Of a DNA stretch of 64,000 nt, positions 1 to 64,000 are shown in pieces. The notes under the pieces were generated by a model. The model saw only the letters and a program-made list of their open reading frames with translations. It was not told where the DNA came from and made no database searches. The stretch's first letter is position 1. Every line of letters begins with the position of its first letter. The DNA is taken from sequence record NC_100331.1; one strand, written 5' to 3'. The position numbers and the translations under genes were made by a program. The stretch is from Escherichia phage vB_EcoS_HASG4.

Positions 1-57
1 ATTTTTGCTGCTACGGGTGATTATTCTCGTCTTGAGGGGGTTGGTTATCCTAGCATT

Positions 58-303
58 ATGGGTAATTGGGTGGAAACTAATTTAGATGTTAATCCATATA
101 ATTCTGATTATGAAGATGAAGAAGAGGTACGGAATAACATTGAATTTGTATATAAAAGAATCTTAAGTATCTATGAGTATCAGGGCAGCCCTACTGAGTA
201 TGTGGATATTACTGAAGTAGCTAAGAAGCGCCTTAAATACGTTTATGCCAATTTTTCAAATGAAGACCTGGAAACAGTTGCAGTGGAGTTTAATAATGAC
301 TAA
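58..303 (+). CDS. hypothetical small early protein (81 aa)
   Basis: Intact ORF; stop overlaps the next start in an ATGA-type junction typical of compact phage operons. No recognisable motif. Confidence 0.35.
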   Translation: MGNWVETNLDVNPYNSDYEDEEEVRNNIEFVYKRILSIYEYQGSPTEYVDITEVAKKRLKYVYANFSNEDLETVAVEFNND

Positions 304-502
304 GAATGTGAAACACCTTAAATATCGCTTAATCTATAACGGACGTATGGAAACAGAAGAGCTAGCTCAATTAGCTATTAACTCTAATGAGGTTATGGTG
401 CGTGCGCTAGCAATTGAAAAGTTGCGGGCTTCTTATGAAAGTCGTATTATGGAACTAGAGGAGAAACTTTATGGCATTCTCGAAGCCGATGCTGCCCGAT
501 AA
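296..502 (+). CDS. hypothetical small early protein (about 69 aa)
   Basis: ATG at 296-298 overlaps the upstream stop at 301-303; the track's longer 245 start is probably an over-extension. Confidence 0.3.
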   Translation: MTKNVKHLKYRLIYNGRMETEELAQLAINSNEVMVRALAIEKLRASYESRIMELEEKLYGILEADAAR

Positions 503-692
503 TGGCTTAAATGCTGCACTGGAAAATGCATTGATGCAGCAGTGGGAGGCTGGATATAAGGATGGGGTTGAATCTTGTGCAAAAATAATGGATATTATGG
601 CTAATTCTGTAGTTGGGAAAGCCCATCCAGAAGTATCTGATATACTCCATAACCTTAGTAAAAACTTCAGAGAACAGGTGAAAAATGCGTAG
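471..692 (+). CDS. hypothetical small early protein
   Basis: Intact ORF; start uncertain (alternative ATG at 489). Stop overlaps the SIR2 start. Confidence 0.3.
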   Translation: MAFSKPMLPDNGLNAALENALMQQWEAGYKDGVESCAKIMDIMANSVVGKAHPEVSDILHNLSKNFREQVKNA

Positions 693-1506
693 ATTAATTA
701 TTATTAGCGGTGCAGGTTTGAGTGTTGAAAGTGGTGTACGAGCCTTCCGTACTGATACTGCTAGTGGTAAAGCATTGTGGGATGATTATGACTTAGAAGA
801 GGTATGTAATATTCATGCCTTTCGTGGTAATTTTTATCATAAAACTCATATGTTTTACAACAAGCGTCGTGAAGAGCTAAAAACTGTTGAACCCAATCTT
901 GCACACTTGCGTATTGGTGAATGGTATAAGAAATATCCAGGTCAAGTAGTAAACTTGACTACCAACGTTGATGACCTTATTGAGCGTGCTGGAGTACCAA
1001 AAGAAGACATACTCCATATTCATGGGTACCTGAAAGAAATTATCGTAGAGCACGCATTCGACCAGACACATGATATTATTGATATTGGATATAGTTCTAT
1101 TGACCCCGATGACTTTGACTGGGTTAAACCTAATGTAATTTTCTTTGGGGAACATGCTCCAGCGTACAAAACAATGTATGAGATTTTTGATGGCATTACC
1201 AGTCAAGATATGATCATTGTGGTTGGTTGCTCTAACCAAGTAATTAACTTCTACTGGGAATTATTTCCTGTTCTTAATCTGACTGCTGCAAAACTTATGG
1301 TAGTTAACTACTATGATAGTGCCCTAGCAGCGGAACCAGGCTATCAAGGTATGACTCGTAGTGAGATGTACCAGTTGGAAGAACGTGGGATCCCTTACTG
1401 GAGTAAAGGTGCGGTGGATGCTTTTAGTGACCCGGGTTTTATTGCTCGTGTAGAAGCTCATCTAGAGGGTAGACCTTATATGCCGGGGAAACAAATATGT
1501 CCATAA
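685..1506 (+). CDS. SIR2-family protein (sirtuin-like NAD-binding fold, no zinc-binding CxxC pairs)
   Basis: N-terminal ISGAGLSVESGVRAFR matches the sirtuin GAGISxESGIPxFR motif; TTNVDDL matches TQNIDxLH; HIHG carries the catalytic His; VIFFGE and VVGCS match later sirtuin motifs. No CxxC...CxxC zinc module seen. Confidence 0.7.
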   Translation: MRRLIIISGAGLSVESGVRAFRTDTASGKALWDDYDLEEVCNIHAFRGNFYHKTHMFYNKRREELKTVEPNLAHLRIGEWYKKYPGQVVNLTTNVDDLIERAGVPKEDILHIHGYLKEIIVEHAFDQTHDIIDIGYSSIDPDDFDWVKPNVIFFGEHAPAYKTMYEIFDGITSQDMIIVVGCSNQVINFYWELFPVLNLTAAKLMVVNYYDSALAAEPGYQGMTRSEMYQLEERGIPYWSKGAVDAFSDPGFIARVEAHLEGRPYMPGKQICP

Positions 1507-1679
1507 TTAAATCTGTGTATACACACCCTGATGATATATTTGTATGGGCGGACGGTAGTTGGTGCTATCGCTGTGAGCTGTGGGAAATGGACTATAAATC
1601 CGATGACTATGGTGTCATATATGTTGATACGGTTGAGTATGATACGTTCTTAGAAAGGGACAAAAGTGGAAATAAGTAA
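1497..1679 (+). CDS. hypothetical small protein (60 aa, Cys/Trp-rich)
   Basis: ORF with overlapping start/stop to both neighbours; no motif recognised. Confidence 0.3.
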   Translation: MSIIKSVYTHPDDIFVWADGSWCYRCELWEMDYKSDDYGVIYVDTVEYDTFLERDKSGNK

Positions 1680-2172
1680 TACTCCGATTATTTTTCTAGA
1701 CATTGATGGAGTGCTCAATTCGAGCATCTCCCACCATCATGCACCTGATGATGAAAAGATTTTCTTTGGAAGTGACTGGGTTTTCAAACCGCTTCTCAAG
1801 GCTTTTCAGGACTTTATTCGTCCTTCTCCGATAATGATTGTTGGAGTATCCTCATGGTTCTCTGTCAGGAATGAGGTGGAGAACGTTCACATTATGACCG
1901 GATTAGGTCTTATCGATCGTTTTCTAGGTACAACGGATTTTACGGGGGGTGGATTATCTAGGGGTAATTCTGTTCTTCGTTTCGTTGAAAAGCATAAGCT
2001 CAAACATTGGTGTGTGCTGGATGACGCTGGTGCTATGATGTATCAGTATCCAACAGTTATAGTCAATGGTAGGACTGGGATAAATCTTCAAGATTTAAAA
2101 GCTGTTAGCTATATGCTAGAATTTAGCCCAGATCTTGAAATGTGTAAATCCTTACAACAATTTAAGGTGTAA
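1666..2172 (+). CDS. putative HAD-superfamily hydrolase/phosphatase-like protein
   Basis: N-terminal IIFLDIDGVLN resembles HAD motif I (hhhhDxDGxL); later motifs not clearly identified. Confidence 0.4.
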   Translation: MEISNTPIIFLDIDGVLNSSISHHHAPDDEKIFFGSDWVFKPLLKAFQDFIRPSPIMIVGVSSWFSVRNEVENVHIMTGLGLIDRFLGTTDFTGGGLSRGNSVLRFVEKHKLKHWCVLDDAGAMMYQYPTVIVNGRTGINLQDLKAVSYMLEFSPDLEMCKSLQQFKV

Positions 2173-2174
2173 AT

Positions 2175-2603
2175 ATGTTCAATAATGTATTCTCTAAAGA
2201 AGCTAACCCAATTTTGGTTAACTTTTGGCGTACTCTCCCGGCTAGCCTGTATAATGAGGCTATTAACTCCTTGAAAATATGGTGTGAGAATAACGAAATC
2301 TCCTTTGCTTTTAAAGATGATATTGATGAGGCTCCCTGTATTGGTTTAATTGTTCAGGTAGAGGAGGGTCTTGAAGAAATTGTCGGCTGGAAAGAGTTAG
2401 ATGAAATGGGCTTAGTTTTTGCGTTAAACTATAAGCTGTTTATGCCTGCTAAGCATCGCCTCGTTGTTAACTATAAAACTAGTGAATCTCCTGGTTTTCA
2501 GGTTAATGAACGTTACGGTTGGTCTTACTCACCGGAAGAAGTGAATGAGGGGATTCAGAAACTTCGACGTTTCGGGTATATGATCCCAGGTTTAACTGCT
2601 TAA
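2175..2603 (+). CDS. hypothetical protein, paralog 1 of a tandem pair
   Basis: Shares clear similarity with the next ORF (e.g. CIGLIVQVEEG...ELDEMGLVFALNYKLFMPAKHRL vs CVGVFLSGYA...ELSAMGLIVALNFSLFHPRGLAI). Confidence 0.5.
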   Translation: MFNNVFSKEANPILVNFWRTLPASLYNEAINSLKIWCENNEISFAFKDDIDEAPCIGLIVQVEEGLEEIVGWKELDEMGLVFALNYKLFMPAKHRLVVNYKTSESPGFQVNERYGWSYSPEEVNEGIQKLRRFGYMIPGLTA

Positions 2604-2612
2604 GGAGGCAGA

Positions 2613-3005
2613 ATGGAACAAGTATATTGGCGTCAGATTGACCCTAGTTTGGTGAAACGTGCGGAGAAGCTGCTACAACGTTGGTTGGGGGTAAGACAAG
2701 CCTCCTTCACTTTTCCGGAGCAGCAAATAGACGATCCTTGTGTTGGTGTTTTCCTATCAGGCTACGCTAGGGAATGGGAATTGGATTGGAATGAATTGTC
2801 TGCTATGGGTTTAATTGTTGCACTAAATTTCTCTTTGTTCCATCCCCGTGGTTTGGCCATATGTCGTGTGCCTGATGACGGTTGTTCGCCCCATCTTTTA
2901 CAGATGGAAGATGATATTTGGGAGTACACTCCAGATATTCTCAAAGAAGCTAAAGAACAATTAAATCGTGTTGGAATCTATGTTCTGGGGCTAAATGATG
3001 AATAA
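2613..3005 (+). CDS. hypothetical protein, paralog 2 of a tandem pair
   Basis: See paralog 1; GGAGG-like SD (aaggaggcagaATG) upstream. Confidence 0.5.
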   Translation: MEQVYWRQIDPSLVKRAEKLLQRWLGVRQASFTFPEQQIDDPCVGVFLSGYAREWELDWNELSAMGLIVALNFSLFHPRGLAICRVPDDGCSPHLLQMEDDIWEYTPDILKEAKEQLNRVGIYVLGLNDE

Positions 3006-3192
3006 GGGATTTTGGAAAATAAAAGGTAAAATTTCTAAGTGGAATACTACAGGGAAAATTAGTAAGTCTCTAGAGATAGAGATAGCTAGAATGTTTACTG
3101 ATCCTGATTTTGATATAGGAAAACTAAGTAAAATAGATGCTAAAAAAGTAGATAAGTATATAGAAGAGATTAGAAGTATTTTAAGTGTCTAA
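2995..3192 (+). CDS. hypothetical small lysine-rich protein
   Basis: ORF followed by an intrinsic terminator-like hairpin; internal KISK repeats. Confidence 0.3.
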   Translation: MMNKGFWKIKGKISKWNTTGKISKSLEIEIARMFTDPDFDIGKLSKIDAKKVDKYIEEIRSILSV

Positions 3193-3199
3193 TACACAT

Positions 3200-3226
3200 A
3201 ACCGAGTCATTTTGGCTCGGTTTTAT
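3200..3226 (+). terminator. rho-independent terminator-like hairpin
   Basis: AACCGAG-loop-CTCGGTT followed by TTTT, directly after the stop at 3192. Confidence 0.5.
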
Positions 3227-3264
3227 CCGTACTCAAGACCAATGATAGCATTCTCTTTAAAAAT

Positions 3265-3320
3265 TTACTTGCACGATGCTCAAAATCTTGATATAATAGT
3301 TATATTGAATTGAGAGACAT
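3265..3320 (+). promoter_or_regulatory. strong early promoter (sigma70-type, T5-like family)
   Basis: TTGCAC-N17-TGaTATAAT with TATAAT at 3292-3297, then downstream AATTGAGAG box as at the other family members. Confidence 0.5.
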
Positions 3321-3796
3321 TAGTAAAAATTGATTTTGCTAATTTTTCTTGTTTACAATCCGCGATACGGAACAGTTAGGCTGCCCCATTAAGGGTTGTT
3401 TTAACTGTTACGTGTTAGTTTTTAAACAAATAATTAATAGAATACTTAGCGATCTACACCCCGTAGGAACCCTGGTAAGGCCTCGAAGCAACCTAGTGTG
3501 AGGTGGTTGTGAAGTGAGACGGGAAGAGTGAAAAACTCTGAGAAGTGATGACGTAAGGTATACTGCATCTAGTATGAGCTAGTACATGAAGCATTAGGTG
3601 AGCAAATCTGGCTTAGCGGCCATCCTCAAGGATTTGTGCGGTATAGTGAAGCGGCAGTGTAGCGTGAAAGTGGAAGTTGCCACCCCACTTCAGTATTTGC
3701 AATTAATTTGTTGAGAAATTGACAGTAACAGTTGTTCTATTCTTTCTGAATAGTCCTAAAGAAAACTTATTTCATTTCCAACACAGGAGTATTGTT

Positions 3797-6586
3797 GTGT
3801 TTTCAATCCTACAAGGTCATGCAGGATTTCATCGCGATTTAGCCACAGGCAATTGGCGAGAAGTTAAAGCAGAAGACTATCTTTTTGCTAAAAGATTTTC
3901 CTCAAAGCATCCTGAAGGTAAACCAGCTTCAATGCCCTTCAAGTTTGATGTAATTGACGAAATTGATCCTCAAACCCTAGTAGAAATGCTTCCTCTTATG
4001 AGACGTTTAACGTCTGACCCTCATATCGTTGCGGTACGAGGTCGATGTCTTGCACCTAAAAATAATGTGCGACGTAAGAAGGGCAACTTTAATGTATCTA
4101 ATCCAAGTCATATAATCGCAATGGATGTGGATGGTATTGTAGATACAGGAGGTTGTAACAAGTTTGATCTTGTTGGTATGGCTCGACATATTATTAGGAT
4201 GTTAAATAGTATTAGTGAGGATATGTTTCCTCTTGATGCAGGGTTTATTGCTCATGCATCATCTTCGGCTGGCCTAAAACCAGGTATCCGAATGCACTTA
4301 ATACTAGAATCTAATGTTAAAGTTACACAGGGTCAGATCAAGTTCTTATTTACATCTATCAACGAAAGTAGTAGACAAAAGTATGGCTTTGATATTGCCG
4401 ACTTAGCTTATTACTCCTCCGTACAGCTTCATTACTTTGCAGATCCTTTATTTATTGATGGTATAGTCGATCCGTTTAAAGCGGAGGGTGCTTCACGTCT
4501 GGTATTTGTTAAGGGTTCGAAGGTAAATTTGCCTAATAATCTAGTTGACTATGAAACAACTAGAGGTGAGTTTAAGGAGGAGTTCTATTCTTTACTCGAC
4601 CAAATTAAAGGTAAAAAAGCTGCCTCTGATAAAGTAGAGGAAACTATCAGCGAACTAGAAGAAGCTGAGGATGGAGTGTATCTACGTATTATTCCAAAGC
4701 TATATCACCGAGCGCTAGAGGATGGAGTAGATTTTGGTTGGCTAGAAAAAGAAATCCGCCCAGCTTTATCAGAATATATTGCAACTAAAGATAATAGCCG
4801 TAATATTCAGGATTATTTCAATAACGGACGGAAGCAGGCATTAAAAGCCTTTGTGAATAACTCTAAGCGTGAGATCCCTGAAGTATTAAAAGGTATCCCC
4901 CTTAAAAAGCTAGAAACTAATTCACTAGAGACCGACAACTTCTTGAAATTAAATACTGTACCACCAGAAGGTTATATGACTTTTGTAAAAGCAAGTCTAG
5001 GTACAGGTAAAACTACGGCGGTTGTGCGTTGGTTAGATTCAGGAGTTATTAAGGGTAATTTCTTAGCAATTACCAATACTCGAGCACTGGTATCTTCAAA
5101 TGCTAAGAAATTTAGTGCAGGACAATATGATAAGTCTGTAGATATGCTTAATTTTAAGCGTGGTGCTATTGACCGTATGTCCACAACTATTCACTCTTTG
5201 CATAAGTTCAAGAGTTTTATTGGTCAAATTGATGCAATCTTTATCGATGAATGTGATGCAGTAATGAATGACCTATTATTCGCCCCAGTTGTTAAGCAAC
5301 GTCGTGAGTGTATTCAGGTTCTTCGTGATATTCTTGCAACTGCAAAAATCATTATACTATCAGATGGTGATATTAGTGCTGAAACAATTGAAGCATATGG
5401 TTCTTTAATTGAGTTCGATAAACCAGTAGCATTTTACAATCATCACCGTAAAATGCTGTCAAAAGCTCATGCTTATGAGTTCCCTGATGAGTCCAGTATT
5501 TGGGTTGCACTTCAGACTTCTCTAGAGATGGGTGAGAAATCTATTCTAGTATCTGATTGTGGCCCTGATGAGCTTAATGAGAAGGGTATGGCACTACGTC
5601 GTAATACGGGTGCATTAGTTAAGGAAATCCATTCAAACTCTACCTCAGATGTGGATATTCGACGTATTCTGGATTACACAACTAATGAGTTAATTGATCA
5701 ACAAATTGATTGCTTATTATGTAGTCCATCCGTAACGAGTGGAGTTGACTTCAACTATTTTGATAACGTATTTGTTATTACTAGAACCAGTAATCAAGCG
5801 CCAAACATGCGTTTCCAAGCAATCAGGCGCGACCGTGGTGCTCAGAATATCTATTATTTTATTGATAAATCCACTAGTGGATTCTCCGCAGGTTCTGAAC
5901 AGTATAACATTGATGAGGGTTGGCTGGAGTTAGCACAGCAATTATACGCACGTCGCAGGGAGCTGGAATCTAGGAACTATACTAGTACTTTACGTTATTA
6001 CTTGCTTGATCAGGGTGCAACTATTGATATTTTCAGCGAAAGCTGGGGAACTATTGAAGGTGCTGGTAAAGAGTACACAGAAGAGCGAATTAAAGCTATT
6101 CTACATTCAACTCCGGATTATTGTGCTCCACGTCATGCGGATGCGTATGAAGCTAAGCTACTTCTTGTTCGCTATTATCATCTTGAGTCTATTAAAGATG
6201 TAACAGTTGAGCATGTTGAACAATATATCAAGGATAAACCGAATGATCGAGCAGCATTCTTCCATAAAATGCACGCGATGTTCTGGGAAGATATTAAGAA
6301 GTGTTCAAATGTCACTATCAAACCTTTCATAGAAGCTCTGAAAGGTAAGAAGAAAGATTTCTTCCTTAAAACAGGTCAGAGTGCTAACCCAAAATATGCG
6401 AGAATGTATCTTGGTATGATGGGTATTGGTAAGGATATGAACACTGAAAATATTGTAGACTGGTACAGAACCTATTGTAAAATCGAGTGTATGCCAATTC
6501 CTTATAAGTTCATGACTGACGAGGAAAAACATATGCATGATGAAGCAATGTCAGAGCTAGGTGCTAGAAATGACAGTGAAGAATAA
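3797..6586 (+). CDS. large ATPase, helicase-like (Walker A GTGKTT, Walker B IDECD); possible replication-initiation/origin-binding helicase
   Basis: Long ORF; likely GTG start at 3797 with AGGAG 6 nt upstream (track start 3719 is TTG). Motifs KASLGTGKTTAV and IFIDECDAV; N-terminal region has an IIAMDVDG acidic motif. Confidence 0.6.
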   Translation: MFSILQGHAGFHRDLATGNWREVKAEDYLFAKRFSSKHPEGKPASMPFKFDVIDEIDPQTLVEMLPLMRRLTSDPHIVAVRGRCLAPKNNVRRKKGNFNVSNPSHIIAMDVDGIVDTGGCNKFDLVGMARHIIRMLNSISEDMFPLDAGFIAHASSSAGLKPGIRMHLILESNVKVTQGQIKFLFTSINESSRQKYGFDIADLAYYSSVQLHYFADPLFIDGIVDPFKAEGASRLVFVKGSKVNLPNNLVDYETTRGEFKEEFYSLLDQIKGKKAASDKVEETISELEEAEDGVYLRIIPKLYHRALEDGVDFGWLEKEIRPALSEYIATKDNSRNIQDYFNNGRKQALKAFVNNSKREIPEVLKGIPLKKLETNSLETDNFLKLNTVPPEGYMTFVKASLGTGKTTAVVRWLDSGVIKGNFLAITNTRALVSSNAKKFSAGQYDKSVDMLNFKRGAIDRMSTTIHSLHKFKSFIGQIDAIFIDECDAVMNDLLFAPVVKQRRECIQVLRDILATAKIIILSDGDISAETIEAYGSLIEFDKPVAFYNHHRKMLSKAHAYEFPDESSIWVALQTSLEMGEKSILVSDCGPDELNEKGMALRRNTGALVKEIHSNSTSDVDIRRILDYTTNELIDQQIDCLLCSPSVTSGVDFNYFDNVFVITRTSNQAPNMRFQAIRRDRGAQNIYYFIDKSTSGFSAGSEQYNIDEGWLELAQQLYARRRELESRNYTSTLRYYLLDQGATIDIFSESWGTIEGAGKEYTEERIKAILHSTPDYCAPRHADAYEAKLLLVRYYHLESIKDVTVEHVEQYIKDKPNDRAAFFHKMHAMFWEDIKKCSNVTIKPFIEALKGKKKDFFLKTGQSANPKYARMYLGMMGIGKDMNTENIVDWYRTYCKIECMPIPYKFMTDEEKHMHDEAMSELGARNDSEE

Positions 6587-6803
6587 AAAATGGGAAACAA
6601 GGAAGTTTCCAGTAAAAGAGCGTAAAGTTCCTGTTTATGATACTTCGGAGAAGCTATGTAGGGTGGTACCGCACAGATTAGCTGGCATCCCTAACATATC
6701 CGAATGGTTACTTAAACAACGGAGGACTAGCGTATCCCTTCGCATAGGGTTTGAGTTAGATAAAGTATATGCTGAACTTTCTTCTTTGCTCAAGGAATCG
6801 TAA
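6561..6803 (+). CDS. hypothetical small protein (uncertain)
   Basis: ORF overlapping the end of the large ATPase gene; no motif; could be spurious. Confidence 0.2.
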   Translation: MLEMTVKNKKWETRKFPVKERKVPVYDTSEKLCRVVPHRLAGIPNISEWLLKQRRTSVSLRIGFELDKVYAELSSLLKES

Positions 6804-6804
6804 A

Positions 6805-6865
6805 AATTTATTTGCATAGTTCAAAAAATTTCTGTATAATAGATTCATAAATTTGAGAGAGGAGT
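6805..6865 (+). promoter_or_regulatory. strong early promoter (T5-like family)
   Basis: TTGCAT-N17-TATAAT (6833-6838), TG adjacent, then TTCATAAATTTGAGAGAGGAG leading into the ATG at 6872. Confidence 0.55.
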
Positions 6866-6871
6866 TTAAAT

Positions 6872-7576
6872 ATGGCCGGTTCTCGCAGAAAGAAACATAT
6901 CCATGAAATCCCGGATGAAGTCTTTAAAAAGGTTATAGAGCATCTGGAGAACGGTGGTACCAAGAAAGCAGCTTGTGAAATGATCGGCGTATCATCCAAT
7001 CCGACTATGGAAAGGATGATAGAAGAGTGGCAAGATCGCCAAATTCAAGTTGCCGAGATGAAGAAAAAGAAACGTGGTACACTCATTGAAGGTATTGAGT
7101 TGGCCAACGTTATTGAACAATATCTATCTGGTGATTCTTTTGAAGAGATTGCCGATCGTAATTACCGCTCTGTAGCAATGGTTAAATCTGTTCTGGAACG
7201 CTATGGCGCTCTGCTTCGTTTGAATGATATTGTAGATCCATTGAATCCACCAATTATTCCTGATGATGCTGTAGCAGAAGAATTTGAGGTTGGAGAACTT
7301 GTTTGGGTTCCTGGATACCAGTGTATCGGTGAAATCAAAAAAGCAATGGATAATCCTGTTGGTTGCTATCGTGTATGGCTTCTATCGGAAGGCAAACAAC
7401 AGAACGTTCATTATATGAATTATGAGCTGGCTTCTGTTAAACATCTGGAAAAGTTAGGGGTAGACGTAAAATCTCTGGGGTACAAATGGACTCGGGAAGA
7501 AGTCATTACGTTGATTAACGAAGCTGTTAAGGCTGCCTTGAAACTTGATAAAGAAAAAGGAAAACGCCGTGAGTAA
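6872..7576 (+). CDS. putative DNA-binding protein (HTH-like N-terminus)
   Basis: N-terminal GGTKKAACEMIGVSSNPTMERMIEEW looks like a helix-turn-helix; basic C-terminus. Position is consistent with a T5 D5-type DNA-binding protein (from memory, unverified). Confidence 0.45.
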   Translation: MAGSRRKKHIHEIPDEVFKKVIEHLENGGTKKAACEMIGVSSNPTMERMIEEWQDRQIQVAEMKKKKRGTLIEGIELANVIEQYLSGDSFEEIADRNYRSVAMVKSVLERYGALLRLNDIVDPLNPPIIPDDAVAEEFEVGELVWVPGYQCIGEIKKAMDNPVGCYRVWLLSEGKQQNVHYMNYELASVKHLEKLGVDVKSLGYKWTREEVITLINEAVKAALKLDKEKGKRRE

Positions 7577-7820
7577 GCTAACAGATTTGCTTAAAGATGG
7601 GGAAGTAAAGACTCTGTATCGTAGAAGCTGGGATAATGATAATACTGGCTTAGTATTACTAACTCTAGATGCTGACTCAGATGTAGTTACTCAGCATACC
7701 TGGGTAGCTGGCAATTATCCGTATAGCGAGGTTGTCACATTAACAGTATGCGAAGCTATTGCGGACGATTGGGAGGTTGCCAGCATCGATGATATGCTCG
7801 CTGTTGGCCTGGTGGAGTAA
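7569..7820 (+). CDS. hypothetical protein
   Basis: ORF; plausible GTG start at 7569 with AAGGA 8 nt upstream (track start 7545 is TTG). Confidence 0.3.
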   Translation: MSKLTDLLKDGEVKTLYRRSWDNDNTGLVLLTLDADSDVVTQHTWVAGNYPYSEVVTLTVCEAIADDWEVASIDDMLAVGLVE

Positions 7821-7835
7821 CTGCAGAAAAATTTC

Positions 7836-7895
7836 AGTTGCTTAATCCTACAATTCTTGATATAATATTCTCATAGTTTGAAAGAACTATTCTGT
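7836..7895 (+). promoter_or_regulatory. strong early promoter (T5-like family)
   Basis: TTGCTT-N17-TGaTATAAT (7861-7866), then TTCTCATAGTTTGAAAG. Confidence 0.5.
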
Positions 7896-7923
7896 TTAAT
7901 TCTTAATTAAGGAAATATAAAAT

Positions 7924-8334
7924 ATGACTACTCCAACTCAGTGGACTGATGAACTGTTCGAAAAAATGTCTTCCGAATATGTTGCTCGTATGGAGCAATT
8001 CCCAGAGGATGAACGTCCGGGTGTTAGCATGGAAATTGTTAGCGAAATTGCCCAGGAAAATGGTGTAACTCCGAACGGTTTTCGTATGAAGCTGACTAAA
8101 GCAGGTTTGTATATTAAGAAAGCTGCTGGTTCTACTTCTAAATCTAGCGCATCTACTGGAGAAAAAGCTTCCGGTGGTTCTCGTACCTCCAAAGCTCAAG
8201 CCCATGCCGATCTTCGTTCAGCATTCTCTGATGCTGGCCTAGCACCAGATTTTCTGGATGATGCAATTATCGACAAACTGACCGGTAAAGCGGCTGCTCA
8301 TCTGGCAGAAGCAATCCGAGCTATCACTAAGTAA
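7924..8334 (+). CDS. hypothetical protein with host-optimal codon usage (probably highly expressed)
   Basis: Intact ORF rich in ggt/tct/gct/cgt/ctg codons, unlike the AT-rich neighbours; Ser/Ala-rich linker. Confidence 0.5.
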   Translation: MTTPTQWTDELFEKMSSEYVARMEQFPEDERPGVSMEIVSEIAQENGVTPNGFRMKLTKAGLYIKKAAGSTSKSSASTGEKASGGSRTSKAQAHADLRSAFSDAGLAPDFLDDAIIDKLTGKAAAHLAEAIRAITK

Positions 8335-8370
8335 TTTTTAGATAAATCCACCAACAAAAGGAACACAGTT

Positions 8371-8667
8371 ATGACCAAAGCTGAAATTATCGCACAATGT
8401 GAAAAATTTGGTGAGTTTTATCTTCATTACGAGAAACTTCGTCAGAAAGGAACCACGTACCTCCAGGGTACAATGGAATTTGATCCAGCCCAAGATAAAT
8501 ATCTGGCTGAACGTATTAAACGTGAACGTATTCGTAAAGCGAAAGATGATGAAATCCTTGTCTTCTCTCGTACTAATGATAGCTTCCGTTTTATTCCTGT
8601 CGAGAAGGTCCGTCGTGTGACTAGCCTCCAATCAGAGTTAGATCGTGCTTCTCCAGTAGGCCGATAA
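8371..8667 (+). CDS. hypothetical protein
   Basis: Intact ORF followed by a terminator; basic region RIKRERIRKAKDDE. Confidence 0.45.
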   Translation: MTKAEIIAQCEKFGEFYLHYEKLRQKGTTYLQGTMEFDPAQDKYLAERIKRERIRKAKDDEILVFSRTNDSFRFIPVEKVRRVTSLQSELDRASPVGR

Positions 8668-8677
8668 GAAACCAATT

Positions 8678-8700
8678 AGCCCCTATATGGGGCTTTTTGT
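8678..8700 (+). terminator. rho-independent terminator
   Basis: AGCCCCTATATGGGGCT followed by TTTTT. Confidence 0.6.
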
Positions 8701-8717
8701 GTATTTGGGATATGTAA

Positions 8718-9026
8718 ATGAGCGAACAGGTAAATCAAAACTATGAAGGACACGTTGATGACCAGTCCATCATACTTTGGGAGAAGGAGGGAGAACAAGT
8801 AAGATTAACAGTATCTGAATTTCGTGGGAATCTATACATGGGTATTCGTTACTGGCTTCTTGATATTAATGATGAATGGTTTCCAACGAAATCTGGCTTC
8901 TCTTTTCCTTACACCCTAGAAACAACATCACAGCTTTTCTATGCGTTTACTCAGATTCTTAGCGAATCTGAGGTTTTACATGAAGTACAGAAACGAGCTG
9001 AAGAACTCAAAGCCAAGAATGCCTAG
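8718..9026 (+). CDS. putative PC4/YdbC-like ssDNA-binding protein
   Basis: Pattern RLTVSEFRGNLYMGIRYWLLD...WFPTKSGFSFP resembles the PC4-fold signature; size about 100 aa. Confidence 0.4.
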   Translation: MSEQVNQNYEGHVDDQSIILWEKEGEQVRLTVSEFRGNLYMGIRYWLLDINDEWFPTKSGFSFPYTLETTSQLFYAFTQILSESEVLHEVQKRAEELKAKNA

Positions 9027-9042
9027 TTCTTGGCTTTTTCTT
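9010..9042 (+). terminator. terminator-like hairpin overlapping the stop codon
   Basis: AGCCAAGAA-tgcctag-TTCTTGGCT followed by TTTTTC. Confidence 0.5.
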
Positions 9043-9052
9043 TATAAATGTA

Positions 9053-9110
9053 TTTGCTTTCAACTCAGTTTTGTTATATAATATTTATATAAATTAATGA
9101 GAGGGTTGCA
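9053..9110 (+). promoter_or_regulatory. strong early promoter (T5-like family)
   Basis: TTGCTT-N17-TATAAT (9077-9082), then ATTTATATAAATTAATGAGAGGG. Confidence 0.5.
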
Positions 9111-9112
9111 AA

Positions 9113-9385
9113 GTGAAAAAGATAAATATAAGTACACTTAAACCTTTTCCATATATCGGACAGCCTCTCATACTCATGTGGGAGGAAAAGATTAATGGGG
9201 AAAAGTATACTAAAACTAGAATTGGATATAAACTGATTTCACTTTATTACGAAAAAGAAGTATTAATAGCTGAAATATACTCTCCATTATCGGGCAGGCT
9301 AGTAAAAACTACATATTTGCATCTTTGCAAAAATTATACGTGGCACGGATCTACCAGACAACCCACGTACTATGAGGCAGAATAA
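9113..9385 (+). CDS. hypothetical protein
   Basis: ORF with GTG start right after the promoter/SD; no motif. Confidence 0.3.
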   Translation: MKKINISTLKPFPYIGQPLILMWEEKINGEKYTKTRIGYKLISLYYEKEVLIAEIYSPLSGRLVKTTYLHLCKNYTWHGSTRQPTYYEAE

Positions 9386-10357
9386 ATGACCAATGTAAAA
9401 GAATTTATTAAACGCTGTCAAGAAGCATATTATCAGGGTATGTCTTTAATCTCTGATGAGGAGTATGATTGCCTGGTAAAACGCTTCCCGTTAGAAGAAG
9501 AGATCGGGCCTAAGGGCGATATTCCACATCTGTATCGTATGTATTCTTTACAGAAAGTTTATTATAATCGTGGAGATAAACCCCCATTTAACCCATTAGG
9601 TCAGGTAGAAACTGACAAGTTAGATGGTTGTGCGATTTCTCTATTATATATTAATGGCGAATTTGTTCAAGCACTAACTCGTGGTAATGGTATTCTAGGG
9701 AATGATGTCACAAGCAACGTAAGACTGCTGAATATCCCTAAAAAGATTTCCCAAAAAGTACCAACTCAAATCACTGGTGAAGTTCTAATTACAAAAGAAG
9801 TAGAAAATAAACGTAACTTTGCCTCTGGTGCTATTAACCTCAAAGATAGCGATGATTTCGTACAACGTATCGGGGAAGGCGGTTTAATCTTCGTTGCATA
9901 CGGTATCCAGTGTTCTGCCGAATCTGTAGGTATTACAGAATCGTATTTAAAAGATATGCTTTGGCTAGAGAATGAGAACTTCTTAACAGTTGTTAATGTG
10001 CGTTCCTTCTTTAAATGGATTCCGACTGACGGTAAAGTTGTTCGTATTAATGACAACAACAAATTCTTCCGTGAGGGCTGGACAAATAAATTCCCTCGTG
10101 GAGCATTCGCCATTAAAGAGGATGAAGAAGGCGAAATTACAACTCTTACTAAAGTTGAGTGGCAGGTAGGGGCTTCTGGTAAAGTAACTCCAGTTGGCTA
10201 TTTCGAACCGGTAATTATTGATGATGCTACAATTGTTAAAGCGACTCTTAATAACGTTGATTATATTAACTCTCTCGATCTAGAGATCGGTTGCCAGATT
10301 CGAGTGATTCGTGCTGGTGGTGTAATCCCGTGTATAGTAGAGCGAGTATACGATTAA
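9386..10357 (+). CDS. NAD-dependent DNA ligase, N-terminal (adenylation/OB) subunit
   Basis: ETDKLDGCAIS carries the KxDG adenylation-lysine motif of LigA-type ligases; length fits the nucleotidyltransferase plus OB domains only. Confidence 0.75.
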   Translation: MTNVKEFIKRCQEAYYQGMSLISDEEYDCLVKRFPLEEEIGPKGDIPHLYRMYSLQKVYYNRGDKPPFNPLGQVETDKLDGCAISLLYINGEFVQALTRGNGILGNDVTSNVRLLNIPKKISQKVPTQITGEVLITKEVENKRNFASGAINLKDSDDFVQRIGEGGLIFVAYGIQCSAESVGITESYLKDMLWLENENFLTVVNVRSFFKWIPTDGKVVRINDNNKFFREGWTNKFPRGAFAIKEDEEGEITTLTKVEWQVGASGKVTPVGYFEPVIIDDATIVKATLNNVDYINSLDLEIGCQIRVIRAGGVIPCIVERVYD

Positions 10358-10407
10358 TACATAACCCTTTGCTACCCATCTACCATATCGGAATTATAAA
10401 GTGGTTA

Positions 10408-10436
10408 TTGACATTTTCGCCGCTTAGGTATATACT
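10408..10436 (+). promoter_or_regulatory. consensus sigma70 promoter
   Basis: TTGACA (10408-10413), 17-nt spacer, TATACT (10431-10436). Confidence 0.55.
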
Positions 10437-10500
10437 ATTATCATTCAGTTGAGGGATAGAAAGTTATGGCGAGGGTAAGCAAAGTTAGTTAAAATTGTAG

Positions 10501-10556
10501 TTGCTAAATGCTTAAATACTTGCTATAATATTTATATAAATTGATAAGGAAGAAAT
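10501..10556 (+). promoter_or_regulatory. strong early promoter (T5-like family, extended -10)
   Basis: TTGCTA-N17-TGcTATAAT (10524-10529), then ATTTATATAAATTGATAAGGAAG. Confidence 0.55.
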
Positions 10557-10559
10557 TTG

Positions 10560-11339
10560 ATGAAAATCGAAATTCCAACACAATGTCCCTCTTGTGGTTC
10601 TAAGCTAGATCTTGTCAACGGACAATTATTCTGTCGTAATAAGTCCAACTGTCCAGCGCAATCAAGCAAGTTAATTGAGAACTTCTGTTCAAAAATGAAG
10701 TTAAAGGGCTTTGGCCCAAAAACTATTGAGAAGCTGGAGCTGACGAAGATTTCAGAACTATTTTACCTAACCGAAGAAGATTTGGTTAGAGCCGTGGGTA
10801 GCAAGGTTGCCGCTAAGTTAATTAGCGAATTAAATACTAAAGTTCGCGGAGACATTGACTTTGGTTCAGTTCTCGGTTCTTTAGGAATCCCTCTAATTGG
10901 AGAAGTTGCAGCAAAGAAACTATCCCAAAATTGCACTAGCTTCCATGATGTGAAGGCTGACGGCAAGGCTGGAGAAAATTACAAAGCCTGGCTAAATTCC
11001 CCACAAGGCAAGGATGTTATTGAACTACCGTGGAAATTTTCAACTGGTGTTAAGGGCACTAAAGCTGACGTCATCATTACAGATGAATTAGTTGCCCAGC
11101 CAAATGGAATCGCGGTATGTATTACCGGATCTTTGCAAGATTTTGCAAATCGAACGGATGCAACAAACTATTTAGAAGGTCTAGGATATACGGTTAAGAA
11201 ATCCGTTACCAAAGACGTCAAATACCTAATCTGTGAGGATGAATCGAAGCGTTCTTCCTCATCTTATAAGAAAGCCGAAACGAATGGGATAGAAATCCTG
11301 TCGATTAAAGAACTATTGGAGAAAAATAATAATGTCTAA
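10560..11339 (+). CDS. NAD-dependent DNA ligase, C-terminal subunit (zinc finger, HhH, BRCT-like)
   Basis: CPSCGSKLDLVNGQLFCRNKSNCPAQ is the LigA C4 zinc finger; downstream G-hairpin-G-like segments; ATG at 10560 with AAGGAAG SD. Confidence 0.75.
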   Translation: MKIEIPTQCPSCGSKLDLVNGQLFCRNKSNCPAQSSKLIENFCSKMKLKGFGPKTIEKLELTKISELFYLTEEDLVRAVGSKVAAKLISELNTKVRGDIDFGSVLGSLGIPLIGEVAAKKLSQNCTSFHDVKADGKAGENYKAWLNSPQGKDVIELPWKFSTGVKGTKADVIITDELVAQPNGIAVCITGSLQDFANRTDATNYLEGLGYTVKKSVTKDVKYLICEDESKRSSSSYKKAETNGIEILSIKELLEKNNNV

Positions 11340-12099
11340 ACTGAACTGGAACGTAGAAGGTGTAACCGAGTCTCTGAAAGCAAAAGCCACTGCTCTGGGT
11401 GTTTCTGTAATCTCTCAAGAACAAGTAGCTGCTATCGCTGCTGAACTGGCTGCTGAAACCGGCAAAGATGTTACTGCTCGCTCTGTTGGCTCTAAACTGC
11501 GTAAAGAAGGTTTTGAAGTACAAAAAGCTAACGAAGTACAGAAATCTCCGTGGACTCCTGAGCAGGAAGCTGAACTGGTTGATTTCCTGAATGCTCATGC
11601 TGGTCAGTATACCTATGCTGAAATCGCTGCTGCTGTAGCTGGTGGTCAGTTCGGTGCTAAACAGGTACAGGGTAAGATCCTGAGTCTGGAAATGACCGCT
11701 TCTGTTAAGCCAACCGAAAAAGCTGCTGCTGTTCGTTCCTTCACTCCGGATGAAGAAACTGATTTTGTTAATCAGGTTGTTGCTGGTGCTACTATTGAAG
11801 CTATCGCTGCTCACTTCGGTCGTAATATCAAGCAGATCCGTGGTAAAGCTCTGAGCCTGCTTCGTGAAGGTCGTATCGCTGCTATGCCGGTACAGGAAAC
11901 CTCAAGTGCTAAAACTCGTGAAGATCTGTTAGAAGGTCTGGATCTGGTTAACATGACTGTTGCTGAGATCGCTGAGAAAACTGGTAAATCTGAGCGCGGT
12001 GTTAAATCTATGCTGTCTCGTCGTGGTCTGGTTGCTAAGGACTATGATGGTGCCGCTAAGCGTGCTAAACTGGATGCAAAAGCTGCGGCTGCTGAATAA
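11332..12099 (+). CDS. internally repeated HTH-like protein with host-optimal codon usage
   Basis: Four repeats of an xTxAEIAxxxGxxxxxVxxKxLSxxxxG-type unit; strong bias to ctg/gct/ggt/cgt codons; followed by a terminator. Confidence 0.55.
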   Translation: MSKLNWNVEGVTESLKAKATALGVSVISQEQVAAIAAELAAETGKDVTARSVGSKLRKEGFEVQKANEVQKSPWTPEQEAELVDFLNAHAGQYTYAEIAAAVAGGQFGAKQVQGKILSLEMTASVKPTEKAAAVRSFTPDEETDFVNQVVAGATIEAIAAHFGRNIKQIRGKALSLLREGRIAAMPVQETSSAKTREDLLEGLDLVNMTVAEIAEKTGKSERGVKSMLSRRGLVAKDYDGAAKRAKLDAKAAAAE

Positions 12100-12116
12100 T
12101 CTGGTAAATTAAACCT

Positions 12117-12150
12117 AAGGGGAGGGGGCTATGCTCCTTCCCCTTTTTGC
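12117..12150 (+). terminator. rho-independent terminator-like hairpin
   Basis: AAGGGGAGGGGG-ctatgc-TCCTTCCCCTT followed by TTTTG; overlaps the track's 12131 start, so that start is unlikely. Confidence 0.5.
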
Positions 12151-12181
12151 ATTTAGAAGGCACGAAAGCGTGCAAAGGAGA

Positions 12182-13654
12182 ATGACCTTGTTTAACGTGC
12201 AAGCTGTAGTGTTGAAGATGCTTCTAGCTTCCGAACAGAAGCAAATAGCATTGGAAACATTCTCAAAACTGCATAAAGATCATTTTAATGACGCTTTCTC
12301 CTCAATTTACCAAGCCGTCCAGAATTATTATAAAAAATATAACACAATGCCGTCCATTGACGCACTTATGCTTGAAGCTAATAGGAACGCCCGCCTTTCT
12401 CAAGCTCTAGTCGTCTTAGCTAACACTCAAATTCCAGAAGTGAGCATGGAACAGGCACTTGAAGTCCTAGAGGCCGAATATACACAGGATTTATTCCTGA
12501 AGCTTCTAGAAACAGACGTGCTTCAAGATTTAACAATGCTGGATCAGGGAGAAATTCTCAACCGAGTTGCCTCCCTTCACTTAAAATTAGAAGAGAAAGT
12601 AACGAATACTGGAAAAGTATTCAACGCAGATAACATGCGTATTTTCCAGAGAGAAGAAGATACCAAACTGAATTTAATCGCTCTTGGTATTTGTAATGAG
12701 TTCGACGCTCAAATTGGTTTAGCTCGCACAGAAACGTTACTGCTTGGTGGTTGGCGTGGTACTGGTAAATCCATTATCTGTTCAAACATACAGGTTCAGC
12801 AATATTTGAATGGAGATATTGCTCCATACTTCTCAATTGAGATGAAAGAACATGAAGTATTTAGACGTAATCTAGCCATGTTAGCTGGTGTATCAGCACT
12901 AGCAATGCGTAATAATACTCTAGAAGGTGCAGCTCTGTTGAGATTAGCCAGAACTAGAGCTAGGATGTTTAACGGTGGTGAAGAGCTTTTCGATAACTTT
13001 GTTAAACAGTACACAATGGCTAAGATGAGTGATTTCTACGATATGGAGAGTAAGCTAATAGAGGGATATGAACTACATACTCCTATGATTATCGTTTATG
13101 ACCCTGAACTGTCCATTACAACAGTTGATGTAGAATTAAATAAATTAGTTGCTAGATATGGTGATAAAGTTACAGTAGCTTTACTGGACTATATTAACCA
13201 AACCCGACTTCCAGATTCTAAAACCATTGATATGTATGACTGGAAAGAACAGATGGTTGTTAGCTCGTCTTTCAAATCCATCTGCCAGAAACATAACGTG
13301 GCTGGTGTAGCTCCTTACCAGATCGATCAAGATGGTAGAACACGTATGTCAAAGGGGATTCTTGATTCCGCAGACATGGCTGCTAATCTTAATGCTGCAA
13401 AAGCCGATAATGGTCAAGGTGCTATTATGTTTGACTTCGTTAAGACTCGTTCTTCTGATAGCGTGAAGTTTATGCCTAAGATGAACTGGGAAACCTTGCG
13501 GATGGATAACACTACCAACCTAGCAATGGAAGATATATCTCAAATGGAAGCTGAGTTCGTTATCCCTATTGAGAAGGATAAGCCGGCTCAACCTAAACGT
13601 GCTAAGAAAGACAAAACTGAAAATTCAACAGGTGAACAGGCCAGCGATATATGA
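12182..13654 (+). CDS. DnaB-like replicative DNA helicase
   Basis: Walker A GGWRGTGKS; H2-like motif VALLDYINQ; RecA-like C-terminal domain. Start uncertain (ATG 12182 or 12218). Confidence 0.65.
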   Translation: MTLFNVQAVVLKMLLASEQKQIALETFSKLHKDHFNDAFSSIYQAVQNYYKKYNTMPSIDALMLEANRNARLSQALVVLANTQIPEVSMEQALEVLEAEYTQDLFLKLLETDVLQDLTMLDQGEILNRVASLHLKLEEKVTNTGKVFNADNMRIFQREEDTKLNLIALGICNEFDAQIGLARTETLLLGGWRGTGKSIICSNIQVQQYLNGDIAPYFSIEMKEHEVFRRNLAMLAGVSALAMRNNTLEGAALLRLARTRARMFNGGEELFDNFVKQYTMAKMSDFYDMESKLIEGYELHTPMIIVYDPELSITTVDVELNKLVARYGDKVTVALLDYINQTRLPDSKTIDMYDWKEQMVVSSSFKSICQKHNVAGVAPYQIDQDGRTRMSKGILDSADMAANLNAAKADNGQGAIMFDFVKTRSSDSVKFMPKMNWETLRMDNTTNLAMEDISQMEAEFVIPIEKDKPAQPKRAKKDKTENSTGEQASDI

Positions 13655-14541
13655 GTAGAATAACAGAACTACTTGATCTGAAAGGCATTGAATATAAAGA
13701 CACAGGTGGGGACATCCTCATCTGTTGTCTCAATCCAGATCATGACGATAAACACCCAAGTTTGCGTATTGATCCTGAAACAGGTATTATGCACTGCTTG
13801 AGTTGTGGCTTCGGTAAAGGTATACCGAGCATTTACCATTATTTTAATGAGACTCAGTACAGACAGTCCCCAAGACTATCGCAGGTACGTAAAAAGATTT
13901 CAGAGATTAGGAATGGATCAACGAATCTTGCAATTCCTGAATCTGCTTACCTTTTCGAAGGTGATTTCCGAGGTATAAGTTCTAAGACCTTGAAGAAATA
14001 TTTTGCTTTCCAACACCAAGCAGACTGGGAAGGCAGAATTGTATTCCCAATCACAGATGCTGTTGGACGCAATATCCTATTTTTGGGTCGTTCTATAAAC
14101 AGTTCTGCCCCTCCTAAATACTTAGTAAAACCAAAACAAGTTTCACCACCTATTTTCCCTGTACGATATAATACTCCAGTTCTTATTCTAGTTGAAGGTA
14201 TCTTTGATATGCTGAACCTAGAGGATAATGGTATAGACTATGCTTCTTGCTGCTTTGGTACACATCAGTTCACTTCAGATAACATTGCAGATAAGTTCAG
14301 TCCTTATATTATTGCTGGTGTAAAAGTTGTTGTTATCTTACTAGATAATGATGCTTCTGGTAATAAAGCTGCACAAGCATTGGCTAAGCTAATTCGTACA
14401 AAAACGCGTTTAACACCTGTAGTTGCTAACTTTCTCCTGCCTGAAGGTAAAGATCCAGGTGATTTAAACAAAGATGAAATTGATATGTTAGCAAAACGTA
14501 TTGAAATTTTAGTTGCTGAATCGCTTAAAGATTTGGTATAA
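13651..14541 (+). CDS. DnaG-like DNA primase (zinc ribbon plus Toprim)
   Basis: CCLNPDHDDKHPSLRIDPETGIMHCLSCGFGKG is a CHC2-type zinc motif; ILVEGIFDMLNL and LLDNDASG are Toprim-like. Confidence 0.7.
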   Translation: MSRITELLDLKGIEYKDTGGDILICCLNPDHDDKHPSLRIDPETGIMHCLSCGFGKGIPSIYHYFNETQYRQSPRLSQVRKKISEIRNGSTNLAIPESAYLFEGDFRGISSKTLKKYFAFQHQADWEGRIVFPITDAVGRNILFLGRSINSSAPPKYLVKPKQVSPPIFPVRYNTPVLILVEGIFDMLNLEDNGIDYASCCFGTHQFTSDNIADKFSPYIIAGVKVVVILLDNDASGNKAAQALAKLIRTKTRLTPVVANFLLPEGKDPGDLNKDEIDMLAKRIEILVAESLKDLV

Positions 14542-14560
14542 TATATTGGTAAGTTAGAGA
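14513..14560 (+). promoter_or_regulatory. strong early promoter (extended -10) inside the 3' end of the primase gene
   Basis: TTGCTG-N18-TGgTATAAT (14537-14542), then ATATTGGTAAGTTAGAGAAG; placed to drive the polymerase gene. Confidence 0.5.
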
Positions 14561-14603
14561 AGAAACACTGAAGTTATACTTACTTACCAAGAGGAGATTA
14601 AAT

Positions 14604-17171
14604 TTGAAAATCGCAGTAGTTGATAAAGCTCTAAATAACACTCGTTACGATAAACATTTCCAGCTATACGGCGAGGAAGTTGATGTATTCCATATGTGTA
14701 ACGAGAAGTTATCTGGTCGTTTGCTTAAAAAGCACATTACTATTGGAACACCAGAAAACCCATTTGATCCGAATGATTATGATTTTGTTATACTAGTAGG
14801 TGCTGAACCTTTCCTGTATTTCGCAGGTAAGAAAGGCATTGGTGACTATACTGGTAAACGTGTAGAGTATAATGGATATGCTAACTGGATTGCGAGTATC
14901 AGCCCAGCCCAGCTACACTTTAAGCCTGAAATGAAACCAGTTTTCGATGCAACAGTAGAGAATATCCACGATATTATCAATGGTCGTGAGAAGATTGCAA
15001 AAGCTGGTGATTACCGTCCTATTACTGACCCTGACGAGGCGGAAGAATATATCAAGATGGTGTATAATATGGTTATCGGACCTGTCGCATTCGACTCCGA
15101 AACCTCAGCACTATACTGTCGAGATGGTTATCTGCTTGGTGTTTCTATGTCTCACCAAGAATATCAGGGTGTATATATCGATTCTGATTGTCTCACAGAG
15201 GTTGCAGTATATTATCTCCAGAAAATTCTGGATAGTGAAAATCACATTATTGTTTTTCACAACCTGAAGTTTGATATGCACTTTTATAAGTACCATTTGG
15301 GACTTACCTTTGATAAAGCACATAAAGAACGTAGGCTCCATGATACTATGTTGCAGCATTATGTTCTAGATGAACGTCGTGGTACTCATGGCTTGAAATC
15401 TCTAGCAATGAAGTATACCGATATGGGTGACTATGACTTTGAACTAGATAAGTTCAAGGAGGATTACTGCAAAGCACATAAAATCAAGAAGGAAGATTTC
15501 ACCTATGATTTAATTCCGTTTGATATTATGTGGCCATATGCTGCGAAAGATACAGATGCTACCATACGTTTGCACAACTTCTTTTTACCAAAAATTGAGA
15601 AGAATGAAAAACTTTGTAGTCTGTACTACGATGTTTTGATGCCTGGTTGCGTATTCTTGCAACGTGTTGAGGATCGTGGAGTACCTATTTCTATTGATCG
15701 TTTGAAAGAAGCTCAGTATCAGTTAACTCATAACCTGAATAAAGCCCGTGAGAAACTGTACACTTATCCAGAAGTTAAACAGCTAGAACAAGATCAGAAT
15801 GAAGCATTTAACCCAAACTCTGTTAAGCAACTTCGTGTTCTTCTGTTCGATTATGTTGGTTTGACTCCAACTGGTAAATTAACAGATACTGGTGCAGATT
15901 CTACGGATGCAGAAGCTCTGAATGAACTGGCTACGCAGCATCCAATTGCTAAAACTCTGTTAGAGATTCGTAAGCTGACTAAGCTAATCTCTACTTATGT
16001 TGAGAAGATTCTTCTGAGTATTGATGCGGATGGTTGCATTCGTACTGGTTTCCACGAACACATGACTACTTCTGGTCGTCTAAGTTCTTCTGGTAAACTG
16101 AACCTGCAACAGTTACCTCGTGATGAATCTATTATTAAGGGTTGTGTAGTTGCACCACCTGGATACCGTGTAATCGCATGGGACTTAACAACTGCGGAAG
16201 TTTATTATGCTGCTGTTCTATCTGGTGATAGAAATATGCAACAGGTATTTATCAACATGAGAAATGAACCTGATAAATACCCTGACTTCCACTCTAACAT
16301 CGCACACATGGTATTTAAGCTCCAATGCGAACCTCGTGATGTTAAAAAGTTATTTCCAGCTCTGCGTCAAGCAGCTAAAGCAATCACCTTTGGTATTCTG
16401 TATGGTTCTGGCCCAGCTAAAGTAGCTCATTCTGTTAACGAAGCTCTTCTGGAACAGGCTGCTAAGACAGGCGAACCGTTTGTAGAGTGTACTGTTGCAG
16501 ATGCTAAAGAGTACATTGAAACTTACTTCGGTCAGTTCCCGCAGCTTAAGCGTTGGATTGATAAGTGCCACGATCAGATCAAGAATCATGGATTTATCTA
16601 TAGTCACTTTGGTCGTAAACGTCGTCTGCATAATATCCACTCCGAAGACCGTGGTGTTCAGGGTGAAGAAATCCGTTCTGGATTTAACGCAATCATTCAG
16701 TCTGCTTCTTCTGATAGCCTCCTTTTAGGTGCGGTAGATGCAGATAATGAGATCATTTCTCTTGGCTTAGAACAAGAGATGAAGATTGTTATGCTGGTTC
16801 ATGACTCCGTAGTTGCTATTGTTCGTGAGGATTTGATCGACCAATACAATGAAATCCTGATTCGTAATATTCAGAAAGACCGTGGTATCAGTATTCCTGG
16901 CTGTCCGATTGGTATTGATTCAGATTCTGAAGCTGGAGGTTCTCGTGACTATTCTTGTGGTAAGATGAAGAAACAGCACCCATCAATCGCTTGTATTGAT
17001 GATGATGAATATACTCGTTACGTTAAAGAAATGCTACTTGACGCAGAGTTCGAGTATAAGAAACTAGCTGCAATGGATAAAGAGCATCCAGATCATAGCA
17101 AATACAAGGATGATAAGTTTATTGCTGTATGTAAAGATCTGGATAACGTGAAAAGGATTCTTGGTGCTTAA
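14604..17171 (+). CDS. DNA polymerase, family A, with 3'-5' exonuclease domain
   Basis: Exo motifs FDSETSALY, HNLKFDMHF, YAAKDTDA; polymerase motifs RQAAKAITFGILYGSG and LVHDSVV; TTG start with GAGGAG SD; 855 aa, the size I recall for T5 polymerase. Confidence 0.9.
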   Translation: MKIAVVDKALNNTRYDKHFQLYGEEVDVFHMCNEKLSGRLLKKHITIGTPENPFDPNDYDFVILVGAEPFLYFAGKKGIGDYTGKRVEYNGYANWIASISPAQLHFKPEMKPVFDATVENIHDIINGREKIAKAGDYRPITDPDEAEEYIKMVYNMVIGPVAFDSETSALYCRDGYLLGVSMSHQEYQGVYIDSDCLTEVAVYYLQKILDSENHIIVFHNLKFDMHFYKYHLGLTFDKAHKERRLHDTMLQHYVLDERRGTHGLKSLAMKYTDMGDYDFELDKFKEDYCKAHKIKKEDFTYDLIPFDIMWPYAAKDTDATIRLHNFFLPKIEKNEKLCSLYYDVLMPGCVFLQRVEDRGVPISIDRLKEAQYQLTHNLNKAREKLYTYPEVKQLEQDQNEAFNPNSVKQLRVLLFDYVGLTPTGKLTDTGADSTDAEALNELATQHPIAKTLLEIRKLTKLISTYVEKILLSIDADGCIRTGFHEHMTTSGRLSSSGKLNLQQLPRDESIIKGCVVAPPGYRVIAWDLTTAEVYYAAVLSGDRNMQQVFINMRNEPDKYPDFHSNIAHMVFKLQCEPRDVKKLFPALRQAAKAITFGILYGSGPAKVAHSVNEALLEQAAKTGEPFVECTVADAKEYIETYFGQFPQLKRWIDKCHDQIKNHGFIYSHFGRKRRLHNIHSEDRGVQGEEIRSGFNAIIQSASSDSLLLGAVDADNEIISLGLEQEMKIVMLVHDSVVAIVREDLIDQYNEILIRNIQKDRGISIPGCPIGIDSDSEAGGSRDYSCGKMKKQHPSIACIDDDEYTRYVKEMLLDAEFEYKKLAAMDKEHPDHSKYKDDKFIAVCKDLDNVKRILGA

Positions 17172-17661
17172 TTTCAAATTGCCCGTCTATGCGTTACGGG
17201 CGTTTGTATCAATTGAGCAAGAAGGTGATTATTCCGTAATTACAACAAGATATAATAAATATGTGCTAGATAACAGGAAGTTGCCTGGCACGTTTTCTCA
17301 ACGTAGGCTTATTCTATTTGAGAAACGGAAAGAATTACCATACAAGCTCTATCCTATTAGAGGTAGAATATCAATGTTGTCTCAATTAGTTGGGTCAAAG
17401 CGTAACCAATTTATAGATTCTGATGGAAATCTTATTAATTGGAAGAAAACTACGTTCTATGACGTTGTCACCTCTAAAGTTTTGCATTCAGCTAGAATTT
17501 ATAATGGAAAATACCAATGCTATGTGGCTAAAGTCCCTTATCCATTTGTATTATCCTACGTTCCAGCTTACATAAGCTATATTCTGGTAAATAATAGCCC
17601 TGTTATTTACCAAGTCCATCAAGAGGAGCCTGAAATTCCTAGACTTAGAATAAAATTATGA
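17161..17661 (+). CDS. hypothetical protein (start uncertain)
   Basis: ORF; the N-terminal part overlaps a terminator-like hairpin, so the real start may be an internal ATG (about 17374). Confidence 0.3.
   Translation: MVLNFKLPVYALRAFVSIEQEGDYSVITTRYNKYVLDNRKLPGTFSQRRLILFEKRKELPYKLYPIRGRISMLSQLVGSKRNQFIDSDGNLINWKKTTFYDVVTSKVLHSARIYNGKYQCYVAKVPYPFVLSYVPAYISYILVNNSPVIYQVHQEEPEIPRLRIKL
17181..17207 (+). terminator. terminator-like hairpin just after the polymerase stop
   Basis: GCCCGT-ctatgcgtt-ACGGGC followed by GTTTGT; lies inside the track's 17161 ORF. Confidence 0.4.
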
Positions 17662-19010
17662 AGGTTGTTATATCTAATAAAGCCTATTTCAAGCCCGATG
17701 ATGAACTTTGGGATTATTGTAGTAAGCAAACCACTTATCACATAGAGACAATGACTAGTAAATACCCTATTATGTATAAGAATAGTGGTGTTGTTGCCAA
17801 AGAGATTAAGTGGATTCCTATTACGCGTCTGGACTTACTAGATGCTAAAGGAGTAAAATACGAATTAGTCGATAAACGCACATTAGCACCGGTAGATATA
17901 CCAAAACCGTCGTTTAAACTGCGTAAAGAAGATCAGCTTCCAATATATGAAGAATGCGATGATACCTGCATTATTAATGGTAAGCCTGGATTTGGTAAAA
18001 CTATCCTAGCCCTTGCACTTGCGTATAAATTTGGCCAGAAAACTTTGGTAATCTGTACGAATACATCCATTCGTGAAATGTGGGCGGCAGAAGTTCGTAA
18101 ATGGTTTGGGTTTGAACCGGGCATCATAGGTTCTGGGAAATACAATATTGATCCACCAATTGTAGTTAGTAATATTCAAACAGTGAATAAACATGCGAAT
18201 AATCTTTCTAAAGTATTCGGTACTGTTATAGTTGATGAAGTTCACCATTGTGTGGCTACAACTTTCACTAATTTCCTAGAAATATCCTGTGCTCGCTATA
18301 AAATTGGACTATCTGGTACACTAAAACGAAAAGATGGTTTACAAGTTATGTTCAAAGATTTCTTTGGATATAAGATATTTAGCCCACCGGTTAATAATAC
18401 TGTTGCACCTACAATCCATAGGTACTCCGTGCCTGTTGAGCTATCAGGAAACCAAAACGTACCATGGGCATTACGTGCTAATGATGTGTATAACCATCCT
18501 GAATATCGAGAGACTATTATAAACCTAGCACATTTATATGTGAATATGGGACATAAGGTACTCATTGTAAGTGATAGAACAGAGTTAATCCAAACAGTAC
18601 TAGAAGCACTATCTCAGCGAGAAGTCACAACCTATGAGATTATTGGCGCAACCCCCTTAGATGACCGATTAAAAATTCAGGAAGACATAGCAAAAGGTGG
18701 CCCTTGTGTACTTGCAGCAGCTCAAAGTATCTTCTCTGAAGGTATTTCCCTTAATGAGCTATCTTGTTTAATAATGGGAAGCCTCATTAATAATGAATCT
18801 CTCATTGAACAGCTTGCAGGCCGTGTTCAACGTATTGTCGATGGTAAACTCGACCCTATTGTTGTAGATCTAATTATGAAAGGTGGCACTGGACTAAGAC
18901 AGGCTTCTGGACGTATGGCAGTATATCGTAACAACGGGTGGAAAACTATTACTATGACTCCGGAGAAAGCAGTTCAATTAGCTAAAATTGCATTTGGCAA
19001 CAGCTCATAA
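17658..19010 (+). CDS. SF2 DNA helicase (D10-like)
   Basis: Walker A GKPGFGKT, DEVH box (IVDEVHH), helicase C-terminal domain; 450 aa, the size I recall for T5 D10. Confidence 0.75.
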   Translation: MKVVISNKAYFKPDDELWDYCSKQTTYHIETMTSKYPIMYKNSGVVAKEIKWIPITRLDLLDAKGVKYELVDKRTLAPVDIPKPSFKLRKEDQLPIYEECDDTCIINGKPGFGKTILALALAYKFGQKTLVICTNTSIREMWAAEVRKWFGFEPGIIGSGKYNIDPPIVVSNIQTVNKHANNLSKVFGTVIVDEVHHCVATTFTNFLEISCARYKIGLSGTLKRKDGLQVMFKDFFGYKIFSPPVNNTVAPTIHRYSVPVELSGNQNVPWALRANDVYNHPEYRETIINLAHLYVNMGHKVLIVSDRTELIQTVLEALSQREVTTYEIIGATPLDDRLKIQEDIAKGGPCVLAAAQSIFSEGISLNELSCLIMGSLINNESLIEQLAGRVQRIVDGKLDPIVVDLIMKGGTGLRQASGRMAVYRNNGWKTITMTPEKAVQLAKIAFGNSS

Positions 19011-19050
19011 ATGATGTATAATATATACATAAATTTGAGAGAGAAAGTTT
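19000..19050 (+). promoter_or_regulatory. strong early promoter (T5-like family)
   Basis: TGTATAAT with TATAAT at 19017-19022, then ATATACATAAATTTGAGAGAG. Confidence 0.5.
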
Positions 19051-19093
19051 CGGATTGATAAGAAAGTCCGAAGCAGAAAAATAAAAATTTTAG

Positions 19094-19150
19094 TTGCTAA
19101 ATTCTCTCGAAATCTAGTATAATATATACATAAATTCGAGGAGAAAACAA
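19094..19150 (+). promoter_or_regulatory. strong early promoter (T5-like family)
   Basis: TTGCTA-N18-TATAAT (19118-19123), then ATATACATAAATTCGAGGAG. Confidence 0.5.
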
Positions 19151-19230
19151 AAATTAAATTCTTCGATTATGAAAAGCTATACTTACTAGCTAGAGGAAAT
19201 TCCGACCTAATTATTAAGCTATTCAAAAGA

Positions 19231-19515
19231 ATGCTTACCGAGCCTGATGCTCACCAATTGTTGGTCGGTTCCTCATTCATTTTGAATGAATCAACAATAG
19301 TTGATAATCCAAATAAATTGTCTAATAGACAACTGGCAGAATATCTAGGAATTTTAAGTCTACGAAATTATGCCGAATACAAGTTTACAAACGATCCTAG
19401 TTTGGACATACAATATGTTCCAGTATGGATACCACGTTTAGTAATCGACACTAACCCACTAATCGCAATTAACAAATCGAAATTAATCTTTAAAGAGGAA
19501 ATAAAATATGGCTAA
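19231..19515 (+). CDS. hypothetical protein
   Basis: ORF between promoter and the next gene; no motif. Confidence 0.3.
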   Translation: MLTEPDAHQLLVGSSFILNESTIVDNPNKLSNRQLAEYLGILSLRNYAEYKFTNDPSLDIQYVPVWIPRLVIDTNPLIAINKSKLIFKEEIKYG

Positions 19516-20281
19516 GTCTTGGGGCGAAACTACTGGCGGTTCTAACGATAAAATCGAATTCCTGAAGTTCAACAACGGTATCACTCGTGTTCGTATCGTT
19601 TCTGGTGTTCTTCCACGTTATGTATATTGGCTGACTAATAAAGAGGGTAGCGTAGCTCCTTTCGAATGTCTCCGTTTTAACCGTGACAAAGAGAGCTTTG
19701 TTCGTGGTAAAGCTGATCCGGTTCATGAGATGGGCTTCTTTGAGAAAGAGCTGGATAAAGATGGTAATCGTGTTCCGCTGAAACCGAAGAAAAACTATAT
19801 CGCCTTTGTTATTGACCGTTCTGATAACAAACTGAAAGTAATGGAAGTCAAGGCTACTATTCTGAAAGGCATCCAGTCTATCATGAAGCAGTTGAACCTG
19901 GCAACTCCGTTTGATATTGATATTTCTATCGAGAAAAAAGGTAAAGGTTTCGATACTGAGTATGATGTACAGCAGATTGCTGCTATGCAGTTCCAGATTA
20001 AGCTGCAAGATCCTAACAGTGCGGAATCTAAGCAATATGCTGCGGATGTAGATCTGATCGGTGAAGCTATGTGTGATGAAGATGGCGACATCATTAAGTT
20101 CGAAAAAGTTCCTTCTCTGGAACAAACCTATCCGGTTCCTACCTATGAAGAGCAGAAAGAAGCAATTCTAGCCTTCATGGAAGGTCGTGAGAATAAAGAT
20201 GATGATGCCAAATCTGGTAATAGCAATGCAGGTTCCCAGAAAGGTATTGACTCAGAAGCTGCAAGCGATCTGGACGACTAA
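19508..20281 (+). CDS. abundant early protein with acidic C-terminal tail; possible ssDNA-binding protein
   Basis: Host-optimal codon usage; C-terminus GIDSEAASDLDD is acidic as in SSB tails; followed by a strong terminator. Function is inferred, not shown. Confidence 0.4.
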   Translation: MAKSWGETTGGSNDKIEFLKFNNGITRVRIVSGVLPRYVYWLTNKEGSVAPFECLRFNRDKESFVRGKADPVHEMGFFEKELDKDGNRVPLKPKKNYIAFVIDRSDNKLKVMEVKATILKGIQSIMKQLNLATPFDIDISIEKKGKGFDTEYDVQQIAAMQFQIKLQDPNSAESKQYAADVDLIGEAMCDEDGDIIKFEKVPSLEQTYPVPTYEEQKEAILAFMEGRENKDDDAKSGNSNAGSQKGIDSEAASDLDD

Positions 20282-20287
20282 TAAATA

Positions 20288-20312
20288 GAGGGGCTTCGGC
20301 CCCTTTCTTTTT
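20288..20312 (+). terminator. rho-independent terminator
   Basis: GAGGGGC-ttcg-GCCCCT followed by TTCTTTTT. Confidence 0.65.
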
Positions 20313-20317
20313 AACCA

Positions 20318-21295
20318 ATGAGAATATTATTTAGTGCTGATCATCATATCAAACTAGGACAAGATAAAGTTCCAAAGGAATGGCAGAAGCGTCGTTTCCT
20401 GATGCTAGGAGAACGGTTAAATGATATATTCCATAATCATAACTGTGATCTTCATATTGCTGGTGGTGATATTCTTGATGTTGCCGACCCGTCGTCAGAA
20501 GAAATAGAACTGCTTGAACAGTTCATGTCAAGACTTGACCACCCAGGTAAAATCTTTACTGGAAATCATGAAATGTTAACTAAAACGATTTCATGTCTAT
20601 ATCATTATGCAGGAGTTATTAATAAGGTAACGAGTGGTAAGTGGGAAGTAATTACCAAACCATATCGTTCCCCTGAATTTGATATTGTTCCGTATGATGA
20701 GATCCATAAATCCAAATGGAAACCGTCTGAATCAAAACTATGTTTCACGCATGTTCGTGGTGAAATCCCTCCACATGTAAAACCAGAAATTGATCTAACT
20801 AAGTATAACTGTTATGATACTGTAATTGCTGGCGATTTACATTCTTATACTAATAGCCAGACTATCGGATCTACTAGACTTCTCTACCCAGGGTCTCCAT
20901 TAACTACAACGTTCCATAGAGAACGCACAAAAGGTACAAATGGTTGCTTTATCGTTGATACCGACACATTAAAAGTAGAATGGATTGAACTAGGTGATTT
21001 ACCACAACTGATTCGTAAAACAATCGGAGCCGGTGAAGAGATGGAACCTAGTGATTATGATCGTGTAGTCTATGAAGTTACTGGTGACGTTGTTCAATTA
21101 AAGTCTATCAAAGACTCTGATTTATTAGATAAGAAGATTAACCATCGAGTTACTAAAGACGCTAAGTTAAATCTTGTTGATCTTGATATGTTAGGTGAAC
21201 TTGAACTTTACTTCCGTGAAGTCGAGAAGCTATCTCAAGGCGACATTGATAGAATCTTGGCTAGAGCTGCGAAATATGTCAAAGATTACAATTAA
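20318..21295 (+). CDS. SbcD/Mre11-like metallophosphoesterase nuclease subunit
   Basis: Calcineurin-like motifs DHH (FSADHHI), GD (AGGDILD), GNHE (FTGNHEM), GDLHS. Confidence 0.8.
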   Translation: MRILFSADHHIKLGQDKVPKEWQKRRFLMLGERLNDIFHNHNCDLHIAGGDILDVADPSSEEIELLEQFMSRLDHPGKIFTGNHEMLTKTISCLYHYAGVINKVTSGKWEVITKPYRSPEFDIVPYDEIHKSKWKPSESKLCFTHVRGEIPPHVKPEIDLTKYNCYDTVIAGDLHSYTNSQTIGSTRLLYPGSPLTTTFHRERTKGTNGCFIVDTDTLKVEWIELGDLPQLIRKTIGAGEEMEPSDYDRVVYEVTGDVVQLKSIKDSDLLDKKINHRVTKDAKLNLVDLDMLGELELYFREVEKLSQGDIDRILARAAKYVKDYN

Positions 21296-23114
21296 GACAC
21301 TAAAATTTAGTAACGTTATGTCTTACGGTAAGGACATCGTAATTCATTTCGATAAGAATCCAGTTACTCAACTAATTGGTGGCAATGGGCTAGGGAAATC
21401 CACCATCGCTACTGTTATCGAGGAATTGTTTTATAACAAGAACTCACGTGGTATTAAGAAGGATGCTCTATTCTCTTGGAATGCCCCTAAGAAAGAATAT
21501 GATATGCACGCTTATTTCTCGAAAGATGATGATGAGTATGAGCTGCATAAAGTAGTTAAGTCAACTGCTAAAGTAACGTTGATTAAGAATGGGGAAGATA
21601 TTAGTGGACATACGGCAACCCAAACATACAAGATGATTGAAGAGATTATGGGTGGTGACTTTCAAACATTCACCAAACTGATTTATCAATCAGTGGGTTC
21701 CAACCTAGATTTTCTAAAAGCAACAGATGCAACACGTAAGGCTTTTCTTGTTAATTTGTTCAATCAAGAACAATACAAAGAAATGTCGGAAACTGTTAAG
21801 GCTGACCGTAAAGAAATAGCAAATACCTTAAATAATTTGCAGGGCCAAATGGCTGTAATTACGAAAATTCTTAATGGAAAAAATAATCTAGGAACTTTGC
21901 AGGAACCTGTAGAAATACCGGAGTTTGATGAAGAGCCATTAGCACAAGAACTTACTGAATCGAAAATTAAGGCGGCATTAGCCAAGTCTCAAGAGGCTAA
22001 TATTACTAAGTTGCGTAATTTGGACAAAGCTGTACAAGTTGCCGAACAATCTTTCGAACCTTTCAAAAATTTGCCCGCGCCCACCGACCAAAATGAAGAG
22101 ATCTCAAGTGTTACACGTGACCTAACGATTGTGACCTCACGTGCGAGCGAAGTTAAGAAACGTTATCAGAAGTTCAAGCAAGAGGCTTCAAATACTGAAT
22201 GCCCTACTTGCGGTACTCATCTGGATACAACTGCTGCTCAAAAAGCAATGGATATGGCTAGAATAGAATATGATCCTTTGTTCAAAGAGAAGCAATCTCT
22301 TGAAGCTAAGCTAGAACAGTTGAAGAAAGAACAACTTGAGTACGTTGCGTATACTAGAGCAAAGGATGCTTTGGATAAAGCAGTGGTAGCTAGAGACGAG
22401 TTCAAAAATTCAATGAGTGATGCTTCTTTTGAAGAACTCAATGTGCAAATCCTACAGGTGCAAATCCGACAATTAGAACAGGAAATCGCTGATGGCCGCT
22501 CTAAGGTTGCAATTGCTAAAGAGCATAATGCAAATGTCGAATTAGCCAATGCAAAATATAAAGCGAAACTAGAACAGATTGAGAAAGCTGAGGCAGAAAT
22601 GTCTGAGATTACTTCCAAACTGGATGAGGTATCAGAAGCTGTTGCTGATCTCGATATTCTGATTGCTGCTTTGAAAAATCTGGTGGGATATAAACTAGAG
22701 CATAGTGTGAAAGTATTTGAAGAACTAATTAATAAATACCTTTCTATTATGACTGGTGGTAAATTTGCACTTGGATTTGAACTTGATGAAACAAAATTAC
22801 AAGTAGTAATCTTCAATGATGGAAACCGTACCAGTATGGAGAATTGCTCTACTGGTCAGCAAAGTCGAATCAACTTAGCAACTCTGTTAGCTATTCGAAT
22901 GCTACTAACATCTATTAGTAAAGTTAATATTAATCTTCTATTCCTTGATGAAGTAATTAGCTTTATTGATACAAAAGGACTTGATACTCTAGTTGAATTA
23001 TTAAATGAGGAAGAAAGCCTAAATTCTATCATTGTTTCTCACGGGCATACGCATCCATTAGCCCATAAGATTACTGTTAAAAAAGATGCAGAAGGATTTT
23101 CCTACTTAGAATAA
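21276..23114 (+). CDS. SbcC/Rad50-like ATPase subunit
   Basis: Walker A GGNGLGKST; long coiled coil with a CPTCG zinc hook; D-loop/Walker B LLFLDEVISFID. Start set to the ATG at 21276, overlapping the upstream gene by 20 nt. Confidence 0.8.
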   Translation: MSKITIKTLKFSNVMSYGKDIVIHFDKNPVTQLIGGNGLGKSTIATVIEELFYNKNSRGIKKDALFSWNAPKKEYDMHAYFSKDDDEYELHKVVKSTAKVTLIKNGEDISGHTATQTYKMIEEIMGGDFQTFTKLIYQSVGSNLDFLKATDATRKAFLVNLFNQEQYKEMSETVKADRKEIANTLNNLQGQMAVITKILNGKNNLGTLQEPVEIPEFDEEPLAQELTESKIKAALAKSQEANITKLRNLDKAVQVAEQSFEPFKNLPAPTDQNEEISSVTRDLTIVTSRASEVKKRYQKFKQEASNTECPTCGTHLDTTAAQKAMDMARIEYDPLFKEKQSLEAKLEQLKKEQLEYVAYTRAKDALDKAVVARDEFKNSMSDASFEELNVQILQVQIRQLEQEIADGRSKVAIAKEHNANVELANAKYKAKLEQIEKAEAEMSEITSKLDEVSEAVADLDILIAALKNLVGYKLEHSVKVFEELINKYLSIMTGGKFALGFELDETKLQVVIFNDGNRTSMENCSTGQQSRINLATLLAIRMLLTSISKVNINLLFLDEVISFIDTKGLDTLVELLNEEESLNSIIVSHGHTHPLAHKITVKKDAEGFSYLE

Positions 23115-23117
23115 AAC

Positions 23118-23600
23118 ATGGCTGTAGATAGTAGAGAGAAAGGTAAACGTGGTGAATATCAGGTAAGAGATATTTTACGTGAACGTACGGGTCTTGAGTG
23201 GGAACGTGTTCCTGGTTCTGGTGCTTTTGGCCAGAGCCACGGACTAAAAGGTGACATCTACCTTCCACCACAAAGCGGACACATTAGTAAATACTGCTTC
23301 GAAGTTAAGTGGTATAAAGATGATAATATATCAAGTAATTTATTTAATGTTGGTGAATCCACTCTAGAGAAGTGGTGGCAGCAGTGCTCACGTGAAGGTG
23401 AGCAGATGAACTCCAAACCTGCATTAATATTCAAAAAAGACAGAGGACAGTGGTTAATAGCTTTAGATAGCTCAGACCCGATGGTTGACAACTTAATGAG
23501 TCGTACCCATATGGTGTTAAATAAGAAAGACATGGAAATCGTAATTGGTTTATTTGAGCCGTGGCTACATCATGCATCTGTTGAGGACTTAATTAAATAA
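23118..23600 (+). CDS. putative PD-(D/E)xK nuclease, Holliday-junction-resolvase-like
   Basis: Pattern E...GSG...GDIY...FEVKW is compatible with an Hjc-type PD-(D/E)xK core. Confidence 0.45.
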   Translation: MAVDSREKGKRGEYQVRDILRERTGLEWERVPGSGAFGQSHGLKGDIYLPPQSGHISKYCFEVKWYKDDNISSNLFNVGESTLEKWWQQCSREGEQMNSKPALIFKKDRGQWLIALDSSDPMVDNLMSRTHMVLNKKDMEIVIGLFEPWLHHASVEDLIK

Positions 23601-24475
23601 TGAGTAAATCCTGGGGAAAATTTATTGAAGAAGAGGAAGCTGAAATGGCTTCCCGTCGTAACCTAATGATTGTCGATGGAACTAACTTAGGCTTTCGCTT
23701 CAAGCATAACAATAGTAAAAAACCATTTGCCTCAAGTTATGTTTCCACTATTCAATCTCTTGCAAAATCTTATTCTGCTAGAACTACAATAGTTTTAGGA
23801 GATAAAGGGAAGTCTGCATTCCGCTTAGAGCATTTACCTGAGTATAAGGGTAATCGAGATGAGAAATACTCACAGCGTACGGAAGAGGAGAAAGTGTTAG
23901 ATGAGCAGTTCTTCGAGTATTTGAAAGATGCTTTCGAATTATGTGAAACTACATTCCCAACTTTCACTATTCGTGGGGTAGAAGCAGACGATATGGCAGC
24001 TTATATTGTTAAGCTGATTGGGCATCTATATGATCACGTTTGGCTAATTTCTACCGATGGTGACTGGGATACCTTATTAACTGATAAAGTTTCTCGCTTC
24101 TCTTTTACAACACGTCGTGAATATCATCTTCGTGATATGTACGAGCATCATAATGTTGACGATGTAGAGCAGTTTATCTCTCTGAAAGCGATTATGGGTG
24201 ATTTAGGGGATAATATCCGTGGTGTCGAGGGTATTGGGGCAAAACGCGGGTATAATGTTATTCGTGAATTTGGTAATGTTCTGGATATTATTGATCAGCT
24301 TCCACTGCCTGGAAAACAGAAATATATACAGAATTTAAATGCTTCGGAAGAATTGCTTTATCGAAACCTAATTCTGGTTGATTTACCTACCTACTGTGTG
24401 GATGCTATTGCTGCTGTAGGTCAAGATGTATTAGATAAGTTTACAAAAGATATTTTGGAGATTGCAGAACAATGA
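23600..24475 (+). CDS. D15: 5'-3' exonuclease / flap endonuclease (T5 D15-type)
   Basis: N-terminus MSKSWGKFIEEEE...NLMIVDGTNLGFRFKH and GVEADDMAAY are FEN-family motifs; sequence closely matches what I recall of T5 5'-exonuclease; 291 aa. Confidence 0.9.
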   Translation: MSKSWGKFIEEEEAEMASRRNLMIVDGTNLGFRFKHNNSKKPFASSYVSTIQSLAKSYSARTTIVLGDKGKSAFRLEHLPEYKGNRDEKYSQRTEEEKVLDEQFFEYLKDAFELCETTFPTFTIRGVEADDMAAYIVKLIGHLYDHVWLISTDGDWDTLLTDKVSRFSFTTRREYHLRDMYEHHNVDDVEQFISLKAIMGDLGDNIRGVEGIGAKRGYNVIREFGNVLDIIDQLPLPGKQKYIQNLNASEELLYRNLILVDLPTYCVDAIAAVGQDVLDKFTKDILEIAEQ

Positions 24476-24918
24476 TTAAAATTAAATTAACTCATCCAGA
24501 TTGTATGCCTAAGATTGGTTCCGAAGATGCCGCAGGTATGGATCTACGAGCATTCTTTGGTACTAACCCTGCTGCAGATTTACGTGCTATTGCACCAGGC
24601 AAATCCCTAATGATTGACACCGGTGTCGCGGTAGAAATTCCGCGAGGTTGGTTTGGTTTGGTAGTTCCTCGTAGTTCTTTAGGTAAACGTCATTTGATGA
24701 TTGCAAATACCGCAGGAGTGATCGACTCAGACTATCGTGGTACTATTAAGATGAACCTTTATAACTACGGTTCTGAAATACAAACTCTGGAAAATTTCGA
24801 AAGACTTTGTCAGTTAGTAGTAGTACCGCACTACTCAACACATAATTTTAAAATCGTTGACAAACTAGAGGAGACTATTCGTGGAGAAGGTGGATTTGGA
24901 AGCTCAGGAAGTAAGTAA
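24472..24918 (+). CDS. dut: dUTPase
   Basis: dUTPase motifs AAGMDLRA, VVPRSSLG, GVIDSDYRG, RGEGGFGSSG. Confidence 0.85.
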   Translation: MIKIKLTHPDCMPKIGSEDAAGMDLRAFFGTNPAADLRAIAPGKSLMIDTGVAVEIPRGWFGLVVPRSSLGKRHLMIANTAGVIDSDYRGTIKMNLYNYGSEIQTLENFERLCQLVVVPHYSTHNFKIVDKLEETIRGEGGFGSSGSK

Positions 24919-25144
24919 TTTTGTTGATCCTAATATGGTAGGTATTGATACTAATATGCCAACCTATCAGATTAAAACTACTGAACCAGAAAAGTTTGTG
25001 CTAAGAACAGATAAAGAAGGTAATGTTACTTTCTGGGATCCTGAAGGTTTTGTAGAGCTTTGTACTAATACAGATAATGAGCAGTTAAAATTACTACTAA
25101 CTATTTATAATCTTGGTATTATAGAAGGTTGTAGAAGCGAATAA
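24881..25144 (+). CDS. hypothetical protein (start uncertain)
   Basis: ORF overlapping the dut end; alternative ATG at 24935; followed by the bidirectional terminator. Confidence 0.3.
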   Translation: MEKVDLEAQEVSNFVDPNMVGIDTNMPTYQIKTTEPEKFVLRTDKEGNVTFWDPEGFVELCTNTDNEQLKLLLTIYNLGIIEGCRSE

Positions 25145-25147
25145 TAG

Positions 25148-25188
25148 AAAAACCCCAGTGGATTTTGTCCACTGGGGTTTCTTTTAGC
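25148..25188. terminator. bidirectional rho-independent terminator between convergent early and late genes
   Basis: AACCCCAGTGGA-ttttgt-CCACTGGGGTT flanked by A-run upstream and T-run downstream, so U-tracts follow on both strands. Confidence 0.65.
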
Positions 25189-25190
25189 TA

Positions 25191-28100
25191 TTATCTATTT
25201 GCTAGTAGAGAGTTAACTACTAACGTTAGATCTGCAATTTGCTTTTTAAGATCAGATACTTCTGATTCTAGAGCTGTGATCCTGCTATCAGATTCCTTGC
25301 TTACCTGAACTAGCAACCCTGTAACAGCTCCATAATCTACAGAATAGAAACGCTCTTCACCCATAAGTGGTTCCCCATCTACAGTAGCGCCTGCCAATTC
25401 TGTATATCTAGTGAAGCCACTTATTGCTTCTGGAAGAACTTCCATTACTTCTTGGGCAATCACCCCGGCGTATGGCATATCATCATCCTTAAAATTATAG
25501 GTATATCCGCTAATTTTTCGGATAGATTGGGTTGCGTTTGGTATCTCCTGTATATTTTTCTTTAGATCCCTATCAGAAGTTTGATTAAACGCCCTTGCCT
25601 CAGCATTTCCGTTTATATTGAATACTCTACTTCCGTCAGAGTTTTCTTGAGCATACCATAAATATCCATTGTCAAGCTTACACTCAACAACAGTTGGTCT
25701 TCCGGTAGTGTTACCCCAAAGAAGAATAGATCCATTTCTAGCAGCAGTCATGTTATTCTCATATTTGAATTCACGACCGTTACTTCTTCTAACAGAAACA
25801 CCACTACCATCAACAAATATTCCACCGTTATAGCTGGGTGTTCTTAGTACAATATTATCAGAAACAGTAAAGTATGCTCCGACCATTTCGTTGCTAAGAG
25901 TAACACTCTTAGAAGAATCAGTCTTTCCAAAAAGCCACATTCTAGTATTATTAGCAGTTCTACCTGCTAAATAACCACTTTCAGAAGTATCATTAACACT
26001 AGATTTTAGGGTTAATGCCTCTCCATTTTTATATATAAAAATAGGGACTTTAAAATCAGCATATTGATCTGTAATTATACGATTCCATGCACCTATAGTG
26101 CCAGATTCAATACTTCTCAGATAATATCTATTACCCCTACCGGCTAGTTGAGTAGCATAGTTACCACTAAAACCTATATGTACACCACCAAAAACAACAT
26201 TGTTTTCAGGACTATTAACTTGACCCGCAATACCATAAAACTTATTGACAGTGTTATGTTGTGTATTCCAGTCTACACCAGTAGAAGATAAAATACCAGA
26301 AGGAGCTGAAAAGGTTCCATCCTTATTGAAGTTAAAGAATTTATGACTAGCAGAACTACTCATATCCCTAACAATAATTTGTCCTGCTTCCTCTGTTGCC
26401 CTAAACTCACTTTGTCCTACTATGGCATCGGCACTATTTACCAGTTGAGATGTGTACGTATTTTTTGTTACAGCATCACCTCTAGCAGAAAAACTATTAG
26501 CACCAACAACACTACCATTAAAAGTAAAAGAAGGTGCAGTAGCAGAAAAAGCATCTCCAGTACTAAGGTTATTAGTTAGAGCAAAATTAGGAGATAATCC
26601 AGAACGGAATGGATGATTAGAGTAAAAACCAGAACCACCACCAGTAAAGTTTAGAATATTACTCACATTACCTTCTGCGTTCCCATCACCCGCATCTGTT
26701 ACTCCGAATTTAAATTTAACCCCATTAGTCCCTAATACATAGTCTTCAGTAGGAACATTTATAACAACCTTAGGATCTGTCATAACATGTACAGGGAATG
26801 CTTTGTAGTGTACATAAACTGCTATATGCTGAGCATAGTCTTTATTACTACCTTTTATACATAGAATACCTAATTCTCTAGGATCATAAGCAGTAAATAC
26901 CCCATATGCTATATTAATACTATCACTCCAACCACCACATGTTACATATCCAGAAAAGACATTATTGTTCATTTCATGTGATGCAGATCTACCCGGAGTA
27001 CGCACAGATATAGGTACTGGCAGAACACCATTACCATTAGTACCTCCGGTGTAAAATATAACTGGATAATATTTTCCATCTACAGCACCAGCAGGTGCAT
27101 TGATAGTCTGGTAAGCACCCATAAATCCTGTAGTAGGTATTCCTAGATTTTGTTGAGTTGTGTTAAGATTTCTAACAGCTATAGTATCTGCATTCAGTTC
27201 ATTAGGTACTAATAGTTGACCATTATTCTTAAACTGGAAGGTCTTATACGAGGGGCCAGTATCCTCCCCCATAATCTGTAGAGTTGCAGCCGCAACCCCC
27301 TCAGCAAGTTTCTCTGGGTATAAGCGCATACGTACCCTTTGAGTACCATCTGTAGCTCTTAGATAGCTATTAATAATACCGCCGGCAGCTACAGTACTAT
27401 CACTATATCCAGTTAAAGCCAAACCAGCAAATAAAGGAGCATGTTGAGAACCTAGTTCTATAAGCTGTCTACAATAACTAGGATCGTAGCTATTAAGAAT
27501 AGACCCCCAAGGAGACCACGTTGAAGTACCTGGGTTATAGCTACGTTCATATATTCTATTAGAACTAAAGGTAATGTATATCTGACAACATCCTGGGGTT
27601 CCATTAGCACTATTTTGTAGTACCATTAAGTTTCCAGCTTCTTGAATAGGGTAATTACGGGCTGTAGTTGCATTAGCTGATAGGCTCTGGTAGTAGAAAC
27701 CTGCGTAATCACCATTAAGGTCATTCAAGTTCTGTCCTGTTAAGGTAGAAAATCTACGGTACATTACTTCTAGATTTCTACGCGCATCAGAAGTATTATT
27801 ACCGCCAGTACCACCATGGGATACGTCTAGTGGAATCCACCTTTTTTCTGTGTCACTATATGCTCCCCAAGAATTGTCAGTAAGTCCTAGACGCATAGTC
27901 TTAGAAGCATTGTAAACCCAGGTTTCGCTTCCCCACTGATCTAACCTATCAATCTTCAAGTTTACTTTAGAAGTAGCTACATCTGACAAGCTTATGGCAT
28001 TACCTATAAAATTTCCATTAATCTGAAAGTTTCCATCAATACTTAATCCTGCGTACTTATTAGTATTAGTATCTGATTGTAGGTGTATAGTAACCCATTC

Positions 28101-29267
28101 TTTGTTATCGCCACGTACTTCGGAGTACAACCTGTAGCGTGCCCTCTGTGCACCTGAACTATTGTTTAAATATCCGCTTATAATACCAGAGGCTGCTTGG
28201 GCATTATCGGACACATTTACTAAATTAACATTCGCAAATTGAGGGTTATTGAGCGCTCCTAGACCAATTCTAGTTCTGTATGCATCAGAGGATTCAGGTG
28301 CGTAAAAGGCAGACCATGTAGACCATACAGATTTGGCAGAATCATACCACCTAGAAAAATAGTAGTCTTGTGTATTATATGGTCTATATATTTGGTGACA
28401 ACCATCTACTGTATTAGCAGCATTTTTTATTACCTCCAGTGATCCTGCTGCTCTAACTGGATAACCTTTTTCTGCTGTAGCAAGGGCATTAGCGGACTGA
28501 TAATAAAAACCGGCCTGACCCCCTCTAAGAGTATCTAAATTAGTATCATCTAGGTTTACTCTTGATTGATGGAATACTTCTAGATTAAGGCGAGCGGCAG
28601 ATTTATTAGGTATATCATCTAAATTTTGGGATTTAGAAAGAAAATTACTAGGAGCAACTATATCCGCATATTCCTTAGCCTTTAACTCGCTAGCCTTTGC
28701 ATTGGTCTCAGAAGTTTTAGCTGCTATTTCACCAGCCTTTGCCTTAGTTTCTGAAGTTTTAGCAGCAGATGCAGACGCAGCAGCATTAGTTTCTGAGGTT
28801 TTTGCTGCTGAAGCAGATGCAGCCGCAGCAGCTTTACTACTATTAGCATTAGTCTCAGAAGTTTTAGCAGCTGTCTCACTAGCTTTTGCATTGGTTTCTG
28901 AAGTTTTAGCAGCTGTTTCACTAGCTTTTGCATTGGTTTCTGAAGTTTTTGCAGCTTTAGCACTATTAGCAGAAGCAGTAGCAGAAGAAGCAGACTGAGT
29001 TGCAGATTGCTGGGAAGATGCTGCAGAAATTTCTGCCTCATTCTCAGAATCTTTAGCATTTAGTTCTGATTGCTTTGCATTGATTTCTGATTGTTTAGCT
29101 GCTGCAGCTGATGCTTTAGAGGATTCTATTGCAGTAGTTAGCTCACCAGCAGTGATAGAACTAATAGAATTAGAAAGCACAACTGTATACTTAGGATATT
29201 TACTTGCAGTTATACTATTCTGGTCCATAGTGACCATTTGCTGTAGAATTATTTTAGTTATAGCCAT
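25191..29267 (-). CDS. ltf: L-shaped tail fibre protein (pb1-like) with C-terminal intramolecular chaperone domain
   Basis: 1358 aa; C-terminal SDRDLKKNIQEI...GYTYNFK is the autoproteolytic chaperone signature (S74-like); N-terminal AKTSETNAKASETAAK tandem repeats. Confidence 0.8.
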   Translation of the reverse strand: MAITKIILQQMVTMDQNSITASKYPKYTVVLSNSISSITAGELTTAIESSKASAAAAKQSEINAKQSELNAKDSENEAEISAASSQQSATQSASSATASANSAKAAKTSETNAKASETAAKTSETNAKASETAAKTSETNANSSKAAAAASASAAKTSETNAAASASAAKTSETKAKAGEIAAKTSETNAKASELKAKEYADIVAPSNFLSKSQNLDDIPNKSAARLNLEVFHQSRVNLDDTNLDTLRGGQAGFYYQSANALATAEKGYPVRAAGSLEVIKNAANTVDGCHQIYRPYNTQDYYFSRWYDSAKSVWSTWSAFYAPESSDAYRTRIGLGALNNPQFANVNLVNVSDNAQAASGIISGYLNNSSGAQRARYRLYSEVRGDNKEWVTIHLQSDTNTNKYAGLSIDGNFQINGNFIGNAISLSDVATSKVNLKIDRLDQWGSETWVYNASKTMRLGLTDNSWGAYSDTEKRWIPLDVSHGGTGGNNTSDARRNLEVMYRRFSTLTGQNLNDLNGDYAGFYYQSLSANATTARNYPIQEAGNLMVLQNSANGTPGCCQIYITFSSNRIYERSYNPGTSTWSPWGSILNSYDPSYCRQLIELGSQHAPLFAGLALTGYSDSTVAAGGIINSYLRATDGTQRVRMRLYPEKLAEGVAAATLQIMGEDTGPSYKTFQFKNNGQLLVPNELNADTIAVRNLNTTQQNLGIPTTGFMGAYQTINAPAGAVDGKYYPVIFYTGGTNGNGVLPVPISVRTPGRSASHEMNNNVFSGYVTCGGWSDSINIAYGVFTAYDPRELGILCIKGSNKDYAQHIAVYVHYKAFPVHVMTDPKVVINVPTEDYVLGTNGVKFKFGVTDAGDGNAEGNVSNILNFTGGGSGFYSNHPFRSGLSPNFALTNNLSTGDAFSATAPSFTFNGSVVGANSFSARGDAVTKNTYTSQLVNSADAIVGQSEFRATEEAGQIIVRDMSSSASHKFFNFNKDGTFSAPSGILSSTGVDWNTQHNTVNKFYGIAGQVNSPENNVVFGGVHIGFSGNYATQLAGRGNRYYLRSIESGTIGAWNRIITDQYADFKVPIFIYKNGEALTLKSSVNDTSESGYLAGRTANNTRMWLFGKTDSSKSVTLSNEMVGAYFTVSDNIVLRTPSYNGGIFVDGSGVSVRRSNGREFKYENNMTAARNGSILLWGNTTGRPTVVECKLDNGYLWYAQENSDGSRVFNINGNAEARAFNQTSDRDLKKNIQEIPNATQSIRKISGYTYNFKDDDMPYAGVIAQEVMEVLPEAISGFTRYTELAGATVDGEPLMGEERFYSVDYGAVTGLLVQVSKESDSRITALESEVSDLKKQIADLTLVVNSLLANR

Positions 29268-29689
29268 TATTGAGTTACCCCATCACTAATATAAACTTTG
29301 CCTTCCATAATACGGAAAGAACTAGCAGCACTACCAACAGCTGTTCTAGTAATAATTACATCATAGTATCCAGCCAATCTCTGTCTAGGGTTATATCTAT
29401 CTCTTTCTTTGGATGCTTTGGAAGCAATAGTAGTTACAGCACTAACGGGTAGACTTATAGATGCTACACCTTGCTTCGCATCAACAATAGATGTAGTAAA
29501 AGATGCTAAAGTTTCAGCTCCATCTTCTAAACTACTTTTAATATTTCCTCTAAGAGAGAAGCCAGTAAGATCTACTGGCTTAGATGTAGCAGGATAAACA
29601 CTATCATCTACATCCATAAATTGCATAAGTAAACCATAAGGTACGTTCTCATCTACTACTAAATCAATAACTCTATTTTCTGTACTCAT
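29267..29689 (-). CDS. small tail/collar protein (p132-like by position)
   Basis: 140-aa ORF between the pb4-like and fibre genes; start overlaps the fibre gene's end. Confidence 0.4.
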
Positions 29690-29693
29690 TATT

Positions 29694-31796
29694 TTACCTT
29701 ATATGGATATACCCGTTTTGCAGGTCTATCTTCATTTTGTAAGATCCCTCTGGGTTAGAGGATAGTGCTGCTGCACGATCATATATAATATTTACACCAA
29801 TTTGTGATAAGAAAGCATTGTTAGCAACAATTTTACTAGCAGTTACCGTGCCATTAACTATCATATCCCCATGTAAAACCATTGCAGGGCTAGCCCATGC
29901 TGAACCATTCCACTGCCTAGTAAACGCTGTTCCCGGTGCTCCACTTTTATACTCGGTTAATACATCATATTTAACAGGACCAGTACCAAAGTTAGATGTA
30001 AAAAACGCATTAGCCTGAGAATCATTCCATGCCGTTAAATTAGCAATAGCAAGAGAGTACATTCCAGGACCACGTTGCCCATTATCACCTGGGCGTCCAT
30101 CAGCTCCTGGCCTACCATCTGCTCCGGGTCGTCCATCTACCCCTTCTGTACCACTCCATTGAACTACGTCTGACCAACTAGTTCCAGATACTAATTGATT
30201 AGTAACTGGGTCTAAAGTACCAGTAGAACAATAAATATTCTGAGTATTAGACGTTCTATTCGGTGGAGTCTTTGACCAACCAGAAGGTGGGTATGCAGGA
30301 CTTGTTGGTTTAGCAGGTAATGAAGTACCTAGAGTATAAATAAATACTGTTTGCTTACCTTGTATACCTGTTGCTATATCGATGTCACCGTTAGGTGTAC
30401 CAATTACAACCCCACTAGAGATTCTTAATGTATCACCATCATAACGTATATACTGAGTAGCATTACCAATATCCAGTTTTGGCTTCGCAGTAGCATTATC
30501 CATGCCCATCCAGATACCCGATTTTGTATCACCCCAGGTTTTACCCTGAGTATAGATTGCTGGGTTATCTTGACCGGTTAAATTAGTCATGACAAAGTTA
30601 GCAGCATTAATAGTTTTAGTTATTACACTTCCATCAACGTTAACTATCTTTTTAATAGGGTCGAAAGATATTGGTGCTTTTCCTTCAGCATCTAGAAGAC
30701 CTATATTAATAGCACCGGTGGCGGCATCTATTAGGAAGGTTTGTTTCCAGGTAGATCCATCTTTGACCTTACCCTTAATGTACGCGTAATTTACTTCTAT
30801 ACCAGTTTCATTAACAAAATTATTGTCTAACGGTGTACTCTCATTTAATATAAATGTCTGTACTGCGGAATCAGTAACATCTTGAGCATCTGGTCCCCAG
30901 GCAATAGATGACACTTTAAATTTATGCTCTACTTTCCATGGGAATGATATAATTGTTGCCGATTGGGCAGCCCCCACGTTGATTTTTTGTGCCTTAGTCC
31001 ATCCAGTTCTAGCAAACTCTGCTGAATCTATATAGGATAGAACGAATTCACGAACATTAGCACCTGCACCTCTATTCCAATCCCACTGAACACGAAGATC
31101 ATAGCGTTCTTTACCGTCAGCTATACGTGCTGCTTTGAATTCAATATTAGTAGGTGCGGTAGGAGGAACAAAATTATAGTTAACTTCAAAAACAGTAGGA
31201 TACTCATAGTATCCAGACGAATCAATAGTAACACCGTCTGGTAGGCTTATTTGACCAGAAATTCTTACTTTATAGAACCCGATTGGCACACCACCAAACA
31301 TAATAGTTGGCATCAACGCACCAACATAATATTTAACCCATGGATTATCGGCATTAGAATTATTTTTTAATTCTATAGTACAATAATCAGCTTCTCCTGT
31401 AGTATCTATATAAACTATTGGCGCTCCAACACCTACGTCTACAGGTTCTGATTCACACCTAGCACCTGTAATTCTAGGTGCTGACTTCATTTTAAAAGTT
31501 TGTTTATCAGATAGATTAATACCTATCTGAGCATTAAGCAGTTCAGAGTCTATTATAGAATCATAAAATGCACCCTGAACTTCATAAGTTGTTGTAGGTT
31601 TTAGATTATTAATAGTTACAGAGAAGGTATCAACTCCAGTAAAATCTCTACGAGTAACATTGCTACCTTCTTTAAGCCAAAAAGACCTGCCTATAACGTC
31701 ATAATCAGAGTAGATAGAATGCTGGATATACGCCAACGTATATCCAGTTAAGACGCTATTTAGGACCATTTTAGCTGGTGCATTATTTGAAATCAT
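29694..31796 (-). CDS. tail tip protein (pb4-like) with short collagen-like Gly-X-Y tract
   Basis: 700 aa; [27 protein letters not shown] triplet repeat; position between hub and fibre. Confidence 0.55.
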
Positions 31797-34646
31797 TTAA
31801 ATAGTAGCCCAACCAACAGATTGCTCACCATTTTCCCCCTCTGCTCTAATCCTAAATCGTAGTTTACGATTAATTCCTAAAGCACCGGAGTTTAATAGTG
31901 CAAAATCCGCCTTATTATATGTTAATAGATAGTCATAGGTATAGGCATCCTCTATCCTAATACTACGAAGCATTCTATCCCGAGAATCATGTATTTCTAG
32001 AGTGTAATAGATTTCTGGAATTATTTCTTCCTCAGGTATCTTATCCCAAGCAAGTTTCACATCTGGACCAACAAATTCGGTTACATCTCCAGAAGCTGTA
32101 TTAATTACTCTGAAGTTACTAACTACACTCAAGTTTCTAGCAGAGTTAAGATCCACGGAAAGAGTAACAGGAGAGCTACGTCTACCATTAATATCAACAG
32201 CACGTAGTTCAAAAATAGCTAAACCAGCAGGCTCACCTATAATCTCCTGAATCATCCTTTCATTAGGATTATTCTCTAATTGCTGAATTATATAAGGATC
32301 TACATGACCGGAATGGGCTATAGAATAATACACTACGTTATTAGTAAGACTAGGTAGCCAAGATAGTTCCCCATTTTTACCTATAGCACCTATCATACCA
32401 CCAGGAGTTGGTGTATACTTAAAGTCTCTAGGAGGAAGGACATTATTACTAATATCTGGAATATCATTACCACTGTTATCCACTTGATCAGAGTTGATAA
32501 ATACATCTTCACCATACTCTTGTAGTGTTAAGTTAATCTTACCATCACGAGTATTTTCTACTTCATCTACTAGGAAGAACTTGTCTTTCCACCCATAACG
32601 CTCATAAGTAAAAGCAATCGGATCATTTGGCTCTATACCAACGAACTTATATGGTACTGAGAAACTAAGTGTACGTGAGTATCTAGATTTTTTAAGCTCT
32701 CTATCTGCGTAACTACGAGCAGTGTAGTAGTTAGTAATATTTGCAAAAGATAGCTGAAGTTTTTTATCTAAACCCTTATCCTGTTCTTTAAACTTAGAAT
32801 TGTAGAATGTAATAGAGTTTGTTTTCCAGCTTAGTGCAGGATCTACTAGAGATGCTTGTACTGAGTTAAACTTATTTCTACCAGTAGTATCAGATAAGTC
32901 TAAGTCCCCATAAGTATCTAGAAAACTTATATTCAAAGGAGTTGTAGAGTGCTTCTCTACAGTTATTCTATACTCACCAGATAAGTTATTTATAGCTCCG
33001 CCAAAAGAATCCAGTACTCCTTGAACATTTTTAAATACTGATTCGGAGGTATCTAATATAGTGTTTAACTGAACTACTTGGCGATGTTCAGAAATAGAAT
33101 CACTCCAACCAACATATCTCCAATATGGTTGCCAGCTAACCTGATAAGACTCATCAATTATATCTAGAATTTTTGCTTCTGATATAATCTTTTGTAGTGG
33201 GAACTGATCTAGAGTTATATTAGCTCCATAACGTTCAGAGGTTAGATAGTCCATAAGCTGCCAGATACCGTTAAGGCTAGTTTTATCAGCTTTAACAGAT
33301 CCATCCGAACTATATACTTTGACTTTCTTACCTTGTACTTCAGCACTAATTTCTGGAATTTCAGTTCTATTCTCATTAATAGTAAATCTAACTACAGCGT
33401 AGGCTGTGTCTAAGAGCTTATAACGAGAATCCCAGTATTCTGGTCCATTGCCATTTTGGTTCTGTAAATAGAAACCTTTTCTTTTAGCAATATCCACTAA
33501 TACTTGAGCTGCTGTCTGGTCTGGTTTGCCATGAAAAGTCCATATTCTTATGTCACCATTACCATCATTATACTTATACTCCTGACCATGAACAGAAGGT
33601 TGAGACGTGCTTGTACCAGCAGCTAGTCTATGCATTGTATCACCCACTAGTTTCTTACGACCGAAGCAGGTTCTAGCATTGGAATCTGTTTCATCGAAAC
33701 AGATCATTGGGCTGTCCCCAATATAGAAATCTAGGAATCCGTCAATTTCTCCTTCCGAAAACGCATAGACTACATACACTATATTAGGGTTATTTAGCTC
33801 AGTATCTGCAAAAATAGGGATACCAGGAATTTTCTGAACTCCATATACAACAGGTATAAATTTAGCAGCTAAGTTAAAGTCTAGGTCAACTTCTTTAGTT
33901 ACAGTCTCATAATACTTTTTAAGACTGTAACTTCTTGATAGACCAAAGAGTTTCTTCTTGGACTGAAGTTTATAACGCTCTTCTTTTACTTGATATTTAG
34001 CTAATATAGTGGTACTTTTATTAGAATGAAAGAAGCCATAGTCTTCCTGATATTCAGGACGTTTAGCACCATTAGAAGGCTGTAATTGTCCATTAACAAC
34101 TTCAAGTCCTCGGTGAGAAGCATCATCGGTATAACGACCGTTTACTCTATCAAAGTCATAGAACTGGTTAGAACAGTTCCATGTTATAACAGAAGTTCCT
34201 ATACCAGAAGTACTAACATTATCCTTTATTCCACCTCCAGTAATTTTACCACGAAAGAATAGTAAAGGCCCGTTAGTATCAGGATCTACAGGAAGAATAT
34301 TACCTTCTTCATCAATTATAGCTTGATGTATAGTGATAGTTCTATCTAAGAAAGATACCCCATTTTGAACTAGTTTTAATACTTCATCTTCTGCTGTACC
34401 AGTTATGGTAAAAGATAGGCTACCAATAGATAGTTCACGATTTTGTTTATGAGAGCCGATACTTTTTACTTTACCAGATCTATACAAGATTCCATTATAA
34501 GTAATATCTCTAAAGTAGTCAGTTAAATAAATATAAGTAGCAGCAGAGCCTGATGAACTAGGAAGCTCTAAAGCTATAAGACAAGCTGTTTTTAGCTTGT
34601 CATGAGTATTAAGATATGTTTTAGCACTATCGAGTATCTGCTTCAT
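31797..34646 (-). CDS. baseplate hub protein (pb3-like)
   Basis: 949 aa large tail protein directly downstream of tape measure and distal tail protein; size matches what I recall for T5 pb3. Confidence 0.6.
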   Translation of the reverse strand: MKQILDSAKTYLNTHDKLKTACLIALELPSSSGSAATYIYLTDYFRDITYNGILYRSGKVKSIGSHKQNRELSIGSLSFTITGTAEDEVLKLVQNGVSFLDRTITIHQAIIDEEGNILPVDPDTNGPLLFFRGKITGGGIKDNVSTSGIGTSVITWNCSNQFYDFDRVNGRYTDDASHRGLEVVNGQLQPSNGAKRPEYQEDYGFFHSNKSTTILAKYQVKEERYKLQSKKKLFGLSRSYSLKKYYETVTKEVDLDFNLAAKFIPVVYGVQKIPGIPIFADTELNNPNIVYVVYAFSEGEIDGFLDFYIGDSPMICFDETDSNARTCFGRKKLVGDTMHRLAAGTSTSQPSVHGQEYKYNDGNGDIRIWTFHGKPDQTAAQVLVDIAKRKGFYLQNQNGNGPEYWDSRYKLLDTAYAVVRFTINENRTEIPEISAEVQGKKVKVYSSDGSVKADKTSLNGIWQLMDYLTSERYGANITLDQFPLQKIISEAKILDIIDESYQVSWQPYWRYVGWSDSISEHRQVVQLNTILDTSESVFKNVQGVLDSFGGAINNLSGEYRITVEKHSTTPLNISFLDTYGDLDLSDTTGRNKFNSVQASLVDPALSWKTNSITFYNSKFKEQDKGLDKKLQLSFANITNYYTARSYADRELKKSRYSRTLSFSVPYKFVGIEPNDPIAFTYERYGWKDKFFLVDEVENTRDGKINLTLQEYGEDVFINSDQVDNSGNDIPDISNNVLPPRDFKYTPTPGGMIGAIGKNGELSWLPSLTNNVVYYSIAHSGHVDPYIIQQLENNPNERMIQEIIGEPAGLAIFELRAVDINGRRSSPVTLSVDLNSARNLSVVSNFRVINTASGDVTEFVGPDVKLAWDKIPEEEIIPEIYYTLEIHDSRDRMLRSIRIEDAYTYDYLLTYNKADFALLNSGALGINRKLRFRIRAEGENGEQSVGWATI

Positions 34647-35257
34647 AGACTTTCCCTCAAGGAAAGTGAAATACCAGAGTAAGTACCATTGTTATTTAAT
34701 GTAGAACCAAAAGAATCAGCATTCATTAGCTTAGTTCTAAATAAGATACCATTAAAAACTGGTTTTTCACTACCCGTAGTAGTAATAAATAGGTCAGGAT
34801 ATAAGGATAAGTTCCATACATTTCCTGAGCTAGTAAAATTTGTTATTTTATAGACTTTTGGGTGGTTGGATAATTTAAATAGATCTCCAGCTTTTGGTAG
34901 TCCTGTTAAGGTTCCATTAGTATTTAGTATAATCTGGGAACCTTTCTGTCCGGCTGGTATAGTAACACTTTTAGTATCACCACGTACTCTAAATGCTTCA
35001 TACTGAGGTAGAAGTACTTCTAGATAATCTCCAGTTCTTTTATATTCTAAAATTTTAGAATCTAGGAACGCATATTCATCTGGGAAAAGTTCCGGGTATG
35101 AGATATTAATTCCCCAGTATTGAGCAGATATTTTAACCTCTTTGACTTTACCATTAGGTAATTCATCACGAATCATAGGGTCATTATCTACTACGTTGAC
35201 GCTTTCAAAACCTAACCCTGGGTACTCTGGGTTCGTGTATGGATCTGGTAGTCTCAT
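34643..35257 (-). CDS. distal tail protein (Dit-like)
   Basis: 204 aa ORF immediately downstream of the tape measure gene, the usual Dit position. Confidence 0.5.
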   Translation of the reverse strand: MRLPDPYTNPEYPGLGFESVNVVDNDPMIRDELPNGKVKEVKISAQYWGINISYPELFPDEYAFLDSKILEYKRTGDYLEVLLPQYEAFRVRGDTKSVTIPAGQKGSQIILNTNGTLTGLPKAGDLFKLSNHPKVYKITNFTSSGNVWNLSLYPDLFITTTGSEKPVFNGILFRTKLMNADSFGSTLNNNGTYSGISLSLRESL

Positions 35258-35330
35258 AGTTAATTTCTCCTCTTTAATAACAATATTATAATAGTATTGG
35301 AAAATTTTATCAAGAAATTTTTATTTTTCC

Positions 35331-35351
35331 ATAAAGAAAAGGAGGACATAA
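35331..35351 (-). terminator. hairpin downstream of tape measure gene, part of a conserved hairpin-plus-motif element
   Basis: On the - strand GGAGGACT-ttat-GTCCTCC followed by TTTTCTTTATGGAAAAATAAAAAT. Confidence 0.45.
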
Positions 35352-35366
35352 AGTCCTCCTCCAATA

Positions 35367-38300
35367 TTACATATTACCAAGAGATTTAAGGGTGGATCCA
35401 TTCTCATTAAGAGCCAGTTCCACGGCATCTCTTAAAGCAGTGCTGTTATTCGATGCAAAATCTCTAAAGCTAGCAGCATCCATTGTGCTAATATTCAGAA
35501 TGATTGGTCTTCCAGAGGTAGTCTTTGATCCATCGGAAAGCTGATCATTAGGTGTAGCTTTCATAGGAACCATGGGAGTAATTACCTCGGTACCGTGCTC
35601 ACCCATTTGATAGCTTACTCCAGGGTACATCATACCGCCTTCCGCACGTGGAACAAAGGAGTTAGCATTACCGATACCTTTATCACCACGTAGGTAGGAT
35701 AATTCTCCTGAGCTAGCCTGCATAGATACATCAACGTTCTTCTGTCGTTCACCTAGAGTTAAATACTGAGTAGTATCTGCTCCAGAGTCAGCGATAGAAG
35801 ACATACCAGATGCAGAAGATGCCTGAGCAAGAGCTAGTGCACCTGCCAAACCTGCCGCCACCATTAGAGGAATAGAGAACGGATATGGTACAGCTGTTGC
35901 TGCTTGCATTACTGCTACTGCTGTCTGAATGATAATCTGTTTCTTAGCTGCATCCTGTTGAATTTTAAGCTTTTCAGCTTCTAATTTCTTCAGTTTAGCT
36001 TTAGATGCCTCAGATTTACCATCACGCTTCTGTTCTGCGGCAATAGCCTGATCAATTGCACTAACCTGCTGACTAGTACTATATTGAATCATAGAAGCCA
36101 CAGTTTGCATACCAGAAGCAATCATAGACGTAGTATCTAAAGATCCCTGAGAGAATTGAATCATAGAGTTGGTTAAATTACCCATACTCTGAGCCACAGC
36201 GGTTGCTTCAGAATTTAATTCAGACAGCTTAGAGATTGCCTGATCATAAGAAGCCATTCTATTTTGCATATCAGCAAAATCTTTATCTTCTCCAGATAAC
36301 CCCGTTGTAGGAGTGTACACAGCACCCACAGAGGATCCTACCTGTTGTTGCATTTGAGCATTACGTTGCGCTGTTAAAGCAGACATTTGAGCCCTTGTCT
36401 TAGCTATTTCAGCATTCCAGCGCATCTGCTCATTAGCATTACCTTTAGTAAGTTCCTTCATCTGAGTATAAAAATCTAGCTGCATTTCCATTTTCTGCAT
36501 TTCCCCAGCCAGAGGGAACATGGAAGTTAGTGTATTTTCAAAGGCTTCTTGCCTTTTGCGGGTCATTTCAGCTTGCTGATCTTGGCGGAATTTCCAGATT
36601 TCACGCTCTATCTGTGCTTGAGCACGCCTAGATTGTTCAGCCTCTTTTTGTTTATCAGCTTGTTTTGTATACCATTCGTACTTCTCTTTTTCAATGGTCA
36701 ATTCAAGATTTAACTGTGCTAGACGATACTGAGTATCTGTCATAGTACGGTTATTTAAGAGAGCTATCTCACGATCTACACCAAGAATTTTATCTGTGTA
36801 ATCCTTGACCTTCTTCTGAGCTTCCATACCCTGATTGGTAAGTTTAAGTTTCTCCAGCTGAATTTTTTCAATTTCTTTCTCAACAGCTTTATTTCCCTGG
36901 TTTGTTTGAAGAACGCGGCGTAAAGCAGTTTCTTGCTCTTCTAACTGTTGCAACTCTAAACGTCTACCAGCTTCCTGAGCTTTTTCCTTATCCTTAGTTT
37001 GATTATACACATCAGCTATTTTCTGTTGAACTGCTAACTGATTTTTAGTTTCATTACCCGTTAGTTTAACGTACTCGGATAAGGCTTGGGAAGCAGTTTT
37101 CATCTCAGATAAGGTGTTAAACCCTAAGTTGAGACTTTTAACATACTCATCCGCACTCTTACCAGTTCCTGCGGAGAGAGATTCTACATTTCTAATTACC
37201 TCTTCAAAAGTTGCACTAGTTTTAGCAGCGGTATCTGTACTACTAGCTATATTTTGAAAGTCATTAGCTAAGTCACTAGCAGTTTTCTTAGTCTGATTAT
37301 ATGCTTTTTGTTGTTCAGTTAGTCCTTTTAATACAGTAGAGTTAAAATCGTATACAGCATCAGGATCAGTAGTATCTCTCTGTAGATTAATCTGTTTCTG
37401 AAACTCTGGATTAGCCTTTGCAGCAGCAGCCCCAGCAGCTTGATACGCTGATTTCCAAGCATTGAGGTTCTCTGTAGAATCCTCTACTTCCTTACCGAGT
37501 CTAGTTACTTGTAGACCCATAGCTGCGGTTTCTTCTACAAACTTTTTATTAGCTTCGGAAGCACCCGCGGCTGCAAGACCAACAGGAATACCTTCACCAA
37601 CTTGACGTATAGCTAGTTTTGTATAGAAATCTGCTTGTTCCATTCGTTTATCGAACTCAGATTTTAGCTTATTACGCTTATCAAGAGATTCCTTATACAT
37701 ATCTAGAGCTTTATTATAGCCTTCTTCAGAAGCAGCTAAACTTAAAGCAACAGCACCAACGTTGGTAGGGTCTATTTGTCTATTAGTTTTTTCTTGAGCC
37801 CTAGCTGCCTCAGCAGATATAGAAGCCTGAGATGTATAAAATACTGTGTTGATAGCATCAATTACTGGCCCTAAATACTTAGCAGCAGCTTGTTGTATTT
37901 TTCTTAGTGCAGCATCTGCATTAGCAGCAAATTGCTCCCATGGAGTTGCACGTAGTACTTCATCTAGGTATCCAAACCGTTTAGTAGATTCAGCAATTAC
38001 CGCATTAGCATATGCTTGTTGTTTCTGGAAAGTGGTAAGGCTATTAATATTATATGTTATACCTGTGTTTGCAGCATTTAACTGTTTAACGTAATCAGCA
38101 TAAGCATCGTTAAGACGAATAGTAACACCAAGTTCATCCAGAAGTTCGATTTCTTGTTTAGATACACCCTTAATTACACGGTTAAGTGCATCAGTCATAT
38201 CAACTCCAAGAACAGCAGCAGCACGACGAGCTACTAAACCAAATTTATTGAGTTGTTCGGCATCAAATCCATAAGCGGACGCTGAGGATGCTTGCCTCAT

Positions 38301-39050
38301 AGCTTCTTCAAAAGAGATTGCATAGCCAGCTGCCTCTTGCAGTGATCTAGCAAGGGACTGAACAGGAGTACCTGTCTGAGTACCTACTATAACACCAAAT
38401 TTTTCTAGACGATTTAGCTGGTCACCTAGTTTAAGTTGTTCGAATGCAGATTGCAAAACGAAGATGTTGGAAGCAAGAGCTGCATACATAATAGGTAAAC
38501 TACCACCTATCTTAGCCATTGCTGCAAAATCACGAGTTGCACCGCGTGCTGAACCAGAAGTATTACCAATAGCTCTAGAGGCTCTACCAGCGGCACCAGC
38601 AGTATCATTAAAACCTCTAGCTGTACCGCCTAAAACTCTATTGGTATCATACAATCTATCTTGAACTTTTTCTGTTGCAGCTGCAACATCATTACCCATT
38701 GCTTTAACAGATCTAGAAACTCCGTCGAATCCAATCTCTAGTTTATCTGTTACTTCAATAAGTTGGATAGCCAGGTAATCTAGCTTATCACCAATACCAT
38801 CAATGGATTTAGTGATACCAGCCATACCCCTACTAGCTTGCATTTTAGTAAGACTTTTCGCTGCCCTATCCGCTGCCCTCTCAATGGAGTAAAGGGTTTT
38901 GGGCATTTTACCTAACTGCTCATTTGTCAGTTCGGAAGCAGCAGCAGCGTTTTCTAACGCATCAGATACGTTTTCAATAGACTTTGCAGTACGAGTTGCC
39001 CCCTTCTGTTTAACGTCTATTAATAATTCTCGTATTAGCTTATCAGTCAT
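35367..39050 (-). CDS. tail tape measure protein
   Basis: 1227 aa, extensively coiled-coil with Gly/Ala-rich hydrophobic segment, C-terminal region after tail tube and chaperone genes. Confidence 0.8.
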   Translation of the reverse strand: MTDKLIRELLIDVKQKGATRTAKSIENVSDALENAAAASELTNEQLGKMPKTLYSIERAADRAAKSLTKMQASRGMAGITKSIDGIGDKLDYLAIQLIEVTDKLEIGFDGVSRSVKAMGNDVAAATEKVQDRLYDTNRVLGGTARGFNDTAGAAGRASRAIGNTSGSARGATRDFAAMAKIGGSLPIMYAALASNIFVLQSAFEQLKLGDQLNRLEKFGVIVGTQTGTPVQSLARSLQEAAGYAISFEEAMRQASSASAYGFDAEQLNKFGLVARRAAAVLGVDMTDALNRVIKGVSKQEIELLDELGVTIRLNDAYADYVKQLNAANTGITYNINSLTTFQKQQAYANAVIAESTKRFGYLDEVLRATPWEQFAANADAALRKIQQAAAKYLGPVIDAINTVFYTSQASISAEAARAQEKTNRQIDPTNVGAVALSLAASEEGYNKALDMYKESLDKRNKLKSEFDKRMEQADFYTKLAIRQVGEGIPVGLAAAGASEANKKFVEETAAMGLQVTRLGKEVEDSTENLNAWKSAYQAAGAAAAKANPEFQKQINLQRDTTDPDAVYDFNSTVLKGLTEQQKAYNQTKKTASDLANDFQNIASSTDTAAKTSATFEEVIRNVESLSAGTGKSADEYVKSLNLGFNTLSEMKTASQALSEYVKLTGNETKNQLAVQQKIADVYNQTKDKEKAQEAGRRLELQQLEEQETALRRVLQTNQGNKAVEKEIEKIQLEKLKLTNQGMEAQKKVKDYTDKILGVDREIALLNNRTMTDTQYRLAQLNLELTIEKEKYEWYTKQADKQKEAEQSRRAQAQIEREIWKFRQDQQAEMTRKRQEAFENTLTSMFPLAGEMQKMEMQLDFYTQMKELTKGNANEQMRWNAEIAKTRAQMSALTAQRNAQMQQQVGSSVGAVYTPTTGLSGEDKDFADMQNRMASYDQAISKLSELNSEATAVAQSMGNLTNSMIQFSQGSLDTTSMIASGMQTVASMIQYSTSQQVSAIDQAIAAEQKRDGKSEASKAKLKKLEAEKLKIQQDAAKKQIIIQTAVAVMQAATAVPYPFSIPLMVAAGLAGALALAQASSASGMSSIADSGADTTQYLTLGERQKNVDVSMQASSGELSYLRGDKGIGNANSFVPRAEGGMMYPGVSYQMGEHGTEVITPMVPMKATPNDQLSDGSKTTSGRPIILNISTMDAASFRDFASNNSTALRDAVELALNENGSTLKSLGNM

Positions 39051-39072
39051 GTTTTATTTTCCCAATAAAAAA

Positions 39073-39097
39073 GGCTCTGGGCAAATCACCCAGAGCC
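39073..39097 (-). terminator. hairpin immediately upstream of the tape measure start, part of a conserved element
   Basis: On the - strand GGCTCTGGG-tgatttg-CCCAGAGCC followed by TTTTTTATTGGGAAAATAAAAC then ATG. Confidence 0.45.
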
Positions 39098-39132
39098 AAG
39101 CCTCATCGTGGAACGCCCATTGGAGGAAACTT

Positions 39133-39501
39133 TTATCGTGCACGAGATTTAGCATGTGGCTTAACGTTAGGAATCCTTCCGTTTTGCGGCTTATGCTTCT
39201 CAGCACGTTTACGTGCAGCATCTACAGCTTTAGCATCAAATATATTGATGATGTGTAGAACAAATTCTTTTTCTATAGGATCAGTAATCCCATAAATATC
39301 AAATAAAACACCTAGAGCTGCTTTATCTTTACCTATAAAGATAGGAAAGTCACCAGGTATGAAACAGTCAATTAGACTATTATAAATATTCATACTAATA
39401 GCTACAATAGGTGGAAAATCTTCAAGTTCAACAGGCATAGCCTTAGGATCAGGTTCTATACCCATTGATTCACAAAGTATTAAATATTGTTGTTTAGTCA
39501 T
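39133..39501 (-). CDS. putative tail assembly chaperone (second of two)
   Basis: Small acidic ORF between tail tube-side genes and tape measure, the usual chaperone position. Confidence 0.35.
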   Translation of the reverse strand: MTKQQYLILCESMGIEPDPKAMPVELEDFPPIVAISMNIYNSLIDCFIPGDFPIFIGKDKAALGVLFDIYGITDPIEKEFVLHIINIFDAKAVDAARKRAEKHKPQNGRIPNVKPHAKSRAR

Positions 39502-39562
39502 TTTAGATGCTGAGCTTTTAATACACTTATCTGCAAAATCAGCAACAGCATCTAGTAATTCT

Positions 39563-39967
39563 TTACGCTTTTGAGCTACGAAAAGTGTCTAAATGGAACA
39601 CTGTCTGGTTGATCCAAGAATCAAACGCAGCAGAGTTCTGCATAAGCATTACAGCATTATCACGACTAAATGGAACTTCAGTAGCAGGATCAGCATCCGT
39701 CTCAATCAGCATGAGTTTTTCAACGTCACCCACAGTCAAACCAGTCCAACCTTTAATAGCAGCATCAACAAATGCTTCAATGAACTTATCATCATCCTGT
39801 ACCTGAATCAAAGTACCATTAACCCACTCATCACGCTTAGCAGAAGTGATAACTCGTTTAGAAGTAGCACGAGACATATAATTAAGCTCTAGCTTAAAGT
39901 TAGGCATACCTGGGTATGAAAGGGTAACAGTGCGAGTTTCTAGGGTAATATCTTTTAAGTTAATCAT
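39563..39967 (-). CDS. putative tail assembly chaperone (first of two)
   Basis: Small ORF upstream of tape measure; position-based call. Confidence 0.35.
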   Translation of the reverse strand: MINLKDITLETRTVTLSYPGMPNFKLELNYMSRATSKRVITSAKRDEWVNGTLIQVQDDDKFIEAFVDAAIKGWTGLTVGDVEKLMLIETDADPATEVPFSRDNAVMLMQNSAAFDSWINQTVFHLDTFRSSKA

Positions 39968-40860
39968 TATTTTCTTTCTCCAAAGAAGTTTATTTCTACA
40001 GGATCTGAATCAGCAGTAGGTATTACATCATACTCTACCTGATACAAATCTGAGAAGTTTAGGCGTTTTGAAATACGTGCTAAAGGGAATGTTATAGAAA
40101 CATATTTATTTTTAATAATTAGGGGAGTTCTTGTTTCAGGGTCTAGATTCAAGAACTTATCTCCTACCAATCTCTTAACGTAATAGAAAGCTAGCGTTGC
40201 TGAAGCATTCATCTCATTGACATAAGCCCGTTTATTAGTATAAACTTTATTTATATCAAATATACTTCTATCTTCTCTCCAAGAACATTGTTGCTGGAAG
40301 GACATAGATGCTGAGACTAATGCAGGCAATGGTGCGCTATTAGTATACACAGCTGGAGGACTATATGGTAGTACCTCACCTTGTGTAATCGTATATCCAT
40401 CACGGAAAGTAGATACCTCAGAGAATTTTCCAGACTCAATACCAACATTTAGGATCGGTATACTCTTATCTAGAGAAAAATCAACTGTTGATACATAACA
40501 GTTTTCGAAATAAATACAGCTATTATGATTAATAATATACATATTGAACATAATAGGTTCAATATTGGGAGTATTTCTTGGCAAAAATAAAGAATTTCCC
40601 TCACGCGTGAATCCCATCCAATCAAAGAAGTTAGATTCAATAAGCGTAGTACTGAAATTTATTGCCAATGAAATAGATGAAGGATCTTGAGCATTAATAA
40701 TAGAGTCTGCATAGTTGGTACGATTATGAATAGTACGTCTAAGAGTTTTAAACTCTTGAAAAGACGTACTAGCATCATAGTTAGAGAGGGCATCGAAATG
40801 ATACCCTCTACCATCATACTCAACAACTATTTTAGACTCTCGCATGAGAGAATAAAACAT
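39967..40860 (-). CDS. tail protein (possibly p140-like)
   Basis: 297-aa ORF between tail tube and chaperone genes; no motif. Confidence 0.4.
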   Translation of the reverse strand: MFYSLMRESKIVVEYDGRGYHFDALSNYDASTSFQEFKTLRRTIHNRTNYADSIINAQDPSSISLAINFSTTLIESNFFDWMGFTREGNSLFLPRNTPNIEPIMFNMYIINHNSCIYFENCYVSTVDFSLDKSIPILNVGIESGKFSEVSTFRDGYTITQGEVLPYSPPAVYTNSAPLPALVSASMSFQQQCSWREDRSIFDINKVYTNKRAYVNEMNASATLAFYYVKRLVGDKFLNLDPETRTPLIIKNKYVSITFPLARISKRLNFSDLYQVEYDVIPTADSDPVEINFFGERK

Positions 40861-40864
40861 TTAA

Positions 40865-42259
40865 TTAACCACCTGCTGTTACAGTAATCTGTTTAGTGCC
40901 TTTAACTCCAGAACCATCTTTAGCAGTAGCTTCTACGGTTACTACACCAGTTTTACTAGCATCCGCTGTTAACAGTCCTGTTGCATTGATAGTAGCTGCA
41001 TCACCGGCAGTGATAGCCCAAGTAACTTCCTTATTCTTTGCAGAAGAAGGAGTAACTTCAACACTCATTTGAAGAGTAGCCGAATTGTTTACTGTAGTAG
41101 CATCACCAGCAGATTTAACAGTAATTGCGGTTACAGCATCAATAGCACCATTACCATTAACAATCAAGTTATTAATAGTTGTTTTGGTGTATTTACTAGA
41201 GAAGCCTAAGTAACCCTCATCACCAGCATCCAGCTCTGATGGAATAGCCTTAAACTCTACTGAAGTACCAAGTACATCATCAGTCTCAATCGTAGGAATA
41301 TTAACGTGTGCCTGTTTAGCTACCAGAATAGCTGCAGGACGTTCTTCATCATATTCACCACCAAGTACTAGAGCGATTTCGAAGCGGTTAACTACTTTCA
41401 GAGTTTTGACAAGATCTTTATACAGTTCCATAGAACCAAGAGATTTATCATTCAGATAAGCAGTCAATGAACCAGTTAATTCAAAAGCACCAGTAAAGGA
41501 ACCGATCGGAATATTAACACGTGACATTACATTAGGTGTTAGATAAGTAATGTTGTTATTAATAGTAAAAGTACCACCAGTAATAGGTATATCATAAGAT
41601 TTATTGGTATCCATGTCCTTGATCTTCAAGATCGTTAGTTTGTTCTTAATATAAGAACCCTGGATAGTCATATAAGTTTCATCATCAATACCTATTTCAT
41701 CTGGGTCAAATGGTTGCTCATCCAGTGGGATTAGCTGATTACCATTACCAGACCAAGTTACACGGCCAATATCTTCAATATCAACGTTAACTTCTGCCTG
41801 ATTAATCTGACAGGAATCGATATAACTCCATGCTTTATCAGTCAGAATATAAATATGTAGCATTGCCAACTCGTGATAAGAGTTATCTTTGAAGTTAACC
41901 ATGAAGTTAGCTTCGTTATTGTGTGCCCCTGTATCACCTTCTAGGTTAAGAGCTTTACCGCTAGAAAGTGCATGCCATAACATATAGTCAGGAACAATTT
42001 GTTTGCTAGTAGTTTTATCCTTGTATGGCAGGATATAAGTAGAAAAACTCCACTCAGCCGCATTCAAGGAATCGTTAAAACGTTTAGAACCACGAGTAGG
42101 ACGCGGACCAGCTTCGTTAACAGTAATATCTGTTGAGTTACTGTCCTGACCCCAAGAAATATCATCCTGAACTAGAATCTCTTGCGTGTTGGTCTTATTG
42201 TGACCAGTCTTAACCGTAGACACGAAGATTCGAGTATTACGTAATAGTTGTAAAGACAT
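40865..42259 (-). CDS. major tail tube protein (pb6-like) with C-terminal Ig-like domain
   Basis: 464 aa; C-terminal ITVKSAGDATTVNNSATLQMSVEVTP...VTVEATAKDGSGVKGTKQITV resembles a bacterial Ig-like (BIG2-type) domain; AGGAG SD. Confidence 0.7.
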   Translation of the reverse strand: MSLQLLRNTRIFVSTVKTGHNKTNTQEILVQDDISWGQDSNSTDITVNEAGPRPTRGSKRFNDSLNAAEWSFSTYILPYKDKTTSKQIVPDYMLWHALSSGKALNLEGDTGAHNNEANFMVNFKDNSYHELAMLHIYILTDKAWSYIDSCQINQAEVNVDIEDIGRVTWSGNGNQLIPLDEQPFDPDEIGIDDETYMTIQGSYIKNKLTILKIKDMDTNKSYDIPITGGTFTINNNITYLTPNVMSRVNIPIGSFTGAFELTGSLTAYLNDKSLGSMELYKDLVKTLKVVNRFEIALVLGGEYDEERPAAILVAKQAHVNIPTIETDDVLGTSVEFKAIPSELDAGDEGYLGFSSKYTKTTINNLIVNGNGAIDAVTAITVKSAGDATTVNNSATLQMSVEVTPSSAKNKEVTWAITAGDAATINATGLLTADASKTGVVTVEATAKDGSGVKGTKQITVTAGG

Positions 42260-42285
42260 TTAATTATTTTCTCCTAATCTGTAAC

Positions 42286-42771
42286 TTATCTGCGAAGTGA
42301 CCTACGTGGAGGCTGATACCTCACTGTTACATTTATTTCTGCTAAACCATATGGGGCCAGTAGACCCTCATCTGTACTAACTGATGTAATGATCATATCA
42401 GTTGCCTCACATGGGAAGGTCGATCCATTAGGTTTACTAACAGTATATTCTAAATTTCCACCTGTGTCAATAACGGTTTTTATATCCGCTACGAGTTTTT
42501 CAAGTTGCTCTTGAATGTCTGTTTTCTCTTTATCGTACACCAGGATTGGAAGTTCTAAAAACATCCACTGTTGGCCTGAAGGAAGATACTGCCCAGTTTC
42601 AGTTCCGATATGAACTGCTACATAAGGAAACTCTCGTATTTCCTCAAATTTATAAGTTTGACGAGAAACGTTTCCATATAAGTTATTAAAATATTCGTCA
42701 GGTTGAGAACCATCCATTTGTTTAGAGATTCGGTCAACCATAGCTTGTGCAATACTTGTTCTATGGTCCAT
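42286..42771 (-). CDS. tail terminator-like protein
   Basis: 161-aa ORF directly upstream of the tail tube gene. Confidence 0.45.
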   Translation of the reverse strand: MDHRTSIAQAMVDRISKQMDGSQPDEYFNNLYGNVSRQTYKFEEIREFPYVAVHIGTETGQYLPSGQQWMFLELPILVYDKEKTDIQEQLEKLVADIKTVIDTGGNLEYTVSKPNGSTFPCEATDMIITSVSTDEGLLAPYGLAEINVTVRYQPPRRSLRR

Positions 42772-42774
42772 TTA

Positions 42775-43542
42775 CTAGGTTCCTTGATTAACCTTAATTT
42801 TATATCTGGAGTGAATTAGGTCTCTTGCAGCTTTTGCTATAGCCTCACCAATAAGTTTTTGTGGGTTTCTAGCGCCAGGATACGGTCGTAGGGATAATCT
42901 TCTATATGTAGATACTGCTGGGTTGAATACAGAATATGGACGAGTCATATAATTATATGTTACGTTTAATTCAGGAGAGCCTTTACTGGTTTCAGAATCA
43001 CGAAGCATAACATCTTTAATTTTTAAAGAGTTTGCAAAGCGACCAGTTCTAAACTTTAATGGTGCTCCAGCTTTTTTCATATCCTTTATTAAGTATTCTT
43101 TAGCAACTATCTCTAGTATAATCTTCATATTGCTGTTAGACACGAAACGTCCGGAAGCACCTGTTACTGCACCAGAATATCCATCTTCAACATCACTAGG
43201 ATCACCAAAGTTTACCTGCACTCTACCAGTAGAACGTTTTTTACCTACTGAGGATTTTTTACCAGCGGTTGCTTGTATTAGATTCTCCAGAGCACCTAAA
43301 TCTCCAGAAAGATCTAAACTAGAGGATACAGCTTTTAGTATAGAAGCTGTTCTAATGTTAAGGAGATCTTGTGATACCGGTTTTGAAAACTTAAAAGATA
43401 CTTGAGCAACAGTACCATCTCTGGTAGGGTCTTTTAACCCTGTTTCAACAGAGTATACAACAGTATTCTTATTATTTTCAGATCGGCTTGCAGTATCTAG
43501 CTGCTCTTTAATAATTTGTCTAGCTAGATCAGAAAGAGACAT
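42775..43542 (-). CDS. hypothetical head/tail joining protein
   Basis: 255-aa ORF in the connector region between head and tail genes. Confidence 0.35.
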   Translation of the reverse strand: MSLSDLARQIIKEQLDTASRSENNKNTVVYSVETGLKDPTRDGTVAQVSFKFSKPVSQDLLNIRTASILKAVSSSLDLSGDLGALENLIQATAGKKSSVGKKRSTGRVQVNFGDPSDVEDGYSGAVTGASGRFVSNSNMKIILEIVAKEYLIKDMKKAGAPLKFRTGRFANSLKIKDVMLRDSETSKGSPELNVTYNYMTRPYSVFNPAVSTYRRLSLRPYPGARNPQKLIGEAIAKAARDLIHSRYKIKVNQGT

Positions 43543-44054
43543 TATACTCTCCTATATACTTCAATAATAGTACGAATATGCTCTGGAATACCAGATTTAG
43601 TGTTATTGAAGGTTACTGTTTCACCACCAATTGTTTTAGCTTGGCGATAATCTTGTTTGTGCCAATGATCTACTAGCATACATGCTGCAAGTTTGAGATC
43701 TTCAGGAATTGGGTTAAATCCACCTTGTGTGTACTCTACATCCATATAACCTTCTGGAGGACTAAATTTAAGAAGTATAACCCCATCAGAATACAACTTA
43801 TACTGTTCGGGATCTATCTCCTTATCATTAATAGTCATTTTGGTTACTGAAGTAGCTGAGGGAGAACTTAAAAAGTATTTTTTTCGAGTAGGTTTTGTAT
43901 TGATTAACTGGTCTACCGCATCAGCATCATCCATACCTAAAAGGCTAGTAATCAGCGCATTGGCAGCAGTAATCATCATCTCTACTCCAGATTCTAGTTC
44001 AGGTCGTTTTAACCCGCCGTATAATCTATAGTCTTCAGCTGTGATTATTTGCAT
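43542..44054 (-). CDS. head completion/connector protein (putative)
   Basis: 170-aa ORF immediately downstream of the major capsid gene; start preceded by the conserved hairpin-plus-motif element. Confidence 0.4.
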   Translation of the reverse strand: MQIITAEDYRLYGGLKRPELESGVEMMITAANALITSLLGMDDADAVDQLINTKPTRKKYFLSSPSATSVTKMTINDKEIDPEQYKLYSDGVILLKFSPPEGYMDVEYTQGGFNPIPEDLKLAACMLVDHWHKQDYRQAKTIGGETVTFNNTKSGIPEHIRTIIEVYRRV

Positions 44055-44073
44055 TTATTTTTCCCAATAAAAA

Positions 44074-44093
44074 AGGAGAGCCGAAGCTCTCCT
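44074..44093 (-). terminator. rho-independent terminator after the major capsid gene, part of a conserved element
   Basis: On the - strand AGGAGAGC-ttcg-GCTCTCCT followed by TTTTTTATTGGGAAAAATAAATG. Confidence 0.55.
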
Positions 44094-44113
44094 TATCGGC
44101 TGAAAAGCCTGTA

Positions 44114-45490
44114 TTAAGCGGTAGCGTAAGCACCGGATACAACACCATTACTAAAGTAACGTTGCAGGTTAACACGCTGAGTAACGTAATACGCATCACG
44201 CTGTTTACCAGCTTGGCGCTCACGTTCAACAGTGACAGCGCGCTGACGTGGCATTACGAAGTTATCTTTATAAACGATAACTGCGAACTCTTTCTCAGCC
44301 GCTTTAGCTGGGAAGTACTCAGAAACTACAACCGGCAGACCATAAATACGACCAACCTGACCTTGCAGTTTAACAGCATCGTTACCAACCTGTGCAACAT
44401 CCTGCCATTCTTCATCTTCCAGAAGGTCATAGTAAGCATCCATAGATACAATCAGTACCAGTTTGCTCAGTTTCAGACCATGACGACCCAGTTTACGACG
44501 CAGTTTAGAGATAGTTTTAGCAGTTACTAGAACAGAACCATCAGCTTTAGCTTCGGTAGTAACTTTAGCACCATCATCTTCAGCCAGTTTCAACAGACCT
44601 TTCGGCTTACCAGTACCATCACCAGTCATGAAAGCTTCTTCGATAGAAACAGCGTGTGCTTCGATCAGACGCTTACGTAGCAGTGGCAGCAGGGAGAAGA
44701 TTGCATCTTCTTCAGTTTCATCAGTAATGAAGGACTTAGCAGCCAGTTTGTAGGTTTTAAAACTAATTTCAGTTAATGTACCTTTAACTTCGTTACCAAC
44801 AGTAGCATCAGTACCGTAGGAACCAGCATCTACCCAAGTAGCTTTTCCAGCTTCAGGTTCAACCAGCATAGTAAGAATTTTGCTGGACATTGGCAGTTCA
44901 TCGAACAGTGCACCAACTACTAACTCTTTCTGCAGGTCACGAAGGATACGGGTAGAGAAAATAGTTTCGTAGTTTTCACTGGAAACCTGTACAGAGGAAG
45001 AAGTATTAACAGCTTTAACGTGGGCCTTACCATGTTCAGTTTCAAATACGTCCTTCTCCATCATATAAGACAAGAGAACTAGTTTTTCAACTTCATCTTC
45101 AAAAGCTTCCTGAGTACCATATAGTGCTTTAGCTACGCTATCACCGACGAATGAGCGGCCTTCACGAGCTGCTAGCAGAGATTTAATTTCATCCTGAAGA
45201 CCAACAATAGTTTCCTGCTGCTTTTCTACAGTCTGTGCAAACAGTTCTGCGCTCTTTTTAGATTTTTCATCCAGGGACTTAACCAGTTCCAGAGCTTGTT
45301 CCAGTTTCTGACGATCTTCGCCAACTGCTTTAGAAACCAAGTCATTCATACGAGCCAGTTCTTTTTCTTCCTGCTCTTTACGCATACGTTCAGCTTCCTG
45401 AGCTTTCTGAGCAGCGGTCAGACCTTCCAGAGATTTAGCCAGATCACCCAGACCAAGTTCTTCTTTCAGCTTATTAATATCAATAGTCAT
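44114..45490 (-). CDS. major capsid protein precursor (HK97-fold)
   Basis: 458 aa; N-terminal coiled-coil scaffold-like delta domain (MTIDINKLKEELG...ELARMND) followed by a capsid core; GGAG SD; adjacent to protease. Confidence 0.8.
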   Translation of the reverse strand: MTIDINKLKEELGLGDLAKSLEGLTAAQKAQEAERMRKEQEEKELARMNDLVSKAVGEDRQKLEQALELVKSLDEKSKKSAELFAQTVEKQQETIVGLQDEIKSLLAAREGRSFVGDSVAKALYGTQEAFEDEVEKLVLLSYMMEKDVFETEHGKAHVKAVNTSSSVQVSSENYETIFSTRILRDLQKELVVGALFDELPMSSKILTMLVEPEAGKATWVDAGSYGTDATVGNEVKGTLTEISFKTYKLAAKSFITDETEEDAIFSLLPLLRKRLIEAHAVSIEEAFMTGDGTGKPKGLLKLAEDDGAKVTTEAKADGSVLVTAKTISKLRRKLGRHGLKLSKLVLIVSMDAYYDLLEDEEWQDVAQVGNDAVKLQGQVGRIYGLPVVVSEYFPAKAAEKEFAVIVYKDNFVMPRQRAVTVERERQAGKQRDAYYVTQRVNLQRYFSNGVVSGAYATA

Positions 45491-45507
45491 TTTTAAATAA
45501 TTCTCCG

Positions 45508-46140
45508 TTATTCTTTAACGTAGCCTAAAGCTATCGCAAGTTTTTCTAGTTCAGAAAGATTACGTTCTTGAGCTGGGACAGCTTTAGAACTTATTGCAGT
45601 AAAAGATTTACGCCATTCAGTATAATCATGACCATTCATGCTCTTAGCGAGATTGAATGTTGAGTCCTGATTACAAGGTACAGAAACTACCGAGACTTCG
45701 TATAGTTCTAAATCTTTAATAATAAATATATCAGTAGCTTCATCCCACTCTGCATCTAGGCAGCGGAATCCGATACTAAAAGTTTTCAGTACACCGTTTT
45801 TAATTAGCGAAAAGATAGCCGGATCAGAACTTTCATAGATCTCGCATTCTATTTCGAGACCCATTTCAGTAGGGTTAAGATCAATACACTTACCGATTGG
45901 ACGACGATGATCGTGTCCGAAAAGAATAATCGGGTTTTTCATGTAGTTAGTAAGTGCATTAGACGTTTTCCACGCAGAAGCAGGAATTACATCACCAGCG
46001 CGATCTTTACTAATTGTATTAGCGAATCCACGGATTTTTACAACACCTTCTTTGGATTCGCTATCAATAGATTTAATATAAGCATCTAAATGAACGGGTG
46101 CTGATTTTAACTTGTTATAGTCAATAGCAGCTTGTGTCAT
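45508..46140 (-). CDS. prohead protease (HK97-type)
   Basis: 210 aa; ILFGHDHRRPIGK resembles the S78 protease core; located between decoration and capsid genes. Confidence 0.6.
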   Translation of the reverse strand: MTQAAIDYNKLKSAPVHLDAYIKSIDSESKEGVVKIRGFANTISKDRAGDVIPASAWKTSNALTNYMKNPIILFGHDHRRPIGKCIDLNPTEMGLEIECEIYESSDPAIFSLIKNGVLKTFSIGFRCLDAEWDEATDIFIIKDLELYEVSVVSVPCNQDSTFNLAKSMNGHDYTEWRKSFTAISSKAVPAQERNLSELEKLAIALGYVKE

Positions 46141-46143
46141 TTA

Positions 46144-46638
46144 TTAGCCTCCAGGAACAGTAGGATTAACTGTCACAGCACATGTAGTAGAGTCCTTGCT
46201 TACTTGCTTACTATCTGTTACAGTTACTTTATAGGCTCCAGAGTCCCCCGTAGCTGCTGCAGGCTTAGTATATGTAGCTCCTGATGCTTCCGGAATAGGG
46301 GAACCATCTTTAGTCCATGCATAAGTATATGGACCAGTACCACCAGTTGCAGTAACAGAGAGTGTTAATGCTGCTCCCTCTTCAACTGACATGCTAGTAG
46401 TTAAATCTTTAGAAAGAGTTAACGGTGGAGCCGGTGGAGCCGGAGGAACTGCTTTACCATAAGCCTCTACAAATTTCTTCCATACTTTACGGTTAGTATG
46501 CGCAGATGAAAGTCCTAGTTCTCTACGCAGAAAAGCATAGCTAGGAACATATTTATGCGCAGCAACCGTAGCAAAGAAGATATGAGATTCTGGCAGTTTT
46601 TCACCAAAAATGGTCTTTAGACCACTATAATCAATCAT
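46144..46638 (-). CDS. capsid decoration protein with C-terminal Ig-like domain
   Basis: 164 aa; LTLSVTATGGTGPYTYAWTKDGSPI...YKVTVTDSKQVSKDSTTCAVTV is an Ig-like fold signature. Confidence 0.55.
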   Translation of the reverse strand: MIDYSGLKTIFGEKLPESHIFFATVAAHKYVPSYAFLRRELGLSSAHTNRKVWKKFVEAYGKAVPPAPPAPPLTLSKDLTTSMSVEEGAALTLSVTATGGTGPYTYAWTKDGSPIPEASGATYTKPAAATGDSGAYKVTVTDSKQVSKDSTTCAVTVNPTVPGG

Positions 46639-46640
46639 TC

Positions 46641-47387
46641 TTAATCTCCCTCGGTGGAACCTTTAGGTCTACCACCTTCTTGACCAGATACACCTGTTGC
46701 AGAACCAGCGACGTTAGCAGGAATACGGATCTTATTCATCTGCTCATCATCTAAAGGCTCAAGGTTCAGCTCTGAACGAGCTTCGTTACCGGTTATAATA
46801 CCATTATTAACCAATGAGGTTAAATGTTTAGCCTCTGCTTCTTTATCTGGTGTTAATGCTGCGACTTCCTTAGTATTAGGAGTGATCTTATAACCAAAAA
46901 AGAAAGTAAGAGAACTAGTCAGTTTGTTCAGCATAGGAATGATGGTCATATAATAGAACAATTCGATGTTTGGTCGAATATTCGCATTATTACCACCATC
47001 AAGCAGTACTTGCGGAACTCCAAAGGCTAGACAAATAGATTTATTAAATCCTTCGATGTCTTCCTTAAAGTCTAGATCTTTAAAAGAGGATATTTGGGAG
47101 TACGGTTTAGCTTTCATACCACCATCTAGAATCAGGACAGAAGACTGACCCGTACTAGGATTATAATCGAGTTGTAATTCTTCTTGTTTACGCTCACGCA
47201 ATTTCTTGTTCAGGATTTCATCCGTTTCAAGAATAAGACCAATCACGGTTCCGTTATCGAGGAATTTCTCTTTAAAGTTAAGCATCTTAGAACGCTTCTC
47301 AAGAGAATCAATAACAGTAGCAACACGAGATTGTCCAGAAATTTGAGAATTTGTGCCACACACGATGTGCTTATATCCATGAATGGA
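46641..47387 (-). CDS. portal protein, C-terminal in-frame portion; 5' part lies in two other frames up to 47658
   Basis: Portal-like C-terminus (...NGIITGNEARSELNLEPL...) in one frame from 47387; plausible coding continues upstream in a second frame (47602-47372) and a third (ATG 47658 to stop 47584). Confidence 0.55.
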   Translation of the reverse strand, partial: SIHGYKHIVCGTNSQISGQSRVATVIDSLEKRSKMLNFKEKFLDNGTVIGLILETDEILNKKLRERKQEELQLDYNPSTGQSSVLILDGGMKAKPYSQISSFKDLDFKEDIEGFNKSICLAFGVPQVLLDGGNNANIRPNIELFYYMTIIPMLNKLTSSLTFFFGYKITPNTKEVAALTPDKEAEAKHLTSLVNNGIITGNEARSELNLEPLDDEQMNKIRIPANVAGSATGVSGQEGGRPKGSTEGD

Positions 47388-47657
47388 TTAGGTCGTACAT
47401 TTAAGAGAGTGTCTAGAGTCTTTGTCTTGATGCCATTGGCATACGTGACAATATTATATTTATCTCCGACAGTATAAGAACACTCCGCCGCACTATCTAT
47501 AACCATATTAGCAGTTCTATTGAGAATCTCAATCTTGCTATAGGCTTGTCCAGTGGTAAAAAGGCTTACGGTTAGTGCGATGACTAACTGGTTCCATGTC
47601 TCTTATAATACGTTGACCCGGATTTAAACTTTTCAGTAATCCAGCTTTTTAAACCCA

Positions 47658-48110
47658 TTATAAGAACCTTGCGAATCCTGATTTTATTTCAGTCTTGACT
47701 TGTGTCTTTTCTTGAGGATTCTGTAATTTGTCTTTCTGCTTTTGAACCCACGCTTTTTGCTTATTAGCAGAAAATAATGGAGGTTCTTTCGTGTAAACCT
47801 TATGTAATAGTTGGTGATGGTGCTGGCACAATGTTACCACGTCCCTAACTAACTCATGCTCATATTTCTTGTAGAATGCTTCCCTATTTGAAAGGACGAT
47901 ATTCTCATCAGTGAAATCCAGCTGGAGTTCTTTAGCAAATTTTTTTATTAGCTGAGATATAGTATGATAATGGTGAAGTTCTAGGTCTTCACTACTACCA
48001 CATATAGCACAGCAACCATCCTTACTATACCTAGATTTTATACCATCCCTCATTATGGAAATGGCATCACGTTTGTACTTAGTATTAGTGGCCATAATCC
48101 TCCAATCCAA
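47658..48110 (-). CDS. HNH endonuclease
   Basis: CCAICG...LELHHYH...N...LCQHHHQLLH is an HNH motif; stop overlaps the portal ATG in a TAATG junction. Confidence 0.7.
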   Translation of the reverse strand: MDWRIMATNTKYKRDAISIMRDGIKSRYSKDGCCAICGSSEDLELHHYHTISQLIKKFAKELQLDFTDENIVLSNREAFYKKYEHELVRDVVTLCQHHHQLLHKVYTKEPPLFSANKQKAWVQKQKDKLQNPQEKTQVKTEIKSGFARFL

Positions 48111-48759
48111 AGCTACTTAGAAAGATTACTATATCCTCAGGAGCAACATTAAAAAATTCCGTGCTTCCTGTAAAATTAGAAAACCCACAGTTTTTATTAT
48201 AATATTCTCTGTGAACTTCCTTTTCTAAATCTAAAGCAGTCTCTCTATCTGGCAGATGATACATGGTGAACAAGTGTAGGTCAGAAAATCCAGATTCTCT
48301 TTTAACTTCATTCAGCCGTTTCTCAGGGTATAAGCTTATGCCTACTTTAGTACCACTAGAGGAGGACATGATATAGAGGAATCCGCCATTCTCCCACTTA
48401 AGAGAACAATAAGGACATCTCTTACCTTGAGTCAATCCATCTAAGGTAATGAAACAGTCATGCCCATTATTGCAGCGTAGATGTAGTTTTGTTTTAGCAT
48501 TAGTATAGCTGCTTAACAGAGTATACCCTATATTAGATATTCTGTTACTAACTTCATCTAACGATATTGTATTATTGGAGCAGTGTGGACAACCTCTCCT
48601 CATATGGAGTATAGAATGTGGTGTTGCTTCCCAAACGTGTGCTCTCTGGCATTTAAATACTGTTTTTGTACGTTGGTTTACATATTCACCGACAATTTGG
48701 ATTCCACGATCAGCTAATCTAATATTTATATCTTTTATTGTTAGCTTTTGTCGACCCAT
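48085..48759 (-). CDS. T5orf172-domain (GIY-YIG-like) protein with N-terminal zinc-finger-like region
   Basis: GGFLYIMSSSSGTKVGISLYPEKRL...GSTEFF matches the T5orf172 pattern; N-terminal CPHCS; AGGAG SD. Confidence 0.6.
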   Translation of the reverse strand: MGRQKLTIKDINIRLADRGIQIVGEYVNQRTKTVFKCQRAHVWEATPHSILHMRRGCPHCSNNTISLDEVSNRISNIGYTLLSSYTNAKTKLHLRCNNGHDCFITLDGLTQGKRCPYCSLKWENGGFLYIMSSSSGTKVGISLYPEKRLNEVKRESGFSDLHLFTMYHLPDRETALDLEKEVHREYYNKNCGFSNFTGSTEFFNVAPEDIVIFLSSFGLEDYGH

Positions 48760-48930
48760 AGAATCTCCTACACCTCATGTAGAGCATTAATTTTTCTTGT
48801 TTACGTTCTATTATGGGAGAAGTTCTCCCGATCAATGAATATAGTATACATAATCGTATCGAATTTGTAAAGGGGATTTTAAAATGCAGGAATGGGATAC
48901 CAACTGAGTAGTATCCCATCCTATACTTAT

Positions 48931-50247
48931 TTATTTACCACGGGAAATAGAGTAAATTCCATAGCGCAGCGCATCACAAAGGTGAGAGTTAGCATCATGA
49001 CGTGGTTTTTCACGCGATAATTTCTCTTCACCTTCTTGGAAGTCCCACTTATAGTTCTGCAATGCATGAATTAAGGAGGAACATGAGGCATCCACAATAA
49101 TCTTACCCTGCTGGAATAACGCTTGCAAGCATGCTAGACCATCTAGGACAGATTTTTTAGCTGGAGCCGATGCAATTTCATGCTCATAAGCTAAGTCCTG
49201 GCGGAACTGAGCTGCTGCAGAGTCAACAAAAATACGATCAACTTTATAACGATCTATACAATGCTGAATATAAGCAGCATGCTGAGCTGTAGTTTTCTCC
49301 GCCTGCTGGTATTCTTCTAATACATAGTAAGTATCCGTATCGTAATGATATTTAATAGTAAGAACTGCTGTAGGGTCACGATAACCAACGTCAATACCAA
49401 GCAACGTTTCGAATGCTTCATCATCTTTAAAGAAGTGACGCATACCTTTGAGGTCTTTAACATGATCGATAGCATTAAAGGTATCAAAGATCTGGCCTTC
49501 GAATACAGAGAAGTCAGCCTCGTATTCCTGGCGGAAGTAGTTTTTACTAACTGTACGACGTGCTTCCTCAATGTCATTCAGATCAGCACGAGGATTATCA
49601 CGGTATGTACCATGAATAGACACCCAGTTAGGCAACGTATCATCAAATCCGTAGGCGTAAAACTCTTTAAACCAGTTACCTCCACGAGGTGTGGAAATAA
49701 ATAGAGCTTTAGAATTAGGTTTATCTAGAGTAGGACGCAGCTGAACCCTAAAAGCATCACCACCCACATCGGAAATTGCCGCCTCGTCAAAGATGATAAA
49801 ATCATACGAACGTCCAACTGCGGAGTCAGCCTGAGCCGCGGAAGCTAGTTTAAATAGAGAACCATTAGCTAACTCAATCTCTTTATCTTTAGCGTTTTCA
49901 CGTTCGGTTTGTAGACCATACTTCTTAATAAGACCACGAATCTGAGACCATCCGATATTGGCCAGTGAGTAGTTAGGGGCAACTACTAGTACCTTCACAT
50001 TAGGTTCCAGCAATTTTAGGAACCCAAGTGTATACGCTATAAAAGATTTACCTACACGACGTGATACACACGCCGTTACAAAACGATGTCTAGGGTCTTC
50101 TAGGGCATTGATAATTGCTATTTGAGGGCCGTTAGGTGTAATACCCTCTTGTGCTAATATTCCAGAAACAGGTAGACGGAAGAAACGTTTGTCTATTCCG
50201 AAATCAATAACATCTACTGTATTAACATAGGGTCTTGATACTTCCAT
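48931..50247 (-). CDS. terminase large subunit
   Basis: Walker A VSRRVGKS, Walker B DFIIFDEAA, C-terminal RNaseH-like nuclease region; 438 aa. Confidence 0.85.
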   Translation of the reverse strand: MEVSRPYVNTVDVIDFGIDKRFFRLPVSGILAQEGITPNGPQIAIINALEDPRHRFVTACVSRRVGKSFIAYTLGFLKLLEPNVKVLVVAPNYSLANIGWSQIRGLIKKYGLQTERENAKDKEIELANGSLFKLASAAQADSAVGRSYDFIIFDEAAISDVGGDAFRVQLRPTLDKPNSKALFISTPRGGNWFKEFYAYGFDDTLPNWVSIHGTYRDNPRADLNDIEEARRTVSKNYFRQEYEADFSVFEGQIFDTFNAIDHVKDLKGMRHFFKDDEAFETLLGIDVGYRDPTAVLTIKYHYDTDTYYVLEEYQQAEKTTAQHAAYIQHCIDRYKVDRIFVDSAAAQFRQDLAYEHEIASAPAKKSVLDGLACLQALFQQGKIIVDASCSSLIHALQNYKWDFQEGEEKLSREKPRHDANSHLCDALRYGIYSISRGK

Positions 50248-50729
50248 TACTTTTTACCTCCAGTAGCTAGGGAAGTAATTAAGTCCATGTAGTTTTGGTC
50301 CCCAGCTCCAGCAATAATGTTATTCTGGATATTGGTCTGATTAGCAGGAGCACGGACAGCAGCTTTAGCTTTTTCTAACTCCACCATCATCTTCATCTCT
50401 TCCATCTTCATCTTGTGTGCTTTCCAGAGAATATCCATAATATCCTGGTCAGAACCCATGCCAGTTTCTTCTAGCTCCTCTAGTTTACGTTTAATAACTT
50501 CATCTAGAACACCGAACAAACGATCTCTGTTACGGAATCCACTCTCCATAAAAATATCATTTAAGTAGTTCTTAACTTCACTACGATTCATAATATCTCG
50601 GAAAGCAATTTCGGACATTCCAAGACTACGTGCGGCAGAAGGCACATCACTGCCACACTGTAAATAAGCTTCAATCACATCCATCCCTTCAGGGGACATA
50701 AGATCTGGTACTAAAACATCATTTGCCAT
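50247..50729 (-). CDS. putative terminase small subunit / DNA-binding protein
   Basis: 160-aa ORF immediately upstream of and overlapping the large terminase start; HTH-like [20 protein letters not shown]. Confidence 0.4.
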
Positions 50730-50739
50730 ATTTCCTCCT

Positions 50740-52500
50740 TTAGGTAAGGCGTTGAACTGTTACTCGTAGTCTCGGTAAGAAAACTGCTGAACCTAAACTA
50801 ACGTGTAGTATAACACCTAATTCTGCATTACCATTACCAAGATTTTTTATTGTATATATAAAACTGTTTCTACTAAAAGCTCCGCTATCTGGGGTATATT
50901 TATAAGCAGAGGTAGTATGGAAAGGTACTAACTTTCCGGGAGGAAGAACTAAAATTTGATGAAATATAGCATCTCCTCCTGTATAACTTTGTGATTTTCT
51001 TCCTTGCACCTGAAAAACACTACCATTCCACGTATTTACTGGTAACCCAGCAACATTAAGGTTACCCGATAATATTTCACTAGTTAATATAACAGTAGAG
51101 TTATTATTTGGCAGACCTAATCCAACTGTTGCTAGGGGTTTATAAACATTACCCGTGCCTGGGTATGTCGGAGTAATATCGTTACCAATATAGGCGCTAG
51201 CCACATTACCAGATAATAGGCGTAAAGGTACTGATGAAGGTCCCCAGACAACACCATTCTCATTACCAATAGTATTATTATTAGAGTTTACATACCAAGT
51301 TTTACTAGCAGAGAACTTATAAATACTAAGTTGTGCTCTTGTACCACTATAGTTGACGGGTGCCCAGATAGATCCTTTATTGGAACATACAAATTCACAT
51401 CTTCCAGTAGTATCCCCAAACACCCCACCATGAGCAGCGTTTACTCCAATATACTCCATATCAGCACGAGAAGTTAGATTTCCTAAAGCATTCTGGTTAA
51501 TAAACTTCCAACCAGTAGTAGATAACTTAACCCCCTTAATAGTAAAGTTGGACGGAGAAATTATTATATCAGAACCCGTGAAAGGGTTACTAGAAACAGA
51601 CATACCACCGTTAGAATACCTTAGGTTCAGTACATACCATATAACTTTTGTAGGTGTTACTCCGTAGCCATCTTGAACTATTTTTGTATTAGCTGATTGA
51701 CTTACTAACTTAGTAGTAGAGCCTCTACAAACATATCTATACCCCCCATCACTAAAGTGCTGTACTATATTGCTAGGAATTGTTTGTTTGTATCCAGCAT
51801 ATCCCCTAATGTTAGAATTACATACATAAAACCAGTTATGGCCACGTTTACCAGCCCCCATTGGAGCCATCCAGTTAGGATCCCAATAGTACGTATCACC
51901 TGAAGATATAGGAACAGAAGTACTTCCTATAGGATACCCTAGTTGTTTGAAGGTTTCAGCTACAGTAGCACCTACAGGTGCACCACCCCCTGGTCTTACA
52001 ACACCATGGTAAGTACTATGTAGTACAGTACCACCTGTACCACTCCTAGCTATAGATTCTTCATGCCCTAGGGAACTATTATAGGAATAAGTACCTGAAG
52101 CTAGACTATTACCAAAAGCAAATCCAGCAGTTTGACTTAAACTAGCAAATGATCTAAAAGGGTCGGCCTGGGTGGAGGAAAGAAATTGCCCAACTTGAGA
52201 TTGAGTACCATTCAAAAAACCACGATGAGTACCATTAACTTCTATAGCTGTTAGTATAACCCTACCAGGATCATTGCTCTTTAGGTTAGCTATTACAGAA
52301 GGCATTTGGCATACAAAGAACCCATTACCCGCATTACTTAATGCACTCTCATAAGTGCTTTCTACTAATACGAAGGGCATATCAGAATGAAAAATAGTAT
52401 TAGTACTAGGGTTTTTATGAGCATTAATATCTCCACCACTAGCAGTATTTAGTGATAATACAGTTTTACCATCACTATATTTTCCAGCGAAAAAACCCAT
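50740..52500 (-). CDS. receptor-binding tail protein (pb5-like)
   Basis: 586-aa ORF divergent from the llp-like lipoprotein gene, the T5-type RBP/Llp arrangement as I recall it. Confidence 0.5.
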
Positions 52501-52525
52501 ATAATCTCCTATTATAAAAATGTAT

Positions 52526-52585
52526 TTGCTTTTATCTCTCTATTTTGCTATAATAGACTCATAAATTAGAAATGGAGAGATAAAT
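52526..52585 (+). promoter_or_regulatory. strong promoter for the lipoprotein gene (T5-like family)
   Basis: TTGCTT-N17-TGcTATAAT (52549-52554), then AGACTCATAAATTAGAAATGGAGAG. Confidence 0.5.
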
Positions 52586-52852
52586 ATGAAAAAGTTTGTG
52601 ATTGCACTAGTTGCCGCAGTTATGTTATCTGGTTGTGCACCAGCCCCCAAACCATTTTGTACGGGGTTTGTAAAATCTTTTGGTGGTGCGGGAGAGGAAC
52701 ATTACGGCCTCAAGGTTCAAAAAGTTCGTATTAAGGGAGATCGCTTTCCAGTAGTACAGCTCCGTACTAAATTTGGGTGGTGGGATCTCAGTCAGTTTGA
52801 TCTTAAATATGGTGATTGTAAATTTAAACTAGAGCAATCTAATTACCTGTAA
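52586..52852 (+). CDS. llp: lipoprotein, Llp-like (receptor-blocking superinfection exclusion)
   Basis: Signal peptide plus lipobox MKKFVIALVAAVMLSGC; small size; adjacent and divergent to the RBP gene. Confidence 0.6.
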   Translation: MKKFVIALVAAVMLSGCAPAPKPFCTGFVKSFGGAGEEHYGLKVQKVRIKGDRFPVVQLRTKFGWWDLSQFDLKYGDCKFKLEQSNYL

Positions 52853-53028
52853 TTAGTATAAAGCAAAAAGACATCCAAGTAAACTAAATTTTTTATTTCT
52901 TGGATGGTGTACTGGCAGAAACCACTATATGAGAAAAGTTGAAGTCCTTCTAGGAGTTCACAGGCACGGTTGGTTGTGCACAAATTACAGAATATTTCAA
53001 ATACCACATTTATAGGAGCATGAAAGAT

Positions 53029-53157
53029 ATGTCAAACAAAAGAAAGAGCAGACGTGGAGAAGTGTATGAGAGTTGGATAAATAGTTTTGGGTTCGGAACT
53101 ATCCTATTCTTTATTTTCGTAGGCTTTTGGTTAGCAGCTATGGCGGGGTGGATTTAA
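53029..53157 (+). CDS. small membrane protein 1 (42 aa)
   Basis: TAGGAG SD 10 nt upstream; basic N-terminus then one hydrophobic helix; stop overlaps next start (TAATG). Confidence 0.35.
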   Translation: MSNKRKSRRGEVYESWINSFGFGTILFFIFVGFWLAAMAGWI

Positions 53158-53264
53158 TGGAATGGGTAATTATTGCACTACTAGGGATTGTGATTATTGG
53201 GCAATGTATTTTAGATAATCACTTAGCTAGAATTGAGACCTTATTATTGGAGAAACGTAAATGA
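53157..53264 (+). CDS. small membrane protein 2 (35 aa)
   Basis: One hydrophobic helix (MEWVIIALLGIVIIG); overlapping stop/start with both neighbours. Confidence 0.3.
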   Translation: MEWVIIALLGIVIIGQCILDNHLARIETLLLEKRK

Positions 53265-53455
53265 TGGAAGTGGCAGCTACACTAATAGTAATACTAGTCT
53301 GGGCAATTTTCATTGTTTCTTATACCGCGTATGTTCGCCTAAAAACTCTAGAGGCCCAGGTAAAGCAGCAACAATTTGCTATAGAAAAATTAGTAGAACT
53401 GCAACGTTGTGATAGTACCCGTATTCTGCAAATTGAGAGGGAATTAGATGTTTAG
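53261..53455 (+). CDS. small membrane protein 3 (64 aa)
   Basis: N-terminal TM helix then coiled-coil-like tail; overlaps neighbours. Confidence 0.35.
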   Translation: MMEVAATLIVILVWAIFIVSYTAYVRLKTLEAQVKQQQFAIEKLVELQRCDSTRILQIERELDV

Positions 53456-53693
53456 TATTATAATTGCTTTTATTATCGGGATACTCGCGGGAGTTTTCGG
53501 AATGACTGCGGCAATCAATAAGCATCGTAAATATATTGCGGAAGTATCGCGGGAGATTGCGGAAAGGGAGCGGAAGTTTGACGAGAAACGTGCGGAGTTT
53601 GAGCGGGAGTGGTCGGATGGTTCTCGGGCGTCGCGGAAGAGGTTTCGTGAGTTCAGACCAGAACACAGGTTTGATGACCCTTCTATGCGCTAA
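53448..53693 (+). CDS. small membrane protein 4 (81 aa)
   Basis: N-terminal TM helix then highly charged Arg/Glu-rich tail (REIAERERKFDEKRAEFEREW). Confidence 0.35.
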   Translation: MFSIIIAFIIGILAGVFGMTAAINKHRKYIAEVSREIAERERKFDEKRAEFEREWSDGSRASRKRFREFRPEHRFDDPSMR

Positions 53694-53858
53694 TTGGGAA
53701 ATCTCGAAATTTCATAAGATTACACATGGAGGTGTGCTCACTGCCTCCGGCGGAAATACTTAGTCTGCTAACCGCCACCCTCCGTTACTATTACCATGCT
53801 AACTGTTTCACCCTGCAACCATTTTAATTGCAAGGTGAAACAATTTCAACTTTAATTG

Positions 53859-54593
53859 TTAGGCAACTTTTAATTTCTCAATATATTGTTGCGGGCTGCA
53901 ACTATATTCTGCGCGTTCTTCCTCGGTCATACTTTCCCAACATAATTGCAGGCGGTCGGCTAGAAATTGATAATCATTATCATCCTCAAGAGATTCATCA
54001 ATAAAGGTTTCACCTATCAATGTAACCCCAATCGATAGAATATCGTTAATAGCTTGCGCGTCCAGCGTTTTAAATCCGTATGATGCCGCCGCTGATAGTA
54101 CGCCTTTATGATCATCAATCATCGTAAAATCAGCGTTAGGATATAACTGTTTAAATAGCTCAAAATAATGGCTTTTATAAATAGCGTCTTTACTGTGGTA
54201 TATTTCGCTAACTTTATCAGCTTCAAAATATTTGTGTAGTGTATCGCGGGAAAACACGCGGATATTGCTTTTATCACGACCGCGCAAGCCTTGTTTGCGC
54301 AAGAAATAATAATCCGACTTGCTCATCAATCGAGCGGTGCAAATAATGTTTAACGTGTTAACGTCATTCATGCACTGGCGCATATATGTAACAAGCGGCA
54401 ATAGTGTATCTTGCATTATTAAATCATGTTTGCAGGCTTCATTTTTATACTTATTTAAATCTAAATTGCCCTCACTATCAAAGCAAGGCGCTACACGATG
54501 GAAAGAGTTAATGATAGTGCCATCCAGATCCCAAATCATGACGCGGGAAATATGTGGGAAGCTGCGGGAAATATTCATAATAGCTTTATTCAT
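53859..54593 (-). CDS. dmp: HAD-family 5'-deoxyribonucleotidase (dmp-like)
   Basis: N-terminal MIWDLDGTIINS carries HAD motif I DxDGT; 244 aa, the size I recall for T5 Dmp. Confidence 0.6.
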   Translation of the reverse strand: MNKAIMNISRSFPHISRVMIWDLDGTIINSFHRVAPCFDSEGNLDLNKYKNEACKHDLIMQDTLLPLVTYMRQCMNDVNTLNIICTARLMSKSDYYFLRKQGLRGRDKSNIRVFSRDTLHKYFEADKVSEIYHSKDAIYKSHYFELFKQLYPNADFTMIDDHKGVLSAAASYGFKTLDAQAINDILSIGVTLIGETFIDESLEDDNDYQFLADRLQLCWESMTEEERAEYSCSPQQYIEKLKVA

Positions 54594-54672
54594 TTGTTAC
54601 GTTCTCCATTAAAGGGATTAGATTAATTCAGCATTACCCGCTATTTATAAGCGGGTAATAATAAATTAACTA

Positions 54673-55068
54673 TTAAAGACCATAAGCCAACGCATCAGCG
54701 ATAAAACTAACATCCTCACCGGATACGCTGGAACGAATCCCGGCACAAGTATATACCTTTGCGCTGATCAATTGATCATCGAGGCAAGCGGGGCAAGGCG
54801 CAACCACTGCGAAAGCTAAACCGGATTTTACCGCGTCAATAATAATTGTTTCCTGCTTCATCGTGTCAACATAAACACCTTTTGCTTTAATATGGCTGGT
54901 TAGTTTACCTTGCATATATGCAAACGTTGTAACTTGCATTGCATCATTGAAATCTAACAATTCATCAATAACGTGCCCCGCCTCGACGTGGTAACGTTCA
55001 CCATTAGAATAAACCAGAACAATGGAAGACTGAGCGCGGTCAAATGGAATGCGATTAGATTTAGCCAT
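54673..55068 (-). CDS. hypothetical protein
   Basis: Intact ORF with the conserved leader upstream; contains HVE and PCPAC but with non-canonical spacing. Confidence 0.4.
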   Translation of the reverse strand: MAKSNRIPFDRAQSSIVLVYSNGERYHVEAGHVIDELLDFNDAMQVTTFAYMQGKLTSHIKAKGVYVDTMKQETIIIDAVKSGLAFAVVAPCPACLDDQLISAKVYTCAGIRSSVSGEDVSFIADALAYGL

Positions 55069-55105
55069 GTTTATAACTCCAGTTAGTTTAATAAGGGGGT
55101 TTAAT

Positions 55106-55363
55106 TTACTTGATAATAATCTGCATTTGATATGGCGTTAATTCACCATTTACGGGTAAATTATTATCACTCAACCACTCATAAAAAGCGTCATCATCGT
55201 CAAAGGGAACAATATCATTATCACGATAATCGACCGTAATAATCCCATCTGTATTAGTTTTGGCGGCTAGGATAGGTCCGAAGCTGTAAACTTTATCGGA
55301 TTCCATTTCATCCGGTGAAATAAATGCTTTTTCGTCCAGCGTTTTGGGTAATGTAACTTTCAT
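55106..55363 (-). CDS. hypothetical acidic protein
   Basis: 85-aa ORF, Asp-rich. Confidence 0.35.
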   Translation of the reverse strand: MKVTLPKTLDEKAFISPDEMESDKVYSFGPILAAKTNTDGIITVDYRDNDIVPFDDDDAFYEWLSDNNLPVNGELTPYQMQIIIK

Positions 55364-55420
55364 TCTAATTTAGCTCCTGTAATAGCGGCTATATTTCAAG
55401 CCGCTAGGGGAATAATTTAA

Positions 55421-57085
55421 TTACGCGAAAAATTTACCATTCTTAAAGTCAATCAAGGTGCGCTGACCGTTTGCATAGGTAATAACATGCGTTTGTGTCC
55501 AGCTTGACGCGCCAACGTTATAACCCATGTCCAGACTACCAGACACGCCAGCGGTGTATACGCCGCCGTAAATACTGGCGGTATGAGTGTGCCCCGTGTT
55601 TAATTTGCCCAATTTCTTAAACTGTTTCGGATTGCCACGGCTGCCGTTTATGCCGTTGTGACCGTGTACGCCGCATTCAATGCCTGCAATCTTGAAAGAT
55701 TGATCAGTGGTCAGAAAAATAGCGTTAAACTCACAACCTGCAACCTTACGCAGCGCATAATCTAGCACGTTGAAAGTATCGTCTTTTTCTGCAATAGCTC
55801 CATAAATCGCAGCATTAAGGCGGTGATATAGTTCCGCGTTTGCTGGGTCGTCTTTAATGTTAGCATTACGATCATCCAGCCAACGGGATAGCGCCAAATC
55901 GTGGTTTGATTCAACAATGATCGTTTGAGCAAAATCGCGCTCCATCGATTCCAGCACGCGCCCGGTATCGATAAGATCATCCAGAACTTTATCACGTCCG
56001 GCGGCGTATTGTTTCGCTAGGAATACACCGGAGGCACGATTATGATGATTGCGTGATGTAAAATCATGCACGTCATGGACGAATTGATATTTTGGCTTGA
56101 GAATATCAAGCAAGCTATTTTCCCCAGCCCATGATGCAACGGCGCAAGCGTCATCCAATTTTTCGGCGTGGACGTCGCCATATTGTAAACCTAAAACGTG
56201 CCCCGATGTTTCATAGCATCCGGCGGGAGTAGCGCAAACATTCAGATCATAAAATACGCCGCTTTCATCCATCGTTTCAAGCTGGCGAACAAAAAATTCT
56301 CCGTCTTCGTCGAACTCGACAATAAGCGCACCGAAGTTATGCAGCGCCTCGGCCTTTTGTCCTGCTTTCTGCTGGATGTAGTTTTTTAACGTTGCCGTTC
56401 CGGTTGAATACATACGGCGCACAATTTCACCTTTTAAAGCTGGCACGCTTTCAGCGGTAATTTTAGCCGCTCCGATTGCCAGACCTTCGAGATTAAGCGC
56501 GGTTGCAGTTTCAGCGAATCCAGAAAGCGGATAATCTGCGGTGGGCAAAACATTAATTTCAGCCATGAAAGCAAAACGGCGATTGTTTAAAAATACGTTT
56601 TTGCTGCAAATATATTTATCAAACGCAGAATCATATTTGATTCCGTCTGCCCCTTCCCCATTTTGAAAACCGTTTTTATTATAAATATACTTAGAAACAA
56701 GCAAATCAGCGCCAATAAATTGGGCATATTGTTCAAGCGAGGCTAAAAAGTTTTTATGCGGGAAAGTATTATTCTGAATCGATGTAATAATAAAGCGTTT
56801 GCCTTGTTTTACTTCCCATTGCTCCACCGTGCTAGAAATAACTCCAGCGGCTTCAGGGCGGTCATCGTTTTTTATGGCTTTTGCTGTTTTTGCCGCTTTT
56901 GGTTTCGCTGGTTTATTTGCTTCCAACCAGTCGCAGATAGCGGTCGAGTGTTTTGTAGTATCGTATACCGCTTTTGATATATCGTCGCAGACTTCCAGTT
57001 TAGTAGCGCGCAGACGTTTACCATAGAAATTAAAGTCAGCGGCAAGGTTGAGAATCTGGGCTTGTTTTTCTGCGGAAATAATCAT
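55421..57085 (-). CDS. A1: A1-like pre-early protein, calcineurin-like metallophosphoesterase
   Basis: Phosphoesterase-type motifs GDVH, SNHD, GHTHT; 554 aa, close to what I recall for T5 A1; conserved leader upstream. Confidence 0.6.
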   Translation of the reverse strand: MIISAEKQAQILNLAADFNFYGKRLRATKLEVCDDISKAVYDTTKHSTAICDWLEANKPAKPKAAKTAKAIKNDDRPEAAGVISSTVEQWEVKQGKRFIITSIQNNTFPHKNFLASLEQYAQFIGADLLVSKYIYNKNGFQNGEGADGIKYDSAFDKYICSKNVFLNNRRFAFMAEINVLPTADYPLSGFAETATALNLEGLAIGAAKITAESVPALKGEIVRRMYSTGTATLKNYIQQKAGQKAEALHNFGALIVEFDEDGEFFVRQLETMDESGVFYDLNVCATPAGCYETSGHVLGLQYGDVHAEKLDDACAVASWAGENSLLDILKPKYQFVHDVHDFTSRNHHNRASGVFLAKQYAAGRDKVLDDLIDTGRVLESMERDFAQTIIVESNHDLALSRWLDDRNANIKDDPANAELYHRLNAAIYGAIAEKDDTFNVLDYALRKVAGCEFNAIFLTTDQSFKIAGIECGVHGHNGINGSRGNPKQFKKLGKLNTGHTHTASIYGGVYTAGVSGSLDMGYNVGASSWTQTHVITYANGQRTLIDFKNGKFFA

Positions 57086-57183
57086 GGTAATAAAACTCCA
57101 TTAAAGGGATTAAAAAACGTTTGTTATTGGCAAATATTGCCAAATATAACGCCTATTATTTGAGGCGTTATAATTTGCAATAT

Positions 57184-57399
57184 TTAACTAATCGGCATCA
57201 GGCTAGAACTAACACCACAAGCAACGGCGGCAATAAAACAAATAAGACCTAAACGCTTTGCTAACTTAGATTTACGTTTAAAATAATATGAATCCAGATC
57301 ATTTTGGAAATAAGCAAACAATAACGAGGCCGCTACAATAAATAATCCTAGAATGAGGGATTCAGTAGGGTAAAAGATCATTTTAATAACTCCAGTCAA
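57184..57399 (-). CDS. small membrane protein (two hydrophobic segments)
   Basis: 71-aa ORF between the A2-like and A1-like genes. Confidence 0.35.
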   Translation of the reverse strand: MTGVIKMIFYPTESLILGLFIVAASLLFAYFQNDLDSYYFKRKSKLAKRLGLICFIAAVACGVSSSLMPIS

Positions 57400-57437
57400 A
57401 GGAAATTATAGTGGGGAGTATTCCCCACTAATTAAAT

Positions 57438-57845
57438 TTATTCACCTGCGGCCTGTTTTACTTCATCGGCAACGCCCAATAGTTGCGCCACGGCGTCCAA
57501 CGTTTCTAATTTTGCGCTTTCCAGTGATGCCAGATCGTCAACGTCTTTGATAATACCGGAATCGATGGCATGTTTTGCAATAACGCGCACATAATGCGCT
57601 TTGCGGATAGAACTGCCGCCGCCAACCTTGCGAGGTTTATCGCTTTTCTGATACGCTTTCGCGCTGGTCAATTTTGAGCGAACGGACACGGGAGAAGCCG
57701 CACCTACTGCTTTCGCGATCTCTTTCAAGCCGTCGCTATTTGCGAAATCTAAACCGTTTTCATTGATTAGCTGCTGATACATGGTAACAGCCTGCTGGGT
57801 GTTTTCTTCATTCCAAGAAAATTTTACGGTTTTAACGTTAGTCAT
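57438..57845 (-). CDS. A2: A2-like pre-early protein
   Basis: 135-aa ORF immediately upstream of the A1-like gene; size and position match T5 A2 as I recall it. Confidence 0.45.
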   Translation of the reverse strand: MTNVKTVKFSWNEENTQQAVTMYQQLINENGLDFANSDGLKEIAKAVGAASPVSVRSKLTSAKAYQKSDKPRKVGGGSSIRKAHYVRVIAKHAIDSGIIKDVDDLASLESAKLETLDAVAQLLGVADEVKQAAGE

Positions 57846-57943
57846 GGTAAAAACTCCTATTAGTTTAATTTAAGGGATAAGATTAACATAATGTTAATCG
57901 TTATATACCCCGAACTACTGGGGTATATAAAGTTAACACTAAA

Positions 57944-58195
57944 TTACAAAACAGCTTCCCATTTTTCGTTGCGTTGAACAACCTTTACAACATCGCCGGA
58001 TTTAACGCGAACGCTAAAAACGGTTTTGCCGTTGTTACTGCGTTCCGTTTCAGCGTATACCGCGTCGATTGTATCGAACGGCATAAGCGCCGCACCTTTA
58101 ATGCGTTCGGCCTTTCCGGTTAACTCATCCGTTTTAGTAACGAAAGGAATAAAAACGGATTGACCAATTTTTGGCGCGGTAATAACGTTTTGCAT
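57944..58195 (-). CDS. hypothetical protein
   Basis: 83-aa ORF with the conserved leader and AGGAG SD. Confidence 0.4.
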   Translation of the reverse strand: MQNVITAPKIGQSVFIPFVTKTDELTGKAERIKGAALMPFDTIDAVYAETERSNNGKTVFSVRVKSGDVVKVVQRNEKWEAVL

Positions 58196-58422
58196 AGTAT
58201 AAACTCCTAGTTATTTGGGGATTATTCCGCATTACCTGCTAGAAGGTAGCAGGTAATAAGTAACAATCCGCTCGCCAGTTTAACCAATTTAAAGAACTCC
58301 ACGTAGGCCGCTATATCCCAGTTAGGGGGCGGGATGCATTATGGTAAGCACCGACCGTCAAATTTTATCAAGTTATCGCTCTTATCGAACTGAGTACATC
58401 TTAAAACCTATCGGCTAGGTTG

Positions 58423-58626
58423 TCAAACGGTTTTTTGCAATTTTTTATGATTTTCTTTCAAGTCAATCATAATATTTCGCCAGATCATTTCTAGACCTTG
58501 CTGGCGACCTCTCTTGTACTGCGTGAATCGGTATTTTACCGATCTTTGCGCTACTGTCAACAAATTTTTTGTTTTGCTATCTAGTGCCTTAATAGGCTTG
58601 CCAGTGATCAATAAAGTTTGTTTCAT
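58423..58626 (-). CDS. hypothetical small basic protein (uncertain)
   Basis: 67-aa ORF inside the large intergenic region; weak SD. Confidence 0.2.
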   Translation of the reverse strand: MKQTLLITGKPIKALDSKTKNLLTVAQRSVKYRFTQYKRGRQQGLEMIWRNIMIDLKENHKKLQKTV

Positions 58627-59256
58627 ATCGTCGATTCCTTATAATAGATAAGTTTACCGCCGATAGGCTTTAAGATGTACCCAATTTTTAAAGAGCGTGG
58701 CGGTAAACTTCCCGCCGTGTAGTTCGTCATTGCCGCCCTACGTGATAAATAATAGGGGATTCCCGAAAATGGCGCAACCTTATTTTTGTAAAGAAACGTA
58801 AAGACAAAATTCACCGGACGGCGTGCGGTGACGGCCTAAAATTAAAAGAAACGGGCGCGCGAATACCACAAAACAAAGCAAATAGGCAAGTAATTTTTTC
58901 ATTTATATTTGCTTTCCCCTACTTGACAAAATCTAAAAAGCTCGTGGTAGCGATAAACGGCTTATCCCCTTATGATGGGATGGCTAAAAACTTTATTGCG
59001 TTCTAGGGCGTTTTAGGCGGCTCATTTTCGATTTAACAAATATCTAACAAAAGCAAAATTGAAAAATAGTTGAAAAAGGTCTTGACTTTTAAAAATCAAG
59101 GGGCATTGCATTAATTTATAAAATAAATTAATTGACTTTTATTTGTTGTTGTGTATTAGAAAGATAGCAAACTAATAATTACTAGAATGATAATCATGCT
59201 GGTGGATTGTAACGGCTTAAATTATTAGCAGACTACTAATCCCGGAAAATCTCATT

Positions 59257-59310
59257 AGCCAACTAACTGTTTCATAAGTTATAATATACATATAAATTAA
59301 TGAGAAATAA
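59257..59310 (+). promoter_or_regulatory. promoter-like element of the T5 family (weak -35)
   Basis: GTTATAAT with TATAAT at 59280-59285, then ATACATATAAATTAATGAGAAA. Confidence 0.35.
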
Positions 59311-59419
59311 TAATTATAAGAAAACGTAACCGATAGGAATAATAACTATAAAAATAATCACTACTATAATAATAACTATAAGAAACTATCGGCCTAAGTG
59401 AGAACCACTATCATTTAAG

Positions 59420-59440
59420 TTATCCACAAAGTTATCCACA
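59420..59440 (+). promoter_or_regulatory. two perfect DnaA boxes (TTATCCACA) in direct repeat
   Basis: TTATCCACA at 59420-59428 and 59432-59440, just downstream of an AT-rich repeat tract. Confidence 0.6.
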
Positions 59441-59794
59441 GCACTTTTTGACTTGACACGATATGCGGCGATACAAGGACTTTTGCTCAGACTTACCCAC
59501 AGGTTATCCTACTGTATAAATATACAAGGTAAAAAGATAGTGTTAACAACTGCAATCAATTTTAAGCGGCCTAAATCGCTTTCTAACGAGCAAAACGCTG
59601 TAGGGTAATATTAAAGTAAAGCCTCAACGTGTCGGCCTGGTGGCTTCGCCGTGTTTTGCTCTTTACTATACCGCTGCGCGGTTAGCATAAAAATAAGCGT
59701 TAGGCAAGGAAAATAAAAAGGTAAAATAATATTTGCCCCTAGAAAGAAAATACCTTTATCATTCACTCACCGATTAACGAGGGAGGCCGAACAA

Positions 59795-60787
59795 ATGAGG
59801 CTTTATAAACCAGATAACGCAACCGTCTTAAAAGGTGCATTGCGCAACCTGCTGGATGGTAGCAGAACAACCAGCATTAAACATTTTGTTTTCAATATTG
59901 AAACACTTCATCGTAATTTTCTTGATGATTACGATGCTTATAATATGAATAGTTTTCTACCGTTATATAATCAAGGGGCAACGCTTGTTTTATATAATCA
60001 GGAATCTCACTTGCTTACTAGTCGAGGGCCAGATACTGATTTTATTATAGTGAAAGGCAGTACAGTAAAAGCCTATGATGCGGGGGCGGGCTTAGAAGTT
60101 TTCACGATAGAAAATTATGAGCCTTATGATAAGGATCTTTATGACGTAGAAAATTTTCTCGATTCATTTTGGCGTTATTTATCAATTGGGTGGAATCGGT
60201 CGGATTATGACGGGTATCGTTTTGCGGCTGTAATGGCTTTTGATGATAACGGTAATTTTTTGTTACCGTCGGAATTATACCCGTATGTATATAATGATTT
60301 AATAGAGGAGGCTGGTTTTACTTTCTGGAAAGATGAAGATCAGCCTATTGACAATATAGAAAACCATGCTGTAAATTCTAACACTCAAAGCGTTAACACT
60401 CAAACTACTGAAAACAAAGGAAAAAATACCATGACCAAGATCGCTAATATCGTTGCCGCTAATAAATCCGCTGTTGTAAATGCTGCAAAACTGGAAGCGG
60501 GTAAAATTGCACTGACTCAAATCACGAAAGTAGCGGCTAAAAAAGCGCCGTTTATGATTAAAGGTTATATTGATACGCCGATTGGTCGTGTAGTGATCGC
60601 TAACCTATTGAGTGTAGCGGTTGACCAGTACGCCCCAACTAACCAAAAGGCAAAAGCGGTAGCAGGCGCGGCTATGGAAGCGGCAATGCTGGAAATGGTG
60701 CAAAGTTTTAACATCGCTGAAATGATTGATGAAATGGTAAAAGGTATCGATATTTCTACTTTTACCACTAACACCGAAAGCGAGTAA
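59795..60787 (+). CDS. hypothetical protein
   Basis: 330-aa ORF with GAGG SD; first gene of a rightward cluster. Confidence 0.45.
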   Translation: MRLYKPDNATVLKGALRNLLDGSRTTSIKHFVFNIETLHRNFLDDYDAYNMNSFLPLYNQGATLVLYNQESHLLTSRGPDTDFIIVKGSTVKAYDAGAGLEVFTIENYEPYDKDLYDVENFLDSFWRYLSIGWNRSDYDGYRFAAVMAFDDNGNFLLPSELYPYVYNDLIEEAGFTFWKDEDQPIDNIENHAVNSNTQSVNTQTTENKGKNTMTKIANIVAANKSAVVNAAKLEAGKIALTQITKVAAKKAPFMIKGYIDTPIGRVVIANLLSVAVDQYAPTNQKAKAVAGAAMEAAMLEMVQSFNIAEMIDEMVKGIDISTFTTNTESE

Positions 60788-60852
60788 TAATATTTAGCGG
60801 GGATTATTTCCCCGCTTTACTATTCCCTTGTTAACTAATAGGAGGCTAACTA

Positions 60853-61347
60853 ATGGCTGAGGAAAAATACGGCTTCTCGCTAGGGGAAGTGAGCACGGCT
60901 AAACACGATATGATCATTTTAGTTGATTGTCATACTGGCTATTGCGGGGAAGGGAACACCGAAGAATATTTTGTTCCTGCTGGTACGGATCTGGACGCTT
61001 TAGCTCACGAAATGGCTATGGATAATGCTTCTCGTTTTGGCAGCGATGGCTATGAAGACGAGGATACTGGCGAATGGTATGAAAATGAAAACGTATACGC
61101 AAGTCTTTATCATTATCAGTTAAGTAAATCCGGCACATATGTAAATGGCGGCGATCCTATTAATTCCGTTGTGAAATTAATTATTAAATATGGTGGCGTC
61201 GAGATAATTGATAACAAAGCGGTAATATATGCAAACCGATTAAAACAGCTTGTTTATATTCCTGATAATACCCGATGGGAGGAATACGCTGTTTTGCATG
61301 ACGAATTGAAACGATGTTTCAATATTGAAGCCCTACAAGTAGTCTAA
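60853..61347 (+). CDS. hypothetical acidic protein
   Basis: 164-aa ORF with AGGAGG SD; Asp/Glu-rich. Confidence 0.45.
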   Translation: MAEEKYGFSLGEVSTAKHDMIILVDCHTGYCGEGNTEEYFVPAGTDLDALAHEMAMDNASRFGSDGYEDEDTGEWYENENVYASLYHYQLSKSGTYVNGGDPINSVVKLIIKYGGVEIIDNKAVIYANRLKQLVYIPDNTRWEEYAVLHDELKRCFNIEALQVV

Positions 61348-61452
61348 TGTAAAGTTTTGTAAAGGTCGCCTTTTATGGTGGCCTTTTTTGTTATAATGCC
61401 TTTACACCAAAACGGTGGATTGAAAATTTTCCCAAAAATTTGGAGGCTTAAA

Positions 61453-61683
61453 ATGGTTGCATACTCTTCTGCTAGTCATCTGTTTACCGCGCAAGGCTGG
61501 GTATCTAATCGCGTCATTATTCATGAAATGGTGCAGGAGTTCGGCATTGCTAAAACGTATAATACCATTCAGGAACTATATAACGCCGATAAAATCGATC
61601 AGCAAACGGCTGGCTTTTTGCTGGATACCCTGAAAGCTGAACATTGCACTAAAAAGCAAGCTGCAAAAATTGTCTTAATGTAA
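61453..61683 (+). CDS. hypothetical protein
   Basis: Internal ATG at 61453 with GGAGG SD; the track's 61375 start lacks an SD. Confidence 0.4.
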   Translation: MVAYSSASHLFTAQGWVSNRVIIHEMVQEFGIAKTYNTIQELYNADKIDQQTAGFLLDTLKAEHCTKKQAAKIVLM

Positions 61684-61736
61684 TTAATAACGGGGGGGGG
61701 GTATTATATCCCCCGATAACTAGGAGGCTATCACAA

Positions 61737-61886
61737 ATGGTTATTTTTCGAGCTATTTTAGCGGGTATCTTGGGCGCTATTTTATCGTTATTTGCAATAG
61801 CTTTCGGTGTTCACGCCGTTATTATCGGCGCGGGTATCGCCGCATTTTCTTATCTGCTGGGCTGCATGACTAGTAAAGGAGAATAA
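61737..61886 (+). CDS. small membrane protein (49 aa)
   Basis: TAGGAGG SD 9 nt upstream; two hydrophobic segments; preceded by a G10 tract. Confidence 0.4.
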   Translation: MVIFRAILAGILGAILSLFAIAFGVHAVIIGAGIAAFSYLLGCMTSKGE

Positions 61887-61888
61887 AA

Positions 61889-62101
61889 ATGATTCGTAAC
61901 GTTTCCCTTGCACGTTCGAAAGGCTTTAGGCTGGTGGACGTTAACACGTTCGAGCGTGAAGATTGTAAAATCGAATATGTAGCACGTAACAAAAATGCCT
62001 TTCGTGTTACTGAGAAAAAATTCGACAAGCGCGGCAACGTGATCGCTGAAACAGTTAAACATTTTGCCACCTTTTATGCTGCGTTTCGTGGGGTATTATA
62101 A
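61889..62101 (+). CDS. hypothetical protein
   Basis: 70-aa ORF with GGAG SD, immediately after the previous stop. Confidence 0.4.
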   Translation: MIRNVSLARSKGFRLVDVNTFEREDCKIEYVARNKNAFRVTEKKFDKRGNVIAETVKHFATFYAAFRGVL

Positions 62102-62102
62102 A

Positions 62103-62447
62103 ATGGTTATTTATGAAGGCAACCGCTTTGTTACTAATTGCCGTCCGGCATTACTAGCAAACTACTTAAATCAGCTTTCCCCAGCTTATAAGGGCGTTAT
62201 TAATATTTATGAGGGCAAGGCGCATTATAAAATCAATGCGGTCGTTGCCCGTGAACTAGCGTTTCAATTTTTGACCTTTGCATCTTGTGACGTTCAGGTC
62301 ATGGGTGAGGCATTAATTGCAGAAAATGAAGATGATTTTATTAATATTTTCCGCAAGATATGCACCGAGCGCCTGATCATGAAAGGCGCTTATATTCAAT
62401 CCACTGCGGATAGTATTGAAACAGCGTTTCGAAAGGTGGCACAATGA
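62103..62447 (+). CDS. hypothetical protein
   Basis: ATG at 62103 directly after the upstream stop; 114 aa. Confidence 0.4.
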   Translation: MVIYEGNRFVTNCRPALLANYLNQLSPAYKGVINIYEGKAHYKINAVVARELAFQFLTFASCDVQVMGEALIAENEDDFINIFRKICTERLIMKGAYIQSTADSIETAFRKVAQ

Positions 62448-62602
62448 AAAAGTTTTTAATAGCTGGTATGTTTCCTTTGTTGCCTTATGTAATTTGCTGG
62501 GCTTTATATGCTCATGGTGCTAGTGTTCCCGGTGTGGCTTCATTTGGTGTATCGGCTGGTTTTCTAACCGGACTATTGGCAAGCGTATATTTACGCAAAT
62601 AA
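62444..62602 (+). CDS. small membrane protein (52 aa)
   Basis: ATG overlapping the upstream stop; two hydrophobic segments. Confidence 0.35.
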   Translation: MKKFLIAGMFPLLPYVICWALYAHGASVPGVASFGVSAGFLTGLLASVYLRK

Positions 62603-62620
62603 TTAATAACGGGAGTTATT

Positions 62621-62824
62621 ATGAGCAATAAAATTATTGTAACCAAAATCAGTACAATGGTTGATGTTTTTTACGTGCCCGATACGCCGGAGAATCGGCA
62701 AGCGGTTGAGCGTGGCGAGTATGATAAAGTGATTTATGATCACGATGGTTATTATCAGCATTTGGCGGATTCCTACGGGGAGGAGGAAAAAATCACGCAT
62801 CGACTACCGGAGGAGGATTTATGA
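62621..62824 (+). CDS. hypothetical protein
   Basis: 67-aa ORF with GGGAG SD. Confidence 0.4.
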   Translation: MSNKIIVTKISTMVDVFYVPDTPENRQAVERGEYDKVIYDHDGYYQHLADSYGEEEKITHRLPEEDL

Positions 62825-62925
62825 AACGATGGTTTAATCACTGGTATAAACGGTTTTTAGTACGCCGTCGCAAGTCTAGGCATCAAGATGAGTGGAGGGA
62901 GTGGGCAAAGCGTAACGGTTGCCCA
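62821..62925 (+). CDS. hypothetical small basic protein (uncertain)
   Basis: 34-aa Arg/Trp-rich ORF overlapping the previous stop. Confidence 0.2.
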
Positions 62926-62975
62926 CTACTATAATAATCACGGGGCGCAACTAGTAAGAAGTGCCCCCAATTCTC

Positions 62976-62996
62976 AAATGAGAATCATTCTCATTT
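62976..62996. repeat. perfect 21-bp palindrome AAATGAGAATCATTCTCATTT
   Basis: Read directly; the two 10-bp arms are exact reverse complements around a central C. Confidence 0.8.
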
Positions 62997-63190
62997 GACC
63001 GCGCCCGCGATGATTAGCCTGCTAATGGTTAGGGTGTTACGTGTCGCCTTGTGTGATCGTTAGCGTGCTAACTAATTTTCAAGCCTCCTCCAATTTTCCC
63101 CTTGTTTTAGTATCCCCGCCAAAATTAAACGCGTTAGAATGCGATTCAGGACGTTTTAAGCCTATATTAGAATTATTCACTGCATAGGAA

Positions 63191-63210
63191 TACTGTATAT
63201 TTATACAGTA
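63191..63210. promoter_or_regulatory. LexA-box-like palindrome TACTGTATATTTATACAGTA
   Basis: Fits CTGT-N8-ACAG with an all-AT spacer; one mismatch to TACTGTATATATATACAGTA. Confidence 0.5.
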
Positions 63211-63222
63211 GAATAACCTGGG

Positions 63223-63301
63223 GATAAGTCTGTGGATAACGCTTCAAAATGGCTAGGGTTCTGTCAAGTCAAATCGTGCTGTTGATAAGTCTGTGGATAA
63301 C
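63223..63301. repeat. exact 18-bp direct repeat GATAAGTCTGTGGATAAC x2, each with a DnaA box (TGTGGATAA)
   Basis: Copies at 63223-63240 and 63284-63301. Confidence 0.75.
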
Positions 63302-63332
63302 TTAAATAACAGTGTTTCTCACTTCCGTTTTT

Positions 63333-63500
63333 AAATGCGAATCATTATCATTCGCATTTCACTAGCTAACCGATAATCACTCCACTTTTTAAATGAGAAT
63401 CATTTCACTTCTTGAATAGTTCTCATTCCCTTTCTTAAATGCAAATCATTATCATTCGCATTTCACTTTTTAAATGAGATTGATTCTCATTATCATTCGC
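63333..63500. repeat. cluster of palindromes built from AAATG(C/A)GAAT half-sites
   Basis: AAATGCGAATCATTATCATTCGCATTT (63333-63359), AAATGAGAA...TTCTCATT (63391-63427), AAATGCAAATCATTATCATTCGCATTT (63437-63463), AAATGAGATTGATTCTCATT (63472-63491). Confidence 0.75.
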
Positions 63501-63533
63501 ATTCAGGCGAGCAAGGCAATTGCCCTGCGCTTT

Positions 63534-63757
63534 TGTGCAAATCCGACATTTGCCCCCATGGATTACGCGTGGGCATGTATGTGCGAATCCGACAATTTTT
63601 GGTAGTGTGCAAATCCGACCCGAAAAATTTTTATAGTGTGCGAATCCGACAATGAATTTTCCTAAAAACTCCAGCAATCACGAACTGCGTTCGAATCCTG
63701 TGGAATTAGCTAGAGTATGTGCAAATCCGACATGTGTTGAGCTGTGCGAATCCGACA
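63534..63757. repeat. six direct 15-bp iterons TGTGC(G/A)AATCCGAC(A/C)
   Basis: Copies start at 63534, 63580, 63606, 63637, 63718, 63743; spacings 46, 26, 31, 81, 25 bp; a degenerate copy (CGTTCGAATCC) near 63690. Confidence 0.8.
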
Positions 63758-64000
63758 AGATTTTTGTGACTTCGATTGGAGGGTGTGTGATTGTATAGGT
63801 TTGAGGAGAAGATGAGAGAGCGAGAGAAATTTTGGGACTAGAAGGATGTGGGCGCAAGATTGGTGCGGAGCACCTGATTTGCGGGGATTTTGGGGGAGAG
63901 TTGAGATAATTTGGGAAGATTTGAGATAGGTGCAGAAAAAGTAAAATTTTATTAGCTAAATGGAGCAAAATAGCTTGACAAGTGAAAATTCTTGTGGCTC

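Follow-up and report, generated by a model that had tools for sequence, protein, structure and literature searches.

A direct-repeat array at the right end of a T5-like phage corresponds to the DRD repeats of T5 and is a putative protein-binding array

The six 15-bp direct repeats found near the end of the Escherichia phage vB_EcoS_HASG4 sequence are, with near certainty as judged from comparison with T5, copies 1-6 of the DRD direct repeats that belong to Repeat Region 3 of T5-type phages. Since they share motif, copies and distances with the published T5 repeats, the array is not new and has been described before, under the name of DRD repeats, in the iss region of T5. Very likely these repeats make up a putative protein-binding array. 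The role that we tentatively put forward, with a likelihood a little short of even, is that a phage protein, probably A2, would dock on them to control the pause or the restart of DNA transfer. What appears to be new here is the near-confinement of the motif to one cluster and one orientation, the constraint on the motif relative to its spacers, the bracketing of the terminal-repeat cut, the replacement of the motif in some lineages and a loose tracking of the motif by A2.

The subject has a long history. How T5 halts after 8% of its DNA has been injected, and how it then resumes, is a question that dates from the 1960s. No cis element other than the iss region is known for this halt and resumption, and no part of that region is as repetitive or as motif-like as the DRDs. 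In the literature up to 2026 the DRD repeats are given no role, their link to iss being one of position only, and the comparative patterns described below turn uninterpreted repeats into two or three testable hypotheses. The question also has a practical side: outside their first-step DNA, T5-like phages are resistant to restriction, and these phages are now the object of engineering work and candidates for therapy.

The array and its counterpart in T5

The window, that is, the whole stretch of 64,000 nucleotides that was analysed (NC_100331.1), contains six exact matches to TGTGCRAATCCGACM, all on the + strand and all within 63534-63757, as revealed by a scan of its full length. Start-to-start distances are 46, 26, 31, 81 and 25 bp, with gaps of 10-66 bp between the 15-bp copies. 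When up to two mismatches to the 15-mer were allowed, the window yielded eight matches against 0.18 expected from 100 dinucleotide-preserving shuffles, none of which reached eight; the six direct copies noticed in the sequence-only reading are thus real. The two additional matches form a tandem pair at 22442-22471, within a D13/SbcC-like open reading frame. The array itself had been placed in non-coding DNA, which agrees with our finding that the open reading frames crossing it are all short and unconserved among relatives. Copies 2-4 are part of a longer repeat unit of 26-31 bp, and a degenerate GTTCGAATCC is present at 63689.

The array region shows 100% identity with Escherichia phage vB_EcoS_EASG3, its closest record, and ~97% with T5 (97% across 301 bp); it also matches hundreds of T5-like phages, and no similarity was found among 72,556 plasmids. 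The final 12 kb of the window align with the final 12 kb of the EASG3 record. By these alignments the window covers the last 64 kb, on the right, of a virulent T5-like phage; the alignment to the EASG3 end, together with the homology to T5, indicates that the window stops where the genome physically ends on the right, and that the array belongs to the right copy of the terminal repeat. The array lies 243-466 bp from the end of this repeat, downstream of dmp, A1 and A2, in a non-coding stretch. The features of the region are as follows.

53735..64000, + strand: right terminal repeat, 10,266 bp, with dmp, A1, A2 and the iss region; left boundary by homology to T5 position 1
53859-54593, - strand: dmp, within the right terminal repeat
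55421-57085, - strand: A1, within the right terminal repeat
57438..57845, - strand: A2, pre-early DNA-binding protein required for second-step transfer (T5 annotation); candidate DRD reader by our reasoning
63218..63301, - strand: two pairs of DnaA and DnaA-like boxes, the IRD'-spacer-IRC' element; perfect TTATCCACA at 63231 and 63292
63316..63503, no strand: DRE repeats plus AT-rich, Fur-box-like palindromes, with the DnaA boxes to their left and the DRD array to their right
63527..63531, - strand: predicted major single-strand nick site GCGC (63527-63530), nick between 63530/63531, by T5 homology
63534..63548, + strand: DRD copy 1, TGTGCAAATCCGACA, exact match, homologous to T5 9752-9766
63580..63594, + strand: DRD copy 2, TGTGCGAATCCGACA, 46-bp distance as in T5
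63606..63620, + strand: DRD copy 3, TGTGCAAATCCGACC, from motif scan and T5 comparison
63637..63651, + strand: DRD copy 4, TGTGCGAATCCGACA, from motif scan and T5 comparison
63718..63732, + strand: DRD copy 5, TGTGCAAATCCGACA, from motif scan and T5 comparison
63743..63757, + strand: DRD copy 6, TGTGCGAATCCGACA, last within the terminal repeat; ends 243 bp short of the repeat and genome end
63975..64000, + strand: right terminal-repeat boundary and physical right genome end, TTGACAAGTGAAAATTCTTGTGGCTC/ (a slash marks the cut here and below); boundary sequence common to relatives

In the T5 record, an 'injection stop signal (iss)' is annotated at 9140-10149 and the left terminal repeat at 1-10219. 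T5 copies start at 9752, 9798, 9824, 9855, 9936 and 9961, with distances identical to those of the window array, and three more follow just outside the repeat (10305, 10340 and 10477), which brings the total to nine. Because copies 7-9 lie outside the terminal repeat, they are absent from the genome end studied here. At the left end of T5, these three copies continue the array past the terminal repeat, beyond the point at which the window ends. The neighbours of the array are also those of the T5 repeats, namely the DnaA-box inverted repeats, the DRE, the palindromes, the nick and the repeat end. The nick-site context CCCTGCGCTTTTGTGC, located 3 bp to the left of copy 1, is the same in the window and in T5, whose counterpart is the 'major DNA single-chain interruption' at 9748/9749 (121279/121280 in the right-repeat copy). 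Nothing essential differs from the T5 DRD, the A/G variants differing at three of the six copies.

The nine-copy DRD series in T5 is that of Wang 2005 and Davison (preprint 10.1101/866236), and the element has been known since Heusterspreute 1987, who, like Wang 2005, is followed in the Davison preprint. The other elements described for Repeat Region 3 and the iss region are the IRD'-spacer-IRC' with DnaA boxes and two DRE repeats (Davison preprint 10.1101/866236). That preprint numbers T5 by AY587007, whose coordinates are shifted here by 80 bp relative to NC_005859, as the following landmarks illustrate.

Terminal-repeat end: AY587007 10139; NC_005859 10219
Repeat Region 3 right end: AY587007 10409; NC_005859 10489 (copy 9 extends to 10491)
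Nominal end of first-step-transfer DNA (7.9% of the genome): AY587007 9618 (shear point); NC_005859 9698; window ~63480

With the offset applied, the nominal end of first-step transfer falls ~54 bp to the left of copy 1.

Several other classes of element were considered and set aside. A CRISPR array, already discounted in the sequence-only reading on account of the irregular spacing, would show regular repeats of 24-48 bp with spacers of similar length, instead of 15-bp repeats separated by irregular gaps of 10-66 bp. ARAGORN detected no tRNA gene at 62500-64000 and Rfam gave no credible match in the array region, with none near the gathering score; a tRNA or other RNA element was rejected, and the likeness of GCGAATCC to a tRNA T-loop, noted from the start as perhaps fortuitous, is no more than a likeness. 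A promoter or terminator array was discarded since neither is enriched in the array, and structure-forming DNA since single-strand folding was no better than in shuffles (z = +0.73). Binding sites for CRP, Fis, IHF, XerC/dif and MatP, as well as sigma-54 sites, were poor matches, as compared by eye only.

Rarity, constraint and lineage distribution

Outside the cluster, the motif is close to unique. In the 121,750 bp of T5, at up to one mismatch, it occurs in the DRD cluster, in its right-repeat copies, once at 12153 and as a tandem pair in D13 (78935-78964) only, and every copy in this whole-genome scan is on the + strand. Among 2.9 million viral contigs, matches to the paired-motif pattern were confined to contigs of ~96-123 kb, the size range of T5-like genomes. 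The same pattern searched in 596 Gb of bacterial and archaeal genomes returned six matches. Two are mis-binned T5-like fragments; the other four have no similarity to T5-like references, three of them being tandem or palindromic repeats in MAG contigs of higher GC and the fourth (L152) a low-GC sequence with two copies. No arrays of the paired motif were found in enterobacterial or Vibrio host chromosomes in this 596-Gb scan. In short, the motif is nearly confined to the cluster and is kept in T5-like relatives, and it is not a common k-mer, which is what the search suggested along with the original observation was meant to distinguish.

The motif is also more constrained than the DNA around it. 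In 39 unique arrays from T5/Epseptimavirus phages, the mean entropy of motif columns was 0.31, compared with 0.73 for spacers (Mann-Whitney p = 1e-10), and alignment gaps fell mostly in spacer columns. This footprint, together with the single orientation and the near-unique locus, lends indirect support to the proposal that the repeats may be a protein-binding array. In phages SHSML-45 and NR01, copy 3 is separated from those that follow by a 0.6-kb HNH homing endonuclease. Since an insertion of this length is tolerated, the DRD copies are probably additive, rather than parts of one rigid architecture.

Further away from T5, the core GTGCAAATCCGAC is kept in Klebsiella, Enterobacter, My1 and Vibrio phages, in which A1 is only 31-74% identical where computed:

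Klebsiella RCIP0070: A1 74% identical to that of the window phage; core kept
Enterobacter KKP_3711: core kept
Pectobacterium My1: A1 66%; core kept
Vibrio Cody: A1 31%; core kept
Vibrio JSF12: A1 33%; core kept, in a AAAACCGA variant

GTGCAAA is the best-conserved part of the motif in Vibrio phages, and the 3' half, TCCGAC, is strongly conserved. In Vibrio D332, GTGCGAA is kept and the 3' half is different, and the motif of a metagenomic contig (L149) reads GTACWAAWCYGAY. Other lineages have a different array or none of the T5 type. The T5 motif is absent from Proteus phage 1 (A1 43%), whose equivalent non-coding region carries about nine copies of CCAYCATTCTATTAYTC, and from Aeromonas AhSzw-1, where TCTAGCCGTCTAAACA occurs about eight times in the corresponding stretch; Providencia PSTCR5 is also without the T5 motif. 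Perfect DnaA boxes (TTATCCACA) were present in every lineage checked, including Proteus and Aeromonas, with 2-6 per 12-20 kb against ~0.1-0.15 expected. A site read by a conserved host protein stays fixed, as the DnaA boxes do, and a DRD-type motif that changes between phage genera is what one would expect of a phage-encoded reader; the comparison favours such a reader over a host one.

A candidate reader and a possible role in transfer

Which phage protein might read the repeats is less easily decided. Whole-protein covariation with the presence of the motif was tried for A1, A2, dmp, TerS and TerL and abandoned: the identities of all five follow the phylogeny and, for this reason, do not discriminate between candidates. 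At the level of short segments, A2 comes closer to the expected pattern, with VRSKL, YQK and RKxHYVR kept in all the phages that carry the canonical motif (T5, My1, Klebsiella, Enterobacter and Cody). The corresponding A2 segments in phages with an altered or missing motif are as follows.

JSF12: VRGKL / YVK / HYLR; motif a AAAACCGA variant
D332: YCK / SYIR; 3' half altered
Proteus phage 1: VRTKL / HVVF; motif absent, different array
Providencia PSTCR5: VRTKL / TLIR; motif absent
Aeromonas AhSzw-1: VRQKL / KLVL; motif absent, different array

The covariation is not clean, since A2 of contig L149 lacks HYVR, yet the CYGAY half-site is retained there. We can say that A2 residues seem to track the motif loosely, over few independent lineages. 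T5 A2 is annotated as a DNA-binding protein, needed with A1 for DNA transfer, and falls in a PHROG of DNA-binding proteins; it matches no Pfam family and no solved homologue. A single-sequence AlphaFold model of A2 is all-helical and of low confidence (pLDDT 72.6, pTM 0.39), and a fold search with it gave no significant match, three-helix HTH domains appearing among the non-significant ones only. The model is compatible with A2 as DRD reader and does not constitute evidence for that role. On the whole, A2 is a possible reader, named here as a tentative candidate that we consider more apt to be wrong than right.

If the repeats do act in transfer, each 15-mer would offer a DNA-binding protein of the phage a specific place to dock, the likeliest protein being A2 acting with A1. 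All copies have one orientation. Since they start ~54 bp past the nominal end of first-step DNA, the DRDs would be next in line while transfer pauses, located at the membrane or immediately outside it. According to the literature, the first-step pause needs no phage protein synthesis, so A2 could not be its cause; the initial pause would instead be set by other parts of the region that the host can read, namely the DnaA boxes and palindromes. This agrees in part with the functions first proposed for the array from the letters alone, which included iterons, a partition site and an injection-stop-type site: the last of these holds by position, the T5 homologue lying within 'iss', and the other two do not, for the reasons given below.

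In its most specific form, the proposal would make the DRDs A2 loading sites and a cis 'restart' element for second-step transfer, co-evolving with A2 across the Demerecviridae and possibly with two half-sites, GTGCRAA and TCCGAC, that two helical modules would read. We regard this version as doubtful. If true, the 60-year-old 'injection stop signal' would fall into two modules, one for the pause that the host reads (DnaA boxes and palindromes) and one for resumption that the phage reads (the DRDs). Three copies and the isolated tenth lie outside the terminal repeat, an observation that goes against a role in transfer control, and the position of the cluster around the repeat cut would fit a role in packaging equally well.

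The terminal-repeat cut and the alternative readings

The main rival of the transfer reading is that the DRD cluster is a recognition array for the terminase, through its small subunit, at the right boundary of the repeat, and so a packaging or terminus signal. The concatemer would be cut between copies 6 and 7, and the right end, with copies 1-6, would be packaged first. The latter would be expected, by general principle, from the left genome end being ejected first, as described in the literature. The geometry of the cluster speaks for such a role. The repeat ends at the common sequence ...TTGACAAGTGAAAATTCYTGTGGCTC/TAAAAACTCAGG in T5, Sw2, Sepoy, EscoHU1, phiR201 and MM-1 (termini determined with PhageTerm for Sw2 and Sepoy), and this is also the end of the window. 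Relative to this cut, the T5 group has its inner copies, those within the repeat, at -467, -421, -395, -364, -283 and -258, and its outer ones at +86, +121 and +259. In My1, a member of a different subfamily, the homologous position is again where the repeat stops (GGGGGCAAAA..TTGACAAATGAAAA-N13-/AAAAAC), with six copies inside and three outside. The deposited boundary of the Vibrio phage Cody also divides the cluster, leaving at least five copies in the repeat and two beyond it. The cluster hence brackets a conserved terminal-repeat cut in three subfamilies, Vibrio phages included, and in the phage studied here the array stands 243 bp from the physical right end.

Arrays of comparable design are familiar from other phages. 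The R-sites of lambda cosB and the hexamer repeats of P1 pac are terminase recognition arrays that flank the cuts forming chromosome ends. Like the DRDs, they are short direct repeats within a few hundred bp of an end-forming cut, and in P1 pac the repeats occur on both sides of the cut, as the DRDs do. The DRDs depart from these systems in that the cut on their side has a motif of its own, TT(G)ACAMRTG(A/G)A, which is common to the left boundary (TTACACATGRA.../), where there are no DRDs, and in that the T5 copies are 86-467 bp from the cut. A shared boundary element and a DRD-free left cut imply that cutting does not need the DRDs; terminus cutting seems to have its own signal, with the DRDs bracketing the right cut only. 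Their presence at the right cut alone would, on the other hand, fit a difference between an initiation and a termination cut.

Three further results weigh against terminase recognition. The distance from the cut to the nearest copy on either side varies between lineages (243 and 86 bp in T5, ~351 and 246 in My1, ~3 and 75 in Cody). Phages that share an identical motif differ in the N-terminal HTH helix of their small terminase (SEIAFRDIM in T5, KEVDCRLML in My1, EEPKFREIM in Klebsiella and PVAEVEAQL in Cody), and no residue pattern tracking the motif was seen in the small terminases of the compared phages. Finally, the 0.6-kb homing-endonuclease insertion within the array is tolerated. We consider a packaging signal rather improbable, to the same degree as the A2-loading version of the transfer reading.

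A reader supplied by the host is a weaker alternative, which we hold to be unlikely. It would extend Davison's DnaA model, the DRDs being weak DnaA boxes, or other host sites, that tether the incoming DNA and thereby cause the first-step pause. Its strength is that a pause occurring before any phage protein is made must have a cause that is there beforehand. There is also some resemblance at the level of sequence: the DRD 5' half TGTGCAAAT departs by a single base from the relaxed consensus TTWTNCACA, to which the reverse complement of the A-variant, ATTTGCACA, matches in 8/9 positions, in the same region and orientation as the neighbouring perfect boxes. GTGCAAA is the part of the motif that Vibrio phages conserve best. 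The match is never complete, however. No DRD fits TTWTNCACA, a scan of the last 12 kb giving 59420, 59432, 63231 and 63292 only, and the G-variants agree with the DnaA consensus at 7/9 positions. DnaA does not account for the additional, conserved half-site TCCGAC, and the 25-81 bp distances are too wide for a DnaA filament such as that of oriC. Moreover, Proteus, Providencia and Aeromonas phages have replaced or lost the motif, with perfect DnaA boxes staying in Proteus and Aeromonas, and the host chromosomes hold no paired-motif arrays.

Plasmid-like replication iterons, or a partition centromere, were also among the functions initially proposed. Direct repeats of 15-22 bp, all in one orientation and close to DnaA boxes, are typical of P1 incC/incA and of R6K iterons, where, as presumed for the DRDs, one dedicated protein would bind at several sites. 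The array bears a superficial resemblance to a theta origin, with its 15-bp direct repeats within ~300 bp of DnaA boxes and AT-rich DNA. The resemblance ends there: the genome is that of a virulent T5-like phage whose array has no match in the 72,556 plasmids, there is no initiator or rep-like open reading frame at 58-64 kb, the distances are irregular and without helical phasing, and no parA/parB-type genes appear in the list of window open reading frames or in the annotation of the T5 repeat and its flank. In addition, the T5 origins are near the centre of the genome, which counts against iterons at its end, and the replication genes are silent in the first-step phase (Davison preprint 10.1101/866236). 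Nothing at this end of the genome offers evidence of an origin, and we take this reading to be highly improbable. The idea of a functionless relic, either a decayed tandem duplication or a tRNA-derived remnant, could draw on the longer repeat unit of copies 2-4, the T-loop-like core and the degenerate GTTCGAATCC at 63689, and is the least probable of all in view of the footprint in 39 arrays, the retention of the motif across three subfamilies with proteins down to ~31-39% identity and the lack of a tRNA or RNA family match or of unusual folding. Both readings are essentially excluded.

Two minor observations concern the surroundings of the array and the second locus. The annotation of the array region is inconsistent from one relative to another. 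The tandem pair within D13 was considered as a second functional site; being present wherever D13 is 94-99% identical, it is uninformative in this respect and was treated as lineage-specific or coincidental, and it is missing from My1-like phages that keep the terminal array.

Direct-repeat arrays in related phages

The DRDs, the 15-bp direct repeats of the T5 iss (injection stop signal) region, are interrupted in the Shigella phage SHSML-45 (comparison sequence L044, 937-1530) and in the Salmonella phage NR01 (L111) by an HNH homing endonuclease gene of approximately 0.6 kb. In both phages the gene lies after DRD copy 3 and before the later copies, and one copy was lost. Proteus phage 1 and Aeromonas phage AhSzw-1 lack the T5 motif and carry other short direct repeats in the equivalent non-coding region, with about nine copies of CCAYCATTCTATTAYTC in the first (L017 2951-3138) and about eight copies of TCTAGCCGTCTAAACA in the second (L020 3104-3271). 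Perfect DnaA boxes are kept close to these arrays.

Two contigs, SABI01000336.1 and RZZU01000077.1 (L151 and L155), were binned in Spirochaetia and Clostridia MAGs. They are fragments of T5-like phages, with 82-86% identity to T5 DNA, and represent binning contamination.

DRD motifs away from the terminal array

We also found an isolated tenth copy of the DRD motif in T5 (12153-12167; L002 4654), which falls outside the window. It sits approximately 1.8 kb past copy 8, within the early gene T5.019, whose coding strand is the opposite one, and its position is kept in several T5-like phages (chee24, L001 6027; L044 3823; L111 1637).

Near-perfect DRD motifs occur at 22442-22471 (+) as a tandem pair, TGTGCAAATCCTACA GGTGCAAATCCGACA, inside the D13/SbcC-like ORF (21195-23114), and share the orientation of the terminal array. 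The pair translates to VQILQVQIRQ, part of a coiled-coil segment, and in T5 the 64.8% major nick (78573) lies about 360 bp away. The pair was found in every Tequintavirus and Epseptimavirus D13 gene examined and is absent from My1-like phages.

Other repeats and palindromes of the terminal repeat

FhuA, the receptor of T5, is Fur-regulated. The AT-rich iss palindromes are very similar to the Fur-box core AATGATAATCATTATC, and further repeats lie elsewhere in the terminal repeat:

59420-59440 (+), two perfect DnaA boxes (TTATCCACA), 3 bp apart
62977-63497, also 53966-53981, AT-rich, Fur-box-like palindromes, such as AATGAGAATCATTCTC and AATGCGAATCATTATC
63824-63928, after DRD copy 6 and before the genome end, short G-rich direct repeats (TTGGGGGAGAGTTGAGATA / TTTGGGAAGATTTGAGATA, plus GAGAAATTTTGGGA twice)

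With up to three mismatches, the Fur-box core has 16 matches in the window against 1.9 expected, ten of them concentrated in the 520-bp stretch 62977-63497. Davison (preprint, 10.1101/866236) did not call the iss palindromes Fur boxes. The two DnaA boxes at 59420-59440 match the IRC-spacer-IRD element of Repeat Region 2, whose inverted partner is formed by the DnaA-box pairs at 63218-63301, and the G-rich repeats are probably the "DRA" repeats of T5 nomenclature.

Terminal-repeat boundaries and the small terminase

The terminal repeat has related elements, in one and the same orientation, at its two boundaries:

53720-53735, left element, TTACACATGGAGGTG followed by the boundary
63975-64000, right element, TTGACAAGTGAAAA followed by N12 and the boundary

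T5 and the distant phage My1 keep both elements at homologous positions. The boundary element could be the sequence that the terminase recognises for its cut.

DRD copy 1 lies 3 bp from the major nicks (7.9% and 99.5%), and a connection of the terminase with the nicks and the DRDs is possible. The small-terminase gene T5.156 (L006 7934-8416) is named "sciB (putative)" in two records (M62847.1 and MT311645.1), sciB being the old genetic locus of the T5 single-chain interruptions.
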